Positions 1 to 64,000 of a stretch of DNA of 64,000 bases are shown in pieces (the stretch's first letter is position 1; every line of letters starts with the position of its first letter). The stretch covers positions 1,059,476 to 1,123,475 of the forward strand of contig CP097971.1 of the NCBI GenBank assembly GCA_023703615.1. The letters are read 5' to 3'. The DNA is from SAR86 cluster bacterium. GTDB taxonomy: Bacteria > Pseudomonadota > Gammaproteobacteria > Magnimaribacterales > D2472. The translations under genes were made by a program, and so were the position numbers. The notes beneath the pieces were generated by a model that did no database searches, was not told where the DNA came from, and saw only the letters and a list, made by a program, of their open reading frames with translations.

Positions 1-1200
1 AAATTTCTTCAAGCAATCAATTTGGTTGAAAAGTCTGAGGATATTATTGAAGAAAATGATGAGTCTATAGATCCACCTGGATCATCAGATGATCTAGAGA
101 GTAATATTGATGATGTAAATGATGGAGATGAAACTGAAAGCATTGAGTCTAATGAAAGTATGGATATGCCTGATGAAATGCTCTTTGAGGAGGATTCGAC
201 CTCCTCTGCAGAAGCTTCTATTGATGAGGAAATTGAAGCATTATCTTATCCAGAAAATACTTTTAATTCTGAATTACAAAAAAATTACGAAATATATACA
301 AATGATTTTGATGAAGTTATTGATGCAAAAGAGCTGACGACAAATGAAGAATCACTAAGACTCAGAAAACAATTAGATAATCTAATAAAACCCCATCTTA
401 CCACTATAGGAAAACTTGCTAATAGACTTCAAAGATTGCTTCTTGCAAAACAAAATACTAGTTGGAACTATAATCTTGAAGAAGGAATTTTAGATACAGC
501 AAGATTACATAGGATCATTGCAAAACCTGGCTTCCCATTAAGTTTTAAAGAGGAGAAGCAGACAGACTTTAAGGATACTGTAGTTAGTTTGTTGATTGAT
601 AATTCAGGGTCAATGAGAGGAAGATCAATAAGCCTCGCAGCAATCTGTGCAGATATCATTAGTACAACATTAGATAGATGTCAGATTAAAACAGAAATTT
701 TAGGGTTTACAACAAAACATTGGAAAGGTGGACAATCAAAACAATTATGGTTGCAAAGAGGTAGCCGATCCTATCCTGGAAGATTAAACGATATAAGGCA
801 TATTGTTTATAAAAGTGCGGACAATAGCTTAAGGAGAGCTCGTAAGAATTTTGGCACAATGTTAAGAGAAGGTTTGCTAAAAGAAAATATTGATGGTGAA
901 GCGCTTGCATGGTCTCATGAAAGATTAATAAAAAGAGGAGAAGAAAGAAAAATTCTTATTGTTATATCAGATGGAGCACCGGTTGATGATAGTACATTGT
1001 CAGCAAATAAAGATGATTATTTAGATAATCACTTAAAAGAGATAATTTATTTAATTGAAAATAACAGTCCTGTTGAACTTCAAGCCATCGGGATTGGTCA
1101 TGATGTAACAAAATATTATAAAAACGCTTTAACAATTAATAGAGCTGAAGAATTAGGTGAAGTTTTGCTTGATGAGTTAACAAAACTTTTCAAGGATTGA
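1..1200 (+). CDS. cobT: CobT-like protein (cobaltochelatase CobT family), C-terminal part: acidic linker plus von Willebrand factor A domain; 5' end outside window
   Basis: Frame 1 is open from nt 1, so the TTG listed at 22 is internal. D/E/S-rich acidic linker, then [18 protein letters not shown]-type vWA motif [70 protein letters not shown]. This is the CobT/CobT_C pattern. Confidence 0.8.
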
Positions 1201-1251
1201 TAATTAATATAAAATTGGGCTTACGCGTATGCGAATTTAAGGATTAGAATA

Positions 1252-2358
1252 ATGAAAGTTACAAAAAAAAGTGGTCCGCCAAAAGACCTAGTTTATTTTG
1301 ATGAAGATCTTAATCTTACAAAGATGCATGTTGAAGATGTTGTTGAGATTTTTAATACGCCTCTTACAGGATCTTATAATTGGGACTACACAATTGCAGA
1401 TAACCGCATAAAAAAACTTTATGAGTTAGGTAAAGAATTAAATTGGAATGGGTCAATTGATTTAAACTGGGAATATACTCATCCAAGAGATGAAAAAATT
1501 GTTGAGCCTGATGAAGATCTTCCTCACGAAACACTTGAAGCCTATCAAAATCTTTCTGAAGAAGACAAAATATTATTCGACAGACACAGTACTGCTGAAC
1601 TTATGAGTCAATTTTTACATGGGGAACAAGGAGCTTTATTAGTTGCATCTCAACTTGCTTGCTGTGCTCCCACTTACAATGCCAAGTTATATGCAGCATC
1701 ACAGACTTTTGATGAAGCCAGACATGTAGAAGTTTTTAATAGGTATCTTCAGGAAAAAATAGGTATTCATTATCCTATTAATCCAGCATTAAAAATTTTA
1801 TTAGACAAGATTCTTACTGATGAGAGATGGGACCTAAAATTTATTGGCATGCAAATAATTATTGAAGGACTAGCATTAGCTGCTTTTCAAATGCTCAAAG
1901 TAATCACCAAGGATCCTCTGTTAAAGCAACTTCTGCATTATGTTGTAAGAGATGAAGCAAGGCATGTTACGTTTGGTATTAACTATCTCGAAGATTATAT
2001 TAAAACACTTTCTCCAGAAGAGATTAATGAAAGAGCTGAGTTTGCTTATGAGGCATGTGTTATTTCAAGAGAAAGACTTATCAATACGAAATCTGAACAA
2101 AGATTTCTTAAAATGTCAGAGGAAGAAGCTAGAGAATTTCAATTAAATACGAAGACATTTGAGATGTTTAGAAATTTCTTGTTCTCAAGAGTTATACCAA
2201 ATCTTTCAAGAATTGGTCTTTTGACTGATGAGGTAAGACCAAAGTTTGAAGCTTTAGGTCTGCTTGAATATGAGCATGCTCCAAGTGATTTTGAATGTGA
2301 CTGGGCCGAAATGAGAAAACCACTTGAGCAATTTGGTCAAATTCCAGAAGCTATATAA
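1252..2358 (+). CDS. Ferritin-like di-iron carboxylate protein (AurF-like diiron oxygenase family)
   Basis: Two EXXH motifs (FDEARHVEVF, VRDEARHVTFG) plus partner carboxylates (HGEQGALLV, IIIEGLALAAF). N-terminal LYELGKELNWNGSIDLNW resembles the AurF-type family. aagga SD upstream of the ATG. Confidence 0.6.
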   Translation: MKVTKKSGPPKDLVYFDEDLNLTKMHVEDVVEIFNTPLTGSYNWDYTIADNRIKKLYELGKELNWNGSIDLNWEYTHPRDEKIVEPDEDLPHETLEAYQNLSEEDKILFDRHSTAELMSQFLHGEQGALLVASQLACCAPTYNAKLYAASQTFDEARHVEVFNRYLQEKIGIHYPINPALKILLDKILTDERWDLKFIGMQIIIEGLALAAFQMLKVITKDPLLKQLLHYVVRDEARHVTFGINYLEDYIKTLSPEEINERAEFAYEACVISRERLINTKSEQRFLKMSEEEAREFQLNTKTFEMFRNFLFSRVIPNLSRIGLLTDEVRPKFEALGLLEYEHAPSDFECDWAEMRKPLEQFGQIPEAI

Positions 2359-2406
2359 TTCTCATTATTTTTAAATTTTTATATACCAATATATTAGGAT
2401 ACAACT

Positions 2407-3141
2407 ATGTCAAAACACACAGCTATAAATAGATTTGGAAGATCAGGAAATCCTGCATTTTCACAAGGATTTGGAATAAATCAAAGTGTTACTGGAGAAG
2501 TTATGACTCTTGATGGCACTGTTAATAAAACTGGCATTCTTTTAGGATTATGTGTCGGAGGGGCTTATTTTGGCTGGAATGCTCCAGGGCTAGTCTTACC
2601 AGCAGTACTTATTGGATTTGTAATAGCGTTATTTACTATATTTAGACCAAAAAATTCTCCTTATACTGCTCCTGCATATGCAGCTATTGAAGGAGTAGCT
2701 CTTGGCGGAATAACTATGATTTTTGAAGCTCAGTATCCAGGAATAGGTATACAAGCTATTGGATTAACTTTTGGAATACTTGCATCACTTTTATTTTGTT
2801 ATAAAAGTGGAATTATTAAACCAACTGAAAATTTAAGACTTATGATTGTTGCTGGAACAATGGGTATATTTATACTGTACTCAGTTAGCTTTATTATGAG
2901 CTTTTTTGGAAATAGCATTGGATTTATTCATTCAAATGGTCTTTTTGGCATAGGTTTTTCTTTGTTTGTGGTTGCAATTGCTTCACTTAATCTTGTTCTT
3001 GATTTCGATTTTATCGAAGAAGGTGCTGAAAAAGGTATGCCTAAATATCTTGAATGGTATGGTGCATTTAGTCTGATGGTCACTTTGGTATGGTTGTATT
3101 TAGAAATACTCAGACTCCTAGCAAAACTTAGAAGCCGGTAA
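2407..3141 (+). CDS. Bax inhibitor-1-like / YccA-related integral membrane protein
   Basis: Multiple hydrophobic TM segments. N-terminal RSGNPAFS motif is typical of the BaxI_1 (PF12811-like) family. aggat SD-like element upstream. Confidence 0.6.
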   Translation: MSKHTAINRFGRSGNPAFSQGFGINQSVTGEVMTLDGTVNKTGILLGLCVGGAYFGWNAPGLVLPAVLIGFVIALFTIFRPKNSPYTAPAYAAIEGVALGGITMIFEAQYPGIGIQAIGLTFGILASLLFCYKSGIIKPTENLRLMIVAGTMGIFILYSVSFIMSFFGNSIGFIHSNGLFGIGFSLFVVAIASLNLVLDFDFIEEGAEKGMPKYLEWYGAFSLMVTLVWLYLEILRLLAKLRSR

Positions 3142-3236
3142 CCTCGTTGAACTCAATCGCATTTATAGTATTGGCATTATTTTCTTTATTTGTTTTTTTT
3201 AAATTAGGAAAGGTAAGAGCCTCTAATAAGCAACTC

Positions 3237-3272
3237 AATAGAAATAATAGAATTAATAGAATTAATAGATTT
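3237..3272. repeat. 9-bp tandem repeat x4 (aatagaaat aatagaatt aatagaatt aatagattt)
   Basis: Read directly from the sequence. Lies between the BI-1-like gene and the DUF305-LVIVD gene, inside a doubtful 68-aa ORF, where it encodes NRNNRINRINRF. Confidence 0.85.
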
Positions 3273-3321
3273 GGACAATCTAATAAATCTAATATCTATG
3301 AAGGAGAAGCAAAAGAAATTC

Positions 3322-5487
3322 ATGAAGACAAAAAAGAAGATAAAGATAACTAAAAAATTTGCCGTTCTTTTAACATTAATACTTTTAAATAATTTAGTAT
3401 TATCAAAAGAAGCGCCAATACTACAACCAGGATCTCCTGGAGAACCATCAAAAATTCTTGATGAGAAATCTGCAACAGATATTGCAAATACATCATATAT
3501 TCATGCTGATATTAGTTTTCTGCGGGGAATGATAATTCATCATGAACAAGCAATTCTTATGGCAAGCATGATAACTGAAAGAACCAACAATAAAAAAATT
3601 GTGGATCTTGGAAAAAGAATAGATGTTTCTCAAAAAGATGAAATAAATTTCATGGAAAGTTGGCTAAAAGATAGAAATGAATTTGAATCTAAAGCACATA
3701 ATCATATCCATCATGAAATGATTGGTATGGCATCGAAGATGCAACTTGATAAACTTGAAAACTCTTCAAGTGCAGATTTTGACAGATTATTTCTTCAATT
3801 GATGATTGCGCATCATGACGGTGCACTTGAAATGGTCGAAGAACTTAAAAAATATCCTGGGTCAACATACGATCCAATTCTCAATGAATTTGTTTCAGAT
3901 TTAGTAAATGATCAAGGTATTGAGATTGAAAGAATGAATACTATTGCTGTGAATATCTCTGATGATCCTAGATCAGGTTTATCGCCAGGACTATATATTG
4001 CTGGTGAAGCAATATTAAATCTTGAATTAATTGCTTCCCTAAGAAAGCCTGCTGGTTTTTTTGATCCTAAAAATCCAGAAGGAAAAGGATCTGAGGATCT
4101 TACAGAAGATAATTCAGATAAAACTACAGAAGAAATGTCTAGATCTCTAAGAAGCCCGATGTTAAGTTTTGCTAGCACTGATATGGCATTTCAGGATGAT
4201 ATTCTTATTGCTGGTAGTTATCATGGTTTTAACATATACAAGTTGAATACTAATGGTATTCCTGAATTAGTTTCATCTGTTGTTTGTCCCGGTGGGCAAG
4301 GAGACGTTTCCATAGTTGATGATTTACTTATTATGTCGGTAGAGGAAAATAGAAGCAGAATTGATTGCGGTCTTGAAGGTGTAAAAAGTGATGCAAGTCA
4401 AGAAAGATTTAGAGGAATTAGAATTTTTGATATATCTGATCTTTCCAATCCTAGACAAGTTGGAGCAGTTCAAACTTGTAGAGGCTCACATACCCATTCT
4501 GTTGTTTCGTCCTCAACTGTTGATAATAAAATTATTGTCTATAATTCTGGGACGGGCCGAGTAAGAGATATTGAAGAAATGGATACCTGTTTTGGTTGGA
4601 GTAGTGGTGGATCTTCATATTTTACGATCGATATTATTGAAATTCCAATTAGCAATCCAGAAAAATCAAAAATTGTTAAGAGTCCAGCTGTCTTCACAAA
4701 TCTAGAAACTGGCAATCGAGCAGGTTTATGGAGTGGTGGCGATCATGGTGAGGAGACTCAAGATACCAAAGCAACAGATCAATGTCATGATATAACTGTC
4801 TTTCCAACAGCTAAGATTGCAGCAGGAGCATGTTCTGGAAATGGAATCTTATTTGATATATCAGATCCTTATAACCCTACCAGGCTAGATGCTGTAAGAG
4901 ATATTGGATTTGCATATTGGCATTCAGCAACATTTAATAATGATGGAACAAAAGTAATATTTACTGACGAATGGGGTGGCGGTGGAAGAGCAAGATGTAG
5001 AGCATCGGATCCTTTAGACTGGGGTGCTGATGCAATTTACGAAATTATTAATAATAAACTAGTCTTTAAAAGTCACTACAAGATGCCAGCGCCACAATTA
5101 GAAACTGAAAATTGCGTTGCGCATAATGGCTCAATAATTCCAATTCCAAATAGAGATATATTTGTTCAAGCTTGGTACCAGGGTGGTTTATCTATAATGG
5201 ATTTTACTGATTCTGAAAATCCACAAGAAATTGCTTATTTTGATAGAGGTCCAATTTTTGATGATATTTTGATTACAGGCGGTTATTGGTCAACGTATTT
5301 TTATAATGGGTATATATACGGAACTGAGATTAAAAGAGGTCTTGATGTTTTTAAACTTGTGCCAAGCGAGTTCTTAACAGAGACTGAGATTGATGCAGCT
5401 TCAAATGCATATCCTATATCTGGTTCAAAAGTTTTTAATCCTCAGCAGCAAATTCCAATGACCTGGATTGAGAGTGCATCAGAATAA
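3322..5487 (+). CDS. Secreted DUF305 (x2) - LVIVD-repeat beta-propeller fusion protein, putative metal (copper?) binding
   Basis: ORF opens at 3271. The ATG at 3322 gives a classical signal peptide (MKTKKKIKITKKFAVLLTLILLNNLVLS) with aaggag 16 nt upstream. Two DUF305-type units (FLRGMIIHHEQAILMA, FLQLMIAHHDGALEMV) with linker AHNHIHHEMIGM. C-terminal ~480 aa carry LVIVD-like blades (DVSIVDDLLIMSVEE, IRIFDISDLSNPRQV, ILFDISDPYNPTRL, LSIMDFTDSENPQEIAYFD). Confidence 0.7.
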   Translation: MKTKKKIKITKKFAVLLTLILLNNLVLSKEAPILQPGSPGEPSKILDEKSATDIANTSYIHADISFLRGMIIHHEQAILMASMITERTNNKKIVDLGKRIDVSQKDEINFMESWLKDRNEFESKAHNHIHHEMIGMASKMQLDKLENSSSADFDRLFLQLMIAHHDGALEMVEELKKYPGSTYDPILNEFVSDLVNDQGIEIERMNTIAVNISDDPRSGLSPGLYIAGEAILNLELIASLRKPAGFFDPKNPEGKGSEDLTEDNSDKTTEEMSRSLRSPMLSFASTDMAFQDDILIAGSYHGFNIYKLNTNGIPELVSSVVCPGGQGDVSIVDDLLIMSVEENRSRIDCGLEGVKSDASQERFRGIRIFDISDLSNPRQVGAVQTCRGSHTHSVVSSSTVDNKIIVYNSGTGRVRDIEEMDTCFGWSSGGSSYFTIDIIEIPISNPEKSKIVKSPAVFTNLETGNRAGLWSGGDHGEETQDTKATDQCHDITVFPTAKIAAGACSGNGILFDISDPYNPTRLDAVRDIGFAYWHSATFNNDGTKVIFTDEWGGGGRARCRASDPLDWGADAIYEIINNKLVFKSHYKMPAPQLETENCVAHNGSIIPIPNRDIFVQAWYQGGLSIMDFTDSENPQEIAYFDRGPIFDDILITGGYWSTYFYNGYIYGTEIKRGLDVFKLVPSEFLTETEIDAASNAYPISGSKVFNPQQQIPMTWIESASE

Positions 5488-5499
5488 GTTGTAAAAACT

Positions 5500-6333
5500 A
5501 TGAAATTAGGAATTGACTTTGGAATTACAAATACGGATATAGTTCTTTGTGAAGGTAATGCAAAAAAGTTCTATTCAATGCCTTCAGAGCAAATAAATGA
5601 AGAAATATTTTATAAAGTTTCTAAGCTTATCGGAATTGATTTGATAGATATTAGCAAAATTGCAGTTACAGGAGGCAAATCAAGCGATCTTCCAAATTTA
5701 TATAAAAATATTTCAATAGTTAAAGTAAATGAAGTTGAGGCAATTGGTTTGGGTGCTAAAGAAGTATATGGGTTTGAAGATAAATCTTTTGTTGCAGTTA
5801 GTACTGGAACTGGTACTGCGTGTGTTTTTGGTAAAAAAAATAACTTTACTCATCTTGGAGGAATTTCTATTGGTGGAGGAACTCTTCAGGGGATTTCTAA
5901 TTATTTATTGGGGACATCAGAAATAAATGCAATCACTGATCTAGCGAAAAAAGGTTGTCGAAAAAAACTTGACTTTTCCATTGGTGAGGTAGTGAACGAC
6001 ATAGGCAATCTTTATCCAGAAGTTACTGCGTCTAATTTTGCAAAGGCTAAATTAAATAATAATCATAAAGCTGAAGATGTTGCTGCATCAATTACTAATA
6101 TGATTGGAGAAGTAATTGGAACAGTAGCATATTTAAATGCACTATTAATGAATGTTGATAAGGTATTTTTTTTGGGGAGAGTTTGTAAAATTGAACCAGT
6201 AAAAAATGGTATAATTGACAGACTTAATCTTGCAAGTATTAAAGGTGAATTTAATAAAAGCCTTGAGTATGGTTCTGCGCTGGGCGCACTTGCATTTTTA
6301 TCAATAAATCATGAAAATAACGACATTAAATAA
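5500..6333 (+). CDS. Type II pantothenate kinase-like ASKHA ATPase (Fumble/CoaW family homologue)
   Basis: MKLGIDFGITNTDIV phosphate-1 motif, VSTGTGTA, GGISIGGGTLQGISNYLLG, VTASNFAKA, MIGEVIGTVAYL, C-terminal GSALGALAFL. These are colinear with my memory of staphylococcal CoaW / Fumble-domain kinases. 12 nt after the upstream gene. Confidence 0.55.
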   Translation: MKLGIDFGITNTDIVLCEGNAKKFYSMPSEQINEEIFYKVSKLIGIDLIDISKIAVTGGKSSDLPNLYKNISIVKVNEVEAIGLGAKEVYGFEDKSFVAVSTGTGTACVFGKKNNFTHLGGISIGGGTLQGISNYLLGTSEINAITDLAKKGCRKKLDFSIGEVVNDIGNLYPEVTASNFAKAKLNNNHKAEDVAASITNMIGEVIGTVAYLNALLMNVDKVFFLGRVCKIEPVKNGIIDRLNLASIKGEFNKSLEYGSALGALAFLSINHENNDIK

Positions 6334-6339
6334 ACTATT

Positions 6340-7587
6340 ATGATTGTTACAGATAAATCTTTAGTAATAACATTCGCAATACCTGTCTTTTTTATATTGA
6401 TGTTGGTTGAGTATTTCTATGGGAGATCAGTAGGAAAAAATACTTATAGATTAAATGATACATTCACTAGTGTTGCTATTGGGATGATTAGTAGATATCC
6501 AACAATGCTAAATCTTGGGTTTCAAAGTGCTGTATTTATATTTATAAGTAATAACTTAAATTTTGAGCTTCTTTCAACAAAAAGCCCACTAACATGGGTA
6601 ATTGCTTTTTTGCTTTATGATTTATCATATTATTGGATGCATAGAATGCATCATGAAATTAAGTTTCTTTGGGCTACTCATAGTGTCCATCATCATGGTG
6701 AAGATTTTAATCTTTCAACAGCTTTAAGACAGACAAGTACAGGTTGGTTGTGGAAGTGGGTTTTTTATTTACCAATGGTTTTAATAGGTATCCCAGGTGA
6801 AGTATTTATTACAGTTGCAGGAATTAACTTAGTCTATCAGTTTTGGGTTCATACAGAACATATTGGTCACTTAGGTTTTTTAGAGAAAATTTTCATAACA
6901 CCGATGAACCATGGTATTCATCATGCTAAGAATAAAGAGTATATCGATGCAAATTATGGAGGAGTATTCATAATTTGGGACAGAATGTTTGGAACATATA
7001 TCGCACGCGATCCTGACATTGAACCTGTGTATGGAACCGCGACAGCTTTAAAAAGTTGGAATCCAGTATGGGCAAATTTTCAGATCTTTTCTCAAATGCT
7101 AAAAGATAGTATTAAGACAAAAAAACTCTCTGATAAAATAAAAGTTTGGTACTCCAAAACTCATTGGCGCCCTGAAGACTGTTTAGAAGAAAAGGACCCA
7201 AAAGATTTTTATGTAAAATATAATCCAAACATTACTAATGATATAAAACTGTTTTGTTTCATTCAGCTTGGTTTTATAGGACCTGTATCATATTCAGTCT
7301 TATTTTACATAAGTAACTATACTTATATTGAAATAATATATTTTGGTATTGCATTGTTAGCAATAAGTTCTTTAACTTCATATTTACTGACTGGAAATAA
7401 AAATGCCTATCAGTGGTTATTTGGTTTTTCAATTTTTGGCATTTGTGCAATCTATCCTCTTGGTTTAATCGACTTATCTTTGATTTCAACTCAACTTTTA
7501 CTGGCACAATTTATTACAAATATTGTAATAATAAGTTCGATAACTCTGGCAAAGGTTTTTCTTGAAAAAGAAAAGACTTATAACTAA
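6340..7587 (+). CDS. Fatty acid hydroxylase / sterol desaturase superfamily membrane protein with extra C-terminal TM region
   Basis: Histidine boxes HRMHHE, HSVHHH, HTEH, HGIHHA in a polytopic membrane protein. The last ~115 aa are additional hydrophobic helices. 6 nt after the upstream gene. Confidence 0.75.
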   Translation: MIVTDKSLVITFAIPVFFILMLVEYFYGRSVGKNTYRLNDTFTSVAIGMISRYPTMLNLGFQSAVFIFISNNLNFELLSTKSPLTWVIAFLLYDLSYYWMHRMHHEIKFLWATHSVHHHGEDFNLSTALRQTSTGWLWKWVFYLPMVLIGIPGEVFITVAGINLVYQFWVHTEHIGHLGFLEKIFITPMNHGIHHAKNKEYIDANYGGVFIIWDRMFGTYIARDPDIEPVYGTATALKSWNPVWANFQIFSQMLKDSIKTKKLSDKIKVWYSKTHWRPEDCLEEKDPKDFYVKYNPNITNDIKLFCFIQLGFIGPVSYSVLFYISNYTYIEIIYFGIALLAISSLTSYLLTGNKNAYQWLFGFSIFGICAIYPLGLIDLSLISTQLLLAQFITNIVIISSITLAKVFLEKEKTYN

Positions 7588-7594
7588 AGAATCA

Positions 7595-8326
7595 TTATTT
7601 AATTTTTAGTTCTTTGGCTGGCACGCCTGCTACAGTTGAATTTTTTTCAACATCTTTTAAAACCAAACTTCCTGCAGCAACAATTGAGTTTTCACCAATA
7701 GTAATATTTCCTAAAACAGTACTTGCTGCAAAAATAGATGCTCCTTTTTTAACATTTGGATGTCTTTTTCCTGATGCAAATCCCCTACCTCCAAGAGTAA
7801 CACCTTGAAATATTGAAACCTCAGATTCAATTACTGCCGTCTCCCCAATTACAACTCCTGTAGCATGATCAATCATTACGCCGCCTTCAATTAATGCAGC
7901 AGGATGGATGTCTAGGCCAAAAACTTCTGAGGCACGATTTTGAAAAAATAAGGCCATGGTATGCCTTTCACTTTCCCATAAACAATGAGCAGCTCTATAA
8001 GTAGCCAATCCTAAAAATCCTTTATAAAAAAGAAGAGGTGTTGAATAATATTTACATGCAGGATCATGTTCTTTAAAAAATATTAAATCAGCTTCTAATT
8101 TTGACTCGATCTCGTCGCAACTTTTAAAGGCATCTAAAATAAATAATTTTATGTCTTTTGCAGACAGCGCATCGCTATGTAATTTTGATGAAAGAACTGA
8201 AGCAACAGCACTTTGAAGATCATCTTGTGAAATAATTAAAGAATTTAAAAATGGTCCTAATGAAGGCTCAGCATCAATTCGCAAATTAATTTCATCGCAT
8301 ATCTTTTCCCATACTTCTATAGTCAT
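7595..8326 (-). CDS. cysE: Serine O-acetyltransferase
   Basis: SATase N-terminal helical domain followed by a left-handed beta-helix hexapeptide region (HPAALIEGGVMIDHATGVVIGETAVIESEVSIFQGVTLGG...KRHPNV). Confidence 0.85.
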   Translation of the reverse strand: MTIEVWEKICDEINLRIDAEPSLGPFLNSLIISQDDLQSAVASVLSSKLHSDALSAKDIKLFILDAFKSCDEIESKLEADLIFFKEHDPACKYYSTPLLFYKGFLGLATYRAAHCLWESERHTMALFFQNRASEVFGLDIHPAALIEGGVMIDHATGVVIGETAVIESEVSIFQGVTLGGRGFASGKRHPNVKKGASIFAASTVLGNITIGENSIVAAGSLVLKDVEKNSTVAGVPAKELKIK

Positions 8327-8371
8327 ATGGTGCGAATTATAAGTTATCTAGCTAAAAATAAAATATGTAAT

Positions 8372-8857
8372 CTATTCTATATCAACAATTTTTTTCATAT
8401 GCAGACGTGTTTCAGCAAGTAAATCACTCATATATTCTTGAAAAAATATAATCTTTTCATCTTTTAGACGCATTACCATTGCATAATTATTATTATATTC
8501 ACCATTAATAGCTGTTGCTTTTCCCTTAACCATATAAACAACCATATCTCCATCTGCAATTCGTTGATAGATATTTATATCAATGCCATTTGGTAAAACT
8601 TCTGGAATGACTTTTCCCAACCAAACAGATTCATAAGTTTCTTTATTATACTTCTGACAAATTTCACAAATACCCATAAATTCAAATTCAAAATCATCAT
8701 GAAGAAGATCCATTGAAACTGAGGGATTTGTTAAGATATTCTCCCAAAATGTATCAACTATAGCGATATTATTTGCTCTGGTATCTTTATGATGTCCTGC
8801 CCAAATTGATGTTGATGCTATGAGAAATAGCAAACTAAATATTATTCTTTGATTCAT
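8372..8857 (-). CDS. Exported NTF2/SnoaL-like fold protein (hypothetical)
   Basis: Signal peptide MNQRIIFSLLFLIASTSIWA. Size and alternating pattern (VDTFWENIL..., FFQEYMSD) fit the SnoaL/ketosteroid-isomerase-like fold. No catalytic assignment possible. Confidence 0.4.
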   Translation of the reverse strand: MNQRIIFSLLFLIASTSIWAGHHKDTRANNIAIVDTFWENILTNPSVSMDLLHDDFEFEFMGICEICQKYNKETYESVWLGKVIPEVLPNGIDINIYQRIADGDMVVYMVKGKATAINGEYNNNYAMVMRLKDEKIIFFQEYMSDLLAETRLHMKKIVDIE

Positions 8858-8973
8858 ATGTATCTCCTCTTAGTTATAACTATTTATAAACATAATAGGC
8901 AACAAAAGCAAATGAAAAATATTTTTTATTGCCATATATAGTAGGAAATATTGCTATAGCTGATATCATTTTT

Positions 8974-10071
8974 ATGATGGAAAAATTTAAAATTGATTGT
9001 TTAATTATTGGTGGAGGTGTTGCAGGTCTAGCAATAGGAAAAAGTATAGGTAAACATTTTAAAAATATCTTTTTAGTTGAAAAAAATAATTACATTGGGC
9101 AAGAAACTTCTAGTAGGAATTCTGAAGTTATACATGCTGGAATTTATTACAAAAAAGATTCACTTAAATCAGAGTTTTGTATTGATGGGAAAATTCTACT
9201 TTATGAATATCTTAAAAAAAATCGAATTCCTTATAATAATTGTGGCAAATATATACTTGCAAATACTGATGAAGAAATTATTAAATTACAAAAGATTAAG
9301 GAAAATGCATTTGAATGTGGAGTAGATGATCTAAAATATGACGACTTAAGCATTAAAAAATATGGTTTTTTGAATTATAAAGATGCTTTGTTTTCACCAT
9401 CATCTGGAATATTTGATAGCCATACTTATATGAATTCACTTAGAAATGAATTTGAACAATATGGCGGCTCTATTCTTTTTGGTAATAAGCTTCTGCAAAT
9501 TACAAAAAAAGCTATTGGTTTTGACATTTTAATTTTTGATAAAAATTCTAATCAAGAGTTTGTAATAGAGACAAAGTATTTAATCAATGCAGCCGGAATT
9601 GATTCTGTTAGGATTGCAAATTTAATATTTGGATATGAAAAATATAAAAATAAATTTATTAAAGGTGAATATTATAACTACTCGGGAAAGGAAAAATTAA
9701 AGCATTTAATTTATCCTGTGCCGTCAAAATATAGCGTTGGGCTGCATGCAACAATAGATTTAGGTCAAGGTATAAGATTTGGTCCATCATCATATGAAGT
9801 TCAAGAAATTGAATATAAGCATTCTGACAAACAAAAAAACAAATTTTATGAAGTTGTAAAAGGCTATTGGCCGAATATTTTAAAAGATGAATTAACTCCA
9901 AGCTATACTGGAATTAGGCCGATGTTGGATGATACAGATGATTTTGTAATCGATATAGAAAAAAATGAAAACTCATTATCTATAAATATACTAGGGTATG
10001 CATCTCCAGGACTAACCTCTTCTCTTGCACTTTCAAAAAATATTGAGAAAAGGATTCTTGAAAATATCTAG
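8974..10071 (+). CDS. FAD-dependent oxidoreductase (L-2-hydroxyglutarate oxidase LhgO-like, COG0579 type)
   Basis: Rossmann dinucleotide motif DCLIIGGGVAGLAIG directly after the internal Met pair (ORF opens at TTG 8929). SSRNSEVIHAGIYY. C-terminal GIRP...ASPGLTSSLA, typical of this family. Confidence 0.7.
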   Translation: MMEKFKIDCLIIGGGVAGLAIGKSIGKHFKNIFLVEKNNYIGQETSSRNSEVIHAGIYYKKDSLKSEFCIDGKILLYEYLKKNRIPYNNCGKYILANTDEEIIKLQKIKENAFECGVDDLKYDDLSIKKYGFLNYKDALFSPSSGIFDSHTYMNSLRNEFEQYGGSILFGNKLLQITKKAIGFDILIFDKNSNQEFVIETKYLINAAGIDSVRIANLIFGYEKYKNKFIKGEYYNYSGKEKLKHLIYPVPSKYSVGLHATIDLGQGIRFGPSSYEVQEIEYKHSDKQKNKFYEVVKGYWPNILKDELTPSYTGIRPMLDDTDDFVIDIEKNENSLSINILGYASPGLTSSLALSKNIEKRILENI

Positions 10072-10073
10072 AG

Positions 10074-10853
10074 CTAATTAAGCTTAATGTTATAAAAATT
10101 TTCTACAGTTGAGTTTGCAATTTCCTGTAAAAAAATTTTATCTACATGACGAATTTTACCAAAATAATCATAATTAATTTTTTTTGGAGACTGGTGGGTA
10201 ATACTTGAATAGACAACAAGTGCCGATAAATAAGTTCCTAGCAAATCTGGATGACTGCCATCAAAAGGTTTGTGCAATTGAATATCAGATCGTTGATTGT
10301 AAGCTTCTTCGAATGCAAGGCCTACAGGAATTACTAGCGCATTATTCTCAATACCTGCCTGAATATACATTTCTTGAATATCATTGATCATTTCTGGATA
10401 AGCATAATCATGAGGCTCAACTAAAGCATGAATCATATATAGTGCAGATTCGGCACCACTTTTTTTAATTTCGTTTGTAATTTCTTTAATTTCTTTACTA
10501 AAATTTTTTCTTCTATTTTCGTTAAAAGTTTCTCCACTTCCCCCATGAACTATTACAAGTTCGAAAGGGTCTTGCATTCTTAAACTCTTATAATCTAAAG
10601 AATGCTTTATATTATGATCTGAAAGCGCAGCACCACTTATAGTGATAGATTTATAGCTTCTTCTATCAATATTTTTAGAATAGTATTCCTCTAACATTCT
10701 TCTTACATGATTGTGTAGACTGTCGTTATAGTAAAAATAACTATTACCAATGTATAGAACCCTTTCAGGTTTTTTATTTTCTAAACCTTGAACTCTAATT
10801 TCTTGTGAACTAAGAAAGGTTGAAAACATAACCAACAAAATTAAAAATTTCAT
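10074..10853 (-). CDS. Exported SGNH/GDSL-type hydrolase-like protein
   Basis: Signal peptide MKFLILLVMFSTFLSSQE. Block I LYIGNSY (Ser nucleophile), block V DGSHPD (DxxH). 4 nt downstream of the lyase gene. Confidence 0.5.
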   Translation of the reverse strand: MKFLILLVMFSTFLSSQEIRVQGLENKKPERVLYIGNSYFYYNDSLHNHVRRMLEEYYSKNIDRRSYKSITISGAALSDHNIKHSLDYKSLRMQDPFELVIVHGGSGETFNENRRKNFSKEIKEITNEIKKSGAESALYMIHALVEPHDYAYPEMINDIQEMYIQAGIENNALVIPVGLAFEEAYNQRSDIQLHKPFDGSHPDLLGTYLSALVVYSSITHQSPKKINYDYFGKIRHVDKIFLQEIANSTVENFYNIKLN

Positions 10854-10857
10854 GAGT

Positions 10858-12243
10858 TTAATATTTACTTAGTTTGCGTTTTTCTTCTATTTCTTTGATT
10901 ATTAATTGTGTTTGCTTTTTAGCTAAACCAATATATGTTTCAGGATCCAAGAGATCAGATAAAATATCATCAGAAAAATATTTAGAAATATCTTTATTTT
11001 TTTGTATTGCTTCTTTTAATGTAATACCACTTCGTAAGGCTTCCATTGATACTTCATGCATAATGTTGTCAGCTGTATCTTTTCCTATTTTCTCTGCTAA
11101 ATAAAAAGTAACTCTTTGTGAAAGAATAAGGCCTTTCGTTAAGTCTAAATTTTTTCTCATTACTTCTTTATTTACTTCAAGCTCACTAAATAATCTTTTT
11201 GCTGTTTTGAGCATATCTGATGAAATTATAGAGATATCTTTAATAGACTCATCACTTCTAGGTTGATCTCTTTCAAAACTATTAATCATGTCATCGAGAA
11301 TTATTTCTGCTTGTCTAGGAATTATTCTTGAATAATTTACTAAATTTCCAGGTCCTCTAGGATTTTTCTTATGAGGCATAGTGCTGCTTCCAATAGCTTT
11401 AAATCCAAGATTTTCAAGCGTTTCACCAATTTCAGTCATTTGCAGTAATGTTAATTCATCTCCAATTCTTCCAAAAGATTTTGATATTAGTGCCAAAGTA
11501 AGTCCATATTCTGCAAATACGTCTCTTATACCATGCCAGTCTGCAAGATAAGGTGTTGATAAATTTAATTCTTGCATCATTAGTTTTTCTGTTTCAATTG
11601 CCTTTTCCCCTAGACCAAGATAAGTACCAACAGCACCTTTTAAGATTCCTGATTTATCTATTTTAGATTTCACAGTTATCAATCTTTCAATATTTCTTCT
11701 ATTTTCTGCTAACCAAGTACTAGTTTTTTTACCAAAAGTAATCGGAAGTGCATGTTGGCCAATTGTTCTACCAGCCATGTATGTATCAATATTATCTTTA
11801 GTTAAATTCAATAAATATTCTTCAATATCGTATAAACTTGATATCAAAATTTCTAACGATTCCTTTATTTGTATTACAAGTACTGTATCAAATATATCAA
11901 CTGTGGTTGCACCAAAATGTAAGTATTCTTCAGCTCCATTATCTAACGATCGTTTCCATACGTTAAGTCTTGACACAAGCCTATGTCTAATGAGTTCATT
12001 TTCAATGATAATTTCTTCTATAGGCATATAATTAATGTTGGCTTTTTTAGTAATCTCTTCTGCAGCCCAATTTGGAATTATTCCTTGTGATGCTTGTGCT
12101 CTTGCTAAAGCAGCTTCAATATTCATTACGATCTGATTAGTATTTTCATCACTAAAAATATATGAAACTGTTTTTGTTAGATCAGATTGAATTTTAAAAG
12201 ATATACAAAGTATAAAAATGAAGATGTATTTATAATATTTCAT
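10858..12243 (-). CDS. Fumarate-lyase superfamily enzyme (adenylosuccinate lyase / 3-carboxymuconate cycloisomerase-like) with N-terminal signal-like segment
   Basis: Superfamily signature GSSTMPHKKNP. N-terminal conserved block IFSDENTNQIVMNIEAALARAQASQGIIP. HFGATTVD. Preceded by hydrophobic MKYYKYIFIFILCISFKIQS. Confidence 0.75.
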   Translation of the reverse strand: MKYYKYIFIFILCISFKIQSDLTKTVSYIFSDENTNQIVMNIEAALARAQASQGIIPNWAAEEITKKANINYMPIEEIIIENELIRHRLVSRLNVWKRSLDNGAEEYLHFGATTVDIFDTVLVIQIKESLEILISSLYDIEEYLLNLTKDNIDTYMAGRTIGQHALPITFGKKTSTWLAENRRNIERLITVKSKIDKSGILKGAVGTYLGLGEKAIETEKLMMQELNLSTPYLADWHGIRDVFAEYGLTLALISKSFGRIGDELTLLQMTEIGETLENLGFKAIGSSTMPHKKNPRGPGNLVNYSRIIPRQAEIILDDMINSFERDQPRSDESIKDISIISSDMLKTAKRLFSELEVNKEVMRKNLDLTKGLILSQRVTFYLAEKIGKDTADNIMHEVSMEALRSGITLKEAIQKNKDISKYFSDDILSDLLDPETYIGLAKKQTQLIIKEIEEKRKLSKY

Positions 12244-12246
12244 CTT

Positions 12247-13689
12247 TTATCCTTGAAAAATCATAGGGGCTATTAGATATGAAAAAGCCGTGACAACTAT
12301 TATGCCAAAAATATTTAATATAAAACCAGCCTTTATCATTGTGGCAATTGTAAATTTATTAGATCCGTAAACAATAGCATTTGGAGGAGTTGCTACGGGT
12401 AACATAAAGGCACAACTTGCCGCCAAACATACTGGAATTGTTAATGAAACAGGTAAAACTCCAATTGCAACAGCAATGCCTCCAAAAACTGGTAGAAAAG
12501 TTGTAGTAGTTGTTACGTTTGAAGTTATTTCTGTTAGAAAAATAATCATTGTTGCTACTGCAAAAATTAATATTAAATTAGGAACGCCTTGAAGTGCTAA
12601 AAGACTATTGCCGATCCATAATCCTAAACCAGTTGAGCTAATTTGGGCAGCAAGAGATAACCCTCCACCAAATAATAGCAATAAACCCCATGGAAGTTCT
12701 TTTGATTTCTCCCATTTTAAAATATCCCTATTCGCAGTACTTGATGGGATTATAAAAAATAAAATTGCAGCTATTATTGCAATTCCTGCATCTGTTAAAC
12801 CACTTAAAAAATCTAATTCGATTAGATAGCTTCTAGTCATCCATGCTAAAACTGCAAAGCTAAAGACAAAAAGTACCTTTTTTTCATCTTTTGACATTGG
12901 GCCAAGATCAAAAAGCATTGTTTTTAAATGCTCTTTTGTTTCTTTTGAGGTTATAAAATTAACTGGGAATACGAATTTTGTTAGCACTATCCAAGCAATT
13001 ACTAGCATGATTGCCGATAAAGGCACTCCCATCATCATCCAATCTACCATGCTAATTTCAATATTATATGTTTCTTCCATAAAAGCTCTAAATACAATAT
13101 TTGGTGCTGTACCAATTAAAGTCGACATGCCACCAAGAGTGGCAGCATACGCAATACCTAGCAACAATGCCGTATCAAAATATTTCTTTTTTAAATCTGT
13201 GAGGCCAGGTATTGTTTCGCTTACTACACCACAAACTGCTAAACCAATAGGTAATAACATTAATGTTGTTGATGTATTCATTACGAACATGCTTATTAGT
13301 GCAGCAACAAGCATAAAACCACCTATTAGCGATGGTGCATTTTTCCCAACATATAAAATCATAGAAAGAGCCATTCTTTTGTGTAAACCTGATGCTTCTA
13401 TAGCAAGAGCGATAATAAAGCCGCCTAAAAATAAATATATGTTTGGATTCGAATATGGAACTGCAGCTGTTTTAAAATCAACAATACCAAGTAAAGGAAA
13501 AAGTGCCAACGGAAGCAAAGCAGTTACAGGGACTGGTATTGATTCAGTTGCCCACCAAGTAGCCATTAACACTGCAACTGCTGCGACTTTCCATGCGTTA
13601 GCACTTAACTCAGCAGGAGATGGTAATAGCAAAATTATAAAAAATAATGCCAAACCAATCCAAAATCCCCTTTTTTTGTATGCTGACAT
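12247..13689 (-). CDS. DASS/SLC13 family sodium-coupled anion (di/tricarboxylate or sulfate) symporter
   Basis: ~480 aa polytopic protein. Motifs ATWWATESIPVPVTALLP and the repeated hairpin motif PVATPPNAIVY are typical of the divalent anion:Na+ symporter family. Confidence 0.8.
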   Translation of the reverse strand: MSAYKKRGFWIGLALFFIILLLPSPAELSANAWKVAAVAVLMATWWATESIPVPVTALLPLALFPLLGIVDFKTAAVPYSNPNIYLFLGGFIIALAIEASGLHKRMALSMILYVGKNAPSLIGGFMLVAALISMFVMNTSTTLMLLPIGLAVCGVVSETIPGLTDLKKKYFDTALLLGIAYAATLGGMSTLIGTAPNIVFRAFMEETYNIEISMVDWMMMGVPLSAIMLVIAWIVLTKFVFPVNFITSKETKEHLKTMLFDLGPMSKDEKKVLFVFSFAVLAWMTRSYLIELDFLSGLTDAGIAIIAAILFFIIPSSTANRDILKWEKSKELPWGLLLLFGGGLSLAAQISSTGLGLWIGNSLLALQGVPNLILIFAVATMIIFLTEITSNVTTTTTFLPVFGGIAVAIGVLPVSLTIPVCLAASCAFMLPVATPPNAIVYGSNKFTIATMIKAGFILNIFGIIVVTAFSYLIAPMIFQG

Positions 13690-13706
13690 ATATTTCTTTT
13701 AAAAAT

Positions 13707-13782
13707 TGGTGGAGCTACGCGGGATCGAACCGCGGACCCCCTGCTTGCAAAGCAGGTGCTCTCCCAGCTGAGCTATAGCCCC
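13707..13782 (-). tRNA. tRNA-Ala (anticodon UGC)
   Basis: Reverse complement reads GGGGCTATAGCTCAGCTGGGAGAGCACCTGCTTTGCAAGCAGGGGGTCCGCGGTTCGATCCCGCGTAGCTCCACCA. Cloverleaf folds, anticodon loop CTTGCAA, G3:U70 alanine identity pair, encoded CCA. Confidence 0.95.
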
Positions 13783-13840
13783 ATTAATTAGGTGAATCAT
13801 TGTACTTGAAAAAAAAATATATTTATAGAATTCTTTCAAG

Positions 13841-13867
13841 AAAAAAGGGATGCTTTCGCATCCCTTT
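13841..13867 (-). terminator. Rho-independent terminator of the TonB-dependent receptor gene
   Basis: On the minus strand GGGATGC-GAAA-GCATCCC (7-bp GC-rich stem) followed by TTTTTT, ~40 nt after the receptor stop codon. Confidence 0.65.
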
Positions 13868-13904
13868 CTCTAGGGGGATTTAACACCCCACTCCTAAATA
13901 ATAT

Positions 13905-16121
13905 TTAGAAATCGTATGAAAAACCAACTTTAATAGTTGCAGGTTTTTGCGATCTAGCTCCTTCTGAAGGTGCTCTTGAAATTAAATCTTCATTATCAGT
14001 AACATTTTCAAGTATTAAATAAACACTAATGGAATCACTTAGTACCTGTCTAAGACTTAAATCAATATAACTATGAGCATCGATTTTATTATAAATTCCG
14101 CAAGCTGCAATCGAGCAAGACCCACCTACATTGACGATTCTTGCATTACCACTTAGTCCATTATCATTAATAAAACCTAACACTATAGAGCTTTGTGAGT
14201 CAGGAATGTATGGCAAATCGTCTCCTGCTGCAACTGTTCCAAAATAATCACTATCTGAACTATTACTAAACGTCGCATCTGTACTTGTGTAATTAACTGA
14301 AATTGGATACATGACGCCATTTTCACCTTGCAACATCCATGATCCACTAAATTCAAGACCAGATACTTCAGCTTCGCCACCACTAAATATTGCAGATTCG
14401 TCTGCATCACATGCAGCACCGCTAACTTGAGTACATTCAGCAGCTAGTCTTGAGTAATCACTTGCAAAGTAGAAAGCTTCAATATTTGTTGTGCTCTCTG
14501 AATACCTTACTCCAAGCTCCATATTATCAGCTTCTTCAGGATCGGAACCAAACATAGGTGTCATTCCTTCATGGAATCCAGCAACTAAACTTGTGGTGTC
14601 ATTTAATTTATATGTAGCTCCAATACTTGATGTAGTATGGTCATTGTAGGCCATTGTATCTCTATTATCAGCTTCACCAGTTCTTACCATTGTTAAATTT
14701 GGTCCTGCAGCATCTGACCATCTTCTGTGACGTTGTTCATAATCTTCTGACCTATATCCAACTGTTACAGCAAGCTTGCCAAAATCCATAGTATCTTCTA
14801 AATAATATGAAGTTGCACTTGACTCTCTTAATCTGTTATTACTATTATTTAAACCGACATAACCATATAAGGCTGATAAAGAACCGTCTGCAGCTTGATC
14901 TGCATATTCATGAGCCTGAACTCTGCTCTCTGAATCTTCCATATCTCTATAACCTACAGTAAGAGAATGTATACCGATTTCTGTTGAAACAGTAAATTGA
15001 TATCCCTCATTCGTGTAGTATCTGTTGTTGTGTTTATATTCTATTTCTACAGCTAATTGTCCATCTAGAATAGCTTGAGCATTTGCACTTCCATTATTTG
15101 CATCACTTATAAGCTCATTAATATCGTCTCTTTCTCCATGTTCTGAGTCGTTATTAAAATCACTTACTTTGAACCAATCTCTGTGATAATCGTTTTGCCA
15201 TGAAGTAAATACAACATCAAAATTATCAAAATCACCAACATAAGTAAGAGAAGTTTGCTCGCCATCATTCATCATTTCATCGTATGCTGTAGCACCATAC
15301 CTCATTCTTGGATTTTTATTAAAACTTGCTTGAGATAAACCTACATATGATTGATCTGAGTTCTCTTCTAAATCAACCATTTTGAATCTTAAAGAATGAT
15401 TACCAGTGTTATATTGAGCTTTAATCATTAAGTCTGATTTATCAAAACCTGTATCACCCCCAACATTAGCAATTGAATCGAAACCATCGCTTGAATGTTC
15501 GTGGACTTCTACAAGAGCCCCAAAATTTGCACTATTGATTCCATAAAAAGCATGGGTTCTTGCCATGCCATTTTCTCCAAGTTCTTGTATGAATTTACCA
15601 GAATTAACTTCAGGAATTGGAGTACTTATCAAATTTATAGCACCACCAATAGTCTGAGGTCCTTGAGATACAGCCGCTGGACCTTTTAAAAACTCAACTG
15701 AATGTATTCTGCCAGTTGTTGGAAAATAATAAGCAGATGAAGATGTATACGGTGATGGAGCAACTAAAACGCCGTCTTCCATGATCGTGACTTTTCCTGA
15801 TCTTTCAATTGCGGTACCTCTTATAGAGATATTTGGTCTTAAACCATACCCTTCTTCTGTTCTCATATAAACACCTGGAACAGCTGTAAGAATTTTTTGA
15901 ATATCGGTATCCATTGCAATTTCTAGGTCTTCATTTGAAATAATTGCACCAGATCCTGCTAGGTTTTTTAAATCCTCTTTTGAACCAATAATTGATACAG
16001 ATTCTATTTCTTCAACTTCATCATCAGCATTAATTGTTGTTACAACTGATAAAAGAAGAAATAAAAACAACATAAACAATGTTGATTTGTTCTCAATCAT
16101 TTCTCTTAATATATTTTTCAT
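13905..16121 (-). CDS. TonB-dependent outer-membrane receptor, probably iron-regulated
   Basis: Signal peptide, plug domain (DTDIQKILTAVPGVYM...GLRPNISIRGT, VTIMEDGVLVAP), long beta-barrel, terminal aromatic (..FSYDF). Fur box upstream. Alternative start at the Met 7 codons in. Confidence 0.9.
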   Translation of the reverse strand: MKNILREMIENKSTLFMLFLFLLLSVVTTINADDEVEEIESVSIIGSKEDLKNLAGSGAIISNEDLEIAMDTDIQKILTAVPGVYMRTEEGYGLRPNISIRGTAIERSGKVTIMEDGVLVAPSPYTSSSAYYFPTTGRIHSVEFLKGPAAVSQGPQTIGGAINLISTPIPEVNSGKFIQELGENGMARTHAFYGINSANFGALVEVHEHSSDGFDSIANVGGDTGFDKSDLMIKAQYNTGNHSLRFKMVDLEENSDQSYVGLSQASFNKNPRMRYGATAYDEMMNDGEQTSLTYVGDFDNFDVVFTSWQNDYHRDWFKVSDFNNDSEHGERDDINELISDANNGSANAQAILDGQLAVEIEYKHNNRYYTNEGYQFTVSTEIGIHSLTVGYRDMEDSESRVQAHEYADQAADGSLSALYGYVGLNNSNNRLRESSATSYYLEDTMDFGKLAVTVGYRSEDYEQRHRRWSDAAGPNLTMVRTGEADNRDTMAYNDHTTSSIGATYKLNDTTSLVAGFHEGMTPMFGSDPEEADNMELGVRYSESTTNIEAFYFASDYSRLAAECTQVSGAACDADESAIFSGGEAEVSGLEFSGSWMLQGENGVMYPISVNYTSTDATFSNSSDSDYFGTVAAGDDLPYIPDSQSSIVLGFINDNGLSGNARIVNVGGSCSIAACGIYNKIDAHSYIDLSLRQVLSDSISVYLILENVTDNEDLISRAPSEGARSQKPATIKVGFSYDF

Positions 16122-16245
16122 GTTATCTCTTTATATTGAAACAATCTCAAAGAGCGTTTATAAAACCACTTATGTTTGTTATTTGGAGGTCAACAAACAA
16201 ATTGCACACTTTAAAGAGATAGAATATGTAACTCTTCAAGATCGT

Positions 16246-16270
16246 AATGAGAATGATAATGATTCTCATT
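16246..16270. promoter_or_regulatory. Fur box (ferric uptake regulator operator)
   Basis: aatgaGAATGATAATGATTCtcatt. Core 16249-16267 matches 16 of 19 positions of GATAATGATAATCATTATC. Perfect 9-bp inverted arms aatgagaat/attctcatt. ~125 nt upstream of the receptor ATG. Confidence 0.65.
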
Positions 16271-16281
16271 TTGATTTACAA
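16253..16281 (-). promoter_or_regulatory. Predicted sigma-70 promoter of the TonB-dependent receptor, overlapping the Fur box
   Basis: Minus strand TTGTAA - 17 nt - TATCAT. The -10 lies inside the Fur box, which is the classical repression geometry. Confidence 0.45.
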
Positions 16282-16488
16282 GCTTTTTTTTATATTTTTA
16301 ATATATAATTTATTGATGTTTTTTCGCAGTGTTATTTCTTCGGTATTGGTTCTTGCTTCATTACAATTTTTTGGTGAGGAGTATATTATTGGTAAGGCGC
16401 ATATAGAACCTGGAATTGATGTTGTCTTTTAAGCTGCACCAAAAGATATTATTTACCCAATAGGAAAGTTTTTAGAAGAAGATAAAAT

Positions 16489-16941
16489 CTATTTATTACC
16501 TTTAATCAAAAAATAAATAACTATTACAGATAAAAATATTTGTTCACTGTTAAATAATTTTATTGGTGGCCATTCAAACCAGTCCGGGTGTCCAATTAAA
16601 AAAACACCAATCATTAATAAAAAAAGTGAGAAAGCGGAAGCTCTCGTTATCAAGTGCCCAAGCTGAGAAGCTATAAATCCTATTAAACCACCTAAAATGA
16701 TTCCAATACCTCCTATCACTTCTGTAAAAATCACTAAATTAACGAGCAATTCAGGAGCTGGTATAAACATACTCTCAAACCACGTCACCATCCTATGCTG
16801 CTCATCTATCATAAATGGTGCTGGAAGTTTTTTATATCCATGAATAAACATAGATATACCAAGTGTTAATCTAAGTAGCCATGGACCTACTTCAATAAAA
16901 GGTTTTGTAATTGAGTCTAATCTTGAATTAAGTTTTTTCAT
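16489..16941 (-). CDS. DoxX family membrane protein
   Basis: ~150 aa, four TM helices. N-terminal LLRLTLGISMFIHGYKK resembles the DoxX motif. Starts immediately after the hflX stop. Confidence 0.5.
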   Translation of the reverse strand: MKKLNSRLDSITKPFIEVGPWLLRLTLGISMFIHGYKKLPAPFMIDEQHRMVTWFESMFIPAPELLVNLVIFTEVIGGIGIILGGLIGFIASQLGHLITRASAFSLFLLMIGVFLIGHPDWFEWPPIKLFNSEQIFLSVIVIYFLIKGNK

Positions 16942-18246
16942 TTAAGTGCCTAACTTTTCTAAAATTATATCGTTCTCTTGACATAGATTAAACCCATTTA
17001 TTTTTAAGAAATTATTAAGGTCGTCTTTTCCAATTTGGAGATAAACATAAATATTTCCACATGATGAAATTTTTTCATCTTTAATACATCCCATTCCAAA
17101 TAGTTTTGATCTTATTTTCCCCATTGATGACTCCAAAGAGATCCAACCACTATATATTCCGTTATATAATTTTTTATTTATATTCTCTCTTAATTTATCA
17201 ATACCAATATTCTTCTCTGCTGATATTAATATTTCTTTTTTTGGATTAAATAGTCTAGATGAGTGCGTTTTAAGAAGATCGCATTTATTTTTAACAATTA
17301 TTGTTGGAATATTTTCTAAACCTAGATCCTTTAAAATTTTATCAACTTCTAACAATTTCTGGTGATAGTCATTATCAGAAGCGTCGACAATGTGAAGTAA
17401 TAAATCTGCCGATTTTAACTCATCAAGTGTAGCTTTAAATGATTCTATTAACTGAGTTGGTAAATCTGAAATAAATCCAACTGTATCTGAAAATAGTATT
17501 GGGCCAATTACTGGATCAATATTTCGCCTGGTTACTGAATCTAATGTCGCAAATAACTTATTTTCAGCAAACTGCTTACTATTTGTAAGTTTATTAAATA
17601 AAGTGGTCTTTCCGGCATTTGTATATCCAACTAGCGCTACTGACTTATTCATACTTTTTTTTCTGGCATATGAATTTAATTTTTTTTGATTATGAGCTTT
17701 ATCTAATCTTTTTTTAAGATTTTTAATTCTGTTACCTATTAGTCTTCTATCTGTCTCTAATTGAGTTTCTCCTGGCCCCCTTAATCCAATGCCTCCTTTT
17801 TGTCTTTCTAGGTGAGTCCAGCCTCTAATAAGTCTTGTTGATAGATGATTTAACTGAGCTAATTCAACTTGTAATTTACCCACATGAGACGAAGCCCTTT
17901 GAGCAAAAATATCCATAATTAATTCTGTTTTATCGATTACTCTTATTTTTAATGTTAATTCAAGATTTCTTGCTTGAGATGCAGATAATTCTTGATTAAC
18001 AATAGCTAATTCTGCCTGCGATTCAATTACTTTATTTTTTATCTTTTCTAATGTTCCTTTGTTTATAAAATTTTTAGTCTCTGGTACCTTTTGTTTGTTA
18101 AAATTTTGTTCGACTACATCAACGTCTGTAGAATTAATCAATTCAAAAAATTCTTTTTGTTGTTCATCGAGCTCAATATTTCTTTTTAAGGAATCTACTT
18201 CTACGTAGATTAAGAGTGTTTTTGTTTTGATTAGTTTATCTATCAT
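16942..18246 (-). CDS. hflX: GTPase HflX
   Basis: HflX N-terminal domain (RASSHVGKLQVELAQL, GGIGLRGPGETQLETDRR). G1 GYTNAGKTTLFN, G3 DTVGF, G4 NKCD. Confidence 0.9.
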   Translation of the reverse strand: MIDKLIKTKTLLIYVEVDSLKRNIELDEQQKEFFELINSTDVDVVEQNFNKQKVPETKNFINKGTLEKIKNKVIESQAELAIVNQELSASQARNLELTLKIRVIDKTELIMDIFAQRASSHVGKLQVELAQLNHLSTRLIRGWTHLERQKGGIGLRGPGETQLETDRRLIGNRIKNLKKRLDKAHNQKKLNSYARKKSMNKSVALVGYTNAGKTTLFNKLTNSKQFAENKLFATLDSVTRRNIDPVIGPILFSDTVGFISDLPTQLIESFKATLDELKSADLLLHIVDASDNDYHQKLLEVDKILKDLGLENIPTIIVKNKCDLLKTHSSRLFNPKKEILISAEKNIGIDKLRENINKKLYNGIYSGWISLESSMGKIRSKLFGMGCIKDEKISSCGNIYVYLQIGKDDLNNFLKINGFNLCQENDIILEKLGT

Positions 18247-18492
18247 TTTTTATATACAGATTATTGTAGAGATTTTAATTAAATTTGTTACTATTAAATT
18301 AAAGAATTAATACAGTTTTTAATGGAGAAATAAATAAATAAAGGGGAAAGAGTTAGAAAATCGAAGTTAGCCAGCCTAAAAAGAAAAGTGATAAAAGAAA
18401 TTAAAAAAAAGAGAATTTCAAAACTTTATCGTGAACTAAGAAGATTGCGAAAGAATAATCACTAAAGTTTATAGAAATATTAATCTTTTTAA

Positions 18493-19797
18493 TTAGTCTG
18501 CATAATCTAAGCCCTTTGAGGCTTGCACTTCTCTTTTATTAGGATTAACAGATTCTCTGAAAGGCACATCTACAACTTTTGCATCGACTGGAACTCCTGG
18601 AGATTCTGAGTACTCATCAGGAAGTTTAACCATAAATTTAGTACCAACCTCTGAGGATTCCCATGGAACCCATGCAAGAGCAATATTTGTTTCTAACTCA
18701 GGCGACCACCATGGTGATGTAACATAACCCACTTCATTTGCATCTGTATCTGTTACTAACCAAAAATCAGGAGCATAATCTGTGATCTCTTTTCCTCCGA
18801 GAGTTAAGCCAACCATTTTCATTTTAAAAGGAGCTTTACCTTCATCAATTATTGCTCTTTGCTTTTCAAGCTCTTCTTTGCCAATATAATCAGCAGCTTT
18901 GTTTCTTGGTACTTGATAGCTCAAATTTACCTGAAATGGAGACGTTTCGTGATCTAAGTCTTGGCCCCAAGATAAAATACCAGCTGCAATTCTGCGATGA
19001 TGTGCAGGGGCAATAACCATCAAACCAAATTCTTCACCAGCTTCTAGAACTGCATTCCACATTTTTTCAGCATTCTCATGTGCGTTACGAACATAAATTT
19101 CATAACCTTTTTCGCCAGTGAATCCAGTCTGACTAATAACACAATCAGCGCCACCAACTTTAGTTTCTAAGATTCCATAATAAGGCACATCTCTTAATTC
19201 CTCGCCAGCTAGCTTTGCCATAAGATCTTCAGATAGAGGACCTTGAATTTGAACAGGACAAGCATCAATTTCATCAATTTCTACATCATATTTTTTGGAA
19301 ACATTTACTCCTTGCAGCCAAAACAAAAGATCACTATCCGAAATAGAAAACCAAAATTCGTCCTCTGCAAGTCTTAAAAGAACTGGGTCATTAAGCACGC
19401 CACCCTTTTCATTACATAAAATTGCATACTTGCCATTTCCAGGCTCAATTTTTGTTGCGTCTCTTGTAATTACAAAATCTGTGAAAGCTTCTGCATCTGG
19501 GCCTTTTACTCTTATTTGTCTTTCTACAGCAACATTCCACATTGTAACTCGATTCACCAGTGCCTCATATTCAACCATTGCGCCCCCATCCTCTGGTTTT
19601 ACATATCCTCTTGGATGATAGATTCTGTTATAAACCGTCGCTCGCCAGCAACCGGCATCATGAGATAGCGCCCAAAAAGGCGATTTTCTTACCCTAGTTG
19701 AGATTAACAATTCAGTTGGTGTTCGACCGCTTTGTCTAAGATTTATAGGAACTATACGTTCACTTTGATCAACGCTTGGATGATTTGGATTTGCCAT
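18493..19797 (-). CDS. GcvT-family (aminomethyltransferase fold) protein, THF-dependent demethylase-like (DmdA-like candidate)
   Basis: TGFTGEKGYEIYV, RRIAAGILSWGQDLDHETSPFQVNL, DYIGKEELEKQR match the GcvT fold. N-terminal RKSPFW...ATVYNRIYHP and MWNVAVERQIRVKGPDA resemble the demethylase branch. Strong SD aGGGGAGGcagtATG. Confidence 0.75.
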   Translation of the reverse strand: MANPNHPSVDQSERIVPINLRQSGRTPTELLISTRVRKSPFWALSHDAGCWRATVYNRIYHPRGYVKPEDGGAMVEYEALVNRVTMWNVAVERQIRVKGPDAEAFTDFVITRDATKIEPGNGKYAILCNEKGGVLNDPVLLRLAEDEFWFSISDSDLLFWLQGVNVSKKYDVEIDEIDACPVQIQGPLSEDLMAKLAGEELRDVPYYGILETKVGGADCVISQTGFTGEKGYEIYVRNAHENAEKMWNAVLEAGEEFGLMVIAPAHHRRIAAGILSWGQDLDHETSPFQVNLSYQVPRNKAADYIGKEELEKQRAIIDEGKAPFKMKMVGLTLGGKEITDYAPDFWLVTDTDANEVGYVTSPWWSPELETNIALAWVPWESSEVGTKFMVKLPDEYSESPGVPVDAKVVDVPFRESVNPNKREVQASKGLDYAD

Positions 19798-19930
19798 ACT
19801 GCCTCCCCTATTAGATTATGACATTGACTAAATTTATCATCAGTTTTTAACTTTGTAAATCAAAATTTAGCGGATATAAATCTAATAAAAAATAATAAAA
19901 AAGAAATTATTTTTTAGAAAATTTTATTTA

Positions 19931-20719
19931 CTATTTTAGATCAGTAGGTGTTAAAAATTCTTCGTATTGTTTTTGGAGTCTTTGCATCCCCTTTATCCAT
20001 CTATCTCTATCATTTCCTTTTCTCATTACATATTCTGATACTTCTTGATGGGGTAAAACAAGAAATTTTTCTTCGTTTATTGCCTTTATGACACATTCTG
20101 CTACTTCATCTGGTTCCATCATTCCATCAACACCAGCAACACCAGCACCACCAGCGGTCATAGCTGTTTTTACTGCTTGAGGACATAAACAAGATACTCC
20201 TATACCTTTTTCTCCATAAGTTATTTTGATCCACTCTGCAAAACTAACAGCTGCAGCTTTAGTAACAGCATAACTTGATGCCCCAAGTTGTGTTAACAAC
20301 CCTGCAGCGGACGAAGTATTTACTAAGTATCCCTCACCTCTATCTAGCATCTGTGGAAGTACATGTTTTGCAGCATGAATATGTGCTTGTACATTAATTT
20401 CCCAAATTTTTTGCCAATCAGCAGTTTCAGATTCAAAAAAACCAGGCAATCCACCAATGCCGGCATTTGAACAGAATATATCTATACCTCCAAATTCTTT
20501 TGTGGTTTTTTCAATAACATTTTTTATATCTTCCTCTTTAGAAACATCGGCAAATAAAGACATACCAGAAATCTGTTGTGCCGTTTCTTGTGCACCATCT
20601 AAATTTACATCAACTGCACATATTGAAGCAGCACCATGACTTTTGAAAGCTATGCAGAGTTCTTTACCAATTCCACTAGCTGCACCAGTTACAACAACTT
20701 TTTTATTCTTTATTTCCAT
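19931..20719 (-). CDS. Short-chain dehydrogenase/reductase (SDR) family oxidoreductase
   Basis: VVVTGAASGIGKE cofactor motif, NAGIG, catalytic SSxxxxxxxxYAVTKAA. Confidence 0.85.
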   Translation of the reverse strand: MEIKNKKVVVTGAASGIGKELCIAFKSHGAASICAVDVNLDGAQETAQQISGMSLFADVSKEEDIKNVIEKTTKEFGGIDIFCSNAGIGGLPGFFESETADWQKIWEINVQAHIHAAKHVLPQMLDRGEGYLVNTSSAAGLLTQLGASSYAVTKAAAVSFAEWIKITYGEKGIGVSCLCPQAVKTAMTAGGAGVAGVDGMMEPDEVAECVIKAINEEKFLVLPHQEVSEYVMRKGNDRDRWIKGMQRLQKQYEEFLTPTDLK

Positions 20720-20864
20720 ATATTTAAAATTATATATTTATTGACGATAAGAAATTAAGTATTTTTCATAAATAAATTTTGCCATATTATATATTTAATA
20801 AGAACTATTAAATTAGTTTTGTATTAATACACATTTATTCTCATCCTGTTAAAATCAATAACAT

Positions 20865-21338
20865 ATGAACATAAAATATTTAAATCCATTTTTTCTTTCA
20901 TTTCTTATTAGTATTTCTTTCATTGTTTCTGCAAATAAAAATGACGATACTGAAAATATGTTTCTTGTTCACAAAACTCCAACATGTGGTTGTTGTAAAA
21001 GGTGGATGGAACATTTTAAAGAAGACGGATTCAAAGTTTACTCTCAAGATCACCAAAACTTAAATCAAATTAAAGAAAAATATAATATTGATGTTTCATA
21101 TAGATCATGTCATACAACCGTGTCATCTAATGGCTTTATTTTTGAAGGTCATATTCCTAGCAAATACATAAAGCAATTTCTCTCAGAAACTCATGAAAAT
21201 GCTATTGGTTTGTCTGTTCCAGGGATGCCACTAGGTTCTCCAGGAATGGAATACGAGGATCGATTTATGCCTTATGAGGTTTTAATTCTTTATAAAGATG
21301 GATCCAGTAATGTATATGCTGCAGTTGAGAACAAATAA
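20865..21338 (+). CDS. DUF411 / CopG-like periplasmic metal (copper) binding protein
   Basis: Signal peptide. KTPTCGCCKRWMEHF (C-x-C-C motif), HTTV, GHIP, GLSVPGMPLGSPGME. This is the DUF411 pattern. Confidence 0.7.
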   Translation: MNIKYLNPFFLSFLISISFIVSANKNDDTENMFLVHKTPTCGCCKRWMEHFKEDGFKVYSQDHQNLNQIKEKYNIDVSYRSCHTTVSSNGFIFEGHIPSKYIKQFLSETHENAIGLSVPGMPLGSPGMEYEDRFMPYEVLILYKDGSSNVYAAVENK

Positions 21339-21341
21339 GAA

Positions 21342-23480
21342 TTATCTAACTATACTTAATTCTTCAAGAATATTGTCTGCCTTTTCTAATTTTTCTAAAG
21401 TCCAAAGAAAATATCGGGAATCTACTGAGATAGTTCTTGCATCAGGAATATGTTTGTAGTCTGCAATAATTGTCTCTAGCATTCCGTCAAAAGCCAGACC
21501 AACTAACTCAAATTTAGAATTAATAGTTGCCGATCCTGAGTTGCCATTGGTTATATCTAGTGTTGCTAGAAAATTCACTGGTACAGAGTTTATTGGTTCA
21601 TAAGCATATTTACCATAATCTTTATTTTTAATAAGGTCTAATAATTTATTGCTTGCATTAAATGGCTCAACTCCAGTATGTTTCTGAACAATGCCTTCAA
21701 GTCTTGTAAAAGGCTCATAAATCATGCCATCTTTCAAAGACACGCCAGCTACATTCCCATAAGTTACTCTCAAAGTTCCATTGGCATCTGCATACATTTG
21801 TTTATCCAATGATTCATAGTATTGTTTTAAAAGTTTAATAAACTTAGATTTGAGTAACTGCCTTTTGGCACCTATTTCTTCAAATTCTTTTTCGTATTTT
21901 AATGATTCTTCAAAAGTTTCTTTAGCAAAAATAATCAAAGGGTCATTCGAATTATTTAATTCATTTAAACTCATATTCATCATTTGTAAAAAGTTTTTAG
22001 ACGTTTTGTACTTTGTTGAATAGATTTCATCTACTTTAGATAAAATTATCTTTTCAGACTTATCAAGCCCAAGTAAATTACTGTACGTAGGTCTTCTTAA
22101 AGATGTATCGAAAGTCTTATAGGTCATCAACCTATCTAGAAATATTGCTTGGTCAACTCTATAGTCAAATGAATAATCAAGACGCTTTATTCTATTAGTA
22201 ATTCTTTCTTGATCTCTTTCTTGATAGCCAGGTTTTCTTTCTGAGTCAGCTTTTTCTCGTTCAAACGCGTTTCTATATATTCTTTTTGCTTGAGAAATTA
22301 AAGAAGAGCTTCCATAGTATCTTCTTGATATAGCTTTTTGTTGTTCTTGATCAATTAAATCTATTAATTCATAAAAAAAACTTTTGTCTGTTTTAGAAGA
22401 TTTATTTTCAACATAATCCAAAAAATTCTGCCACTTAATATTTTCAGATTCAATAAGTTTAAAATTCTTTGCGCCGTCTATTTGGCCTGAAATTTTTTTA
22501 TAATAATTTTCATAGCCACTTTTTGAGCCTCTATATTTGAGTGAAGAGCCGTCTGAAGAATTGGTATTTTCATCAATTAATTCGATACCCCTCTTGAGAT
22601 ACTTTACGTATTCATTGAAACCAACTTCTATATCCCATTTAATCTCATTGAAGGTTATTGTTCTGTTTGTTCTACCTGGATATCCAACGACCATTACAAA
22701 ATCACCATCTTCTATTCCCTTTGCAGAAATTTTTAAAAATGAATCAGATTGATAAGGAATATTTTTTTCGTCAAACTCTTTACTTGAGCCATCTTTTGCA
22801 ATGTATGCTCTTAATAGTGCAAAATCGCCTGTATGTCTTGGATACATCCAATTATCAATCTCACCACCATATTCTCCAATATATGAAGGTGGCGCATAGA
22901 CCAATCTAACATCTTTTATTTTTAAAACTTTTTCTAATTTGTATGTTTCTCCACTAAAGAAAGATCTCACCCTGCATTCAATATCATCTGATGTTTCACA
23001 TTCTTTTATGATTACTTTTTTATTATCTTCAATGATTTTTGCTCTATCGATATTTTGTGTCTCATCATTCAATCCATTTAAAACTTCTTTTGTAATATCA
23101 GTGCTTTCAAGAGTTACATAAACTCTTGATCCGGGTGCTGACCTTTTTTCTTCATCCATTGATCGGGCAACAAAACCAGTTTTAAATAAATCAGTTTCAG
23201 CATTAGAGTTAAATTGAAGAAATGATCTTTCTATACAATGATAATTAGTAGCAATAAGCCCTTTGTCTGATACAAAAGCAGCAGAGCATCCTCCTAAACT
23301 TACAATAGCGCTCATAGGATGTTTAAATAAATCGCTTACGTTTGAAACTTCGCCTTCAAACCCACTAGCGCGAAGTTCTTTTTGCAATGATTTCATTTGA
23401 TATGGTTCCCACATTCCTTCATCGGCAATAAGGAGAAAATGAAAAATTGTTAAAAGAGCAATTGAATATTTCTTTATCAT
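21342..23480 (-). CDS. Peptidase family S46 dipeptidyl-peptidase (DPP7/DAP BII-like)
   Basis: Signal peptide then ADEGMWEP N-terminal hallmark. Catalytic His region IATNYHC. Catalytic Ser region TNGNSGSATIN...GLAFDG. ~710 aa. Confidence 0.8.
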   Translation of the reverse strand: MIKKYSIALLTIFHFLLIADEGMWEPYQMKSLQKELRASGFEGEVSNVSDLFKHPMSAIVSLGGCSAAFVSDKGLIATNYHCIERSFLQFNSNAETDLFKTGFVARSMDEEKRSAPGSRVYVTLESTDITKEVLNGLNDETQNIDRAKIIEDNKKVIIKECETSDDIECRVRSFFSGETYKLEKVLKIKDVRLVYAPPSYIGEYGGEIDNWMYPRHTGDFALLRAYIAKDGSSKEFDEKNIPYQSDSFLKISAKGIEDGDFVMVVGYPGRTNRTITFNEIKWDIEVGFNEYVKYLKRGIELIDENTNSSDGSSLKYRGSKSGYENYYKKISGQIDGAKNFKLIESENIKWQNFLDYVENKSSKTDKSFFYELIDLIDQEQQKAISRRYYGSSSLISQAKRIYRNAFEREKADSERKPGYQERDQERITNRIKRLDYSFDYRVDQAIFLDRLMTYKTFDTSLRRPTYSNLLGLDKSEKIILSKVDEIYSTKYKTSKNFLQMMNMSLNELNNSNDPLIIFAKETFEESLKYEKEFEEIGAKRQLLKSKFIKLLKQYYESLDKQMYADANGTLRVTYGNVAGVSLKDGMIYEPFTRLEGIVQKHTGVEPFNASNKLLDLIKNKDYGKYAYEPINSVPVNFLATLDITNGNSGSATINSKFELVGLAFDGMLETIIADYKHIPDARTISVDSRYFLWTLEKLEKADNILEELSIVR

Positions 23481-23532
23481 AAAAAAATTTTCCTTATAAA
23501 AACCATTTCCCCCATGGCAAGAAGTTCAATAA

Positions 23533-23609
23533 TGGTGGGCCCGGGAGGACTCGAACCTCCGACCAATGGATTATGAGTCCACTGCTCTAACCAACTGAGC
23601 TACAGGCCC
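23533..23609 (-). tRNA. tRNA with CAU anticodon, most likely tRNA-Ile2 (lysidine-modified); elongator Met not excluded
   Basis: Reverse complement GGGCCTGTAGCTCAGTTGGTTAGAGCAGTGGACTCATAATCCATTGGTCGGAGGTTCGAGTCCTCCCGGGCCCACCA. Clean cloverleaf. C4:G69, C5:G68 and G27:U43 match the TilS determinants I recall for E. coli tRNA-Ile2. Sits just downstream of rpoD, as ileX does in E. coli. Confidence 0.9.
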
Positions 23610-23637
23610 TAAAAAGGTAAAGTATTCTAACGCTAAT

Positions 23638-25452
23638 TTATTCGTCTAGGAAGCTTTTTAAATGGCTGGAGCGACTTGGATGTCTTAATTTTCTTAATGC
23701 TTTTGCTTCTATTTGACGTATTCTCTCCCTAGTAACATCAAATTGTTTACCGACCTCCTCAAGGGTATGGTCAGTATTCATACCGATACCAAATCGCATT
23801 CTTAGTACTTTTGCTTCTCTTGCGGTTAAAGAACCAAGAACATCATCGGTTGCAAAATGTAAGCTATCTTCGGTAGCATTTTCTAGAGGAGATTCTACTA
23901 CAGTATCTTCAATAAAATCTCCTAAACTTGAATCTTCATCATCACCAATGGGTGTTTCAGTTGAAATTGGTTCTTTCGCTATTTTTAGAACTTTTCTAAC
24001 TTTATCTTCTGGCATTTCAAGTTCCTTGCTTAATTCTTCCGGAGTAGGTTCTCTGCCCATGTCTTGCATCATTTGTCTTGAGACTCTGTTAAGTTTATTA
24101 ATTGTTTCTATCATGTGCACAGGAATTCTTATAGTTCTAGCCTGATCAGCTATTGATCTTGTTATAGCTTGTCTGATCCACCAAGTTGCGTAAGTTGAGA
24201 ATTTGTAACCTCTTCTGTACTCAAATTTATCAACTGCTTTCATTAATCCAATGTTTCCTTCTTGTATTAAGTCTAAAAATTGTAGTCCTCTGTTTGTATA
24301 TTTTTTTGCAATTGAAATAACTAGTCTTAAATTAGCTTCAACCATGTCTTTTTTAGCTCGTCTCATTTTTGTTTCGCCCATAGACATATTTCTATTAATT
24401 TCTTTGATTTCTTTTATACTAAGGCCAACATTTTTTTCAAGTTCTAAAATATCTTTTTGGGCAATAACAACATCTTGTTTAACGGAATCTAATAAGTCTT
24501 TTTTGTATTTTTTTTCTTTCATTAAAGCATCAATCCATCTAACTTTTGTAAGGTTATCAGTATATTGTGCTAAAAAGTCTTTTCTTGGCATGCGCGCATT
24601 TTTGACTAACTTATTTTGAATAAACTTTTCTTTTTCTCTAAGCTTTGATAATCCGCTTCTCGCGATGGATGAAATATCATCAAACATTCTCGGACTAAAT
24701 TTAAGAAATTGAAAAATTTGTCCCAATTTTTCAAACTCACGATTAGCTTCTTTGGAATATCTTCCTTTAGATTCTATAATTTTGTTTGTTTTATTATATT
24801 GACGTTTCAAATTAGTCATTCTTCTTTGCACTTCTTCCATATCAGGACCTGATGAAACTTCTTCATCAGATTCTTCAGCTGCTTCTGCTTCTTCTTTTGC
24901 TCTTTGGCTTCCTGGTCCGGCTGATGGCACTTCTTCCATTTCTTCTAAAAAACCGGTTAAAAAGTCATTAATCTTTTTCTCGCCATCTTTTACCATTTGA
25001 TGGTAGTCGATTACATATTCAACAGTTCTTGGATAGAAAACACTAGCATTGAGAAGTTCTCTCATGCCTTCTTCGATTCTTTTTGCTATTTCAATTTCGC
25101 CTTCTCGTGTTAAAAGATCTACTGTTCCCATCTCTCTCATGTACATTCTAACTGGATCAGTTGTTCTTCCTGTTTCATTTTCAACAGCAGCAAGTGCTTC
25201 TGCTGCTTGTTCAAGAGCAATATCATCTGAATCTTCTGATTCAGCTAACATTAAAGTGTCAGCATCAGGTGCTGACTCATGAACTTGAAGACCAAGGTCA
25301 TTAATCATACCTATTATTTCGTCTACTTGGTCTGGATCGGAAATATCATCAGGTAAATGGTCGTTTACGTCTGCATATGTAAGGTAGCCTTGCTCTCTTC
25401 CTTTTTCGATGAGTTCGGCTATTTTTGATCCTTTTTTGCTAAGCTTATCCAC
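23638..25452 (-). CDS. rpoD: RNA polymerase primary sigma factor sigma-70
   Basis: Full-length colinearity with RpoD: region 1.1, acidic spacer, region 2 ([37 protein letters not shown]), region 4 ([28 protein letters not shown]). Confidence 0.97.
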
Positions 25453-25510
25453 TATATTTATCGCCCCTGATGTATTAACTCTATTTAGTGATTAATTTCA
25501 TTATTTCAAT

Positions 25511-27262
25511 CTATTTAGAACTCAATTCTTTAAGTAAAGTTTGGTCTTCTTTTGATATCTCTTTAGATAACAAGATTAATTTTTGAAGTTCTCTTGTTTC
25601 TGAAGAAGAAATCTCGCCCATATTATACTTTTCTTTGAGAATTTCTAGTCTATCGTCTCCAGATTGAGAAATATTACTAATACAATCTATCAACATAGAT
25701 TTTGCATCTTCTTTAGATAATATTATTTCTGACACTAAAGCCTCACTATAAAGATTTTTAATTTTATCTTCTTTTATACTTTCTAGAACTGCCGATGGGT
25801 TGATTTTTTCATTTTCTTTATATTTTTCTTGTATAGATCTTATAAATTTGTAGCTTGAATTAGTTTTAATTTCATCAAATATTTGCTCTGTTGATAATGA
25901 TGGGTATTGAATTAACGAAATAAAAATATTGAAAACTGATTTCTTTGCATTTGATGAGCTATATTTATCTTTTCTTGGTGATTCGTCTTTATCTTGATTT
26001 GTGATTGTTTTTTTATTTTTTGCTAAAAGACTTGAGAAATCTAAATTACACAAATTACTAATTTCTTGAATATAAGCTTGTCTAATGGTCTCATTATTGA
26101 TGCTTTTAATATAAGGAAGTGCAAATTTTGCTACATTCGTTCTTCCCTCAAGACTATCCAAATTATCTTTGTCCTTAAGTGTTTGTATGAAAAATTCTGA
26201 TAAAGGAATTGACTTGTTTGTTAATTTTAAAAATTCATCTTTTCCATTTTCGTTCACATAACTGTCAGGATCTTGACCTTCATCAAGAAAGATAAATGAC
26301 ATCTTAATATCTTCTCTTAAAATTGGTAAAGCATTCTCAACAGCTCGCCACGCTGCTTTTCTTCCTGCAAGATCTCCATCAAAAGTAACGTATATTTGCT
26401 TTGCATATCTCATGAGTTTTGAAATATGCAAGCCGGTTATTGCTGTTCCTAAGCTTGCAACTGCATTTTTTATTCCATTTTCATATAAAGCAATTACATC
26501 CATGTATCCTTCTACAACAAACAAAGTATCAATATTTTGATTGTTTTTTTTTGCTTCATACAAACCATAAAGTTCTTTAGATTTGCTAAAAGTTTTTGTT
26601 TCGGGAGAATTTAAATATTTGGGCTCTCCTTCATCTATAATTCTTCCTCCAAAACCTATGTGATCACCCTTTAGATTCTTTATTGGATACATAATTCTGT
26701 TTCTAAATCTGTCTTTTTTGCTATCGGAAAATAATCCAGAATCAATTAATTCTTTGTCTTCAAATTTTTCTTTTAATGAATCATAAAGAGCTGTCCAACT
26801 ATCAAGAGAGAATCCAATTTCAAAAAATTTTGCAGTTTCACCCGAAATACCTCTCTTTTTTAGATAGCTAATAGCTTTCTTACCATACTCACTAGTTAAT
26901 TGCTTTTTAAATATTTCAGCAACATCACTATTAATGTTAATTGCTGCTGAATTATCAAAAGAAGTTTTTTCCCTTGGCACTTCCAAACCAACTGTTGAAG
27001 CAATGGTTTCAACAGCATCAACAAAATCTAAATTTTCATAATTTCTTAAAAAATTAATAGAGTTGCCCTTAGCGCCACAAACAAAACAGTAATAAAATTG
27101 TTTATCCTGATTCACTGCCATAGAAGGTTTGTGATCATCATGAAATGGACACAAACCCCAAAAATTTGAGCCCTTTTTTGTTAATTGAACTCTTCGACCA
27201 ACAATATCTACAATATCTGATTGATCAAGAATTTGGTCTATAAAGCTAGATGGTATTGTCAT
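25511..27262 (-). CDS. dnaG: DNA primase
   Basis: Zinc-ribbon CPFHDDHKPSMAVNQDKQFYYCFVCGAKGN, TOPRIM region VVEGYMDVIAL...FDGDLAGRKAA, C-terminal helicase-interaction region. ATG lies 17 nt inside ruvX. Confidence 0.95.
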   Translation of the reverse strand: MTIPSSFIDQILDQSDIVDIVGRRVQLTKKGSNFWGLCPFHDDHKPSMAVNQDKQFYYCFVCGAKGNSINFLRNYENLDFVDAVETIASTVGLEVPREKTSFDNSAAININSDVAEIFKKQLTSEYGKKAISYLKKRGISGETAKFFEIGFSLDSWTALYDSLKEKFEDKELIDSGLFSDSKKDRFRNRIMYPIKNLKGDHIGFGGRIIDEGEPKYLNSPETKTFSKSKELYGLYEAKKNNQNIDTLFVVEGYMDVIALYENGIKNAVASLGTAITGLHISKLMRYAKQIYVTFDGDLAGRKAAWRAVENALPILREDIKMSFIFLDEGQDPDSYVNENGKDEFLKLTNKSIPLSEFFIQTLKDKDNLDSLEGRTNVAKFALPYIKSINNETIRQAYIQEISNLCNLDFSSLLAKNKKTITNQDKDESPRKDKYSSSNAKKSVFNIFISLIQYPSLSTEQIFDEIKTNSSYKFIRSIQEKYKENEKINPSAVLESIKEDKIKNLYSEALVSEIILSKEDAKSMLIDCISNISQSGDDRLEILKEKYNMGEISSSETRELQKLILLSKEISKEDQTLLKELSSK

Positions 27263-27671
27263 TTTCTAACCAATTATCTATTAATATCTGTGCAGCATGT
27301 GCATCAACAAGCTCATTATCAAAATTTTTATCACCCGATTCTAACAAAAATTTATTTATATTATCTCTAGCCTCAAAGGTAGTCAGTCTTTCATCTACAT
27401 AAATACATTCTGCATCAGTTAATTTTTTTATTTTATTGAAAAAGTTCTCAACTTTCTTCATGATTTCGCTTCTAGATCCATCCATATTCAATGGTTTACC
27501 AATAATAATTAATTTAGGATTCCATTCTTTTAAAACTTCTTTAATATCTTGCCAATTAATTTTATTTTTCTTATTAAAAATTACTTTATAAGGAGATGAA
27601 GATTTTGTTTTGGTCTGACCTACAGCAATTCCAATTTTTTTTTCACCAAAGTCAAAAGATAATATTTGCAT
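27246..27671 (-). CDS. ruvX: Holliday junction resolvase-like / pre-16S rRNA nuclease YqgF
   Basis: ILSFDFGEKKIGIAVGQ N-terminus, VDERLTT, DAHAAQILI. ~140 aa. Confidence 0.85.
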   Translation of the reverse strand: MQILSFDFGEKKIGIAVGQTKTKSSSPYKVIFNKKNKINWQDIKEVLKEWNPKLIIIGKPLNMDGSRSEIMKKVENFFNKIKKLTDAECIYVDERLTTFEARDNINKFLLESGDKNFDNELVDAHAAQILIDNWLENDNTI

Positions 27672-28301
27672 TTATAAAGTTGAAAAATTCCAGTCTCTTA
27701 CTATTTCTAAAACATCGTAATCATTAAGCATTGATCTTTCAAATGCTTCAAATGGCGATGCTTGGATAAGAATATTTAAAGCCATATTATCAATCTCTGT
27801 ATTTCCTGAAGAAATAAGTATTACTGAATCTATTAAATTGCCTTGAGAGTCAATTTTTGCAGCAATTTGAACCTTTTTATTTTCAAAATTTTTTCCCGAT
27901 AAAGAGATAACCTCATCTCCTATGCTTTCTATCTTTCTTTGCCATAAATTCAGATATACAGCTTCTGCATTATTTAAATTTGAGTTAGCTTGTAATCTTT
28001 TAATTTTATAAGACTGCGAGAAGCTATCTTTTTGTATTTTTTTTGAGGACAAATCATCGCCTATTGCTTTGGAGAAAGTTGAATTTGATTTTTTTGAATC
28101 TAAGCCAACTAAATCTTGTGATGAGTTTGCAAATTTAACATTTATTATGGGTGAATCTTTTAAAAAGGATATTTCATAAAAAGTTGTGAAAGTTATGCCA
28201 AAAACTAAAAAAACATGTATTACCAATGAGATAAAAAAAGATTTATTAAACGTAAGTGCTCTTTTGCTGGTAATTTGATCGTTTAGAATAATTGAACTCA
28301 T
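27672..28301 (-). CDS. TonB-family C-terminal-domain membrane protein (TonB3-like)
   Basis: Single N-terminal TM (FFISLVIHVFLVFGITF). C-terminal ~90 aa with YLNLWQRKIE...SQGNLIDSVILISSGNTEIDNMALNILIQASPFEAF resembles the TonB_C fold. Same position (gshB-tonB-like-ruvX) as in pseudomonads, from memory. No Pro-rich spacer. Confidence 0.4.
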   Translation of the reverse strand: MSSIILNDQITSKRALTFNKSFFISLVIHVFLVFGITFTTFYEISFLKDSPIINVKFANSSQDLVGLDSKKSNSTFSKAIGDDLSSKKIQKDSFSQSYKIKRLQANSNLNNAEAVYLNLWQRKIESIGDEVISLSGKNFENKKVQIAAKIDSQGNLIDSVILISSGNTEIDNMALNILIQASPFEAFERSMLNDYDVLEIVRDWNFSTL

Positions 28302-29224
28302 AGTTTTTCAAGATATTCTCGTATAGGATTTGAATTGCTCTCATCAAAAATTTCTCTAGCGCATGTTGGACTGGTAATATTTATTTCAGTTAATTTATCT
28401 CCAATCATATCAATTCCTGCAAAATTTATATTTTCTTTAATTAATATATCTCCAACCAGCTCTCCAACTTCTTTCTGCTTAGGAGTTAGGTCCACTGTTT
28501 GACCAAAGCCCCCCGCTGCAAGATTTCCTTTAAAACTATCGCCTTGAGGAATTCTTGCTAATGTTTTGTGAAAAGGTTTTCCATGAATTATTAGGATTCT
28601 ATAATCACCTTTGTATATGTCTTCTAAAAATTCCTGAGCAATAATTTTAGTCTTCTCATTTTGAGTTAAATTTTTAATAATTTGAATATTGTTCTCATTA
28701 GGAGTATCAATCTTATATATAGATTTACCTCCCATACCATCTAAAGGTTTTACAACAATACTTTGAAACCTTTCTTTGTATTTTAAAATCTTATCTAAGT
28801 TTGAAGTAATTAATGTCGAAGGTATAAATTCTTTAAAATATATTGCAAATACCTTTTCATTAAATTTTTTTATTGAGTCTGGATCATTAAAAATTTTTAC
28901 GCCATCTTTTTTAGCTAATCCTAATAAATGAAGAGCGTTAATATAATCTTGATCTACAGGAGGATCTTTTCGCATAAAAATATACTTAAAATCATTTAAA
29001 GAAAATGATTTCGATTCTTTTGTTTTTAATTCTGTCTTGTTTGCTGTCTTAATATTTAAAGCATCTGACCAAACTTTTTTGTTCTCTAAATATAAGTCTT
29101 TTAACTCGCATTGATAGACCTCAAAATTCATTGATAAAGCCTCTTCCATAATAAGCACAGAAGTATCCTTTTTTATGTTTAAAGTTTCTAAAGGGTCTGT
29201 AATTAGTATAATTTTATTGCTCAT
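28298..29224 (-). CDS. gshB: Glutathione synthetase (ATP-grasp)
   Basis: Colinear with GshB: NIKKDTS, FMRKDPP, KPLDGMGGKSIY, ARIPQGDSFKGNLAAGG, GIDMIGDKLTEINITSPTC. Confidence 0.88.
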   Translation of the reverse strand: MSNKIILITDPLETLNIKKDTSVLIMEEALSMNFEVYQCELKDLYLENKKVWSDALNIKTANKTELKTKESKSFSLNDFKYIFMRKDPPVDQDYINALHLLGLAKKDGVKIFNDPDSIKKFNEKVFAIYFKEFIPSTLITSNLDKILKYKERFQSIVVKPLDGMGGKSIYKIDTPNENNIQIIKNLTQNEKTKIIAQEFLEDIYKGDYRILIIHGKPFHKTLARIPQGDSFKGNLAAGGFGQTVDLTPKQKEVGELVGDILIKENINFAGIDMIGDKLTEINITSPTCAREIFDESNSNPIREYLEKL

Positions 29225-29226
29225 TG

Positions 29227-29961
29227 TTAAATTCTACCAAAATGATTCTGTATTAATGATGAAATTACTATTGGAGCAGTTTCTGCTCTAAGAATTGTAT
29301 TACCAATAAGTCTTGTTTCAATGTTTTGATTTTTTAGCAAACCTAACTCGTTTTGTGAAAAACCTGATTCAGGACCAGTTACAAAACATGCACTTTCTGT
29401 AAAGTCAATTTGTGAAAAAGATTGATCAGCATCTAAATCAAATGCATATATAAGACCATCATAAGTTTTTTTTAATTCTTGAATTGAATCTTCTAGGTTT
29501 TTATTAAAAGATAGATCTGGTAAAAAATTTATCCCACTTTGCTTACATGCACTAATTAAAACTTCTTTAGATTTTATAAAAATTTTTTCGTGATTTTTTC
29601 TAATCAAGCTTTGATCAAGATGATGTGGTTTGTAGATTAGAATTTTATCTAGCCCAAGCTCTGTAAGCTTTTGTAACATGAAGTAAAAATTTTCTTTTTT
29701 AATTAGAGGAACAATGGCACAAAGAACGTTTTTATTTTTCTTTTCTTCTTTGATTTGAGAATCAATTTTAATTTCAATTTTATTTTTAGAGATGGAGATT
29801 ATTTGAGATATTGCAGATCTGCCAAGGCCATTAAAAACTTCAATGTTATCTCCAACTTTTAGTCTAAGAACTTTTGAGGCATGAAGAGATTGGGATTGAT
29901 CTAAAAAATAATTATTAACGTCTGTTGATAAATCTTTACAATATATTCTATGAATTTTCAC
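29227..29961 (-). CDS. rsmE: 16S rRNA (uracil1498-N3)-methyltransferase
   Basis: MKIHRIY...HASKVLRLKVGD PUA-like N-terminus. C-terminal SPOUT knot (FVTGPESGFSQNE...LGNTILRAETA). Conserved rsmE-gshB order. Confidence 0.8.
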   Translation of the reverse strand: MKIHRIYCKDLSTDVNNYFLDQSQSLHASKVLRLKVGDNIEVFNGLGRSAISQIISISKNKIEIKIDSQIKEEKKNKNVLCAIVPLIKKENFYFMLQKLTELGLDKILIYKPHHLDQSLIRKNHEKIFIKSKEVLISACKQSGINFLPDLSFNKNLEDSIQELKKTYDGLIYAFDLDADQSFSQIDFTESACFVTGPESGFSQNELGLLKNQNIETRLIGNTILRAETAPIVISSLIQNHFGRI

Positions 29962-29991
29962 AATATCATTATAGCTATAGGTTCATTATAA

Positions 29992-30555
29992 ATGTCAGAG
30001 ATTAAATTAATTTTAATTAGGCATGGTGAAGCTGCATCAGCTTTTGGTGAATCCGAAGATCCGTCATTAAGTGCACTTGGAACTAAACAATCAAAAAAAC
30101 TAGTTAAAGATCTTAATATAGATGTTCTTAATAAATATAAATTTTTTTCTAGTCCTAAAGCTCGAGCCATACAGACTGCCAAACCGCTAGTTGATATATT
30201 AAAAAAGGATTTGATAGTAAAAAAGGAATTTTCAGAAATACCAGCACCAAAAATTGATAGTAAAGAAAAACAAAGGTGGCTTAAAAATATAATGTCATTA
30301 CCTATTGATAAGTTACCAAAAGACGTGAATTTATGGAGACAAAACTTATTGAAAGTAATGAGTAGCTTAGAGAAAAATACAATTGTGTTTACTCATTTTA
30401 TGGTAATTAACGCGTTAATAGGACATATAGAGAAAAATAAAACCCTTCTTTATTTTTATCCTGCAAATGCTTCTGTAACTACAGTGTTTTTAAAAAATGG
30501 TACTCCATCTAGTTATCAAGTTGGAGAAAATAAAAAAACTTTTATAAATTTGTAA
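29992..30555 (+). CDS. Histidine phosphatase (phosphoglycerate mutase-like) family protein
   Basis: LILIRHGEA catalytic RHG motif, SSPKARAIQTA, second His in VFTHFMVI. Confidence 0.7.
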   Translation: MSEIKLILIRHGEAASAFGESEDPSLSALGTKQSKKLVKDLNIDVLNKYKFFSSPKARAIQTAKPLVDILKKDLIVKKEFSEIPAPKIDSKEKQRWLKNIMSLPIDKLPKDVNLWRQNLLKVMSSLEKNTIVFTHFMVINALIGHIEKNKTLLYFYPANASVTTVFLKNGTPSSYQVGENKKTFINL

Positions 30556-30618
30556 AAAATTGTTGAGCAATTTTTAAACAACTGTAAACTGTAAGTCCTT
30601 TTAAATAAATCTGTAGTT

Positions 30619-30882
30619 TTGAAAAAAAAAGATTCATTCGATAGCTATTCTAAAAAACCATTAAAAGATGAGGTCAGAAAAGCTATGAAAAGATATTTTC
30701 TTCAATTAGATAAAAAAAATACTCCAATAGATGTATACGATTTAGTATTGAATGAAATAGAGCCTCCTTTATTAAATGCGGTAATGAAGTTTTCAAATAA
30801 CAATCAATCAAAAGCTTCGAGAATTCTTGGCATTAATAGAACTACATTAAGAACAAAACTAAAAAAATATAATTTGATGTAA
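30619..30882 (+). CDS. fis: DNA-binding protein Fis
   Basis: KPLKDEVRKAMKRYF...VYDLVLNEIEPPLLNAVM...NQSKASRILGINRTTLRTKLKKY is colinear with Fis. TTG start. fis-purH-purD order as in pseudomonads. Confidence 0.8.
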   Translation: MKKKDSFDSYSKKPLKDEVRKAMKRYFLQLDKKNTPIDVYDLVLNEIEPPLLNAVMKFSNNNQSKASRILGINRTTLRTKLKKYNLM

Positions 30883-32423
30883 TGAATTTAGTTTCTCCAA
30901 AAACTGCATTGATAAGTCTATCTGACAAATCAGAATTAAAAAAACTAATAAATTTTCTTGATACAAAGAATATAAAAATTCTCTCTACCGGCGGCACATA
31001 TAAAGCTATAAAGGAAATTACTTCAAATGTCATAGAAGTTTCAGAATTTACAGGATTTAAAGAAATGATGGAAGGTAGAGTAAAAACATTACACCCCAAA
31101 ATACACGCAGGGATTCTAGCAAGAAGAGATAAAGATTTAGAAGTACTTGCTAATGAAGGGTATGAGCCAATAGATCTTGTAATTGTAAATTTGTACCCTT
31201 TTAAGAATGTCATTGCAAAAGATTGCTCCTTCGAAGAAGCTATTGAAAATATTGATATTGGTGGACCAACTATGATTAGATCTGCGGCTAAAAATTTTAA
31301 AGATGTCGTTGTTGTTTCTGATCCAAAAGATTATGAAAATCTTATTAATGAATGGGAAGAAAAAGATGGAATCTCATACGATTACAGAAAATATCTATCT
31401 TTAAAAGTTTTTGAACTTATGGCTGACTATAACAAGTCTATCGCAGATTATTTAAATAAAGACTCTGATCTTGAAATACCCAATTATTCCTTTTCAAAAA
31501 AGACTAAATTAAGATATGGAGAAAATCCTCATCAAAAGGCTAGTCTCTTAACATTTGCGAATCTTAAAAACAAAAATATAGCTAATGCACACATTATTCA
31601 GGGCAAGGAGCTTTCTTATAATAATATTGTAGATGCTGATGCTGCATGGAGCTGCGTAAAAGAGTTTAAAAATGATGCATGTGTGATTGTTAAACATGCA
31701 AATCCGTGTGGTGTAGCTGAATCAAGTTCTGTACTTCAGGCATATGATTTAGCTTTCAGAACTGATCCAACCTCAGCTTTTGGAGGAATTATTGCATTTA
31801 ATAAAATGCTAGATGCAGAAACTGCAAAAGAAATAAATGATAGACAGTTTGTTGAGCTTGTTATTGCGCCCAAATTTGATGATGGAGCTATAAAAGAATT
31901 TAATAACAAGAAAAATGTGCGAGTTCTTGAAGTAGATCTAGAAAATGATGATCAATATCCAGAAGTAATTAAGAAAGTGTCAGGGGGAATTTTAATCCAG
32001 AGTGATGATTTGCATTCTATAAAAGAAAGTGAACTTAAATGTGTTACAAAAAGAAATCCAACAAGTTCAGAACTAGAAGATATGATATTTGCTTGGAAAG
32101 TAGCTAAATTTGTTAAAAGTAATGCGATTGTCTATGTCAAAGACAAACAAACTGTTGGTATAGGTGCTGGACAAATGAGTAGAGTAATTAGTGCCGAAAT
32201 TGCAAACATAAAAGCAAAAGAAGAAGGCTTAGAGGTAAAAAATGCTGCAATGGCATCTGATGCTTTCTTCCCATTTAGAGATGGTATTGATAAAGCAGCA
32301 TCAAGTGGAATAAGTGCAATCATTCAACCAGGTGGATCAATAAAAGATAATGAAGTCATCGCTGCTGCAGACGAAGCAAATATTGCCATGCTATATACTG
32401 GAGTGAGGCACTTCAGGCACTAA
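30882..32423 (+). CDS. purH: Bifunctional AICAR transformylase / IMP cyclohydrolase
   Basis: ALISLSDK, STGGT, GRVKTLHPKIHAGIL, NLYPF, IDIGGPTMIRSAAKN, KHANPCG, C-terminal IQPGGSIKD...TGVRHFRH. Confidence 0.97.
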   Translation: MNLVSPKTALISLSDKSELKKLINFLDTKNIKILSTGGTYKAIKEITSNVIEVSEFTGFKEMMEGRVKTLHPKIHAGILARRDKDLEVLANEGYEPIDLVIVNLYPFKNVIAKDCSFEEAIENIDIGGPTMIRSAAKNFKDVVVVSDPKDYENLINEWEEKDGISYDYRKYLSLKVFELMADYNKSIADYLNKDSDLEIPNYSFSKKTKLRYGENPHQKASLLTFANLKNKNIANAHIIQGKELSYNNIVDADAAWSCVKEFKNDACVIVKHANPCGVAESSSVLQAYDLAFRTDPTSAFGGIIAFNKMLDAETAKEINDRQFVELVIAPKFDDGAIKEFNNKKNVRVLEVDLENDDQYPEVIKKVSGGILIQSDDLHSIKESELKCVTKRNPTSSELEDMIFAWKVAKFVKSNAIVYVKDKQTVGIGAGQMSRVISAEIANIKAKEEGLEVKNAAMASDAFFPFRDGIDKAASSGISAIIQPGGSIKDNEVIAAADEANIAMLYTGVRHFRH

Positions 32424-33691
32424 TGAATATACTAATAATAGGATCTGGAGGCAGAGAGCACGCTCTTGCTTGGAAAGCTGCTCAAGATAATTTTGTTAGT
32501 ATTGTTTATGTCTGTCCAGGGAACGCTGGAACGGCTCTAGAAGAAAAAGTATCCAATATCAAAATAGACCATAATAATTTTGACGAAATAAAAAATTTTT
32601 GTGTAAATAATAATATAGAACTTGTAATCATTGGTCCTGAACAACCTTTAGTGAATGGTTTATCTGATTTTTTGCAAAAAGAAGGAATTAAAACTTTCGG
32701 GCCTTCTAAGATGGCAGCGCAATTAGAAGGATCTAAGACTTTTTCAAAGAACTTCTTTGTGAAATATGGAATACCGACAGCAGAATATAAATCCTTTACA
32801 GATTTCGATAATGCTCTATCTCATTTAAGCACAATAAGTTTTCCGACTGTCATAAAAGCAGATGGCTTAGCAGCAGGCAAGGGTGTAATAATTTGTAATA
32901 GCAAAGAAGATGCTGAAAATGCTTTAAATAATATTTTCAAAGATAGAACATTTGGAGATGCTGGTAATCGAGTAGTAATAGAAGAATTTCTTGAAGGGGA
33001 AGAAGCTTCTTTTATTGCAGTTGTCTCAAATGATGAAATGATCTCACTTGCCTCGAGCCAAGATCATAAAGCTATCGGAGATGGGGATATAGGATTAAAT
33101 ACTGGTGGAATGGGTGCTTATTCTCCTGCACCTATTATTGATAACGAAATGCATCAAAAAGTAATTGATCAAGTTATGAAGCCTACTATGGAGGGTTTAA
33201 TAAAAGAAGGCTCGGCCTATCTTGGATTTTTATATGCTGGCTTAATGATAAAAGATAATAATATTAAGGTTCTTGAATTTAATTGTCGATTTGGCGACCC
33301 AGAAACACAACCAATTTTATTTAGACTTAAATCTAGTCTTGTAAGTCTTTGCTTTGCTGCAATTGAGAATAAATTAGATGATTATGAAATAGAATGGGAT
33401 CAAAGACATTCATGTGGAGTTGTGATTGCATCACAAGGCTATCCTGAAGATTATGTTGCAAATAAGATAGTTGATATTGTTGAATCTCAAGATAAAGATA
33501 GTAAAATATTTCATGCTGGCACTGAACTAAAAGATAACAAAATTATTACATCAGGCGGAAGAGTGTTTTGTGCTACAGCACTTGGAAAAGATTTAAAAGA
33601 AGCTCAATCAAAAGCATATGAAACTGTTAAAAATATTTCATTTGATGGGGCTTATTATAGAAAAGACATAGGAAATAAAGGAATAAAATGA
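32423..33691 (+). CDS. purD: Phosphoribosylamine-glycine ligase
   Basis: MNILIIGSGGREHALAWK, VIKADGLAAGKGV, EEFLEGEEASF, DHKAIGDGDIGLNTGGMGAYSP, EFNCRFGDPETQ. Confidence 0.97.
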   Translation: MNILIIGSGGREHALAWKAAQDNFVSIVYVCPGNAGTALEEKVSNIKIDHNNFDEIKNFCVNNNIELVIIGPEQPLVNGLSDFLQKEGIKTFGPSKMAAQLEGSKTFSKNFFVKYGIPTAEYKSFTDFDNALSHLSTISFPTVIKADGLAAGKGVIICNSKEDAENALNNIFKDRTFGDAGNRVVIEEFLEGEEASFIAVVSNDEMISLASSQDHKAIGDGDIGLNTGGMGAYSPAPIIDNEMHQKVIDQVMKPTMEGLIKEGSAYLGFLYAGLMIKDNNIKVLEFNCRFGDPETQPILFRLKSSLVSLCFAAIENKLDDYEIEWDQRHSCGVVIASQGYPEDYVANKIVDIVESQDKDSKIFHAGTELKDNKIITSGGRVFCATALGKDLKEAQSKAYETVKNISFDGAYYRKDIGNKGIK

Positions 33692-34314
33692 GTTTTATAG
33701 ATAGTATTGTAAATGAGTGTGATATTGCTCTAAAAACCCTTTCAAATAAAAAAAATGGAACATCTAGAAAATATCCTTCAAAAAAAAAGACGAAAAATTT
33801 AACTAACGAAGAAAAAATCCTTTCTGCCAAATTAATGCGAATTAATTTAGCTGGAGAAGTTGCTGCGCAAGCTTTATACAGAGGTCAGGCATTGGTATGT
33901 AAAGATCCTGACATTAAAGAACATTTAATTAAAGCAGGCGAAGAAGAAACAGATCACCTAATATGGTGTAAAAAAAGACTGGATGATTTAGATGGTAGTC
34001 CATCATTATTTAATCCCATATGGTATGCAGGATCTTTTACGATTGGAGCTATTTTTGGAAGTATGGGAGAAAAAATTAGCTTAGGTTTTGTTGAAGAAAC
34101 AGAGAAACAAGTCGTAAAGCATTTAGAAAAACATCTAGATAGAATTTCAAAGAATGATAAAGAGACTATAGATGTTTTAAAAACTATGAGAAACGATGAA
34201 GACGAGCACGCAAAAGAAGCATCTGATGAAGGTGCAAAAGAGTTAAAACAGGCTACAAAGAAATTTATGGGGTTAACTGCAAAAATAATGACATCAACAA
34301 GCGAGTATATATGA
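33688..34314 (+). CDS. coq7: Demethoxyubiquinone hydroxylase Coq7 (di-iron)
   Basis: MRINLAGEVAAQALYRGQ, EEETDHL, VEETEKQVVKHL, DEDEHA. These are the Coq7 di-iron ligand pattern. ATGA overlap with purD. Confidence 0.85.
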   Translation: MSFIDSIVNECDIALKTLSNKKNGTSRKYPSKKKTKNLTNEEKILSAKLMRINLAGEVAAQALYRGQALVCKDPDIKEHLIKAGEEETDHLIWCKKRLDDLDGSPSLFNPIWYAGSFTIGAIFGSMGEKISLGFVEETEKQVVKHLEKHLDRISKNDKETIDVLKTMRNDEDEHAKEASDEGAKELKQATKKFMGLTAKIMTSTSEYI

Positions 34315-34793
34315 AAATACATATTTTTTTTCTGCTTTTAGTTGGACTAAATCTACAATCTGAGAATTCAATTTCTGCCTTAGAAGATACAATTGAAAAA
34401 TTTTGGGAAGCTAGAAATGATCAAGATTTTGAAAAGATATTTTTTTATGAAAGTAAAATTGGTGCTTTAACAGGTTCTTCAGCAGAAAATCATTTTTATG
34501 AAGATCCTCCGCCTGATCTTAAGTCAGTTATAGACTATTATTCAAAAGTTGAGTCAAATGTGAAGCCTTATAATATAACTATAAGAAAGTTATCAGACAA
34601 TGTTTATTTATCCTTGTATTACCTTGTTGGGAGCTACAAGTACTCTAGTGGAAAAATCAATAATGATTATAAAACTAGAGCCTCAAATATATGGTTATTC
34701 GAAGATGGTGGCTTTAAACTTTATTATAAAAATTTTACAAACTTAAAAAAAGAACTAGAGCCAACTAAAATTATTGCTTATCCAATGGATTGA
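34311..34793 (+). CDS. Exported hypothetical protein (possibly NTF2/DUF4440-like fold)
   Basis: Signal peptide MKIHIFFLLLVGLNLQS. LEDTIEKFWEARNDQDFEKI resembles the N-terminal helix of the SnoaL/DUF4440 fold. ATGA overlap with coq7. Confidence 0.35.
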   Translation: MKIHIFFLLLVGLNLQSENSISALEDTIEKFWEARNDQDFEKIFFYESKIGALTGSSAENHFYEDPPPDLKSVIDYYSKVESNVKPYNITIRKLSDNVYLSLYYLVGSYKYSSGKINNDYKTRASNIWLFEDGGFKLYYKNFTNLKKELEPTKIIAYPMD

Positions 34794-34804
34794 ATTCAAT
34801 AATC

Positions 34805-35353
34805 CTATTTCCATTTTATATTGCAACCCATTGAAGGAAATTGATTAGTAGAAATTTTTTGATTGTTCATCATGCAAGCTATAGCTTTCCTTAAGTCACT
34901 ACCATGAGGTGCTTGATTCGATCCTGGCGAGGTTTCATCAAATCTACCTCTATAAACTAATCTTTTTTGTTCATTAAACAAATAAAATTCAGGAGTACAT
35001 TCGGCCTTATATGCTTTTGCAATTTCTTGCGTCTCGTCATACAGATATGGGAATGAAAGTTTAAGCTTTTTCCACATTTCTTTCATTTCATTTGGACCAT
35101 CTTGTGGATAATTAATCGCATCATTTGAGCTTATGGCAATCATATTTATTTGATTTGAGTAATCATCATTAAGTTTTTTGATTTCGTCGTGATAATGAAT
35201 TACATAAGGACAATGATTGCATATAAACATTATCAAAATTGGCTTATTGTCTAAAGATACTGATTTAAAATTTTCATTATTTAAGGTATTTATTAGATCA
35301 AATTCAATAAAATTGGTATCTAAATCAAGCATGCTTGAATATGTTAATGACAT
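34805..35353 (-). CDS. Thioredoxin-fold (AhpC/TSA/redoxin-like) protein
   Basis: ILIMFICNHCPYV (CxxC-type CNHC), AISSND, CTPEFYLF, RLVYRGRFD. This is the pattern of the thioredoxin-family protein group. 7 nt after the helicase gene. Confidence 0.7.
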   Translation of the reverse strand: MSLTYSSMLDLDTNFIEFDLINTLNNENFKSVSLDNKPILIMFICNHCPYVIHYHDEIKKLNDDYSNQINMIAISSNDAINYPQDGPNEMKEMWKKLKLSFPYLYDETQEIAKAYKAECTPEFYLFNEQKRLVYRGRFDETSPGSNQAPHGSDLRKAIACMMNNQKISTNQFPSMGCNIKWK

Positions 35354-35360
35354 TTAAATA

Positions 35361-36530
35361 TTATAATCTCATTTGCTGCCACTTGACTGGCACGCCTTCA
35401 AGTTTATATCTATTAGATTCTTCTCTTAATTTTTCAAACTCTGTTTTTGATGAATATACGGTAACAATAAGAGCATTTTCTTTATTTGCAGTTATCCGTA
35501 ATACTCTTCCCATTCTTTGAATTCTCTGCCTTTTAGAAGAAGATGCACTCAAAATCATAGCTCCATCAGCTTCCGGCATATCAAAGCCTTCGTCTAAAGC
35601 GGTGCAACTTACCAAGACATTTAGATTTCCACTCTTGAAATTATTAAGGTTTTCTTCTCTTTCAGCATTATCTAAATCAGTATTATAAATAGCTGATTTA
35701 TAACCTTTCTTATTTATAATTTTGTTGAATTCTTTGGCTTGTTTTTTATTTTCTGTAAAAACTATCCAACTATCTCTTTTATACTTTTGCAAAAGCTTTA
35801 CCCCAGATGGAATTCTATTCTTAGAATTTTTAACCATTCTTGCTCTATTAAAAATTAGCATCTTAAGTGGATAATCATTCATATTGTTTCCACCAATTGT
35901 TGCTGCTCTTCTTTGTATTTTTTTTGTGAAGTCTTTGTATTTATCGTTCTCGGCTTCTGTCATTTCTGCATAAGCGTAAAGAAGTTTAAAATTAACAATT
36001 ACTTCATCTTCTCTTGCATCTATATAATCATAATCAAAAATTATATCGCCTAAAATCTTTTTAATAATGATATAAAAGTTATCGTCGTAGTCTCTTTCTG
36101 GAGTTGCAGAAAGGCCAAGAGTTGCATGCCAATTACCTGCTAACATCTCACCTCTTTTTTCAGTGCCAATCTTGTGACATTCGTCCACAATTAATAAAGT
36201 ACTTTGTTGCTCAACCTTGCTAATTATGTTTTTAAGAGAGTCAATTGTTGTTATACAAACTTTAGATAAGTCAGTAATCTGCTCACCGCCTCCATTTAAA
36301 GCTATATCTTTGTTTTTAAAATTTAACGATATTCCTTCATACCATTGGTCTAGCAAAGCTATTGATGGAACAACAATTAAAATTGATTTGTTGGGTTCTT
36401 CTTCTAAATATTTTTTAAGACAATGAATAGCAAAAACCGTTTTACCACCGCCTGTTACAACCTTTATGATGCCTCTTTTTTTTGCCCACCATAAGGGAAA
36501 GGCATTTTCTTGCCACTCCCTTAATTTCAA
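35361..36530 (-). CDS. Minimal superfamily-2 helicase core (COG1061/SSL2-XPB-like, type III restriction res-subunit-like)
   Basis: LREWQ (Q-like), motif I TGGGKT, Ia VVPSIAL, II DECH, III SAT, VI QRMGRVLR. No accessory domains. TTG start shares TTGA with the trpC stop and has AAAGGAG 7 nt upstream. Confidence 0.8.
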   Translation of the reverse strand: MKLREWQENAFPLWWAKKRGIIKVVTGGGKTVFAIHCLKKYLEEEPNKSILIVVPSIALLDQWYEGISLNFKNKDIALNGGGEQITDLSKVCITTIDSLKNIISKVEQQSTLLIVDECHKIGTEKRGEMLAGNWHATLGLSATPERDYDDNFYIIIKKILGDIIFDYDYIDAREDEVIVNFKLLYAYAEMTEAENDKYKDFTKKIQRRAATIGGNNMNDYPLKMLIFNRARMVKNSKNRIPSGVKLLQKYKRDSWIVFTENKKQAKEFNKIINKKGYKSAIYNTDLDNAEREENLNNFKSGNLNVLVSCTALDEGFDMPEADGAMILSASSSKRQRIQRMGRVLRITANKENALIVTVYSSKTEFEKLREESNRYKLEGVPVKWQQMRL

Positions 36531-37276
36531 ACAAAATCTCCTTTCATGAGGCTCTCACCAATTAAGAAGACATTTATGTCATGCTCTTTTAGTGAATCAA
36601 TATCACTTTGATTTTTAATGCCCGATTCTGCAACAAAAAGATTTTTTCCAGAAAATGAGCTCTTTAGATTAACTGAGTTATTGAGATCAACCTCAAAAGT
36701 TTTTAGATCTCTGTTGTTGACTCCAATAATTGCGTTTTCAAAATGCTCTACCCTTTTTAGCTCGTCTTCATCGTGAACTTCTATTAAATAATCAAGCTCG
36801 AGACTTTCAGCAACCTCAACAAATTGAGTAATTTCGTCATCTGATAAAACGCTCACAATAAGTAAAATACAATCAGCACCCATTAGCTTTGCTTCGAATA
36901 TCTGATACTCATCAATCATGAAATCTTTTCTAATAATCGGGAGTTTAGAGACTGCCTTAACATCTATTAAAAATTGAGAACTCCCTTGGAAGAAATCTTC
37001 TTCGGTAAGAATAGATAAAGCCGATGCTCCAAAAGCTTCGTATTCTTTTGCTTTTTCAACTGGATTAAAATTTTCTGAAATAATTCCAGCGCTAGGTGAT
37101 GCTTTTTTTATCTCAGCAATAATTGCCTGATCTTTATTGATAAGATTTTCTTTGAAGGCTCCCTTTGGAAGTTTAAGACTATCAAGCTGTAACTTTATTT
37201 TTTCTAAAGGAACTTCAATCTTCTTATGAACAAGCTTTTCTCGGGTATTTTGAACTATGTCATTAAGAATAGTCAT
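36527..37276 (-). CDS. trpC: Indole-3-glycerol phosphate synthase
   Basis: IIAEIKKASPSAG, ASALSILTEEDFFQGS, PIIRKDFMIDEYQI, GADCILLI, LIEVHDEDEL, IGVNNRDL. Confidence 0.92.
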   Translation of the reverse strand: MTILNDIVQNTREKLVHKKIEVPLEKIKLQLDSLKLPKGAFKENLINKDQAIIAEIKKASPSAGIISENFNPVEKAKEYEAFGASALSILTEEDFFQGSSQFLIDVKAVSKLPIIRKDFMIDEYQIFEAKLMGADCILLIVSVLSDDEITQFVEVAESLELDYLIEVHDEDELKRVEHFENAIIGVNNRDLKTFEVDLNNSVNLKSSFSGKNLFVAESGIKNQSDIDSLKEHDINVFLIGESLMKGDFV

Positions 37277-38286
37277 TATAGATTTGAAACCCTCACATAA
37301 GCAGCTAATTTATCTTCAGCTTTACCATTATTCATCAAGGTAAATGCAAGCTCTACTCCATCAGCAATGGAATCTACTTTTCTAGCAATATACAAACCAG
37401 CACCAGCATTAAGAGCAATCATATCTTGGACACCAGACTTTTCGCCAGAAAAAGCAGCTCTAACTAGCTGTAAACTTTCTTCAGGAGTCTGAGCTGTTAT
37501 TTCATCAAAATTACAATTGGAAAGGCCAAAATCGTTTGGTGATATTGAATATTCCTCAATTTTGTTGTTTTTCAATTCAGAAATTTGAGTTGGTCCTGTA
37601 ATAGAAATCTCATCCAAGCCATCGTCTCCATGAACAACCATGACATGGTCCATATCGAGATTTTTAGCTACTGTTGAAAATGTTTTGAGTAATTTACTGT
37701 CGTAGACACCTATAACTTGTCTTCTTGCTCCACAAGGATTGGTATGAGGACCTAAAAGATTGAATATTGTTTTCTGGCCTATGCGCTGCCTAGCAGGCAT
37801 TACGTATTTCATAGATTGATGATGAAGAGGAGCAAATAAAAAAATAAAACCAACTTCTTCAAAAACCTTAATAAGCTTTTCTCTATCGTGAGAGATATCA
37901 GCACCTGCGGCTGTTAAAAAATCAGCACTTCCCGATTTGCTAGAAATTGCTTTATTGCCATGTTTTGTAATTAAAGCTCCTCCAGCTGCAGCAACAAATG
38001 AAGATGCAGTAGAACAATTAAAAGTGTGAAGCCCAGTTCCACCGGTACCGCATGTATCAATATGTGTGCCATCTCCAATATCGAACTTTAAAGACTTATC
38101 TCTCATTACTGATGCAGCAGCAGTTATTTCAGGTTCTTCAATTCCTTTTTCATTTAAAGCTAAAAGAAAAGTCTCAATGTCATTATCTTCAACTTCGCCA
38201 GTCATAATGCTCTCAACAACGCTCTGCATTTCTTCAGATTGAAGATCTTTTTTATCTTTAAGTTTTATAAGAATATCTTCAATCAT
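37276..38286 (-). CDS. trpD: Anthranilate phosphoribosyltransferase
   Basis: DTCGTGGTGLHTFNCST, KHGNKAISSKSGSADFL, IFNLLGPHTNP, VVHGDDGLDEIS. Confidence 0.95.
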   Translation of the reverse strand: MIEDILIKLKDKKDLQSEEMQSVVESIMTGEVEDNDIETFLLALNEKGIEEPEITAAASVMRDKSLKFDIGDGTHIDTCGTGGTGLHTFNCSTASSFVAAAGGALITKHGNKAISSKSGSADFLTAAGADISHDREKLIKVFEEVGFIFLFAPLHHQSMKYVMPARQRIGQKTIFNLLGPHTNPCGARRQVIGVYDSKLLKTFSTVAKNLDMDHVMVVHGDDGLDEISITGPTQISELKNNKIEEYSISPNDFGLSNCNFDEITAQTPEESLQLVRAAFSGEKSGVQDMIALNAGAGLYIARKVDSIADGVELAFTLMNNGKAEDKLAAYVRVSNL

Positions 38287-38846
38287 AATTTTAAAAAATT
38301 TTCTATTAGCTTGATTCCAAAATTAGTTTCAATAGATTCAGGATGGAATTGAACGCCATATATTGGTTTTTTTTTGTGTTCAATAGCCATAATTACTTCT
38401 GGATTATCTTCCAACACACCTGTAATTTCCAACTCATTAGGTAAAGAATCTTTTTCTATAATTAAGCTATGGTATCTCACAACAGAATATGGGCTATCAA
38501 TCCCATTAAATATTTTTTTTTGATTGTGTTCGACTTTTGATAATTTTCCATGAAATATTTCTGGAGCTTTAATAATATTACCTCCAAATGCAGCTCCAAT
38601 AGCTTGATGACCAAGACAAACTCCTAAAATCGGAACAGAAGATTTTTTAATTAGCTCAATCGAAATACCAGCTTCATTTGGTGTACAAGGCCCTGGAGAG
38701 ATAACTATCTTTTTAGGATTGAGATCTTCGACTTGTTCTACTGTGATTTCATCATTTCTTACAACCATAACCTCATGACCACAGTCGCCAATGTAATGTA
38801 CTAAGTTATAAGTAAAACTATCATAGTTATCTAGAACTAAAATCAT
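38283..38846 (-). CDS. trpG: Anthranilate synthase component II (glutamine amidotransferase; may also serve PabA)
   Basis: ILVLDNYDSFTYNLV, ISPGPCTP, GVCLGHQAIG catalytic Cys, GVQFHPES. Confidence 0.92.
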   Translation of the reverse strand: MILVLDNYDSFTYNLVHYIGDCGHEVMVVRNDEITVEQVEDLNPKKIVISPGPCTPNEAGISIELIKKSSVPILGVCLGHQAIGAAFGGNIIKAPEIFHGKLSKVEHNQKKIFNGIDSPYSVVRYHSLIIEKDSLPNELEITGVLEDNPEVIMAIEHKKKPIYGVQFHPESIETNFGIKLIENFLKL

Positions 38847-40309
38847 GAAATCATCTCCATGGCATCTAAAAAAACTTTTGCTTTTTGTTTACATTCAAGC
38901 CATTCATTTTCAGGAATAGAATCAGCTACAATTCCAGCTCCAGCGCCAACATGAATAATATTATCTTTTATGACTGCAGTTCTTATTGCAATTGCGGTAT
39001 CAATATTGCCATTCCAAGATATGTAACCAATAGCTCCCCCATAAATGCCTCGAGAGCTAGGTTCTAATTCATTAATAATTTGCATGGCTCTTATTTTTGG
39101 AGCTCCTGATAAAGTGCCTGCAGGCAAAGTTGCTTTGAGCGCGTCGATATAATCTAAATCTTCAGATAGATTTCCTTCTACATTTGAAACGATATGCATT
39201 ACGTGTGAATATTTTTCTATTATCATTTTGTCTGTAACATTTACAGAGCCAATTTCAGATACTCTGCCAACATCATTTCTTCCAAGATCAATTAACATCA
39301 GATGTTCAGCAATTTCCTTAGGATCGTTTAATAAATCTTTTTCGTTGGCTAAATCTTCTGCAGGATTGGTGCCTCTTTTTCTGGTGCCAGCAATAGGTCT
39401 TAAAGTTACTTTATTTTCTTCAAGCCTTATTAATATCTCAGGAGATGCACCAACAACCTGACATTCCTCAAGATCAAGATAATACATATATGGTGATGGA
39501 TTTAGTGCTCTTAGAGCTTTATATAGATCAAATGGATTTTTATTAAATGACAAAGAAAAATCTTGGGCCAGAACAACCTGCATGACGTCACCCTCTTTAA
39601 TATATTTCTTTACTGAATCAACTGCATTTAGATAATCATTTTTTAAAAAATTAGAATCAAAAACTAGTTCTCCGGTGAGTTTGCTGAAGTTATCTTTAGA
39701 ATCTTCCGAATCATTGCTTAATAATACTTCTAATTCTTTTATTGTTGCCTCTGCCTGTTCATATGAGCTTTCTAATGGATTTGTATTCACAACTATTTGA
39801 ATAGATTGGTCAGAATTGTCATAAACAATCAATTTTTCTGCTTTCACTAGATAGATCTCAGGCATATGTTCTTTAAACTTAGACCCTTTATTTTTAAGTT
39901 CAGCTATTCTCTTTTCTGCATACTGAGCGCTTTCATATGCAAAAAAACCGACGTAACCTCCAAAGAATCTTGGTAAATTATCTATTTGAGGTGATTTATA
40001 TTCGCTGGTTAAATTCTTAATTTCTTGAAGAGGGTTATCTGATTGAAAAGATAAAACCTCAGAGTCAACTCTAGTCTCTATAATGTTGCCAGTAACTTTA
40101 ATAGTATCAATACAATCAAGGCCAATAATAGAATATTGAGCCCACTTTTCTCCTCCCTCGACTGATTCAAGTAAAAAAGTATTAGTTTTATTAGAAATTT
40201 TTGAATATAGATTTAGAGGAGTCGCTTGCTCTAAAGAGATATTCTTAGAGATAGGGATCATGTTATATCCCTGATCTACATAACTTTGAAATTCTTGTTT
40301 ATTAATCAT
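38843..40309 (-). CDS. trpE: Anthranilate synthase component I
   Basis: LLESVEGGEKWAQYSIIG, PSPYMYYL, GASPEILIR, RPIAGTRKRG, EHLMLIDLGRNDVGRV, LPAGTLSGAPKIRAMQII, RGIYGGAIGY. Confidence 0.93.
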   Translation of the reverse strand: MINKQEFQSYVDQGYNMIPISKNISLEQATPLNLYSKISNKTNTFLLESVEGGEKWAQYSIIGLDCIDTIKVTGNIIETRVDSEVLSFQSDNPLQEIKNLTSEYKSPQIDNLPRFFGGYVGFFAYESAQYAEKRIAELKNKGSKFKEHMPEIYLVKAEKLIVYDNSDQSIQIVVNTNPLESSYEQAEATIKELEVLLSNDSEDSKDNFSKLTGELVFDSNFLKNDYLNAVDSVKKYIKEGDVMQVVLAQDFSLSFNKNPFDLYKALRALNPSPYMYYLDLEECQVVGASPEILIRLEENKVTLRPIAGTRKRGTNPAEDLANEKDLLNDPKEIAEHLMLIDLGRNDVGRVSEIGSVNVTDKMIIEKYSHVMHIVSNVEGNLSEDLDYIDALKATLPAGTLSGAPKIRAMQIINELEPSSRGIYGGAIGYISWNGNIDTAIAIRTAVIKDNIIHVGAGAGIVADSIPENEWLECKQKAKVFLDAMEMIS

Positions 40310-40748
40310 TTTGTAAAATTTTATCTAAATTTAAAATATCACCAACTTTGATATTATTTCTTTTAAACCACCCTCGATTAACCTCTAAAGCATATAAAAC
40401 AGGTTTTTTAGAACAAACTGAAGCTTTTGATAATGGCACCATATCATAAATGTTAATTATTTTTCCGCTTCTATCCATATAAGCGACACTTAATGGTATA
40501 TATGTATTTTTCATCCACATACATTGAACTTTGTTTAAATTCCAAATAAAAAACATTCCATAATTTTCTGGGATAGCTTTTTTATACATTAGTCCTCTCT
40601 GTCTATCTTGAGAATTAGTAACTACTTCTATATTGGGTAGTATTTTTTCTAATGAAATAAGCTCAGATCCGCTAATACTAGCGGCAAACAGAAAAAAGAT
40701 CAGAAAATTAAACGATTTGAGACCGAAGTGTCTTGATTGTCTGCTCAT
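40302..40748 (-). CDS. DUF192 domain protein (exported)
   Basis: [21 protein letters not shown]...[19 protein letters not shown] is the DUF192 pattern. The internal Met at 40748 gives a signal-like N-terminus (ORF opens at 40784). Overlaps the rpe 3' end and the trpE start. Confidence 0.65.
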
Positions 40749-41376
40749 AATTATCCATATTAAAGATTGCAGATCCTGCAACAAAAGTGTCGGCGCCAGC
40801 AGCAGAAGCTAGTCCAATTGTTTCGTTATTTATTCCACCATCAACTTCTAGACGAATGTCCTTGCCTGATGCGTCTATCATTTTTCTTACTTCAGATATT
40901 TTATCAAGCGAGCTATGAATAAATGATTGTCCGCCAAATCCTGGATTTACGCTCATTATTAAAACCAAATCTAAATCTTCGATAACATTTTCTAAAACAT
41001 TTAATGAACTAGCTGGATTAAAAACAAGTCCTGCTTTGCAGCCTTGATCTTTAATAGCATGAATAGATCTGTGCACATGTTTAGAAGCTTCTGGATGAAA
41101 GCTGATTAGATCTGCTCCAGCTTTTATAAAGCTTTGAGCTAAATCATCTACTGGATCGATCATTAAATGAACATCTATAAATTCTGTAATACCGTAATCC
41201 CTTAATGATTTACATACCATAGGACCTATTGTTAAATTAGGAACATAATGATTATCCATTACATCAAAATGAACCCAATCGGCTCCAGCACTTAAGACAT
41301 TCTTAACCTCTTCTCCTAAAGTAGCAAAATTAGAGGCTAATATTGAAGGTGCTATTATGTATTTTGAGTCACTCAT
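40708..41376 (-). CDS. rpe: Ribulose-phosphate 3-epimerase
   Basis: [49 protein letters not shown]. Confidence 0.95.
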
Positions 41377-41379
41377 ATG

Positions 41380-42051
41380 CTAATTTTCGTCTTTATAAAA
41401 ATTATTAGCAAGTTCTAACCGCTCTATTGTTCCTGTATCTATCCAATTCCTTTTAGTTACTTCGCCTGTTACGCACTGATTCTGTATATATTTTTTTAAA
41501 ACTGAATTCCACATGTCAAAAGCGCCCTCCTTTTTTTTAACATCGTCAAAAATACATGGATTAATTATGGATATGCCACTCCAAGTAAGATCATTTTGGT
41601 CTTTTTTAATCACAACTTTGTTGCCATCAAGAGAAAAATCTCCATTAAGATTATGATTTGGATTTGAAACTCCAACAATATGAGCTTTTTCAGTATATTG
41701 TTTTAGATCTTTAATGTTAATGTCATGAAAAATGTCAGAATTTATCAATAAAAAAGGATCTTTTCCAAGAATATCTAATGCTTTCATAACACCTCCACCA
41801 GTTCCAAGAGGGATCTCTTCTTGCGAAAATTTAATATTAACTGACGGAAAACATTTTCTGACATGCTCTATGATCATAGATCCTAAATATGAAATATTTA
41901 TTACTATTTCATCAAAACCAGAATCTATTAATGTCTCTATATTTCTTTGAATTAGAGTCTTATTAGAAACTTTTAATAAAGGCTTTGGAATTTCTTTTGT
42001 TACTGGCAATAATCTTTTGCCATAACCTGCAGCAAGAATCATAGTCTTCAT
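41380..42051 (-). CDS. murU: N-acetylmuramate alpha-1-phosphate uridylyltransferase-like nucleotidyltransferase
   Basis: MILAAGYGKRLLPVTKEIPKPLL, LGTGGGVMKAL, FLLINSDIF, WIDTGTIERL. Colinear with pseudomonad MurU as I recall it. Overlaps the amgK-like gene by 4 nt. Confidence 0.72.
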   Translation of the reverse strand: MKTMILAAGYGKRLLPVTKEIPKPLLKVSNKTLIQRNIETLIDSGFDEIVINISYLGSMIIEHVRKCFPSVNIKFSQEEIPLGTGGGVMKALDILGKDPFLLINSDIFHDINIKDLKQYTEKAHIVGVSNPNHNLNGDFSLDGNKVVIKKDQNDLTWSGISIINPCIFDDVKKKEGAFDMWNSVLKKYIQNQCVTGEVTKRNWIDTGTIERLELANNFYKDEN

Positions 42052-43004
42052 ATCTGATTTAGTTTATTTAAAAGTTGTGATTGCACATCAGAACAAAAAT
42101 GATTTTTAAGAGATACATATTTTTTAGGGATCAGATCAATTAAATTGTTAAGAATCATTGGCAAATCTTTTAGTCTAAAAGATCGATTTTTACTAATATA
42201 TAAGCTACTTAGAGTGCCGAGTATTCTCATGTTTCTTTGAATTGCACCCCACCTAACCCATTCAAATATTTCTTTTGAATTTAATTCAAATTTCATTAAA
42301 TAACAATAATGATCAAGGCAACTTGAAATCATGTTATCTGAATATTTTACATAGTGATCAATAATTAATCCTGCGAGATCAATTCCAATTGGGCCCCTAG
42401 ATAGATCTTGAAAATCAATTACAGCGATTGCATCATCATGTTTTATTAAATTTCGTCTCTCAAAGTCACAATGACAATTCATCCATGGCTGTTTAGCTAG
42501 TTCCTTAACTGCTTCATTTTGTAATTTATCAATATCATTATGGGGTAGCACGCCCAAGAAATTATTTAAAAACTCTTCATTAAATTTATGCATTTGAACA
42601 ATAAGATCATCCGATTTTAGTATAGGGATTTGTGGAATATTAGCTTTTTGTATTTTTGCAAGCAGTGTTAATGACTTTTTAATTATTTTTTTGCTATTAG
42701 ATGATAAATCTAAATCAATAAGACATTTGTCGCCAAGATCCTCTTGAATAGTTATACCTTTATTATTATTAAAATAAAAAATCTTAGGCGACTTTATTTT
42801 TTCCTTAAAAAAGAAATTGGAAACATGAAGAAAATTCTCATGGTCTCCATTTTTTGGATTTAGGTAACATAAAACTTTAGTTTCATTTGGCGTTAAATTT
42901 ATTCTGTAATACTCTCTGCCACTTGCTTCAAGTTTTAAAGCTTTAGCTTTGGTAACTGAAAAACCACAATTCTTTGCAAGTTGAATTACTTCGGATTCTT
43001 TCAA
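42048..43004 (-). CDS. amgK: Aminoglycoside-phosphotransferase-fold kinase, anomeric MurNAc/GlcNAc kinase-like
   Basis: EASGREYYRI N-lobe motif. Catalytic loop HCDFERRNLI and VIDFQD (Brenner/DFG-like). Paired with murU near lptD as in Pseudomonas. Confidence 0.62.
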   Translation of the reverse strand: MKESEVIQLAKNCGFSVTKAKALKLEASGREYYRINLTPNETKVLCYLNPKNGDHENFLHVSNFFFKEKIKSPKIFYFNNNKGITIQEDLGDKCLIDLDLSSNSKKIIKKSLTLLAKIQKANIPQIPILKSDDLIVQMHKFNEEFLNNFLGVLPHNDIDKLQNEAVKELAKQPWMNCHCDFERRNLIKHDDAIAVIDFQDLSRGPIGIDLAGLIIDHYVKYSDNMISSCLDHYCYLMKFELNSKEIFEWVRWGAIQRNMRILGTLSSLYISKNRSFRLKDLPMILNNLIDLIPKKYVSLKNHFCSDVQSQLLNKLNQI

Positions 43005-43005
43005 G

Positions 43006-43863
43006 TTAACTGTTTTTTACTTCATCTGGAAGTGGTGTGTCATCTGGTACAAAAAAATCTGGCATAAGTTCTGCGAAAGGAACTTTTGCATATTTGGTAA
43101 AATCTTTTACTCCTGCTTCAAGTAAAACTAAATCGTCTATACAAAAATTTCCAGTAAATAATTTTGAATCTTTGGTTAAAATTTCATATGCAGCATCTGC
43201 CATAATATCCACATTTCTTGATAGCTTCATAATTTCATCACCGCCAAGATGATTTTGAACAGCAGCTGTAGCAATAGCAGTTCTAGGCCATAAAGCATTT
43301 ACAGCAATTCCTTTTTCTGCAAATTCACCAGCCATACCAAGCACACACATACTCATAGTATATTTTGCCATAGTGTATGCAACGGTACCTGAAAACCATT
43401 TAGTACTCATATCAAGTGGCGGCGATATGTTTAAAATATGAGGATTCTCTGATTTTTCTAAATGAGGTAAACAATATTTACTTACCATATAAGTCCCTCT
43501 TCCATTAATTTGATGCATAAGATCATATCTTTTCATTTCGGTATCAGTCACATTAGTTAGTTGAATTGCCGAAGCATTGTTAATGCATATATCTATGCCG
43601 CCAAAATGTTCTACAGCTTTATTAATACAATCTCTAACGTTATCTTCATCTCTAATGTCGCAGACCATTGGTAAGGCATCTCCACCAACTTCAATAATTT
43701 CATCAGCAGCAGTAAATATAGTTCCGGGAAGCTTGGGATGGGGCTCACTTGTTTTAGCAGCAACTACAATTTTAGCTCCATCAATAGCGGCCTTTTTTGC
43801 CATAGCAAGTCCAATACCTCTGCTACCACCAGATATAAAAATTACTTTATCTTTTAAACTCAT
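43006..43863 (-). CDS. SDR family oxidoreductase (HSDL2-like subgroup)
   Basis: VIFISGGSRGIGLA, NNASA, catalytic YTMAKY. Confidence 0.85.
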   Translation of the reverse strand: MSLKDKVIFISGGSRGIGLAMAKKAAIDGAKIVVAAKTSEPHPKLPGTIFTAADEIIEVGGDALPMVCDIRDEDNVRDCINKAVEHFGGIDICINNASAIQLTNVTDTEMKRYDLMHQINGRGTYMVSKYCLPHLEKSENPHILNISPPLDMSTKWFSGTVAYTMAKYTMSMCVLGMAGEFAEKGIAVNALWPRTAIATAAVQNHLGGDEIMKLSRNVDIMADAAYEILTKDSKLFTGNFCIDDLVLLEAGVKDFTKYAKVPFAELMPDFFVPDDTPLPDEVKNS

Positions 43864-43881
43864 TTTTTTTCCTTATTAAAA

Positions 43882-44622
43882 TTAAAATTTTTCCATGTAG
43901 GGTCTTAAATCTATTTCATGAGTCCATGCAGTCCTCCTTTGAGTATGAATGTTCCAATAGGTCTCTGCGATGTGCTCTGGGCACAGAATACCGTCTTTTT
44001 CTTTAAGTGCATATCTTTCTGGAAAGTTTTCCTTTATAAATGCTGTATCAATTGCGCCATCAATTATAAAGTGAGCAACATGTATACCCTGAGGCCCAAG
44101 CTCTCTTGCTATGCTTTGTGCCACTGCTCTCAGGGCAAATTTTGCACTCGAAAAGGCAGAAAAGCCAGAACTACCCCTAAGTGATGCCGTTGCACCGGTA
44201 AAAAATATACTGCCTTCGCCTCTTTTTTTCATATACTTCGCAGCTTCTCTACCAGTTAAAAAACCACTAAAAGCTGCCATTTCCCAAACTTTTTTAAAAA
44301 CTCTAGATGTCGTTTCTTCTATCGGGAAAAATACATTTGCACCTGGATTAAAAATTACTACATGAATTGGAGCGACTTTTTCTTCAACATCAATAAAGAG
44401 TTGTTTGACTGCTTCTTCATCTCTTGCATCTACACCGAAACCTTTTGACCAACCTCCGGACTTATTTATTTCTTCTGACAATATATTTAATTTATCAATA
44501 TTTCTTGGCCTTCTTACTGGACAAACTTTGTAACCATGACTTGCAAATTTTTTTGTCAATGCTGTGCCAGTGGCATCTCCGGCTCCAATTATAATCGCAG
44601 AATATTTTGAAAAATCTTTCAT
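43882..44622 (-). CDS. SDR family oxidoreductase
   Basis: AIIIGAGDATGTAL cofactor motif, FNPGAN, catalytic region SAFSSAKFALRA. Confidence 0.8.
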   Translation of the reverse strand: MKDFSKYSAIIIGAGDATGTALTKKFASHGYKVCPVRRPRNIDKLNILSEEINKSGGWSKGFGVDARDEEAVKQLFIDVEEKVAPIHVVIFNPGANVFFPIEETTSRVFKKVWEMAAFSGFLTGREAAKYMKKRGEGSIFFTGATASLRGSSGFSAFSSAKFALRAVAQSIARELGPQGIHVAHFIIDGAIDTAFIKENFPERYALKEKDGILCPEHIAETYWNIHTQRRTAWTHEIDLRPYMEKF

Positions 44623-44664
44623 AAAAGTGTTTAATTGCTTTACTTTACAAAATTGTTAATAGAA

Positions 44665-45264
44665 ATGAAAGTAGACTTTATTTATGACGTAGCGACTCCA
44701 AATGGATATTTAGCCCATAAGGTAGTTCCTTGGTTTGAAAAAAGAACTGGGGCAAAATTTAATTATATTCCTTGTCTTGCTGGAGGTATATTTAAACTAA
44801 CAAACAATACTCCTCCATTAATCGCAACAGCAAACGTAAAGAACAAGGCAGACTATTTTTTTACTGAAATAAACAGATTCATCGAAAAACACAAACTAAC
44901 AAAATTTAAGAATAATTCATACTTTCCTCAAAATTCATTGAATATTCAGAGGGGTGCAGTAGCTGCAGAGAAGCTGGGAATCTTGATGGAATATATTGAA
45001 TGTACGATGACAGCAATGTGGGAAAAAGATTTAAATATACAAGAATTAGATGTGCTTAAGAAAGCCCTTAATGATGATGGTATTGATCACGAGACAATCT
45101 TTAATATGATCCAAACACAGGAATGCAAAGACAAATTAATAGCAAATACATCTTGGGCCGTTGAAAGTGGAGCTTTTGGTATTCCCACTTTTTTGATTGA
45201 TGATCAGATTTTTTTTGGTAAAGACCACTTATATCAATTAGAAGAATATATAAATAATCGTTAA
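44665..45264 (+). CDS. DsbA-fold 2-hydroxychromene-2-carboxylate isomerase family protein
   Basis: MKVDFIYDVATPNGYLA (no CxxC, as in HCCA isomerases). C-terminal GAFGIPTFLIDDQIFFGKDHL. ORF opens at TTG 44635, but the ATG at 44665 fits family N-termini. Confidence 0.72.
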   Translation: MKVDFIYDVATPNGYLAHKVVPWFEKRTGAKFNYIPCLAGGIFKLTNNTPPLIATANVKNKADYFFTEINRFIEKHKLTKFKNNSYFPQNSLNIQRGAVAAEKLGILMEYIECTMTAMWEKDLNIQELDVLKKALNDDGIDHETIFNMIQTQECKDKLIANTSWAVESGAFGIPTFLIDDQIFFGKDHLYQLEEYINNR

Positions 45265-45319
45265 ATATAAAACTTTTAACCAAATAACCTATCAAAGATA
45301 AAAAGTATAAAATATATAT

Positions 45320-47650
45320 ATGAAAAGATTAATTCATCAAATAAATCTTTTGCTGTTGGTTATATTTTCATTTCATGTCAGCGCACAAAAATCTGTTTTG
45401 AATTTCATTGAAAATAGCGACACAAATAATTCTTGTTTTAGTTATTCCCCATATCTAGGTGAGGTCAATAATGAAAATTATAAAATTAACTCTAAAAAAT
45501 TTGATTTAACCGATGAAAATTTGATGATATTAAATGAGAACGTTGAGATTGATTTTAAAAATGGTCTTTTGTTAACAAATTATGCAAATCTTGATAAACA
45601 AAATTCAAAAATTATCTTTAAGAATGGGGGGTCACTTTTTTTAGAGAAATACGTTTTTGCAGCTGAAAGTGGTGATTTTATTAAAGAAAATGAGTCACTT
45701 TCATTAGAAGATGGTGAAGTTTTTTTTAAAGACAGTAATCTTATCTTTAATTTTAAATCTCTTAAAGGAAGTTTAGAAGATTCTATATATTTTGAAAATG
45801 TAAACATTACTTCCTGTTTTGATGCTTCCCAAGGTTGGAAACTATCTGCAAAAGAAATAGTTGTAAATTCCGATAAAAATCGTGGTGTCGCTAAAAGAGT
45901 AAAAATAGATTTACTAGACCGAACATTGATCAGACTTCCAATTATCCCCTTCGCAACATCAAATAAGAGAATGTCAGGATTCTTAGAACCTTCTTTGTCA
46001 TTTTCTTCAGACGGTTTAGATTTTATGATTCCCTACTACAAAGTCATTTCAGATTCATCTGACATAACAATTGCACCAAGAAATATATCAGATAGGGGTG
46101 TTGGCTTGGAGACTAATTATCGCAAAGCTCACGGAAAAACTCGTAATTTAAGAAAACTGGATCTTATTTACTTTGATGAAGATGATGAATTTAAAAAACA
46201 AAACGTTGAGAACTTTGATTCTAGATGGGCTTTTTTGTTTAAAGACCAATTTAATTTTAATAACTCAAAAGTAAATATTGATTGGGCAAAATCATCTGAT
46301 TCATTGGTATTAAGTGACATTCCTGGTGAAATTACTTCAATTGGTTCTCAAAGAAGTACTAACTTGCACCAGAATATAAAAATAAAAACATATTTTAAAA
46401 ATTCAATGCTCTCAATAAATCATATTGGTTTTCAAACCCTCAATCCAATTCTAACAAATGGATATAAAAAATCTCCAGAGATAGAGTTTAATAAGATATT
46501 TAACTTTAAAAACTACTACCTCGAAGGATTAATAAATACTTCTTATTTTAAAGCAAATGAAATTCATGGTTTTTATGGTTTTCAAACTATGAATGGACAA
46601 TATTTAAAATTAATTAACAATCCTTCAGAAGGAAGGAGAACTTATATTAAAATATCTGCAACAAATAAATTTAATTACAAAAATATAAATTTCAAAACTA
46701 ACTTTGATGTAAAAAGTATTTTTTATGATTTAGATAGCTCGAATACAAAGGCACAAAATGTTTCAGTACCACAAGTATTAATTGACATCGATTCGCTTTT
46801 TTTTAAAAAAGAAAAAAATAATTCCATTTCTTTAATTGAACCCAGATTAGTTATTGGATATTCATCTTATGAAAATCAAAGTTCTAATCCTATATTTGAT
46901 ACTTATGATTTGGATAAAAATAATCAGTTGTTTAATAATGAAAGGTTTGTTGGTATGGATAGGATTGGTGATCAAAAATTTTATACCATTGGTCTTAGGT
47001 ATCAAAAAATTCAAATGGGCATCACAAAACTTAATATGTCAATTTCACAAAAAACCTACTTTGAAGATCCTAAAGTTCATTTAAAAATGGGTCATATGGC
47101 AATGATAGGCAGTAAAAAAGGGCCAATAGTATTTATGTCTAGCTGGATGCCAAAAATGAATCAAATGTTAATGGGTTATGCAGGCTATCAAAATGATAAA
47201 GACCAATTGATGATGGCAGCACTTAGTTATAAAGCTAAATTTAATAAAAATACTTTTGGTTTTGCAAAAAGATATAGAAGAATGTCAGGAGATTTTAACG
47301 TAGTACTTAATTATTCTGAAATCTTTTCAGATATAAAAATTTCTGAAAAATTTAAATTTATTGCAAAGATAAAAAGAGATAATAAATATGATAAAAACAT
47401 TGAAACTGTTGCTGGTTTTGGATATGAAAACTGCTGTTTTGCATTTAATCTAACCGCTAGTGACAAGAATTTTACGAGATATAACCAAGCAAATTCTGAT
47501 ATGAATTATCTTTATATTAATGAAGCATGGGATAACATAATTGAAATAGAAAATAAAAGTAGAATTAATTTTGAATTTAAATTGAAAGGTTTTAACTCTT
47601 CTTTTGATAAAAATCGTAATTTATTTAATAATTCCCTCTTCAATTACTAA
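45320..47650 (+). CDS. lptD: LPS-assembly outer-membrane protein LptD
   Basis: Signal peptide. N-terminal OstA-like jellyroll, then ~550-aa barrel with RMSGFLEPS and GFGYENCCFAF motifs. lptD-surA-pdxA-rsmA-apaH synteny. Confidence 0.9.
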   Translation: MKRLIHQINLLLLVIFSFHVSAQKSVLNFIENSDTNNSCFSYSPYLGEVNNENYKINSKKFDLTDENLMILNENVEIDFKNGLLLTNYANLDKQNSKIIFKNGGSLFLEKYVFAAESGDFIKENESLSLEDGEVFFKDSNLIFNFKSLKGSLEDSIYFENVNITSCFDASQGWKLSAKEIVVNSDKNRGVAKRVKIDLLDRTLIRLPIIPFATSNKRMSGFLEPSLSFSSDGLDFMIPYYKVISDSSDITIAPRNISDRGVGLETNYRKAHGKTRNLRKLDLIYFDEDDEFKKQNVENFDSRWAFLFKDQFNFNNSKVNIDWAKSSDSLVLSDIPGEITSIGSQRSTNLHQNIKIKTYFKNSMLSINHIGFQTLNPILTNGYKKSPEIEFNKIFNFKNYYLEGLINTSYFKANEIHGFYGFQTMNGQYLKLINNPSEGRRTYIKISATNKFNYKNINFKTNFDVKSIFYDLDSSNTKAQNVSVPQVLIDIDSLFFKKEKNNSISLIEPRLVIGYSSYENQSSNPIFDTYDLDKNNQLFNNERFVGMDRIGDQKFYTIGLRYQKIQMGITKLNMSISQKTYFEDPKVHLKMGHMAMIGSKKGPIVFMSSWMPKMNQMLMGYAGYQNDKDQLMMAALSYKAKFNKNTFGFAKRYRRMSGDFNVVLNYSEIFSDIKISEKFKFIAKIKRDNKYDKNIETVAGFGYENCCFAFNLTASDKNFTRYNQANSDMNYLYINEAWDNIIEIENKSRINFEFKLKGFNSSFDKNRNLFNNSLFNY

Positions 47651-47657
47651 TATTAAT

Positions 47658-48896
47658 ATGAAAAATACATTTTTAGTCTTGTTTACCTTATCAATACCTT
47701 TATTGTCTAAAGTTGAAGTTTTAGACAGAATTGCTGTTATTGTTGATGATGGTGTAGTGATGGAGTCTCAAATAACAAAAAATTATGAGGCCATAGTTCA
47801 AAGATATGATGAGCAAAATATACCAAAACCACCTGTAAGTGAGTTAAAAACTCAGATAACTGAAAAATTGATTATTGAAGAACTCCAGTTACAACTGGCT
47901 GATAGAGCTGGTGTAAGAATAAGTGATTCTGAGCTAAATCAAACTTTTATAAGGTTAGCATCTAATAATGGAATGGAGCTTCAAGAATTTATCAACTACA
48001 TTGAGTCTACTGGAGGTAATTACGAAGAAGTTAGAGAGGATGTAAGAAAAGAAATGATTATTCAAAGAATTCAAAGAGGAAGGGTAAATTCTGAAATTGA
48101 TATAACCGAACAAGAATTTGAAGCATTTCTTGCAACAGATGAATCTATCAAAGCCTTACAACCAGAATTGTTAGTTAAGCAAATTCTTGTTGAGACAAAT
48201 GATATTGCTTTAGAAGCCCTAGAAAGAATAACAAATGGTGAGAATTTTTCTGATATTGCCAAAGATATATCAATAGCTAGAAATGCCTCAAGTGGAGGAA
48301 TAATTGACTGGAGAAAACCATCTGATATGCCTGAATTATTTGCAAATGATTTAGCTAATAAAAAAGTTGGTTATATCTCTGAACCTCTTCAGAGTGGTGC
48401 AGGTTTCCACATATTGAAACTTGAAAACAAAAGAGGAGAACTCGTTCAATATGAAGACCAATGGTGGACTAGACATATTTTGATGATACCTTCAGCAATA
48501 CGAGATGATGAAACAACTATTAAAGAACTTTCAGAAATAAGAGACAGAATACTTAAAGGTGAAGATTTTGCAATTTTAGCTGAAGAATTTTCTGAAGATC
48601 CAGGCTCGTCTAAACTCGGAGGCGACCTTGACTGGCTTGGTATGGGTGTACTTGATGAAAATTTTGAAAAAACAATGTTAGCTACAGCCATAGGAGAGCT
48701 ATCTGAAGTTTTTGAATCTCAATTTGGCTATCATTTTCTTGAAGTTCTTGGAAGAAGAAATCATGATATGACTGATGAGCTAATAAATGATAGAGCGTAT
48801 AACGTACTTTTTGAAAGAAAGTTTGATGAAGAGCTTGAAAATACTCTCAGATCAATGAGAGCTGAAGCTTTTGTAGAATTTAAAGATCTAGATTGA
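47658..48896 (+). CDS. surA: Periplasmic chaperone / peptidyl-prolyl isomerase SurA
   Basis: Signal peptide MKNTFLVLFTLSIPLLS (ORF opens at 47604). LDRIAVIVDDGVVMESQI N-domain. Parvulin domain (DPGSSKLGGDLDW...FGYHFLEV). Confidence 0.9.
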   Translation: MKNTFLVLFTLSIPLLSKVEVLDRIAVIVDDGVVMESQITKNYEAIVQRYDEQNIPKPPVSELKTQITEKLIIEELQLQLADRAGVRISDSELNQTFIRLASNNGMELQEFINYIESTGGNYEEVREDVRKEMIIQRIQRGRVNSEIDITEQEFEAFLATDESIKALQPELLVKQILVETNDIALEALERITNGENFSDIAKDISIARNASSGGIIDWRKPSDMPELFANDLANKKVGYISEPLQSGAGFHILKLENKRGELVQYEDQWWTRHILMIPSAIRDDETTIKELSEIRDRILKGEDFAILAEEFSEDPGSSKLGGDLDWLGMGVLDENFEKTMLATAIGELSEVFESQFGYHFLEVLGRRNHDMTDELINDRAYNVLFERKFDEELENTLRSMRAEAFVEFKDLD

Positions 48897-49876
48897 AAAC
48901 CATATTGTATTCACCTGGGGAACCATCAGGAATTGGAGTTGACCTGGTTATAAAACTTTGTAGCCTAAATTTTTGGGGAAACTTAAAATTACCAATAGTA
49001 TGTATTGCTGACAGTAAATTAATATTAGATAGAGCAAAAGTGTTGGGAATTAAAATCAATATTGATGAACTTAAAGATATAAATAATGCTAAAAGAAATA
49101 AAAAGAACACACTTCAAATTTTCTTTGTATCAGTTTGCAAAGATACTCAACCGGGAAAACTGAAAAAAATAAATGCATCCTATGTTATTGAAAATCTAGA
49201 TTTTGCAATAAATTATTCAAAAAATAATAAAAGAACTGCTTTGGTAACAGGGCCTATTAGTAAAGAAAATGTAATACACAAATATAAAAATTTTACAGGG
49301 CATACTGAAAGAATTAAAGAAAAGACTGATAGCAAAAGTGTTCTTATGATGTTAGCTTCATCAAAACTTAAAGTTGCACTCGCTACAACACATATTCCAT
49401 TAAAAGATGTTCCTAAGAAAATCACTAAAAAGCTTTTAATGACTAAAATACAAATCCTTCATGAGGAACTCAAAAATAAATTTAATATAAAAAATCCTAA
49501 AATTAAAATGCTCGGTCTCAATCCTCACTCTGGAGAAAATGGTAAAATTGGCAAAGAAGAAAAGAGTATTCTAATTCCGACTGCAAAATATCTTAGAGGT
49601 AAAAATATTAACGTATCCCTCCCAATATCTGCAGATACTGCTTTCACAAAAAAAAACTTAATGTCAACAGACGCATATTTTGGTATGTACCACGATCAAG
49701 TTTTACCAGTTCTTAAAGCTCTTAGCTTTGGGAAATCTTTCAATATAACCCTTGGTACCTCAATTATAAGAACTTCGGTAGATCATGGTGTAGCCTTAGA
49801 TATAGCTGGATCAAAAAAAAGTGATGAATCCTCTTTGAAAGAAGCTATAAAAATAGCAGCAAAGCTAATTAAATGA
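48893..49876 (+). CDS. pdxA: 4-hydroxythreonine-4-phosphate dehydrogenase
   Basis: SPGEPSGIGVDL, GPISKENV, FTGHTE, ATTHIPLKDV, LNPHSGENG, YHDQVL, RTSVDHGVALDIAG. TTG start overlapping the surA stop. Confidence 0.92.
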   Translation: MKTILYSPGEPSGIGVDLVIKLCSLNFWGNLKLPIVCIADSKLILDRAKVLGIKINIDELKDINNAKRNKKNTLQIFFVSVCKDTQPGKLKKINASYVIENLDFAINYSKNNKRTALVTGPISKENVIHKYKNFTGHTERIKEKTDSKSVLMMLASSKLKVALATTHIPLKDVPKKITKKLLMTKIQILHEELKNKFNIKNPKIKMLGLNPHSGENGKIGKEEKSILIPTAKYLRGKNINVSLPISADTAFTKKNLMSTDAYFGMYHDQVLPVLKALSFGKSFNITLGTSIIRTSVDHGVALDIAGSKKSDESSLKEAIKIAAKLIK

Positions 49877-50640
49877 ATACAAAAAATATTAGAAGGGAGT
49901 TTGGTCAAAATTATTTAATTGATCCTGTTGTACTTTATGAAATGCAAAAATCGATAAATATTTGTAATGGTGATAATTTTTTTGAAATAGGCCCTGGAAA
50001 AGGAGCTTTAACTAAAGTTTTAAACCAAAAAAATATAACAATTATTGCTATGGATATAGATAAAAAAAACATTGATTACTTATCAAAAGAAATTAATGGG
50101 CCAAGCAACTTAAAATTTGTTCAAGGTGACATCCTGAAAGAATCATTAGATTTCCTAAAACAAAACAAATATAGAATTGTAGGAAACCTACCCTACAACA
50201 TTTCTACACAAATAATTTTGAATTTAATTACTTATTCAAATGACATAATAGATGCTCATTTTCTTGTTCAAAAAGAGGTGGCACAAAGAATTACTGGAAG
50301 TGTTGGTTCAAAAAATTGGGGCAAGCTTGGATTAAAATTATCTGCATTTTTTGACTCTGAAATTTTATTTGATGTCTCGCCAACAGCTTTTGACATAAAA
50401 CCAAAAGTAACCTCATCATTCATAAGAATGTCTCCAAAAAATATCAGCTATAAAAAAGAACTAATAGAAAATTTTTTTAAAGTGGTAGACATGTCTTTTG
50501 CCTCAAGAAGAAAAAATATAAAAAATAATTTAAAAAACTTAAATATATGTTTTGAAGAAATAGGAATTGATCAAAATTTAAGACCAGAGGAAATTGATCT
50601 TAGTAAATATTTTAAATTAGCAAATATTTTTAAAGACTAA
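49873..50640 (+). CDS. rsmA: 16S rRNA (adenine1518/1519-N6)-dimethyltransferase
   Basis: FGQNYLID, EIGPGKGALT, GNLPYNIST, FDVSPTAFDIKPKV. Confidence 0.92.
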   Translation: MNTKNIRREFGQNYLIDPVVLYEMQKSINICNGDNFFEIGPGKGALTKVLNQKNITIIAMDIDKKNIDYLSKEINGPSNLKFVQGDILKESLDFLKQNKYRIVGNLPYNISTQIILNLITYSNDIIDAHFLVQKEVAQRITGSVGSKNWGKLGLKLSAFFDSEILFDVSPTAFDIKPKVTSSFIRMSPKNISYKKELIENFFKVVDMSFASRRKNIKNNLKNLNICFEEIGIDQNLRPEEIDLSKYFKLANIFKD

Positions 50641-50641
50641 A

Positions 50642-51448
50642 ATGGCAAATTATGTAGTTGGAGATGTTCAAGGTTGCTTTAAAGAACTCATGCTGCTTTT
50701 AAAAAAAATAAAATTTAACAAAGCTAAGGATAAATTAATATTTGCTGGTGATTTAGTTAATAGAGGCAATGAATCTTTAGAAGTTTTGAATTTCTGCCTT
50801 AAAAACAAAAAATGCGTAAGAGCTGTTCTTGGAAACCATGATTTTTATTTGCTTTATTTAATTGAGTTTAATAAAAAAGATAAATCTCTTGAAAAAGTGC
50901 TCTCATCTAAAAAAATTAATAAAATTAATTCGTGGTTAAAAAGCTTACCTTTGCTTATTAAAATTAATATTAAAGAAACTAATGAAACTTTCTGGGTATC
51001 ACATGCTGGTATACCATTCTTCTGGGATTTTAAAACTGCTAAGAAACTTTCTGAAGAAGTTACCAGCAGCTTAAAAAATGATGCTACCAAGTTATTAAAA
51101 AATATGTGGGGAGACAAGCCATCGATTTGGGAAAGTAAATTGAAAGGTTATAAAAGATTAAGGGTGATTATTAATTATTTTACAAGAATGAGATTCTTAT
51201 CTAAAAACGGAGCTCTTAAACTTAAGACTAAAGACGCAAAAAAGAAAAAGGGTCATGTGCCATGGTTTAATGAAACATATAAAAGATTAAAAGATAATGA
51301 ATTCATTGTTTTTGGCCATTGGGCTGCACTTGAAGGTAAAACTAATTTGAATAATATAATAGGAGTTGATACAGGTTGTGTTTGGGGGAAAAAATTAACA
51401 GCTGTAAGATTAGAAGATAAAAAGAAATTTCATGTTAAGAAAAAATGA
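50642..51448 (+). CDS. apaH: Bis(5'-nucleosyl)-tetraphosphatase (symmetrical)
   Basis: YVVGDVQGC, FAGDLVNRG, LGNHDF, HAG, FGHWAAL. These are metallophosphatase motifs in ApaH order. No apaG between rsmA and apaH. Confidence 0.9.
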   Translation: MANYVVGDVQGCFKELMLLLKKIKFNKAKDKLIFAGDLVNRGNESLEVLNFCLKNKKCVRAVLGNHDFYLLYLIEFNKKDKSLEKVLSSKKINKINSWLKSLPLLIKINIKETNETFWVSHAGIPFFWDFKTAKKLSEEVTSSLKNDATKLLKNMWGDKPSIWESKLKGYKRLRVIINYFTRMRFLSKNGALKLKTKDAKKKKGHVPWFNETYKRLKDNEFIVFGHWAALEGKTNLNNIIGVDTGCVWGKKLTAVRLEDKKKFHVKKK

Positions 51449-52467
51449 AAATATATGAAGTTGGTGGTGCTGTAAGAGATTCAATTCTTGGAATAGACCC
51501 AGTTGATAAAGATTGGGTTGTTGTTGGATCGTCTCCTGAAGAAATGATAGCTAATGGGTTTAAGCCAATAGGAAAAGATTTTCCTGTTTTTTTACATCCA
51601 AAAACTAATGAAGAATATGCTCTAGCAAGAACTGAAAAAAAAATTGGTGTTGGTTATCATGGATTTAATTTTCACTATGGAAAAGAGATTACTCTAGAAG
51701 AAGACCTTTCTCGAAGAGACTTAACAATCAATGCTATAGCAAAAGACGATAAAGGCAAGCTTATCGATCCTTTCGATGGTATGTCAGATATTAAAAACAA
51801 GATCTTTAGGCATGTTTCTGAAGCTTTTGAAGAGGATCCATTGAGAGCTATCAGATTGGCAAGATTTCATACTTACGAGCATCTAAGAAACTTTTATATA
51901 GCTAAAGAAACTAGAATAATGCTAAAAAAAATAGAAAAATCAAATGAAATATCCAATTTATCATCTAACAGAGTTTGGTTAGAAACTGAAAAATCTTTGA
52001 AATCATCAAATCCGAATATTTTTTTTGAAGTACTTTTAGAATTTAATCTGCACATGCCATATCTTGAGAATTTAAAAAACTGTTTTTGTAATACTAGTAA
52101 CAATCCTCTTATAAGATGGTCAGAGTTACAAATAAATAACGCATTCAAATTAAATAAAAACCTTCCAATACCAAATACTTTTTTGCATGCAGAAGAGTTA
52201 TTAAAAAAACTTTGTGTTATTGATCTAAAATCTAACAAAGAAGAACTGATTAATATAATAGATAAAATTCCTTTTAAAAGAGATGAGGCTTTAATTAAGC
52301 AACTTATTGAATTACCAAATCTTTCTAAATCAAAATTACTAATCACAAAGTTGCTTGATAACATAAAAAAGGTAGACTTCTCTATTCTTTCAAAATTTTC
52401 TAGTGAGAAAATTTCTAGGGAAAAGATTAAACTATTGAATCAGGTTGTAAGAAACTTAAATGAATAA
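51445..52467 (+). CDS. cca: CCA-adding tRNA nucleotidyltransferase, short form without recognisable HD domain
   Basis: MKIYEVGGAVRDSILG, DKDWVV, EYALARTEKK, RRDLTINA, EDPLRAIRLARF head/neck motifs. The C-terminal 140 aa lack the H...HD phosphohydrolase motif. Confidence 0.85.
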   Translation: MKIYEVGGAVRDSILGIDPVDKDWVVVGSSPEEMIANGFKPIGKDFPVFLHPKTNEEYALARTEKKIGVGYHGFNFHYGKEITLEEDLSRRDLTINAIAKDDKGKLIDPFDGMSDIKNKIFRHVSEAFEEDPLRAIRLARFHTYEHLRNFYIAKETRIMLKKIEKSNEISNLSSNRVWLETEKSLKSSNPNIFFEVLLEFNLHMPYLENLKNCFCNTSNNPLIRWSELQINNAFKLNKNLPIPNTFLHAEELLKKLCVIDLKSNKEELINIIDKIPFKRDEALIKQLIELPNLSKSKLLITKLLDNIKKVDFSILSKFSSEKISREKIKLLNQVVRNLNE

Positions 52468-53188
52468 AACAATATTAATTACTGGCGGTGCAAAAAGAAT
52501 TGGCAAAGAAATTGCTCTAACGTATTCCAATTTAGGCTGGAATATCATTATTCACTATAATTCATCAAGAAGCGATGCAGAGGAGCTTGCAAGAAAAATT
52601 AACTCTAAAAATCCAGATAGTGCAAAAATTGTTCAGGCAAATTTAGATATAGATGATGATGTAAACAAGTTAATTAAAGAAACGAAAAGCATGTTTGATT
52701 CGATTGATATTTTAGTGAACAATGCTTCAACTTTTTACCCTACCCCCATTGAAGAAATTTCTGAGGAGCATTGGACAAAATTAATTGGATCAAATTTAAA
52801 AGGTCCCTTGTTTCTTATAAGAGGACTGAAAGATAAATTAAAAAAGTCTGGAGGCTCTATAATTAATATCACCGATACTAACTTATCCAAAGGAGTTGCA
52901 AATTATTCTATATATTCTGCGGCAAAAGGTGGTCTAGAGTCTATTACTAAGGGTTTAGCAAGAGAGCTGGCTCCAGAAATAACCGTTAATGCTATTGCTC
53001 CAGGCGCAATGCTTGAGCCACCTGGAATAGAATGGACAAGCGAACAAAAAGAGAAGGTTATTTCAAATATACCATTAAAAAAAATGGGTTCAGAAAAAGA
53101 TATTGCAAATGCTGTGAAGTTTTTAGCTAGTGCTAGGTATGTTACTGGTCAAATTATTAAAGTTGATGGTGGAAGATCATTATCATGA
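52460..53188 (+). CDS. Pteridine reductase / FolM-like SDR
   Basis: ILITGGAKRIGKEIAL, NNAS, YSAAKGGL, VNAIAPGA, VTGQIIKVDGGRSL. Colinear with FolM/PTR1-type SDRs. Sits in a folate-gene neighbourhood. Confidence 0.68.
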   Translation: MNKTILITGGAKRIGKEIALTYSNLGWNIIIHYNSSRSDAEELARKINSKNPDSAKIVQANLDIDDDVNKLIKETKSMFDSIDILVNNASTFYPTPIEEISEEHWTKLIGSNLKGPLFLIRGLKDKLKKSGGSIINITDTNLSKGVANYSIYSAAKGGLESITKGLARELAPEITVNAIAPGAMLEPPGIEWTSEQKEKVISNIPLKKMGSEKDIANAVKFLASARYVTGQIIKVDGGRSLS

Positions 53189-54246
53189 TGAGAGATGCCG
53201 AGAGATATGAAAAAATTTTTTCTGGTACAAAGCCGGTAGCAGATAATCTAAAAATCGATTTATTAAAATTACAACCATGGATTGATGAATTTGTTCCGAA
53301 TGCAGGAGCAATTGATTCTGTAGAGCAGTTTAAAGGCGGTCAATCAAATCCAACCTATAAAATAATTACAAAAAATAAAAATTTAGTTCTTAGAAGAAAG
53401 CCTCCTGGAAAACTTTTACCCTCAGCTCATGCGGTTGATAGAGAATATAAAGTTATTACAGCACTACATAACACTGACGTACCAGTTCCAAAAACATATG
53501 GTTTGTGTGAGGACGAAGATGTTGCGGGTACAACCTTTTTTATGATGGATTGTTTAGATGGAGACATATACTGGGACCCAATGCTACCATCACTATCAAA
53601 AGAAAAAAGAATAAAAGTCTATAAAAATAAAAATAAAACACTTGCTGCTCTTCATAGTATTGATTATCAAAAAATAGGATTGCAAGATTATGGTAAGCCA
53701 GGTAATTATGTTGCTCGACAGGTCTCAAGATGGTCAAAACAATATCGAGCATCTGAAACAGATAACATTGATGCAATGAATAATCTTATTGAGTGGTTAC
53801 CCAAAAATATACCTGATGACGACGAAACCTCAATTGTACATGGTGATTATCGTCTTGATAATATGATCATGAGGGATCAAGAGGTTATAGGAGTTTTAGA
53901 TTGGGAACTTTCGACGTTAGGACATCCCATTGCAGATTTTTGTTATCACTGCTTAACATGGAGAACTGAAAATGTTTTTTATGATTTTCCGAAATTAAAG
54001 GAACTTGGTGTCCCAAATGAAATTGAATATAGAGACATGTATTCTGAAATGACAGGTAAAGATTTATCTAAAAATTGGGAATTTTATATGGCTTTTAGTT
54101 TGTTTAAAGTTGCTGCGATTTGTCAAGGGATATTAGGTAGAGTTAGAGATGGAACAGCTGCAAGTAAGCATGCAGAAGACAGAGGATTAAAAGTTTATCC
54201 TTTATCTGAAGGCGCTTGGTCAATCATAGAAAACAACCTTAAATAA
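53185..54246 (+). CDS. Phosphotransferase (APH/ACAD10-N-terminal-like kinase) family protein
   Basis: VEQFKGGQSNPTYKI, LRRKPPG, AVDREY, catalytic VHGDYRLDNMI, VLDWELSTLGHP. Confidence 0.75.
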   Translation: MMRDAERYEKIFSGTKPVADNLKIDLLKLQPWIDEFVPNAGAIDSVEQFKGGQSNPTYKIITKNKNLVLRRKPPGKLLPSAHAVDREYKVITALHNTDVPVPKTYGLCEDEDVAGTTFFMMDCLDGDIYWDPMLPSLSKEKRIKVYKNKNKTLAALHSIDYQKIGLQDYGKPGNYVARQVSRWSKQYRASETDNIDAMNNLIEWLPKNIPDDDETSIVHGDYRLDNMIMRDQEVIGVLDWELSTLGHPIADFCYHCLTWRTENVFYDFPKLKELGVPNEIEYRDMYSEMTGKDLSKNWEFYMAFSLFKVAAICQGILGRVRDGTAASKHAEDRGLKVYPLSEGAWSIIENNLK

Positions 54247-54249
54247 AAA

Positions 54250-54858
54250 TTATTTCCTACTAAAAAATAATACTATTCCTGAAACTGAAGTTACTAAAGC
54301 TAAGATTGAAAATATTTTTAGTAAAATATTGTTTATATTTTCTCTATCTTTGTAATCCATAATATGAAGTGCCCAAAAAAAGTCCCAGATCCTCCAAGAA
54401 TCTGATCTTATTGATAATATATCGCCTGTCATAGGATTAACATATATATTAATTTTATCTTTTGTATCAGTAGAGATCTTATACAGTGGTAAAGGTCTGC
54501 CTCTATATTCACTTCCAGCACTATCTTCAGTTATTAAAGTTGCATTTATTGGAATTAGGGAAGTTTTAATTTTTGCTATAACTAATGCTTCTTCTTGTGT
54601 TAAAACATTTATTTTTTTGCCATCAGGGTATGTGCTATATGTTTTGATACCATTAATATTTTCTTCAATAATTTGTTGGTCTAATCTAGTAAAAATTCTG
54701 AACTCTTTATCCAATGGTAGGCGATACTGTTCTCCTCTAATAAGTTCAATTTTATTAAAAGCAAAATATATCCCTGAAATTGTCCAAAGTAAAAGTTGGA
54801 TTGCTATAAAAATACTTAAGTACCTATGAATTTTTCTTATTGAAAAACTTCTATTCAT
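54250..54858 (-). CDS. PepSY-domain / PepSY-associated TM helix membrane protein
   Basis: N-terminal IRKIHRYLSIFIAIQLLLWTISGIYF and C-terminal TM. Central soluble region with YVNPMTGDIL, a PepSY-like strand. Confidence 0.45.
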   Translation of the reverse strand: MNRSFSIRKIHRYLSIFIAIQLLLWTISGIYFAFNKIELIRGEQYRLPLDKEFRIFTRLDQQIIEENINGIKTYSTYPDGKKINVLTQEEALVIAKIKTSLIPINATLITEDSAGSEYRGRPLPLYKISTDTKDKINIYVNPMTGDILSIRSDSWRIWDFFWALHIMDYKDRENINNILLKIFSILALVTSVSGIVLFFSRK

Positions 54859-55233
54859 TTAAATTATTTCTTTCAGTGGCTCTGAAACAAATGAATACTT
54901 CTCTATTTCATTACTTTCATAAAGTATTTCTTCGTCATCAATTTGCAAGATTATGTCAATATCAAGAGTACGGGAACTAAATTTTGGCATATCTCTTCTT
55001 CTGCCTGATTCATCCTCAATAGCTTTTAATTTTTTATTTAATTCTTCAAAGGAAATATTTGTCTCACCACACATAACTAAATTTAAAAAATCATCGCCCT
55101 CGAAGCCTTCTGCTTTTGTTTTATGAATAGATGAGTACTTAGTTGTTTCTAATATGCGTTGTAATTTTTGTATTGCAAAAATAATATTTGCTTCCGCATT
55201 TATATTGCTGCCAAGGGAAAGATAATACTTCAT
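54859..55233 (-). CDS. folK: 2-amino-4-hydroxy-6-hydroxymethyldihydropteridine pyrophosphokinase (short form)
   Basis: YLSLGSNI, DDFLNLVMCGETNISFEEL, IEDESGRRR, SRTLDIDIIL. Starts directly after folB. Confidence 0.8.
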   Translation of the reverse strand: MKYYLSLGSNINAEANIIFAIQKLQRILETTKYSSIHKTKAEGFEGDDFLNLVMCGETNISFEELNKKLKAIEDESGRRRDMPKFSSRTLDIDIILQIDDEEILYESNEIEKYSFVSEPLKEII

Positions 55234-55580
55234 TATCGAGTAATAATTAATCCAACATCTTTAGAGCCTCTTATTGCTCCTGGTTTTGATATTCGAAGTC
55301 TGATAGATTTAACACCATAATTATTCTTGACCAAAGATGCTATTTCTTCAGCAAGGGTTTCTTGAAGTTGAAATGAAGAATCTTCAACAAACTTAATAAC
55401 TCCTTTAGCAATAGCTTTATAGTCAATTGTATCTTCTATGGAATCAGTCTTAGCTGCCTTTTTGCAATCAAATGGAAATTCTAAATCTATACTTACCTCT
55501 TGTTTCACTTTCCTCTCCCAATCAAAAATTCCTATTATAGTTTTTACTCTTAAGTCTTTAATATAAATTATGTCTTTCAT
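55233..55580 (-). CDS. folB: Dihydroneopterin aldolase
   Basis: IYIKDLRVKTIIGIFDWERKVKQEVSIDLEF, DTIDYKAI, RLRISKPGAI. Confidence 0.85.
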   Translation of the reverse strand: MKDIIYIKDLRVKTIIGIFDWERKVKQEVSIDLEFPFDCKKAAKTDSIEDTIDYKAIAKGVIKFVEDSSFQLQETLAEEIASLVKNNYGVKSIRLRISKPGAIRGSKDVGLIITR

Positions 55581-56581
55581 AGTGATAACTCAGTTAACGG
55601 CCATCTGGCTCTAACAAATGATGATTCTTTTTTAATTTTAACAGATGATCTAATTGAGCCAACAAATGCAATCATAGCTGCATTGTCACCACAATATTTT
55701 AAAGATGGATAATATACTTTTATATCCATTATGTTTTCTAAGTCTTTAATTGCTGTTCTTAAAGATTTATTTGCAGCTACTCCACCTGCAATAATTACTG
55801 TTTTTCTTTTAGAGCTCTCAACAGTCTTTTTTATTTTATTTAATAGCACATCAATGACAGCTTGTTGGAAAGACGCTGCTATATCTGCCTTAATATCATC
55901 TGAAGGGTTTTTAAAATCTTTTAATTTATACAAAACTGCAGTTTTCAATCCACTAAAACTTAGATCAAGATTATCACTATTAATCATAGGTCTTGGAAAA
56001 TTAAATGCAGCCGGATTACCTTTCAGTGCAAGTTTTTCTATTTGTGGTCCGCCTGGATATGGTAAATCTAAAAGCTTAGCAACTTTGTCAAATGCTTCAC
56101 CAACAGCATCATCTTTTGATTGACCAAGTATTTCGTAATTTCCTTTATCCATAACATCTACAATCATGCTATGTCCTCCGCTTACTAATAAAGAAATATA
56201 TGGAGTATTTATTTCTGGAAATTCCATCAAAGGTGACATCAAATGTCCTTCAAGGTGATTTATCGGGATTAGTGGAATTTTCAAAGCAACTGACAATCCT
56301 TGTGCAAAGCTTTCTCCTATTAACAATGCGCCAAGCAGACCTGGCCCAGACGTATATGATATTTGATCTATATCAGCAAGTTTTATATCACCAAGAGCTG
56401 CTTTCAAAACGTTTACAATTTTTAAACAATGATCTCTTGATGCTAATTCTGGAACAACACCGCCATATGCAGCATGCATCTTACTTTGGCTATAGATAGA
56501 CTCACCTATAATTCCATTTTCAGAATCATATATGGCGATTGCCGTTTCGTCACAAGATGTTTCAATTCCTAAAGTTTTCAT
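55577..56581 (-). CDS. tsaD: tRNA N6-adenosine threonylcarbamoyltransferase
   Basis: MKTLGIETSCDETAIAIY (ORF opens 8 codons earlier at 56605), GGVVPELASRDH, GPGLLGALLIG, NHLEGH, LLVSGGHS, GGVAANKSLR, YCGDNAAMIA. Confidence 0.93.
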   Translation of the reverse strand: MKTLGIETSCDETAIAIYDSENGIIGESIYSQSKMHAAYGGVVPELASRDHCLKIVNVLKAALGDIKLADIDQISYTSGPGLLGALLIGESFAQGLSVALKIPLIPINHLEGHLMSPLMEFPEINTPYISLLVSGGHSMIVDVMDKGNYEILGQSKDDAVGEAFDKVAKLLDLPYPGGPQIEKLALKGNPAAFNFPRPMINSDNLDLSFSGLKTAVLYKLKDFKNPSDDIKADIAASFQQAVIDVLLNKIKKTVESSKRKTVIIAGGVAANKSLRTAIKDLENIMDIKVYYPSLKYCGDNAAMIAFVGSIRSSVKIKKESSFVRARWPLTELSL

Positions 56582-56590
56582 AAAAAAGTT

Positions 56591-56619
56591 TTGCAAAAAT
56601 ACCAATCACAGCTTAAACT
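56591..56619 (+). promoter_or_regulatory. Candidate sigma-70 promoter for rpsU (TTGCAA - 17 nt - TAAACT)
   Basis: Hexamers read from the sequence. The -10 ends 12 nt before the rpsU ATG. Prediction by eye only. Confidence 0.3.
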
Positions 56620-56631
56620 ACGCGTCACATT

Positions 56632-56847
56632 ATGCCTTCAATTATAATAAAAGAAACAGAACATTTTGACATTGGTTTAAGAAAGTTCAAGCGTGCATGC
56701 GAAAAGGCTGCAATTGTTCCAGAAATTAGAGCAAGAGAATTTTATGAAAAGCCAACAGAAAAAAGAAAAAGATTAATGGCTGCAGCTGTTAAAAGGGCTC
56801 GCAAGACTAATAGAAGATCATATCCTAGACTAAGATCTTTTAGGTAA
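56632..56847 (+). CDS. rpsU: 30S ribosomal protein S21
   Basis: [47 protein letters not shown] is colinear with E. coli S21. Confidence 0.96.
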
Positions 56848-56849
56848 CT

Positions 56850-57293
56850 TTGTCACTTCTTCAAGAAATAAAAAATGACCTCAAGTCAGCAATGCTTGAG
56901 AAAAATATAATGGTCCGAGACACGCTTAGAATGTTTGTGGCTGAAGTGCAAAAGTATGAAATTGATTCAAAAGAACCTGCAGATGATTCAAAGGTATTAC
57001 AAATTATTAACAAAATGATTAAACAAAGAATGGATTCTATTGATCAGTTCGATGCAGGTGGAAGATCTGATTTGGCAGAAAAAGAAAGAGATGAAGTATC
57101 AGTACTCTCAAAATATAAGCCCAAGCAATTAACTGAGGAAGAGATAGTCTCGATAGTTGAAAAGGCTATTAATGAAACTCAAGCAAATTCAATGCAAGAT
57201 ATTGGAAAAGTCATGGGTATACTAAAAAGTTCTATTGCTGGCAAAGCAGATATGGGTATAGTAAGTAAAATTGTTAAGGATAAATTGAGCTAA
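56850..57293 (+). CDS. GatB/YqeY domain-containing protein
   Basis: [17 protein letters not shown]...[11 protein letters not shown]...[28 protein letters not shown] is the YqeY pattern. TTG start 2 nt after the rpsU stop. Confidence 0.85.
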
Positions 57294-57309
57294 ATTTATT
57301 TTAGATCTT

Positions 57310-58011
57310 ATGGAAAGATTCAATAAAAGACATTCAGACGAATATCGGAAGTTAACAATAGAAAAAGATTTTAATATTCATGCTGAGGGTTCAGTTTTAG
57401 TCTCTTTTGGTAATACAAAAGTTATATGCACAGCAACTTTTGAAAATAATGTTCCAAGATGGATGAGAAACAGTGATGAAGGTTGGGTTACAGCAGAATA
57501 TGGAATGTTACCGAGATCAACAAATGAAAGGATGGGAAGAGAGGCTGCAAGAGGTAAGCAATCTGGACGTACTCAAGAAATACAAAGATTAATTGGACGG
57601 TCTCTTCGTCAAGCTGTCAATTTAAAATATCTTAAAGGAAAAACTATTAATATTGATTGTGATGTTATCCAGGCAGATGGTGGAACTAGAACAGCTTCAA
57701 TTACTGGAGGTTGTGTAGCTTTATTTCAAGCCATAAAAAATTTTCATGAAGATCAAAGAGCTATAAAAAATTTTGTTGCAGCTATTTCGTTAGGTGTTGT
57801 AAAAGGAAATGTCCTTTTAGATCTTGATTATGAAGAGGATAGTAGTGCTGATACAGACTTAAACTTAGTCATGACTGAAGAGTTAGAGCTTATTGAAATT
57901 CAAGGAACTGGTGAAACGTCAGCTTTCACTAAAAAACAGCTTAATGATATGCTTGATCTAGGATCCTCAGCTATTTCTGAGATTATAAAAATACAAAAGG
58001 CGTCTTTATAG
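57310..58011 (+). CDS. rph: Ribonuclease PH
   Basis: [66 protein letters not shown]. Confidence 0.95.
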
Positions 58012-58014
58012 TAA

Positions 58015-58653
58015 GTGAAAGGTTATCAATCAAAATTTCTCAATTTAGCTCTTGAGGCTAATGCTTTAGAGTTTGGAGAATTCACATTAAAATCTGGAAG
58101 AAAAAGTCCATATTTTTTTAATGCTGCAAAAATGTTAAATGGCATTGATCTTAGTATCATTGCAGAGTCCTATGCTGAAGCGCTCAAGGGTTGTCAAACT
58201 TCTTTTGATTGTATCTATGGACCAGCTTATAAAGGAATTTTTTTAAGCACTTTATTAGGTATGTATCTCAATAAAGATAGAAAAAAGTACCCAATTTCAT
58301 TCAACAGAAAAGAAATAAAAAATCATGGAGAAGGCGGAAATATAATTGGCGCAATTCCTAAAGGAAACGTACTAATAATAGATGATGTCATTTCAGCAGG
58401 AACTGCAATTAGGGAATCAATTGAAAACATCAATAACATTGGAGCTATACCAAAGATAATACTAGTTGGTCTCGATAGACAAGAAAAGGGTTTGGGTAGC
58501 AAATCTGCTGCAAATGAGATACAAGAAAGTTATGGAATTCTTGTTCAATCTATAATCAATTTAGATACATTGATTAGTTTTTCAACTGAAAACAAAGATT
58601 TTCATAAATATCAGGATGAATTAATAGAATATAGAAAAAAATGGGGAGCCTAA
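58015..58653 (+). CDS. pyrE: Orotate phosphoribosyltransferase
   Basis: FGEFTLKSGRKSPYFFN, GPAYKGI, PRPP-binding VLIIDDVISAGTA. GTG start. Conserved rph-pyrE order. Confidence 0.93.
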   Translation: MKGYQSKFLNLALEANALEFGEFTLKSGRKSPYFFNAAKMLNGIDLSIIAESYAEALKGCQTSFDCIYGPAYKGIFLSTLLGMYLNKDRKKYPISFNRKEIKNHGEGGNIIGAIPKGNVLIIDDVISAGTAIRESIENINNIGAIPKIILVGLDRQEKGLGSKSAANEIQESYGILVQSIINLDTLISFSTENKDFHKYQDELIEYRKKWGA

Positions 58654-59265
58654 ATGTTTTCTGGAATTGTTGTTGGAACAGGAAAGGTTAATAAAGTCAT
58701 AAAATTCGAAGACTATAATGTGCTTGAAATTTCTTATCCAAAAGAATTTACAAAAAATCTTAAAAAGGGAGCCAGTGTTTCTGTGAACGGGGTTTGTTTA
58801 ACTTCGAAAAATAAAGGTTCAAAAATTCTTAAATTTGATGTCATCGAAGAAACATTAAAAAGAACAAATTTAAGAAATGTCTGTAAAAATGATTTTGTTA
58901 ATCTAGAAAGATCTATCAGCGCGTCTACTGAAATTGGTGGTCATTTGATGTCTGGACATGTTCACTATGCGGCAAAAATTCTTGAAATCGTCAATAAGAA
59001 AGGTATTAAAGATATTAAGATTAGTCTTAATGAAAAATATTCAGATTATGTCTTAGAAAAGGGCTACATTGGTATAAATGGATGCAGCATTACTATTGGC
59101 AAAGTTAATAAAAACTCGTTTCTAGTTCATTTAATTCCGGAAACTTTAGAAATAACAAATTTAAACTTTATTCAAAAAAACGACCTTGTAAATATTGAAA
59201 TTGATCAAAATACCATTGCCATAGTAGATACAGTAAAAAAAACCTTAGCTAGAAAGAAATCTTGA
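58654..59265 (+). CDS. ribE: Riboflavin synthase (alpha chain)
   Basis: MFSGIVVGTGKV, GASVSVNGVCLT, NLER, GGHLMSGHV, two lumazine-binding repeats, GINGCSITIG, HLIPETL. Confidence 0.9.
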   Translation: MFSGIVVGTGKVNKVIKFEDYNVLEISYPKEFTKNLKKGASVSVNGVCLTSKNKGSKILKFDVIEETLKRTNLRNVCKNDFVNLERSISASTEIGGHLMSGHVHYAAKILEIVNKKGIKDIKISLNEKYSDYVLEKGYIGINGCSITIGKVNKNSFLVHLIPETLEITNLNFIQKNDLVNIEIDQNTIAIVDTVKKTLARKKS

Positions 59266-60150
59266 TAAAACGGCCATTCTAATCGCTACTCCATTGGCAA
59301 TTTGTTCTCTAATAACTGTATTATCTGAATTATAAACATTTTCAGAAATTTCAATGAAATTAACTGGTCCAGGATGCATAAGAATTACGTCACCTCTTGC
59401 CAAGTCCAATCTTTCAGAAGTTAATCCAAAAGACTGTTTATATTCATCAAGATTAAGACTAGTATCTGTTTCAAACCTCTCATGTTGAATTCTTAAAGCC
59501 ATGATTACATCTGCATCAATAATTGCTTTATCTAAATTTGGTTCATATTTTCCTAAATTACTATTTTGATATTGAGTACACATCGATGGTTCTCCAGAAA
59601 ATGTAATATTATTTGAAGAAAATTTTGATATTCCTTCACAAAAAGAGGTTGTAACTCTTGAGTGATCTAAATCACCAAAAATCAAAATATTTAGGTTATC
59701 TAAAGAACTTTTATAGTCTTTTATAGTCATTAAGTCTATTAGTGTTTGGGTAGGATGTGAAATAGTACCCTCGCCAGCATTTATAAAAATAATATCTTGC
59801 ATATTAGGTGCTAATTCTCTTATGACTGAATCCTTATGCCTTAAAACACATAAATCTACCCCCATTAAGCTAAGAGCATCAATTGTTTCGTATATTGATT
59901 CGCCCTTTTGAATTGATGAACTAGCAACATCGAAATCAATAACTGTGCATCCTAAATTTTTTGCAGCAATTTCAAACGATGATTTTGTTCTTGTACTAGG
60001 CTCACAAAAAATATTTGCAATTGTCTTGTCGGGAAATAAATCTTCTTTTCTAAAAGATCCATCATCAGATTTAAATTGTTTTGCAAAATCAATTATTTCA
60101 ATAATTTCTTTTTTTGAGAGATCTTCAATTGATAAGAAGTCTTTAATCAT
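59245..60150 (-). CDS. pyrB: Aspartate carbamoyltransferase catalytic subunit
   Basis: FCEPSTRTKSSFE, LRHK, HPTQTLID, GDLDHSRV, MHPGPVN. Confidence 0.93.
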   Translation of the reverse strand: MIKDFLSIEDLSKKEIIEIIDFAKQFKSDDGSFRKEDLFPDKTIANIFCEPSTRTKSSFEIAAKNLGCTVIDFDVASSSIQKGESIYETIDALSLMGVDLCVLRHKDSVIRELAPNMQDIIFINAGEGTISHPTQTLIDLMTIKDYKSSLDNLNILIFGDLDHSRVTTSFCEGISKFSSNNITFSGEPSMCTQYQNSNLGKYEPNLDKAIIDADVIMALRIQHERFETDTSLNLDEYKQSFGLTSERLDLARGDVILMHPGPVNFIEISENVYNSDNTVIREQIANGVAIRMAVLSRFLSS

Positions 60151-60604
60151 TTAAAGAAACAATTGCATCCATTTCAATACTTACTCCCAATGGCAAACCC
60201 GAGACTTCAACAGTTGCTCTTGCTGGATACGGTTCACTAAAATATTCCATCATTAGTTCATTTACTTCGGCAAAATTCGATAAATCTGTTAAATAGATAG
60301 TTAATTTTACAATATCATTTAAATCAGAATTTGATTCTAAACATATATTTCTGAGATTGCTTATTACTTGGATGGCTTGGTCTTTTATAGATCCCTCAAC
60401 TAACTCACTAGTAACTGGATCTAAAGGAATTTGACCCGATACGAATAAAAAATTATTTGATTTTATGCCTTGTGAATATGGGCCAATTGCCTTTGGAGCT
60501 TTCTCAGTATAAACCCTTTCTTTGGTCATAATATCCTCAAGATTTTTTGTAGCACTCTCTAAGTATGCAATTGTACAGAAAAAACCCAAGAGAATCTTTA
60601 TCAT
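60143..60604 (-). CDS. ridA: RidA/YjgF family reactive-intermediate deaminase, with possible 26-aa hydrophobic N-terminal extension
   Basis: APKAIGPYSQG, FVSGQIPLDP, KLTIYL, PARATVEVSGLPLGVSIEMDA. The upstream ATG shares ATGA with the spoT stop. Alternative start at Met27 (60526). Confidence 0.85.
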   Translation of the reverse strand: MIKILLGFFCTIAYLESATKNLEDIMTKERVYTEKAPKAIGPYSQGIKSNNFLFVSGQIPLDPVTSELVEGSIKDQAIQVISNLRNICLESNSDLNDIVKLTIYLTDLSNFAEVNELMMEYFSEPYPARATVEVSGLPLGVSIEMDAIVSLND

Positions 60605-62790
60605 TTTTCATTTATTACTCTTATACAGCTAGAGGTAAATTTTTTAGACCTAACTTTTTGTGAAATTTTGTTTAACTCATTTAAATCTGTAACTTCAATA
60701 CCCATATCAAAACCAGTAAAATTTGAATCAATGTCTTTTGTTTGAACCGAATCAATATTAATACCTGCTCTTGTGAAAATTGATGTTAAATCTGATAGAA
60801 CTCCAACCTTATTTTCTGTGCTTATACTTAACTTAGCTATATATTGATTATTTTTTTTGCTTTTTCCCCACTTTGCATCTAGATATCTAGAATCTTTATC
60901 AATATACGGAGATACGCCTTTACATTTCTTATGGTGAATTACTATACCTCTGTCCGTATCAGAATGTGCAATAACACTATCGCCAAAAACTGGCGAACAG
61001 CATTTTGCATATACCACAGACACTCCTTCAATGTGATTATCAATTATTGTTAAAGCATTATTCGTTTCTAATTTTTTCTTCTTTCTTATTCTTAGACCAG
61101 AATAAAATCTCTCCGCAACAATATTACCTGTCCTTTTCCCTAGTCCTAAGTCAGTGAGAAGTTTGTTAAGTGAGGTCACTCCAATTGAGGATAATACTTG
61201 TTTCAAAACTTTACCTCTATAATCTGCAAGGCTTGATCCACTTCTTTTAAGTTCTGTTTCTAACATTACTTTTCCAGCTTTTCTTGCTGAGGAGACTTTT
61301 TGATTTCTAAGTCTAGATCTAATTCCACTTCTGGCTTTACTGGTTACAACAAAATTAAGCCAAACCGGATCAGCCTCAACAGTGCCATTTGAGGTAATGA
61401 TTTCAACAGTTTGTCCACTTTGTAATTCAATATTCAATGGTGCCTCTCTTCTATTAACCTTACATCCAATGATTTTATCTCCTAAATCAGTATGAACCTC
61501 ATAGGCAAAATCAATAGGTGTTGCTCCTGTTTTTAAACCATAAATATGCCCTTTTGGTGAAAATAAATATACTTCACTTGAATCTAAATCAGTCTTTATT
61601 GATTCAACAAACTCCATGGAATCAGATGATTTTTTGTGAAGATCTAATAATCCTTTTAACCACTTTCTTGCTCTTAATTCACTGCCTGGTTGAGAGTCCT
61701 TTGTTTTGTATCCCCAATGAGCAGCAATACCCATATTAGATGTTGCCCACATGGTTCTTGTTTGAATTTGAACCTCAATTGGAAATGCTTTTAAAGCGAG
61801 TAAGCTTGTATGCAATGCTTGATACCCATTAGATTTAGGAATAGCAATATAATCCTTAAACCTATTTTCTATTGGTGAGAAATAATTATGAATAACTCCA
61901 AGAGCTCTATAACAATCATCAATAGAATCGACTAAAATTCTGAAGCCATAAACATCTAATATTTCTGAAAAGGGTTTGTGTTTTGTTTTTATTTTGTTGT
62001 AAATGCTATAAAGATTTTTTTCTCTTCCCTTCACAGCTGGTCCATAAACACCATTATTTTTAAGATGTGATTTAAGCTCTTTTCTTATTTTTGTAATAAT
62101 TTTTTTTCTGCCACCGCTAGAATTTTTTATAGCATTTTCTAAAATTGAAGCTCTCATGGGATGCAGACATTTAAATGCTCTATCCTCAAGTTCAGATCTA
62201 ATATCTTGCATACCTACCCTAAGAGCAAGTGGACCATAAACTTCCAATGTTTCTTTTGAGATTTGTATTTGTTTATGTCTTGGAAGGTGTTCTATTGTTC
62301 GCATGTTATGCAACCTATCACAGAGTTTAACAAGAATAACTCTTACATCTTTAGCCATTGCAAGTGCCATTTTTTGAAAATTATTAGCATTTCTCTCTGC
62401 TTTATTCTTCATTTTAATTTTCCCAAGCTTGCTAACTCCATCAACAATATTTGCAACATCTTCGTTAAAAAGCTTGATGAGATTAGTTTTTTGTACGTTG
62501 CAATCTTCAAGAACATCATGCATTAGTGCAGAACAAATAGAATCTCTATCCATCTTTAAATCCAAAAGAATGTTAGATACCTCAACTGGATGAGTTATAT
62601 ATTTTGAACCATCTTTTCTTTTTTGACCGTCATGAGCATGAAAGGCAAAGGTATAGGCTTTTTGAATGATTTTTATATCTTTTGAATTTAAGTATGAAGA
62701 AGATGCCTTAAAAATTTTATTTGGTAAATTTAAGAGTTGAGTTTGAGAAAAGTTATTTATTAAGTGGTTTGGGAGAATTCTTTCACTCAA
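60601..62790 (-). CDS. spoT: Bifunctional (p)ppGpp synthetase/hydrolase SpoT/Rel
   Basis: HD hydrolase domain (HPVEV, LMHDVLED). Synthetase domain (DVYGFRILV, NRFKDYIAIPKSNGYQALHT with RxKD-type motif). TGS and C-terminal ACT-like regions. Confidence 0.93.
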   Translation of the reverse strand: MSERILPNHLINNFSQTQLLNLPNKIFKASSSYLNSKDIKIIQKAYTFAFHAHDGQKRKDGSKYITHPVEVSNILLDLKMDRDSICSALMHDVLEDCNVQKTNLIKLFNEDVANIVDGVSKLGKIKMKNKAERNANNFQKMALAMAKDVRVILVKLCDRLHNMRTIEHLPRHKQIQISKETLEVYGPLALRVGMQDIRSELEDRAFKCLHPMRASILENAIKNSSGGRKKIITKIRKELKSHLKNNGVYGPAVKGREKNLYSIYNKIKTKHKPFSEILDVYGFRILVDSIDDCYRALGVIHNYFSPIENRFKDYIAIPKSNGYQALHTSLLALKAFPIEVQIQTRTMWATSNMGIAAHWGYKTKDSQPGSELRARKWLKGLLDLHKKSSDSMEFVESIKTDLDSSEVYLFSPKGHIYGLKTGATPIDFAYEVHTDLGDKIIGCKVNRREAPLNIELQSGQTVEIITSNGTVEADPVWLNFVVTSKARSGIRSRLRNQKVSSARKAGKVMLETELKRSGSSLADYRGKVLKQVLSSIGVTSLNKLLTDLGLGKRTGNIVAERFYSGLRIRKKKKLETNNALTIIDNHIEGVSVVYAKCCSPVFGDSVIAHSDTDRGIVIHHKKCKGVSPYIDKDSRYLDAKWGKSKKNNQYIAKLSISTENKVGVLSDLTSIFTRAGINIDSVQTKDIDSNFTGFDMGIEVTDLNELNKISQKVRSKKFTSSCIRVINEK

Positions 62791-62808
62791 ATTGATCCTC
62801 CCACAGAA

Positions 62809-63084
62809 TTATCGATTGTTACTGTTATCTGTTTCGGGGTTCATAGGAGTAGAGAAACCATCAAGTAAAAGATCTTCTTCAAGTGTCTGTTCTAACATTT
62901 CGTTATCTATAAGACCTTCCTCTATCTCTCTAAGTGCAACCAAGGTTGGTTTATCATTATTCCATTCAACAAGAGGGTCTCTGGAAGTTGTTGCAAGCTG
63001 TCTTGCCCTTTTTGATGCCATGATTATTAAATCAAATCTACTTGGTATTTTTTGTAAACAATCTTCTACAGTAATTCTAGCCAT
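62809..63084 (-). CDS. rpoZ: DNA-directed RNA polymerase subunit omega
   Basis: [30 protein letters not shown]...[19 protein letters not shown] upstream. Confidence 0.94.
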
Positions 63085-63124
63085 ATTAAACTCCTAATTG
63101 CGTATTTTAGTTCTTATTTGGTCA

Positions 63125-63745
63125 TTAAGACAACAAATCTCTTAATATCTTTTTATTTTGAGTATCATCTTGTATTTCTTTTTTAAAGAAAATAATACTT
63201 TTTAATGCTTCAAATGCCCTATTAAAATCATCATTTAATACAATGCAATCATATTCGTAGGCCATATCTAGCTCTTTTTTTGCATTTTCAAGCCTTAATT
63301 TAATCACATCATTAGAATCTAAATTTCTTTCAATAAGTCTTTTTTCAAGCTCGATGATACTTGGAGGCAAAATAAATATTGATGTACTAACGATATTGCT
63401 TTCTTTGATTTGTTTAAATCCTTGCGTATCAATGTCTAGTATTAAATTAATATTAGCGTTAATCTTTTTTTCCACATACGATCGTAAAGTTCCATATTGA
63501 TGATTATATACAATAGCGTGTTCCAAGAATGCATTCTTATTTTTAAGGTCATCAAACTCTTCTTTTGAAATAAAGAAATAATGCTCTGCATTTATCTCAC
63601 CATCTCGTGGTGGTCTAGTGGTTGCAGAGACAGATAGTTCTATATTTTTTTCACTTTGGATTAAATGTTTTATAAGAGATGATTTACCTGTTCCTGATGG
63701 AGCAGACAAAATGAATAAACTTGTTTTATCCTCTTTACTCAACAT
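63125..63745 (-). CDS. gmk: Guanylate kinase
   Basis: P-loop SAPSGTGKSSL, SATTRPPRDGE, YFF. The ATG at 63745 overlaps the yicC stop (AATGTTGAGTAA). ORF opens 9 codons further up at 63772. Confidence 0.93.
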   Translation of the reverse strand: MLSKEDKTSLFILSAPSGTGKSSLIKHLIQSEKNIELSVSATTRPPRDGEINAEHYFFISKEEFDDLKNKNAFLEHAIVYNHQYGTLRSYVEKKINANINLILDIDTQGFKQIKESNIVSTSIFILPPSIIELEKRLIERNLDSNDVIKLRLENAKKELDMAYEYDCIVLNDDFNRAFEALKSIIFFKKEIQDDTQNKKILRDLLS

Positions 63746-64000
63746 TCTGTATTTGTTCTCGCATTTCTTCAACTAATAGCTTTGATTCTAAGCCGAGTTT
63801 CTTATATGTAGGATCATCTAATTTTACCGATAAAGTATTAGTTTCTCGAAAAAGTTCTTGTAATATAAAGTCAATTTTTTTTCCACTGACTTTTTTTAAG
63901 GAAATATCATTCTTTAAAGATATTAAATGGAAAGATATTCTTTCTAGTTCTTCTGCAACATCGTGTTTGAGTGCAAGTATTGCTACCTCTTGTTCTAATC
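63735..64000 (-). CDS. yicC: YicC family protein, C-terminal part (5' end outside window)
   Basis: My own minus-strand translation: ...LEQEVAILALKHDVAEELERISFHLISLKNDISLKKVSGKKIDFILQELFRETNTLSVKLDDPTYKKLGLESKLLVEEMREQIQNVE*. This matches the YicC C-terminal pattern (GxKxDFxxQExxREzNT...REQxQNxE). Not in the ORF track because no start lies in the window. Confidence 0.8.
   Translation of the reverse strand, partial: LEQEVAILALKHDVAEELERISFHLISLKNDISLKKVSGKKIDFILQELFRETNTLSVKLDDPTYKKLGLESKLLVEEMREQIQNVE

Follow-up and report, generated by a model that had tools for sequence, protein, structure and literature searches.

Gene organization and export of the DUF305–propeller protein

The window, a stretch of 64,000 nucleotides from contig CP097971.1 of a SAR86 cluster bacterium, contains a gene for a protein that joins a DUF305 module to a β-propeller. 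Two further genes follow it closely on the same strand. The gene and the features of its N-terminal part are as follows.

3322..5487, + strand: DUF305–propeller gene, 721 aa, stop codon included
3322..3405, + strand: Sec-type signal peptide read from the sequence (aa 1–28, MKTKKKIKITKKFAVLLTLILLNNLVLS, followed by KEAP)
3463..3957, + strand: DUF305 / CopM-like four-helix bundle (aa 48–212; PF03713)
3529–3543, + strand: first MxxHH motif (MIIHH, aa 70–74)
3694..3729, + strand: His/Met-rich loop between the DUF305 halves (AHNHIHHEMIGM, aa 125–136)
3802–3816, + strand: second MxxHH motif (MIAHH, aa 161–165)

The open reading frame spans 3271..5487 (+) and opens at TTG 3271, but the most likely start codon is ATG 3322, giving a product of 721 residues. 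An NCBI protein that is 98% identical (P0001) also has 721 residues, and the databases hold more than 8,000 homologues. Conservation was assessed in 76 orthologues, one from each of 76 species, and in a divergent set of 25 homologues, in which residues kept in at least 90% are called near-invariant.

The N-terminus has a lysine-rich n-region, then a hydrophobic core and a VLS/KE junction, and possesses neither a lipobox cysteine nor a twin-arginine motif. All 76 orthologues have a signal-like N-terminus, after which the mature protein opens with the conserved PI(V/I)QPG(A/S)PGE, and a Tat motif is found in none of them. These features bear out the classical signal peptide recognized in an earlier sequence-only reading of the locus, and the SAR86 protein looks to be Sec-exported and either periplasmic or secreted. 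An AF2 model of the 721-residue protein (pLDDT 77, pTM 0.74; secondary structure assigned by DSSP) consists of a four-helix bundle followed by seven four-stranded blades.

A CopM-like DUF305 module

The helical part matches PF03713 (DUF305) over aa 63–208 (E = 2.6e-37), and its score of 128.7 bits, well above the gathering threshold of 27, upholds the assignment that had been made by eye. The sequence-only reading had divided this region into two DUF305 units. Two helical halves are indeed present, but the match covers profile positions 1–150 of 151, so in current Pfam terms they make up one near full-length domain rather than separate units. The helices of the AF2 model run from 48 to 82, 91 to 117, 150 to 176 and 185 to 212. 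The closest matches of the module by sequence in the PDB are 3bt5 (1.6e-11) and CopM, 5fej (6.4e-11), whereas the NCBIfam CopM model NF049983 scores 74.4 bits in two stretches, below its cut-off of 90.

The two MxxHH motifs sit either side of the linker AHNHIHHEMIGM, which is the His/Met-rich bridge between helical halves that had been described from the sequence. Both histidine pairs (HH73–74 and HH164–165) are invariant in the 76 orthologues. The aligned segment that contains the loop (aa 115–136 in the SAR86 protein) varies from 22 to 48 residues across the orthologues and is 15.6% methionine and 13.8% histidine, with (MD)n or MDHS repeats in some.

CopM of Synechocystis PCC 6803 (PDB 5fej and related entries) has the same make-up: a signal peptide and a four-helix bundle of the DUF305 type that bears two MxxHH motifs and whose halves are joined by a linker rich in His and Met. 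The loop found here corresponds to the MHxxH motif of the CopM linker. The MxxHH and linker MHxxH motifs of CopM bind Cu(II) (PMC11836926), and CopM, a partly secreted copper-binding resistance protein, binds both Cu(I) and Cu(II) (PMC4335983). This comparison suggests that the DUF305 module is of the CopM type and probably binds copper. CopM differs in that it stands alone, with 196 aa (about 21.5 kDa), and its gene belongs to the copMRS operon (PMC4335983), whereas the DUF305 module of the SAR86 type is fused to, or encoded beside, a 500-aa propeller. No copper-resistance genes occur among the immediate neighbours scanned with Pfam.

A seven-bladed propeller related to Sb-PTE

The remainder of the protein is made up of the following parts.

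3964..4059, + strand: closing strands at the N-terminus of the propeller module (aa 215–246)
4060..4164, + strand: acidic, disordered low-complexity loop within the propeller module (aa 247–281)
4174..5358, + strand: seven β-propeller blades (aa 285–679, from DSSP of the AF2 model)
Blades 1–4: aa 285–321, 329–384, 391–453 and 488–526
Blades 5–7: aa 533–586, 600–642 and 655–679

The propeller fold had been foreseen, but the module is about 505 residues long (215–721) rather than the roughly 480 first assigned to it. Its opening segment, aa 215–246, contains the closing strands (229–232 and 234–241 in the AF2 model), is conserved in the family alignment and is also found in stand-alone propellers such as P0334. 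The acidic segment that follows exists as described (it is rich in E, S and D, with pLDDT below 50 at 247–264 and 269–281), but it is not the inter-domain tether: the preceding residues 215–246 are already part of the propeller.

The LVIVD model PF08309 gives 12.6–12.9 bits on the 721-residue protein (E = 0.07–0.09; 12.6 bits goes with E = 0.087), against a gathering threshold of 20.2. A direct Pfam assignment was rejected on this ground. Several propeller homologues pass the same model with 23–35 bits, and the LVIVD-type label given to the propeller from its sequence holds only through these homologues and through profile–profile comparison with the LVIVD-annotated Sb-PTE family. TIGR04312 ('choice-of-anchor B') matches aa 487–678 at E = 2.9e-11, but with about 43 bits against a cut-off of 100; the matches to TIGR04312 and to generic LVIVD surface proteins are both weak and miss the curated cut-offs. 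Propeller homologues carry varied C-terminal anchor domains, with fusions to Big, fn3, RTX and CWB2 domains, whereas the SAR86 protein has no anchor and an N-terminal DUF305 module instead. Neither Pfam nor the top 50 Foldseek hits contain a match to SBP56/methanethiol oxidase or to other copper-propeller families.

The best structural match is Sb-PTE, a haloalkylphosphorus hydrolase of Sphingobium sp. TCM1 with a binuclear Mn(II) centre. Sb-PTE (PDB 5hrm, 5ioj) has the same seven-bladed fold, 5hrm is the top PDB match of the AF2 model in Foldseek (E = 1.1e-12), and a sequence search with the family profile also reaches both entries (E = 6.8e-5). Comparison of the family profile with the Sb-PTE family profile by hhalign gives a probability of 97.5% (E = 7.8e-12), with values of 97–98.6% against the Sb-PTE family in local and global modes. 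These profile–profile runs supersede an hhalign comparison of the family alignment with a single Sb-PTE-like sequence, which gave a partial alignment at 31% probability. A MAFFT global alignment with Sb-PTE placed the two proteins in a register shifted by one blade. We rejected this register because both proteins are seven-bladed and the two-profile hhalign gives a 1:1 register.

The profiles and the model together indicate that the propeller is a remote homologue of this LVIVD-family phosphotriesterase. The Sb-PTE family carries the LVIVD annotation, and PF08309 is matched by many of its members; since Sb-PTE (5hrm) comes from such a family, the earlier remark that no function is established for LVIVD repeats has been overtaken. 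Sequence identity to Sb-PTE amounts to no more than about 12–17%, which makes a shared substrate unlikely. The two proteins have in common an ENC motif and one cysteine (C559 = C411), and both are exported, although the N-terminus of Sb-PTE has an RR motif (possibly Tat) and the DUF305–propeller family looks Sec-exported. Relative to Sb-PTE, the DUF305–propeller subfamily has its own invariant motifs VCPGGQGD and FTDEWGGG, eight invariant cysteines, additional invariant residues (H392, D287, Q326 and N602) and large insertions in blades 3–4.

A candidate metal site at the propeller hub

The residues that may make up a metal site lie at or next to the entries of blades 2–6.

4303..4305, + strand: D328, immediately preceding strand A of blade 2; may correspond to Glu201, the bridging ligand in Sb-PTE, by position and not by alignment
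4489..4497, + strand: H390-T-H392, entry of blade 3; H390 = Sb-PTE H258
4786..4791, + strand: H489-D490, entry of blade 4; = Sb-PTE H317-E318
4918..4926, + strand: W533-H534-S535, entry of blade 5; H534 = Sb-PTE H389
4963..4971, + strand: T548-D549-E550, end of strand B of blade 5; E550 is a candidate counterpart of Glu407, not exactly aligned
5122..5127, + strand: H601-N602, entry of blade 6; H601 is a candidate counterpart of His475

We take the metal ligands of Sb-PTE to be E201, H258, H317, H389, E407 and H475 (four histidines and two carboxylates), a list reportedly given by Mabanglo et al. in 2016. All six residues are invariant in the Sb-PTE family alignment, which is the sole corroboration of the list; the reviews consulted for it did not contain it. 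Three of the six align exactly in hhalign, where H258, H317(-E318) and H389 pair with H390, H489(-D490) and H534; the motif around H389 is GFHS in Sb-PTE itself and GWHS in the consensus of its family. In hhalign, indels put the other three (E201, E407 and H475) out of register, and D328, E550 and H601 occupy the same in-blade positions according to DSSP of both models. E550 lies 16 residues past H534, compared with 18 from H389 to E407, and both glutamates fall just after strand B. With the HMMER local match as anchor, H601 is 20–21 residues from GG621–622, the same distance as from H475 to GG495–496, and the ENC596–598 motif before H601 aligns with ENC441–443 of Sb-PTE.

D328, H390-T-H392, H489-D490, W533-H534-S535, T548-D549-E550 and H601-N602 are invariant in all 76 orthologues, and H390, H489, H534 and H601 are near-invariant across the 25 divergent homologues. 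In the AF2 model these four histidines lie in four successive blades, one in each, at the N-terminal start of the innermost strand. The sequence-only reading had pointed to histidines at several blade entries and had raised the possibility of a hub metal site; both observations gain substance here, as three of the histidines it listed align exactly with ligand histidines of Sb-PTE and the fourth, H601, is a positional counterpart. To judge from these alignments the four histidines very probably form a hub metal site. The strand topology predicts that the hub residues converge on the propeller axis, and in the model D328, H390/H392, H489-D490, H534 and H601, together with D549-E550, appear to mirror at the channel mouth the four-histidine, two-carboxylate pattern of Sb-PTE. 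Four of the eight invariant cysteines lie 1–6 residues before hub residues. Invariant cysteines adjoin hub histidines in C386-x3-H390, C488-H489 and C598-x2-H601. The eight cysteines could be ligands rather than disulfides, which would imply a different kind of site.

DUF305 and the propeller form a conserved unit

Fusions with DUF305 at the N-terminus of the propeller fall into several 50%-identity clusters and are found in SAR86, other Gammaproteobacteria, Alphaproteobacteria, Acidobacteriota and Thermoanaerobaculia. Carriers of the full-length fusion include Congregibacter brevis, Microbulbifer flavimaris, Erythrobacter sanguineus, Qipengyuania flava and Blastomonas marina. One cluster (P0155) has the reverse order, with the propeller preceding DUF305. 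Where the propeller gene stands alone, a DUF305 gene lies directly upstream in all four cases examined, with junctions of either a 4-nt overlap or an 18-nt gap. DUF305 and the propeller are thus a real conserved unit, encoded either as a fusion or as adjacent co-oriented genes across distant taxa. This partnership marks the SAR86-type propellers examined, whereas none of the three Sb-PTE-subfamily loci examined has an adjacent DUF305 gene.

[quoted passage not shown] The Starkeya pair adjoins an ECF sigma/anti-sigma pair, and no such regulators lie beside the loci examined here. Literature on the S. meliloti rpoE1 locus mentions neither DUF305 nor a propeller.

Neighbouring genes

Two genes lie downstream of the DUF305–propeller gene and are not part of the unit.

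5500..6333, + strand: Fumble / type II pantothenate-kinase-like gene (PF03630)
6340..7587, + strand: membrane FA_hydroxylase-family gene (PF04116)

The intergenic gaps of 12 nt and 6 nt and the Fumble-type and hydroxylase identities were read correctly from the sequence: the first gene scores 72 bits with PF03630 (and 174.5 bits with NF009842, cut-off 234) and the second 97 bits with PF04116. The proposal that the DUF305–propeller gene heads a functional three-gene block is not supported: the two neighbours were found only in the nearest SAR86 relatives (L001, L004 and L007). A neighbourhood that is not shared by other relatives is the outcome that the sequence-only reading itself had named as refuting the block. 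In a survey of 80 species loci, 64 of which extend 2.2 kb or more downstream and so could be evaluated, both neighbours were found only in L007 (phmmer against the locus ORFs). Other SAR86 lineages have a TonB-dependent receptor and a peptidase, or DoxX, as neighbours. All-against-all clustering of the neighbour ORFs yields no family present in more than about 20 of the 80 loci, and the most recurrent families reflect synteny within the Erythrobacteraceae (GroEL, Pol I and others). Adjacency to DoxX or to the TonB receptor was considered as a functional clue and set aside, each occurring in only 2 of the 80 loci. The pantothenate-kinase-like and hydroxylase genes are unrelated chance neighbours in a compact genome, and the gene neighbourhoods give no functional clue.

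Proposed function and alternatives

We favour, with modest confidence, a periplasmic or secreted metalloenzyme propeller equipped with a CopM-type, probably copper-binding, metal-handling domain. The analysis establishes which domains are present, their homology, how well the site is conserved and that the two parts occur fused or as adjacent genes; metal binding, the identity of the metal, a chaperone-like transfer, catalysis and the substrate are inferences. Catalysis would fall to the propeller, which is most likely a hydrolase that depends on metal, or else a related enzyme that converts small molecules. Because the protein would be exported unfolded, metal would have to enter the hub site after export from the cytoplasm. 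The DUF305 module, for which copper would be the favoured metal, probably captures metal and either hands it over to the propeller or buffers it. It would do so in cis when fused, and in trans when encoded by a separate but translationally coupled gene. The general picture of a secreted putative metalloprotein built from DUF305 and an LVIVD-type propeller, as drawn in the sequence-only reading, is retained, given the signal peptide, the PF03713 match and the Sb-PTE-type hub residues. The fused protein was rightly called uncharacterised, and we found no description of it in the literature searched.

In a simple version of the proposed transfer, the chaperone and catalytic metals may be mismatched, with Mn(II) in Sb-PTE and copper in DUF305/CopM.

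An unlikely alternative is that the protein is a copper-dependent periplasmic oxidase of a small molecule such as a sulfur compound, with DUF305 supplying copper to the hub histidines and possibly cysteines. The link of DUF305 to copper, Sec export, which favours metallation outside the cytoplasm, and the invariant cysteines beside the hub histidines would all fit such an enzyme, but the sole structurally characterized homologue is a Mn hydrolase and the searches for SBP56/methanethiol oxidase and copper-propeller relatives (Pfam; top 50 Foldseek hits) returned none. The tetrathionate-induced, RpoE1-dependent operon of Starkeya (PMC6527743) also points towards sulfur chemistry, its propeller being a putative member of the family. 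DoxX lies 3′ of the gene in two SAR86 lineages, but these account for only 2 of the 80 loci.

It is distinctly unlikely that the protein sequesters metal or confers tolerance without catalysis, the DUF305 module and the histidine-rich hub merely holding copper or another metal, whether periplasmic or extracellular. CopM has been proposed to act as a 'metal sponge' or metallophore and is itself a partly secreted copper-binding resistance protein (PMC4335983), the orthologue linkers are rich in His and Met and variable in length, and an operon that copper induces in M. xanthus encodes a DUF305 lipoprotein beside a lipoprotein with a propeller (PMC3707914). However, the strict and geometrically specific residue invariance over several phyla and the homology to an enzyme site fit catalysis better, the gene is retained in streamlined SAR86 genomes of the copper-poor open ocean, and its loci lack both a Pfam-detected copper-resistance gene among the immediate neighbours and any neighbour family widespread in the 80 loci.

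A non-enzymatic surface or binding propeller, serving adhesion or protein–protein interaction and carrying DUF305 as an unrelated add-on, is very unlikely. This is the usual guess for LVIVD repeat proteins, as the first description of the repeats came from proteins of the cell surface (PMC2447325) and they have been read as attachment factors (bioRxiv 10.1101/2022.05.06.490989), and homologues are fused to anchor domains (Big, fn3, RTX and CWB2). Against it, the conserved residues cluster at the channel mouth and match the metal ligands of an enzyme, and the recurrence of the fusion, the reverse fusion and the adjacent genes argues against an incidental add-on. That the protein, the Fumble-type kinase and the membrane hydroxylase form one pathway is barely tenable: the genes share a strand, have short gaps with no convincing terminator between them and keep their order in the closest SAR86 relatives, but the neighbours are missing in other SAR86 lineages and were found in only one of the 80 surveyed loci (L007), 64 of which reach far enough downstream to show them, and the kinase is cytoplasmic and resembles a housekeeping type II pantothenate kinase whereas the DUF305–propeller protein is exported.

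Significance of the DUF305–propeller pair

To our knowledge, CopM is the one studied member of the DUF305 family and we know of no client protein for it; among LVIVD propellers we are likewise aware of one studied enzyme, Sb-PTE, and of no report of its natural ancestor activity. The gene described here links the two families, in that DUF305 is the recurrent partner of a propeller subfamily that keeps an Sb-PTE-like hub site. The reading of the pair as a metalloenzyme propeller with a metal-handling domain gives both families a testable hypothesis, that of a DUF305 chaperone and a client propeller metalloenzyme, and the carriers of the fusion named above are culturable. With its strong conservation, its more than 8,000 close homologues, its very frequent occurrence in marine metagenomes and its retention in the streamlined SAR86 genomes, the protein is likely to act on a substrate of ecological relevance.

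A bolder form of this reading, which we put forward tentatively and consider somewhat unlikely, is that the pair represents a class of periplasmic metalloenzyme, widespread but so far unrecognized, that has a copper chaperone of the CopM type built in and performs a novel propeller reaction, such as turning over a dissolved organic compound of phosphorus or sulfur. The hub, comprising five invariant histidines, several carboxylates and possibly the adjacent invariant cysteines, would then contain copper or a mixture of metals. If so, the abundance of the protein in SAR86 and other marine heterotrophs would add an extracytoplasmic activity to surface-ocean biogeochemistry, and DUF305 would gain a defined role as a partner-specific metallochaperone.

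An exported DUF305–propeller protein

The subject gene (3322–5487, forward strand) occupies a single long forward-strand frame (3271..5487) whose first codon in the ORF list is TTG. AAGGAG precedes the ATG at 3322, and translation from there gives a product of 721 aa, equal in length to a 98% identical NCBI protein named 'DUF305 domain-containing protein [SAR86 cluster bacterium]' (P0001). A word-indexed search returned at least 8000 significant homologues, the best of them 76–98% identical, and the gene is therefore real. The G+C content of the window, about 31%, fits SAR86. An ORF of 88 aa on the reverse strand (3912..4178) was rejected as a shadow of the DUF305–propeller gene.

At its N-terminus (MKTKKKIKITKKFAVLLTLILLNNLVLS/KEAP) the protein bears what looks like a Sec signal peptide, lacking both a lipobox cysteine and a twin-arginine motif; this agrees with an earlier sequence-only reading of the protein as secreted. 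A Tat motif was found in none of 76 orthologue N-termini. Directly after the signal peptide, the predicted mature N-terminus is kept across phyla as (A)PI(V/I)QPG(A/S)PG(E/Q)..., and in the orthologues this motif is followed by a conserved helix, ...YSxxDVxFMQxMIxHH.

A single CopM-type DUF305 domain

PF03713 (DUF305) matches aa 63–208 significantly (E=2.6e-37; 128.7 bits against a gathering threshold of 27). Because the match covers model positions 1–150 of 151, the two DUF305 units originally described are instead one domain of two similar halves. NCBIfam's CopM model, which is shorter, gives two matches, with a score under its cut-off (74.4 against 90). Relatives of solved structure found by sequence are all DUF305 proteins: 3bt5 (1.6e-11), CopM 5fej (6.4e-11), 2qf9 and 7vw0-2. 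CopM is periplasmic, partly secreted, and binds both Cu(I) and Cu(II) (PMC4335983); Cu(II) binding is described for its MxxHH and linker MHxxH peptides (PMC11836926).

Both MxxHH motifs and a His/Met-rich loop between the halves are present in the subject protein. Among orthologues this loop measures 22–48 aa, is 15.6% Met and 13.8% His, and in some carries (MD)n or MDHS repeats. In SAR86 AAA168-P09 (L007), and also at loci L053, L058 and L082, it has grown into repeats such as SHDHDMHMDMDMDMDMDMDMDMDMDM or MDHSxMDHS, similar to the copper-binding repeats, rich in Met and His, that CopA/PcoA-type proteins carry.

A seven-bladed propeller with a conserved hub

An AlphaFold2 model built from a 52-sequence alignment (pLDDT 77.4, pTM 0.74) has the following layout.

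Segments and conserved residues in the AlphaFold2 model
N-terminal: signal helix
aa 48–212: four-helix bundle
aa 229–241: two strands
aa 247–281: disordered acidic loop
aa 285–679: seven four-stranded blades
D287: blade 1, N-terminal start of innermost strand
D328: blade 2, N-terminal start of innermost strand
H390/H392: blade 3, N-terminal start of innermost strand
H489-D490: blade 4, N-terminal start of innermost strand
H534: blade 5, N-terminal start of innermost strand
D549-E550: blade 5, after strand B
H601-N602: blade 6, N-terminal start of innermost strand
W656-S657: blade 7, N-terminal start of innermost strand

Segment 215–246 also occurs in stand-alone propellers such as P0334, which places the module boundary near residue 213. 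The acidic low-complexity stretch noticed earlier does exist, but it is a loop within the propeller module rather than an inter-domain tether.

With the C-terminal 485 aa as query, an exhaustive HMMER search reached 2987 representative clusters (50% identity) at E<=1e-3, of which 611 had E<=1e-30. In most of these homologues the propeller directly follows a signal-like N-terminus; some carry additional Big, fn3, RTX, CWB2 or DUF4214 domains. TIGR04312 ('choice-of-anchor B') matches the subject protein weakly (43 against 100 bits). When 25 divergent members are aligned, the conserved core comprises CPGxQGD, TCxGSHTH, CHDITV, AAGAC, YWHSATFNNDGTKVxFTDEWGGG, ENCVAHNGS and WYQGG, with near-invariant histidines in GSH, CHD, WHS and AHN. 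All 76 full-length orthologues, from 76 species, retain D287, Q326, D328, H390, H392, H489, D490, W533, H534, S535, T548, D549, E550, E596, N597, C598, H601, N602, W656 and S657, together with eight cysteines. The starts of the innermost strands of a propeller all ring one mouth of its central channel. On this established fold geometry, the conserved polar residues of the model would encircle one channel mouth.

A probable Sb-PTE-like metal centre at the hub

In a Foldseek search of the PDB, the top match was the Sphingobium sp. TCM1 phosphotriesterase, Sb-PTE (5hrm; E=1.1e-12, TM 0.52 on the target, 510 columns), followed by generic WD40 proteins. A sequence search with the family profile also reaches Sb-PTE, as 5hrm and 5ioj ('haloalkylphosphorus hydrolase'), at E=6.8e-5. 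A Sphingobium plasmid yielded an orthologue of Sb-PTE, whose family we collected; P0391 (583 aa) was taken as Sb-PTE itself, and as the source of its residue numbering, because it shares 95% identity with the plasmid orthologue and equals Sb-PTE in length. Many proteins of this family have a PF08309 match and carry the name 'LVIVD repeat-containing protein'. The LVIVD assignment proposed for the subject propeller holds only in part: PF08309 is not significant in the protein itself (E=0.087; 12.6 bits against 20.2), but the propeller is homologous to this LVIVD-named family, and several of its own homologues exceed the LVIVD threshold.

A 44-member alignment of the Sb-PTE family has E201, H258, H317, E318, H389, E407 and H475 invariant. 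All but E318 (that is, E201, H258, H317, H389, E407 and H475) reportedly coordinate the binuclear Mn centre of Sb-PTE (Mabanglo et al. 2016). Profile–profile comparison of the two families gave a probability of 97.5% (E=7.8e-12, 338 columns; 97–98.6% in other modes) and paired Sb-PTE H258 with subject H390, H317-E318 with H489-D490, H389 with H534, C411 with C559, and E441-N442-C443 with E596-N597-C598. Sb-PTE E201, E407 and H475 lie beside indels and have no exact partner in this alignment. In AlphaFold2 models of the two proteins, E201 and subject D328 both immediately precede the first strand (A) of blade 2; E407 and E550 come right after strand B of blade 5, respectively 18 and 16 residues beyond the blade-5 histidine; and H475 and H601 both lie at strand A of blade 6, each 20–21 residues ahead of a GG in a significant HMMER local match. 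A global MAFFT alignment with Sb-PTE was off register by one blade and was discounted, since both proteins have seven blades.

Judged from these alignments and models, a metal centre of the Sb-PTE type (His4 + carboxylate) is very probably present in the propeller. The sequence-only reading, which had proposed a hub metal site from the blade-entry histidines, was largely right about the structure: these histidines are invariant, and three align exactly with Sb-PTE ligands.

P0391 has a long N-terminal region with KIRRLAVVAPLGLA that could be a Tat signal (compare L087, 2386–4098), whereas the N-termini of all 76 DUF305–propeller orthologues are Sec-like. At another locus (L091, 5001–10751), a native Sb-PTE-subfamily member sits between a TonB-dependent receptor gene and genes for tannase/feruloyl-esterase, dienelactone-hydrolase-like and arabinofuranosidase proteins, a context that hints that ancestral members of the subfamily act on natural esters.

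DUF305 and propeller modules recur together

Among the best 150 of the 2987 propeller representatives, four are N-terminal DUF305 fusions and one (P0155) has the reverse order. P0155 (667 aa; propeller 41–432, DUF305 513–663) passes the LVIVD threshold at 23.7 bits, and its Ala-rich composition suggests a high-G+C organism. A genome scan identified at least 588 species with both signature peptides of the family. The top 80 carry mostly full-length fusions, which are also present in culturable species such as Congregibacter brevis and Qipengyuania flava, and come from SAR86, Cellvibrionales (Congregibacter, Microbulbifer), Lysobacterales, Woeseiaceae, Erythrobacteraceae, Hyphomonadaceae and Sphingomonadaceae, as well as Acidobacteriota and Thermoanaerobaculia.

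Close unfused homologues are about 610–650 aa long and, judged from a few named cluster members, probably belong to Acidobacteriota. At all four unfused loci examined, the gene immediately upstream, in the same orientation, is a DUF305 gene (209–259 aa) that either overlaps the propeller gene by 4 nt or ends 18 nt before it. At one of these (L089, 2931–7893), one DUF305 gene is followed by tandem propeller genes of 650 aa (4-nt overlap) and 630 aa; if the 650-aa gene is a paralogue, as its size and position suggest, a single DUF305 protein would serve two propeller paralogues. No DUF305 gene was found near Sb-PTE-subfamily genes at three loci. Fusion, reverse fusion and translationally coupled adjacency are together strong evidence that the DUF305 and propeller modules cooperate.

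On two unrelated contigs, alone among the loci examined, the unit, which in L006 is a split pair, adjoins a xanthine-dehydrogenase/CO-dehydrogenase-type molybdoenzyme cluster (L005, 3934–7936; L006, 4666–7276) with Fer2 and MoCoBD in both and FAD_binding_5 in L005; this adjacency may be a coincidence.

Proposed mode of action

The exported protein combines, in an obligate pairing, a CopM-type DUF305 domain with a propeller whose invariant hub site is homologous to a binuclear metallohydrolase centre. Sec-form signals without a Tat motif throughout the orthologues suggest that the propeller would acquire its metal outside the cytoplasm. DUF305 is probably a dedicated module for metal capture and hand-over, or buffering, with the propeller as the likely catalyst.

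By gene description, two published pairs are suggestive parallels. Starkeya novella has a DUF305 gene separated by 12 bp from a 'YVTN' propeller gene; RpoE1, a sulfite-related sigma factor, drives the pair, which is induced on tetrathionate (PMC6527743). In a copper-induced operon of M. xanthus, a propeller lipoprotein adjoins a DUF305 lipoprotein (PMC3707914). Both domains are of known kinds, and databases list the protein by its DUF305 domain. A literature search found no published description of the recurring DUF305–propeller module or its Sb-PTE-type site. The module is well defined and experimentally tractable.

Genomic neighbourhood

The two genes downstream begin 12 nt and then 6 nt past the preceding stops, as first noted, and encode a Fumble/type II pantothenate-kinase-like protein and an FA_hydroxylase-family membrane protein. 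The sequence-only reading had placed the DUF305–propeller gene at the head of a three-gene block. Among 80 species loci, 64 of them with at least 2.2 kb of downstream DNA, only L007 has the Fumble and FA_hydroxylase neighbours, and no neighbour family recurs widely across the 80. The order CobS–CobT–AurF–BaxI–small ORF–DUF305/propeller–Fumble–FA_hydroxylase is kept in SAR86 relatives at 77–81% identity and in L007. Other SAR86 lineages differ: L011 (6750–15007) and L054 (3424–14042) have a TonB-dependent receptor gene upstream, across a gap of about 50–60 nt, and an M16 or S9 peptidase gene downstream, and in L009 (12241–12624) and L010 (10487–10870) a 127-aa DoxX gene starts across the propeller-gene stop. 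With neighbours confined to the nearest SAR86 and no widely recurring family, the gene order seen in the window is a matter of local synteny within a compact genome, not of a pathway.

Features upstream of the DUF305–propeller gene
22–3141, forward strand: CobS-like AAA, CobT (VWA), AurF-like di-iron oxygenase and BaxI_1 membrane protein, in an order kept in the near relatives L001 and L004 (3075–7800)
3147–3353, forward strand: small TTG-start ORF of 68 aa between the BaxI_1 and DUF305 genes, overlapping the start of the latter by 32 nt

The upstream CobS/CobT/AurF/BaxI_1 block is conserved in order in SAR86 relatives at 77–81% identity; its AurF-like protein has 368 aa and scores 39.5 bits against 29.6. 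The product of the 68-aa ORF has a single hydrophobic helix, a basic segment and a tail that is acidic, with 62-aa counterparts of clear protein-level similarity in L001 (7799–7987) and L004 (7809–7997), and is probably a genuine membrane protein of small size.

Follow-up and report, generated by a model that had tools for sequence, protein, structure and literature searches.

A predicted-exported clade of PurB/PcaB-type lyases in SAR86 and other bacteria, with a DASS symporter as recurrent genomic partner

Why should an enzyme of the aspartase/fumarase superfamily begin with what looks like a signal peptide, and what would it do next to an anion symporter? To our knowledge, and as far as the searchable literature goes, enzymes of this superfamily have been described only as cytoplasmic or organellar. 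The question is raised by a gene unit from a SAR86 cluster bacterium, located in a 64-kb stretch of DNA that was analysed as a whole and is referred to below as the window. The features of the unit and of its surroundings are the following:

12247..13689 (-): gene of a DASS/SLC13-type Na+-coupled di/tricarboxylate symporter, 480 aa, first gene of the unit
10858..12243 (-): gene of a PurB/PcaB-like lyase, 461 aa
10074..10853 (-): gene of an SGNH/DUF4886-type serine hydrolase, 259 aa, predicted to be exported, with a signal peptide of about 16-17 residues
12250..12254 (-): AAGGA Shine-Dalgarno of the lyase, inside the 3' end of the DASS gene, read from the sequence as CAAGGATAAAAG-ATG
12184..12243 (-): predicted Sec-type signal peptide of the lyase, residues 1-20, MKYYKYIFIFILCISFKIQS, with cleavage between S20 and D21
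10858..12183 (-): mature PurB/PcaB-like fumarate-lyase-superfamily domain, residues 21-461 plus stop codon
13707..13782 (-): tRNA-Ala(UGC), found with ARAGORN, 17 nt upstream of the DASS start codon
13841..13864 (-): intrinsic-terminator-like hairpin, GGGATGC-GAAA-GCATCCC followed by T6, read directly from the sequence

The three minus-strand genes are as tightly packed as the sequence-only reading of this DNA had described: DASS and lyase are separated by 3 nt (TAA-AAG-ATG), lyase and SGNH hydrolase by 4 nt (TAA-ACTC-ATG), and the gene order is the same in the SAG assembly GCA_902612975.1. The position of the Shine-Dalgarno, 6 nt ahead of the lyase ATG and within the DASS 3' end, suggests that DASS and lyase are translationally coupled.

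The assignment of the second gene to a PurB/PcaB-like lyase on the basis of its GSSTMPHKKNP loop was correct. The protein has a Lyase_1 plus ADSL_C architecture (Pfam PF00206, 125.2 bits for a cut-off of 27; ADSL_C, 48 bits) and carries, besides this GSSxMPxKxN-type loop, the motifs HFGATTVD and GRTIGQHALP; residues S286, S287, M289, P290, K292, N294 and P295 are invariant in its clade. An AF2 model of the monomer has a pLDDT of 83.8 and, at the level of the single chain, agrees with the fold of the superfamily (all-helical, three domains, active sites formed by a homotetramer), resembling Tad1, 3c8t, CMLE, CreD and ADSL (TM 0.8-0.9, 25-31% identity). All NCBIfam equivalogs score under their cut-offs. 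Two candidate identities were rejected: PurB (TIGR00928, 270.5 for a cut-off of 326.2; the catalytic histidine of GRTH is replaced by Ile161) and PcaB (NF006554, 282.8 against 595; TIGR02426, 192.2 against 355.75). The labels "adenylosuccinate lyase" and "PcaB" carried by proteins of this clade are probably wrong.

A number of differences from the characterized relatives can be noted. With PurB (1f1o, 1c3c), the window lyase shares both Pfam domains, the conserved C1 and C3 motifs and the expected chemistry, a beta-elimination releasing fumarate. It differs in its predicted export, its Cys-free mature part, and neighbours that are a DASS carrier and hydrolases instead of purine genes. CMLE/PcaB (1re5, 1q5n; 193 and 180 bits, TM 0.82-0.85) shares the fold and the subfamily branch, the GSSxMPxKxNP serine loop, cofactor independence and a residue other than histidine at the ADSL catalytic-acid position. 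This residue, however, is a tryptophan in CMLE and an isoleucine in the window lyase (leucine or isoleucine across the clade), identity is only about 29%, and CMLE is cytoplasmic, whereas the window lyase has a signal peptide and lies outside any protocatechuate context, pca genes being absent from all loci examined. The best sequence match is 3c8t, a "fumarate lyase" from Mesorhizobium sp. BNC1 (211 bits; about 170 bits for Tad1, 9h3i). These two are also the best structural matches (TM 0.83-0.90) and illustrate how varied the chemistry of this branch is, Tad1, a trans-aconitate decarboxylase, being a fungal decarboxylase. Both are about 30% identical to the window lyase, with alignments that begin near the chain N-terminus and no signal peptide evident. 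Unlike the window lyase, 3c8t retains the histidine (GRTHLQHALP).

The N-terminus of the lyase reads MKYYKYIFIFILCISFKIQS/DLTKTVSYIFSDE, the slash marking the predicted cleavage. Signal peptides were judged by inspection combined with a hydrophobicity heuristic. This one has the architecture of a Sec (SPase I) signal, i.e. a charged n-region, a core of 7-15 residues and small or neutral residues at -3/-1: K2 and K5 are followed by the hydrophobic core YIFIFILCISF and by I and S at -3/-1 (I-Q-S/D). Sec-type architecture is likewise present in every orthologue type. Orthologues at 74-89% identity keep an n/h/c-type N-terminus in spite of a different sequence, with only 3-5 of 18-19 aligned residues identical compared with 77-90% identity over the rest of the protein. 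In the AF2 model, nearly every one of residues 1-22 has a pLDDT below 50, and ordered structure begins at about residue 24. No twin-arginine (RR) motif of the Tat type is found in the window lyase or in any SAR86 orthologue; an RR is present in a few distant members of the clade (P0464, P0482 and P0483).

Phylogenetic placement, which the sequence-only reading had proposed, puts the lyase in a monophyletic clade where signal peptides are near-universal. An NJ tree built from 165 sequences places those with signal peptides in a single clade of 42 leaves, of which 37 pass strict signal criteria; the others are 1 fragment and 4 sequences whose Ala-rich signals are weaker. Not one of the 123 leaves outside this clade, which are cytoplasmic relatives, passes these criteria. 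Among further clade members, 100 of 114 passed the hydrophobicity test. Representatives with at least 39% identity and an N-terminus present all carry signal peptides, many with AxA in high-GC genomes, and those at 38% or below carry none. The mature domains of the clade are also depleted in cysteine, with a mean count of 0.62 versus 4.7 outside (p=1e-20); zero-Cys mature domains make up 20 of the 42 in the clade versus 1 of 123 outside. Such depletion is of the periplasmic type and supports export. The signal-peptide-like N-terminus that had been pointed out in the window is hence a clade-wide trait, kept in orthologues and accompanied by Cys depletion. The window lyase belongs to a monophyletic, putatively exported PurB/PcaB-type clade of the aspartase/fumarase superfamily and, judged from these sequence features, is very probably exported to the periplasm.

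A trivial explanation would be an annotation artefact, in which the true start lies downstream or is non-canonical, the hydrophobic stretch merely comes from reading through AT-rich DNA, and the lyase stays in the cytoplasm. Genomes of about 31% GC, such as this one, do favour F/I/L/K/Y codons, and JGI and Tara gene calls begin the gene at M40 (P0005-P0008, 420-422 aa). However, M40 is the first in-frame start after the annotated one and already lies within the conserved core, in line with the earlier remark that no alternative ATG, GTG or TTG precedes this core; starting there would remove residues 21-39, a segment that can be aligned with the conserved core in every homologue as well as in PDB 3c8t and 1re5. 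Moreover, the Shine-Dalgarno stands before the long start, which supports the upstream ATG as the true one. Clade members in genomes of 51-61% GC have signal peptides too, and Cys depletion does not depend on the N-terminus. Since the whole clade bears the signal, including high-GC organisms with clear AxA sites, it is not a by-product of AT richness, and the artefact is barely credible. The public gene calls starting at M40 conceal the signal peptide.

A less trivial alternative is that the signal is an uncleaved anchor or a lipoprotein signal, so that the lyase would face the periplasm while being tethered to the inner or outer membrane. Erythrobacteraceae members have a cysteine right after A-x-A (...QALAC/S, ...ASAC/S), forming possible lipoboxes, and the window lyase has a cysteine within its hydrophobic core. 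The latter, however, is outside any lipobox context and is replaced by Phe or Ser in alleles that are 98-99% identical, and the cores span only about 10-13 residues before small residues at -3/-1, as is typical of cleaved Sec signals. Tethering is unlikely. Of the two localizations first envisaged, periplasmic or membrane-anchored, export is backed by the clade-wide signal and Cys depletion, and the short core speaks against the anchor.

The first gene of the unit was rightly recognized as a DASS/SLC13 symporter: it scores 288.6 bits with TIGR00785 (cut-off 198.6) and 251 bits with Pfam Na_sulph_symp, and its nearest solved structures are the Na+/dicarboxylate carriers NaDC1 (259 bits), NaCT (257 bits) and VcINDY (189 bits). 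Its link to the lyase, also anticipated, recurs across lineages. Adjacency of the two genes is seen in Erythrobacteraceae, Microbulbifer, Robiginitomaculum, an Acidobacteria MAG and many marine contigs, the window DASS being 39-52% identical to the lyase-adjacent DASS genes of other phyla. A DASS gene adjoins the lyase in 23 of 27 non-SAR86 clade loci, versus 2 weak matches in about 100 loci of cytoplasmic homologues. In both DASS-less loci whose neighbours were examined, it is replaced by an SDF/DctA-type carrier, in one case together with a DctBD-like regulator pair. The conserved unit is lyase plus DASS, not the trio.

What the pair acts on is suggested by its neighbourhoods elsewhere, which usually include a large TonB-dependent receptor and homologues of PahZ1 and PahZ2, with M14/M28 peptidases and D-aminoacylase-like enzymes as further partners. 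A neighbour of about 310 aa matches PahZ1 (PDB 6ve6, E=3e-69; loci L009, L010, L088, L095, L096 and L150) and an M20 neighbour matches PahZ2 (PDB 7ljh, E=1.9e-88; loci L145-L148). The M14 neighbour is CCP-like, of the acidic-residue type, and a neighbouring amidohydrolase is D-aminoacylase-like. All these hydrolases bear signal peptides or lipoboxes. PahZ1 and PahZ2 have been reported as periplasmic enzymes turning poly(aspartic acid) into aspartate (PMC13017698), and in Sphingomonas sp. KT-1 (6ve6, 7ljh) they form a two-step periplasmic system hydrolysing an anionic aspartyl polymer. Homologues of both adjoin the lyase, DASS and TonB receptor in relatives, but the SAR86 window differs in having neither: genes for PahZ1, PahZ2, M14 and D-aminoacylase are absent from its 64 kb, and PahZ1/PahZ2 from the SAR86 loci. 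In the one open-access paper considered on the PahZ1/PahZ2 system, neither a lyase nor a transporter or receptor is named, and its natural substrate is not taken up.

From these partners, periplasmic catabolism of a polyaspartate-like or isoaspartyl-rich anionic peptide is the most likely role of such loci. The lyase would be exported by the Sec machinery, lose its signal peptide near S20/D21 and assemble, free of cofactor, in the periplasm. There it would beta-eliminate a 2-substituted succinate unit, most probably of aspartyl type, to yield a C4-dicarboxylate, fumarate, which the Na+ symporter encoded immediately upstream, and putatively translationally coupled, would import. We infer inward transport; some DASS members are exchangers, so that import rests on an assumption. 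In other lineages the pair lies within TonB-dependent utilization loci, SAR86 probably keeping a pared-down version of transporter and lyase, followed in the window by the predicted exported SGNH hydrolase. Judged on sequence and gene context, it is rather probable that clade lyases free fumarate from aspartyl-type units in the periplasm and that DASS takes it up. Against this, CMLE, Tad1 and 3c8t are closer to the clade than aspartase is, and because the clade does not have the acid-catalyst histidine, neither free aspartate nor an N-acyl-aspartyl unit is a self-evident substrate. The same logic is found in the periplasmic asparaginase AnsB with Dcu/DctA carriers: a cofactor-free, Sec-exported tetramer acts on a nitrogenous C4 compound in the periplasm, and what it produces enters the cell through a dicarboxylate carrier. 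AnsB, however, is an amidohydrolase and not a lyase, and in that system the aspartase/fumarase-superfamily step is cytoplasmic. No description of an exported lyase-DASS system was found in the searchable literature.

The third gene brings in another substrate. It encodes, as first read from GNSY ... DGSH, a predicted exported SGNH hydrolase: homologues are invariant at G36-N37-S38, G74, G105-S-G-E108 and D198-x-x-H201, giving the triad S38, D198 and H201 in blocks I and V. DUF4886 scores 24.8, slightly under its cut-off of 26.7, and the top PDB matches of the AF2 model in Foldseek, in agreement with a flavodoxin-like SGNH fold, are the DUF4886 structure 4i8i and SGNH esterases. An exported esterase would fit a model in which an esterified di/tricarboxylate, for instance an O-acyl-malate or a poly(beta-malate)-type polyester, is trimmed by a serine esterase, a role falling to SGNH in SAR86 and to the PHB-depolymerase-like PahZ1 in other lineages, the lyase then cleaving a C-O bond, as CMLE in reverse, to give fumarate for DASS. 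Among the closest characterized relatives is CMLE, whose reaction forms and cleaves a carboxylate C-O bond, and replacement of the acid-catalyst histidine (Ile/Leu here, Trp in CMLE) is expected when the leaving group needs no protonation. Serine hydrolases of changing family also lie beside the lyase: SGNH in the window, PahZ1 with its weak PHA-depolymerase similarity, and a beta-lactamase-family hydrolase in locus L107. However, PahZ1 and PahZ2 are experimentally amide hydrolases, the loci further contain M14, M28 and M20 peptidases and D-aminoacylase-like enzymes, and a polyester-specific gene was not found in them. The SGNH gene itself is SAR86-specific and not tied to the lyase. It is present in only 10 of 46 SAR86-like loci, other SAR86 genomes carry it but no lyase, and its close homologues (57-63% identity), in SAR86 genomes and marine contigs, are often not beside a lyase. 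Ester chemistry is accordingly a minority possibility, and the processing of an esterified di/tricarboxylate first suggested for the trio finds no direct support, the partner enzymes elsewhere (PahZ1, PahZ2, M14/M28, D-aminoacylase-like) being amide hydrolases. The trio is not co-conserved either. Among the 46 SAR86-like loci, DASS lies beside the lyase only in the window's own species; in most SAR86 relatives the lyase, without DASS, is found between PhzF and AOX genes.

Returning to aspartyl-type units, a wider and more tentative reading is that the lyase could be the last step of a widespread periplasmic pathway, in which polyaspartate-like polymers, such as isoaspartyl or D-Asp-rich "aged" peptides or acidic biomineral matrix, would be broken down in a TonB-dependent manner, aspartyl units yielding ammonium or an amine together with fumarate, the latter for Na+-coupled uptake, with only the lyase-transporter core in SAR86. 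If true, this would be the first exported clade of the aspartase/fumarase superfamily, and the "synthetic-polymer" hydrolases PahZ1 and PahZ2 would gain a natural role. The association with the lyase suggests such a natural job for poly(aspartic acid) hydrolases and bears on the turnover of aspartate-rich or isomerized peptides in marine dissolved organic matter. An exported clade in abundant marine bacteria as well as in cultured Microbulbifer and Erythrobacteraceae would mean that beta-elimination without a cofactor has been put to use in the periplasm as well, and PahZ1, PahZ2, acidic peptidases, TonB receptor and dicarboxylate carrier together make up a testable utilization locus.

The upstream side of the unit finally raises the question of iron. 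A 738-aa TonB-dependent receptor is encoded upstream, preceded by a Fur-box-like site (16249-16267); Fur-box-like matches in the window number 4, at two sites, versus 0.1 expected. The best NCBIfam matches of this receptor are FecA and other iron/siderophore receptors, all far under cut-off, and ECF-sigma/FecR pairs precede receptors in several related loci. An iron module could be imagined, in which a ferric polycarboxylate siderophore enters through the receptor and is broken down in the periplasm by lyase and esterase, DASS (CitMHS-like) then taking up the metal-carboxylate or the ligand. However, the terminator-like hairpin, which closes the receptor gene and delimits the unit on its 5' side, and the tRNA gene lie between the Fur-regulated receptor and the unit. 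The window receptor is not homologous to the receptors of about 1000 aa in other lyase loci, none of these loci has a detectable Fur box, and the partner enzymes are peptide or polyaspartate hydrolases; an iron module is highly improbable. Between tRNA-Ala(UGC) and the DASS ATG there is no space for a separate promoter, and the tRNA is probably co-transcribed with the DASS-lyase unit. The hairpin at 13841..13864 was missed by a consensus terminator scan, probably owing to pairing of an A-tract with its T-run.

The gene unit belongs to a SAR86 bacterium, and an identical gene order is found in the SAG assembly GCA_902612975.1. In the window, whose GC content is about 31%, the arrangement proposed by the sequence-only reading, three minus-strand genes with gaps of 3 and 4 nt, was confirmed from the open reading frames and from the junctions themselves, TAA-AAG-ATG (3 nt) and TAA-ACTC-ATG (4 nt).

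The three genes and their upstream surroundings (window positions)
10074-10853, minus strand: SGNH hydrolase, 259 aa; DUF4886 at 24.8, just below the Pfam threshold of 26.7
10858-12243, minus strand: lyase, 461 aa; Lyase_1 and ADSL_C, loop GSSTMPHKKNP
12247-13689, minus strand: DASS symporter, 480 aa; TIGR00785 at 288.6 bits (cut-off 198.6), Pfam Na_sulph_symp at 251 bits
13707-13782, minus strand: stand-alone tRNA-Ala(UGC), separated by 17 nt from the DASS start codon (13689)
13841-13864: strong hairpin followed by a T-run, ending the gene of the 738-aa receptor
13905-16121, minus strand: TonB receptor, 738 aa, upstream of the unit
16249-16267: Fur-box-like site upstream of the receptor, 16 of 19 bases matching the consensus (16249-16273 reads GAGAATGATAATGATTCTC)
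31941-31959: second Fur-box-like match, 3 mismatches, inside the ORF 30882-32423

The identities proposed for the three proteins were borne out by domain scores, motif blocks and an AF2 model match. The solved structures nearest to the DASS symporter are NaDC1, NaCT and VcINDY. In the SGNH protein, the blocks GNS...G...GSGE...DGSH are invariant; a PDB sequence search with this protein gave no match, and fold comparison alone gave matches, the best for its AF2 model being the DUF4886 structure 4i8i and SGNH esterases. Because the 17-nt gap leaves no room for a promoter, the three genes are probably transcribed together with tRNA-Ala as a tRNA-mRNA co-transcript.

The lyase is neither PurB nor PcaB by curated models. 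It reaches no NCBIfam cut-off (ADSL subfamily, 326 against 626; XcbD, 314 against 600; PcaB, 283 against 595; purB, 270.5 against 326.2). Among solved proteins it comes nearest to the 'fumarate lyase' 3c8t, which has no assigned function (211 bits), followed by the CMLEs (1re5 at 193 bits, 1q5n at 180 bits), Tad1 (at about 170 bits), the ADSLs (at about 140-160 bits) and CreD (at 139 bits), all with 25-31% identity and TM 0.8-0.9. It retains its succinyl-moiety-binding motifs and its catalytic serine loop (HFGATTVD, T160, GSSTMPHKKNP). Where ADSL places its catalytic acid (GRT-H), PcaB has Trp and 3c8t has His, whereas the window lyase has Ile, and Leu or Ile is found across the clade of its signal-peptide-bearing relatives. 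In this superfamily, an intact serine loop with Ile or Leu in place of the catalytic acid points to beta-elimination from a 2-substituted succinate, with a leaving group that needs no protonation, such as a carboxylate or an amine that is protonated beforehand. The residue at this position thus argues for such a reaction in the lyase, a prediction that does not single out a substrate. A small cytoplasmic sister group (P0249, P0251, P0260 and P0267), without signal peptide, also has Leu at the catalytic-His position. Its gene context could show the ancestral substrate; the one contig found, 1.8 kb for P0249, gave no clue to it.

The signal-peptide-like N-terminus attributed to the lyase is supported as genuine by four independent lines: orthologue architecture, a clade-wide distribution, cysteine depletion and an AF2 N-terminus outside the fold. 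In the window, the protein begins MKYYKYIFIFILCISFKIQS-DLTKTVSYIFSDE at an ATG with a Shine-Dalgarno AAGGA 6 nt on its 5' side, and no in-frame ATG, GTG or TTG follows ahead of M40. The JGI and Tara gene calls P0005-P0008 begin the same gene at M40 (420-422 aa). This start was rejected, as it would delete residues that, in every homologue as well as in PDB 3c8t and 1re5, align with the conserved core; public annotation of the family is therefore inconsistent, since proteins called from M40 by some pipelines lack the signal peptide and are truncated within that core. Orthologues 74-89% identical overall open with MIRTLLISFIFISTNVISS|DD, MMKNLLSVLLIFSMSVVT|DE or MIRALLVTSILISSNLISS|DD. They match the window at 3-5 of 18-19 aligned N-terminal residues, against 77-90% in the remainder of the protein, and all of them combine a basic n-region with a hydrophobic core 10-13 residues long, V or I at -3 and S or T at -1.

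The pattern held when 50%-identity representatives were searched exhaustively. A signal peptide is found in all hits of at least 39% identity in which the N-terminus is present, and its cleavage site is often a classic AxA (e.g. ...LASSGVASA|DQ, ...LCSAAEA|AP); hits of at most 38% identity begin 15-20 residues ahead of the IFSDE-type core. A profile search added 114 clade members, from Microbulbifer, Pontixanthobacter, Erythrobacter, Qipengyuania, Hyphomicrobium, Robiginitomaculum and others, 100 of which pass a simple hydrophobicity test; most of those failing it have Ala-rich cores. Of the 165 sequences in a neighbour-joining tree, 42 group as one clade that unites those with signal peptides (37 strict, 4 weaker, 1 fragment), and by the same criteria none of the 123 sequences outside it has a signal peptide. 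The signal peptide is a clade-wide trait, independent of base composition. The mature domains of the clade hold on average 0.62 Cys, against 4.7 in cytoplasmic relatives (Mann-Whitney p=1e-20), and 20/42 have none, against 1/123, as expected for folding in an oxidising compartment. In the AF2 model, nearly every position from 1 to 22 has a pLDDT below 50, and folding becomes confident at about residue 24. The lyase is thus very likely exported. Since the SAR86 lyases carry no twin-arginine motif, Sec is the likely route. A membrane anchor is unlikely, the hydrophobic core being too short.

Several features vary around this start. The hydrophobic core of the window lyase contains a Cys, where near-identical alleles have Phe or Ser. 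In Erythrobacteraceae lyases (P0391, P0394, P0402, P0421 and others), a Cys directly follows the A-x-A site, and these proteins may be lipoproteins. The n-region of a few clade members (P0464, P0482 and P0483) contains RR, and these may use Tat. In the SAR86 relatives L001 and L004 (both about 7975-8000) and L007 (about 9987-10012), CATATAAT lies only about 6-7 nt ahead of the lyase ATG with no Shine-Dalgarno before it, which suggests a leaderless or very-short-leader mRNA.

The trio had been put forward as a unit, and it is not co-conserved among 46 SAR86-like loci (lyase at least 60% identical). DASS adjoins the lyase only in the two loci of the window's own species (L005 and L006). The other neighbours are a divergent PhzF-family gene (33/46), an alternative oxidase (15/46), an SGNH gene (10/46, mostly one gene away and convergent) and an M28 peptidase (6/46). 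As the SGNH gene is present in few loci and also occupies the corresponding syntenic region in SAR86 genomes that lack the lyase there, its link to the lyase is loose and SAR86-specific, and an obligatory partnership was rejected. In one SAR86-like subgroup (L107, 4241-8833), the genes for a 399-aa serine hydrolase of the beta-lactamase family, for a lipoprotein-like protein of 184 aa and for the lyase form a tight operon; convergent with it is the gene of an exported M28 peptidase, 52-58% identical to that of the PahZ1-bearing locus L088.

Outside SAR86, 27 clade loci were compared with about 100 loci of cytoplasmic homologues.

Partners of the lyase at the 27 clade loci outside SAR86
DASS symporter, 23/27: orthologous to the window DASS, 39-52% identity
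TonB-dependent receptor of about 1000 aa, 19/27: often preceded by an ECF sigma / FecR pair
M14 peptidase, 10/27: cytosolic-carboxypeptidase type
Protein of about 300 aa, 6/27: homologue of the poly(aspartic acid) hydrolase PahZ1 (PDB 6ve6, E=3e-69, 236 bits)
M28 peptidase, 5/27
M20 protein, 4/27: homologue of the poly(aspartic acid) hydrolase PahZ2 (PDB 7ljh, E=1.9e-88)
Amidohydrolase, 3/27: D-aminoacylase / N-acyl-D-Glu deacylase type

The partner enzymes all carry signal peptides or lipoboxes. The proposed tie to an anion importer holds in 23 of these loci, against 2 weak DASS hits near the cytoplasmic homologues. In both DASS-less loci whose neighbours were examined, an SDF/DctA-type carrier replaces it, one of them also having a dCache kinase and a sigma-54 regulator resembling DctBD. 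Functional coupling of lyase and DASS is likely. Conserved partners of the clade are a dicarboxylate carrier, a TonB receptor and hydrolases that act in the periplasm on aspartyl polymers or acidic peptides. Identification of the M28 neighbour as PahZ2 is not supported, the PahZ2 homologue being the M20 protein (L145). DAO-family genes beside the lyase in the window and in Pontixanthobacter are not detectably similar, and a shared FAD oxidoreductase was dismissed as coincidence. At L088, a minus-strand block (1120-7322) adjoins the M14-lyase-sigma-FecR-TBDR-M28-DASS-PahZ1 locus; its D-Glu cyclase, 5-oxoprolinase-type subunits, D-amino-acid aminotransferase and alanine racemase fit substrates containing D-residues.

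To our knowledge, the aspartase/fumarase superfamily has so far been described only from the cytoplasm or organelles, and a literature search found no genuine description of an exported or periplasmic member. The 'argininosuccinate lyases' listed in the literature as Tat substrates in Achromobacter are presumably misnamed binding proteins. What is new is a clade of this superfamily, predicted to be exported, with a dicarboxylate importer as its partner and, in relatives, a place in clusters of poly(aspartic acid) hydrolases.

PahZ1 and PahZ2 are described as acting in the periplasm, where they break thermal poly(aspartic acid) down first to oligomers and from these to aspartate (PMC13017698); this 2026 PahZ1 paper makes no mention of an operon, a lyase or TonB. 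A polyaspartate-type substrate is reasonably probable in the relatives and somewhat doubtful in SAR86. An anionic aspartyl polymer or oligomer would pass the outer membrane and be trimmed hydrolytically in the periplasm; the lyase would turn the resulting 2-substituted succinate unit, possibly aspartate in free or terminal form or a remnant of the N-(1,2-dicarboxyethyl) type, into fumarate, to be imported with Na+ by the DASS carrier. No paper characterising an iminodisuccinate C-N lyase was found. Reduced-genome SAR86 would retain the lyase and one or two helpers, in the window species DASS and the SGNH hydrolase. The aspartyl-to-fumarate chemistry itself is tentative and the most doubtful part. 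Its main rival is C-O cleavage of a malyl or polymalate-type ester; the lyase's resemblance to CMLE and the serine hydrolases recurring nearby speak for this, but it does not fit the peptidases at the loci, nor PahZ1 and PahZ2, which are known to be amide-specific. The original observation of an exported lyase stands and is wider than supposed, extending to a whole clade, while the three-gene pathway on an esterified di/tricarboxylate is not supported as stated, given the unconserved trio and the amide hydrolases among the partners.

An iron-related role for the unit was rejected. Fur-box-like matches number 4 at two sites in the window, against 0.1 expected by chance; the one at 31941-31959 lies inside an ORF and is probably due to chance. 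No Fur box was found in other lyase loci, and the 738-aa receptor is neither homologous to their large receptors nor co-transcribed with the unit; it is treated as a separate iron-regulated gene. In the related contig L006, the Fur box of the receptor is flanked on its other side by a divergent gene for P19-type iron transport (PF10634), which the window lacks. On the other side of the unit, a 161-aa protein with no Pfam or NCBIfam match (8372-8857, minus strand) has the signal-peptide-like N-terminus MNQRIIFSLLFLIASTSIWAG...
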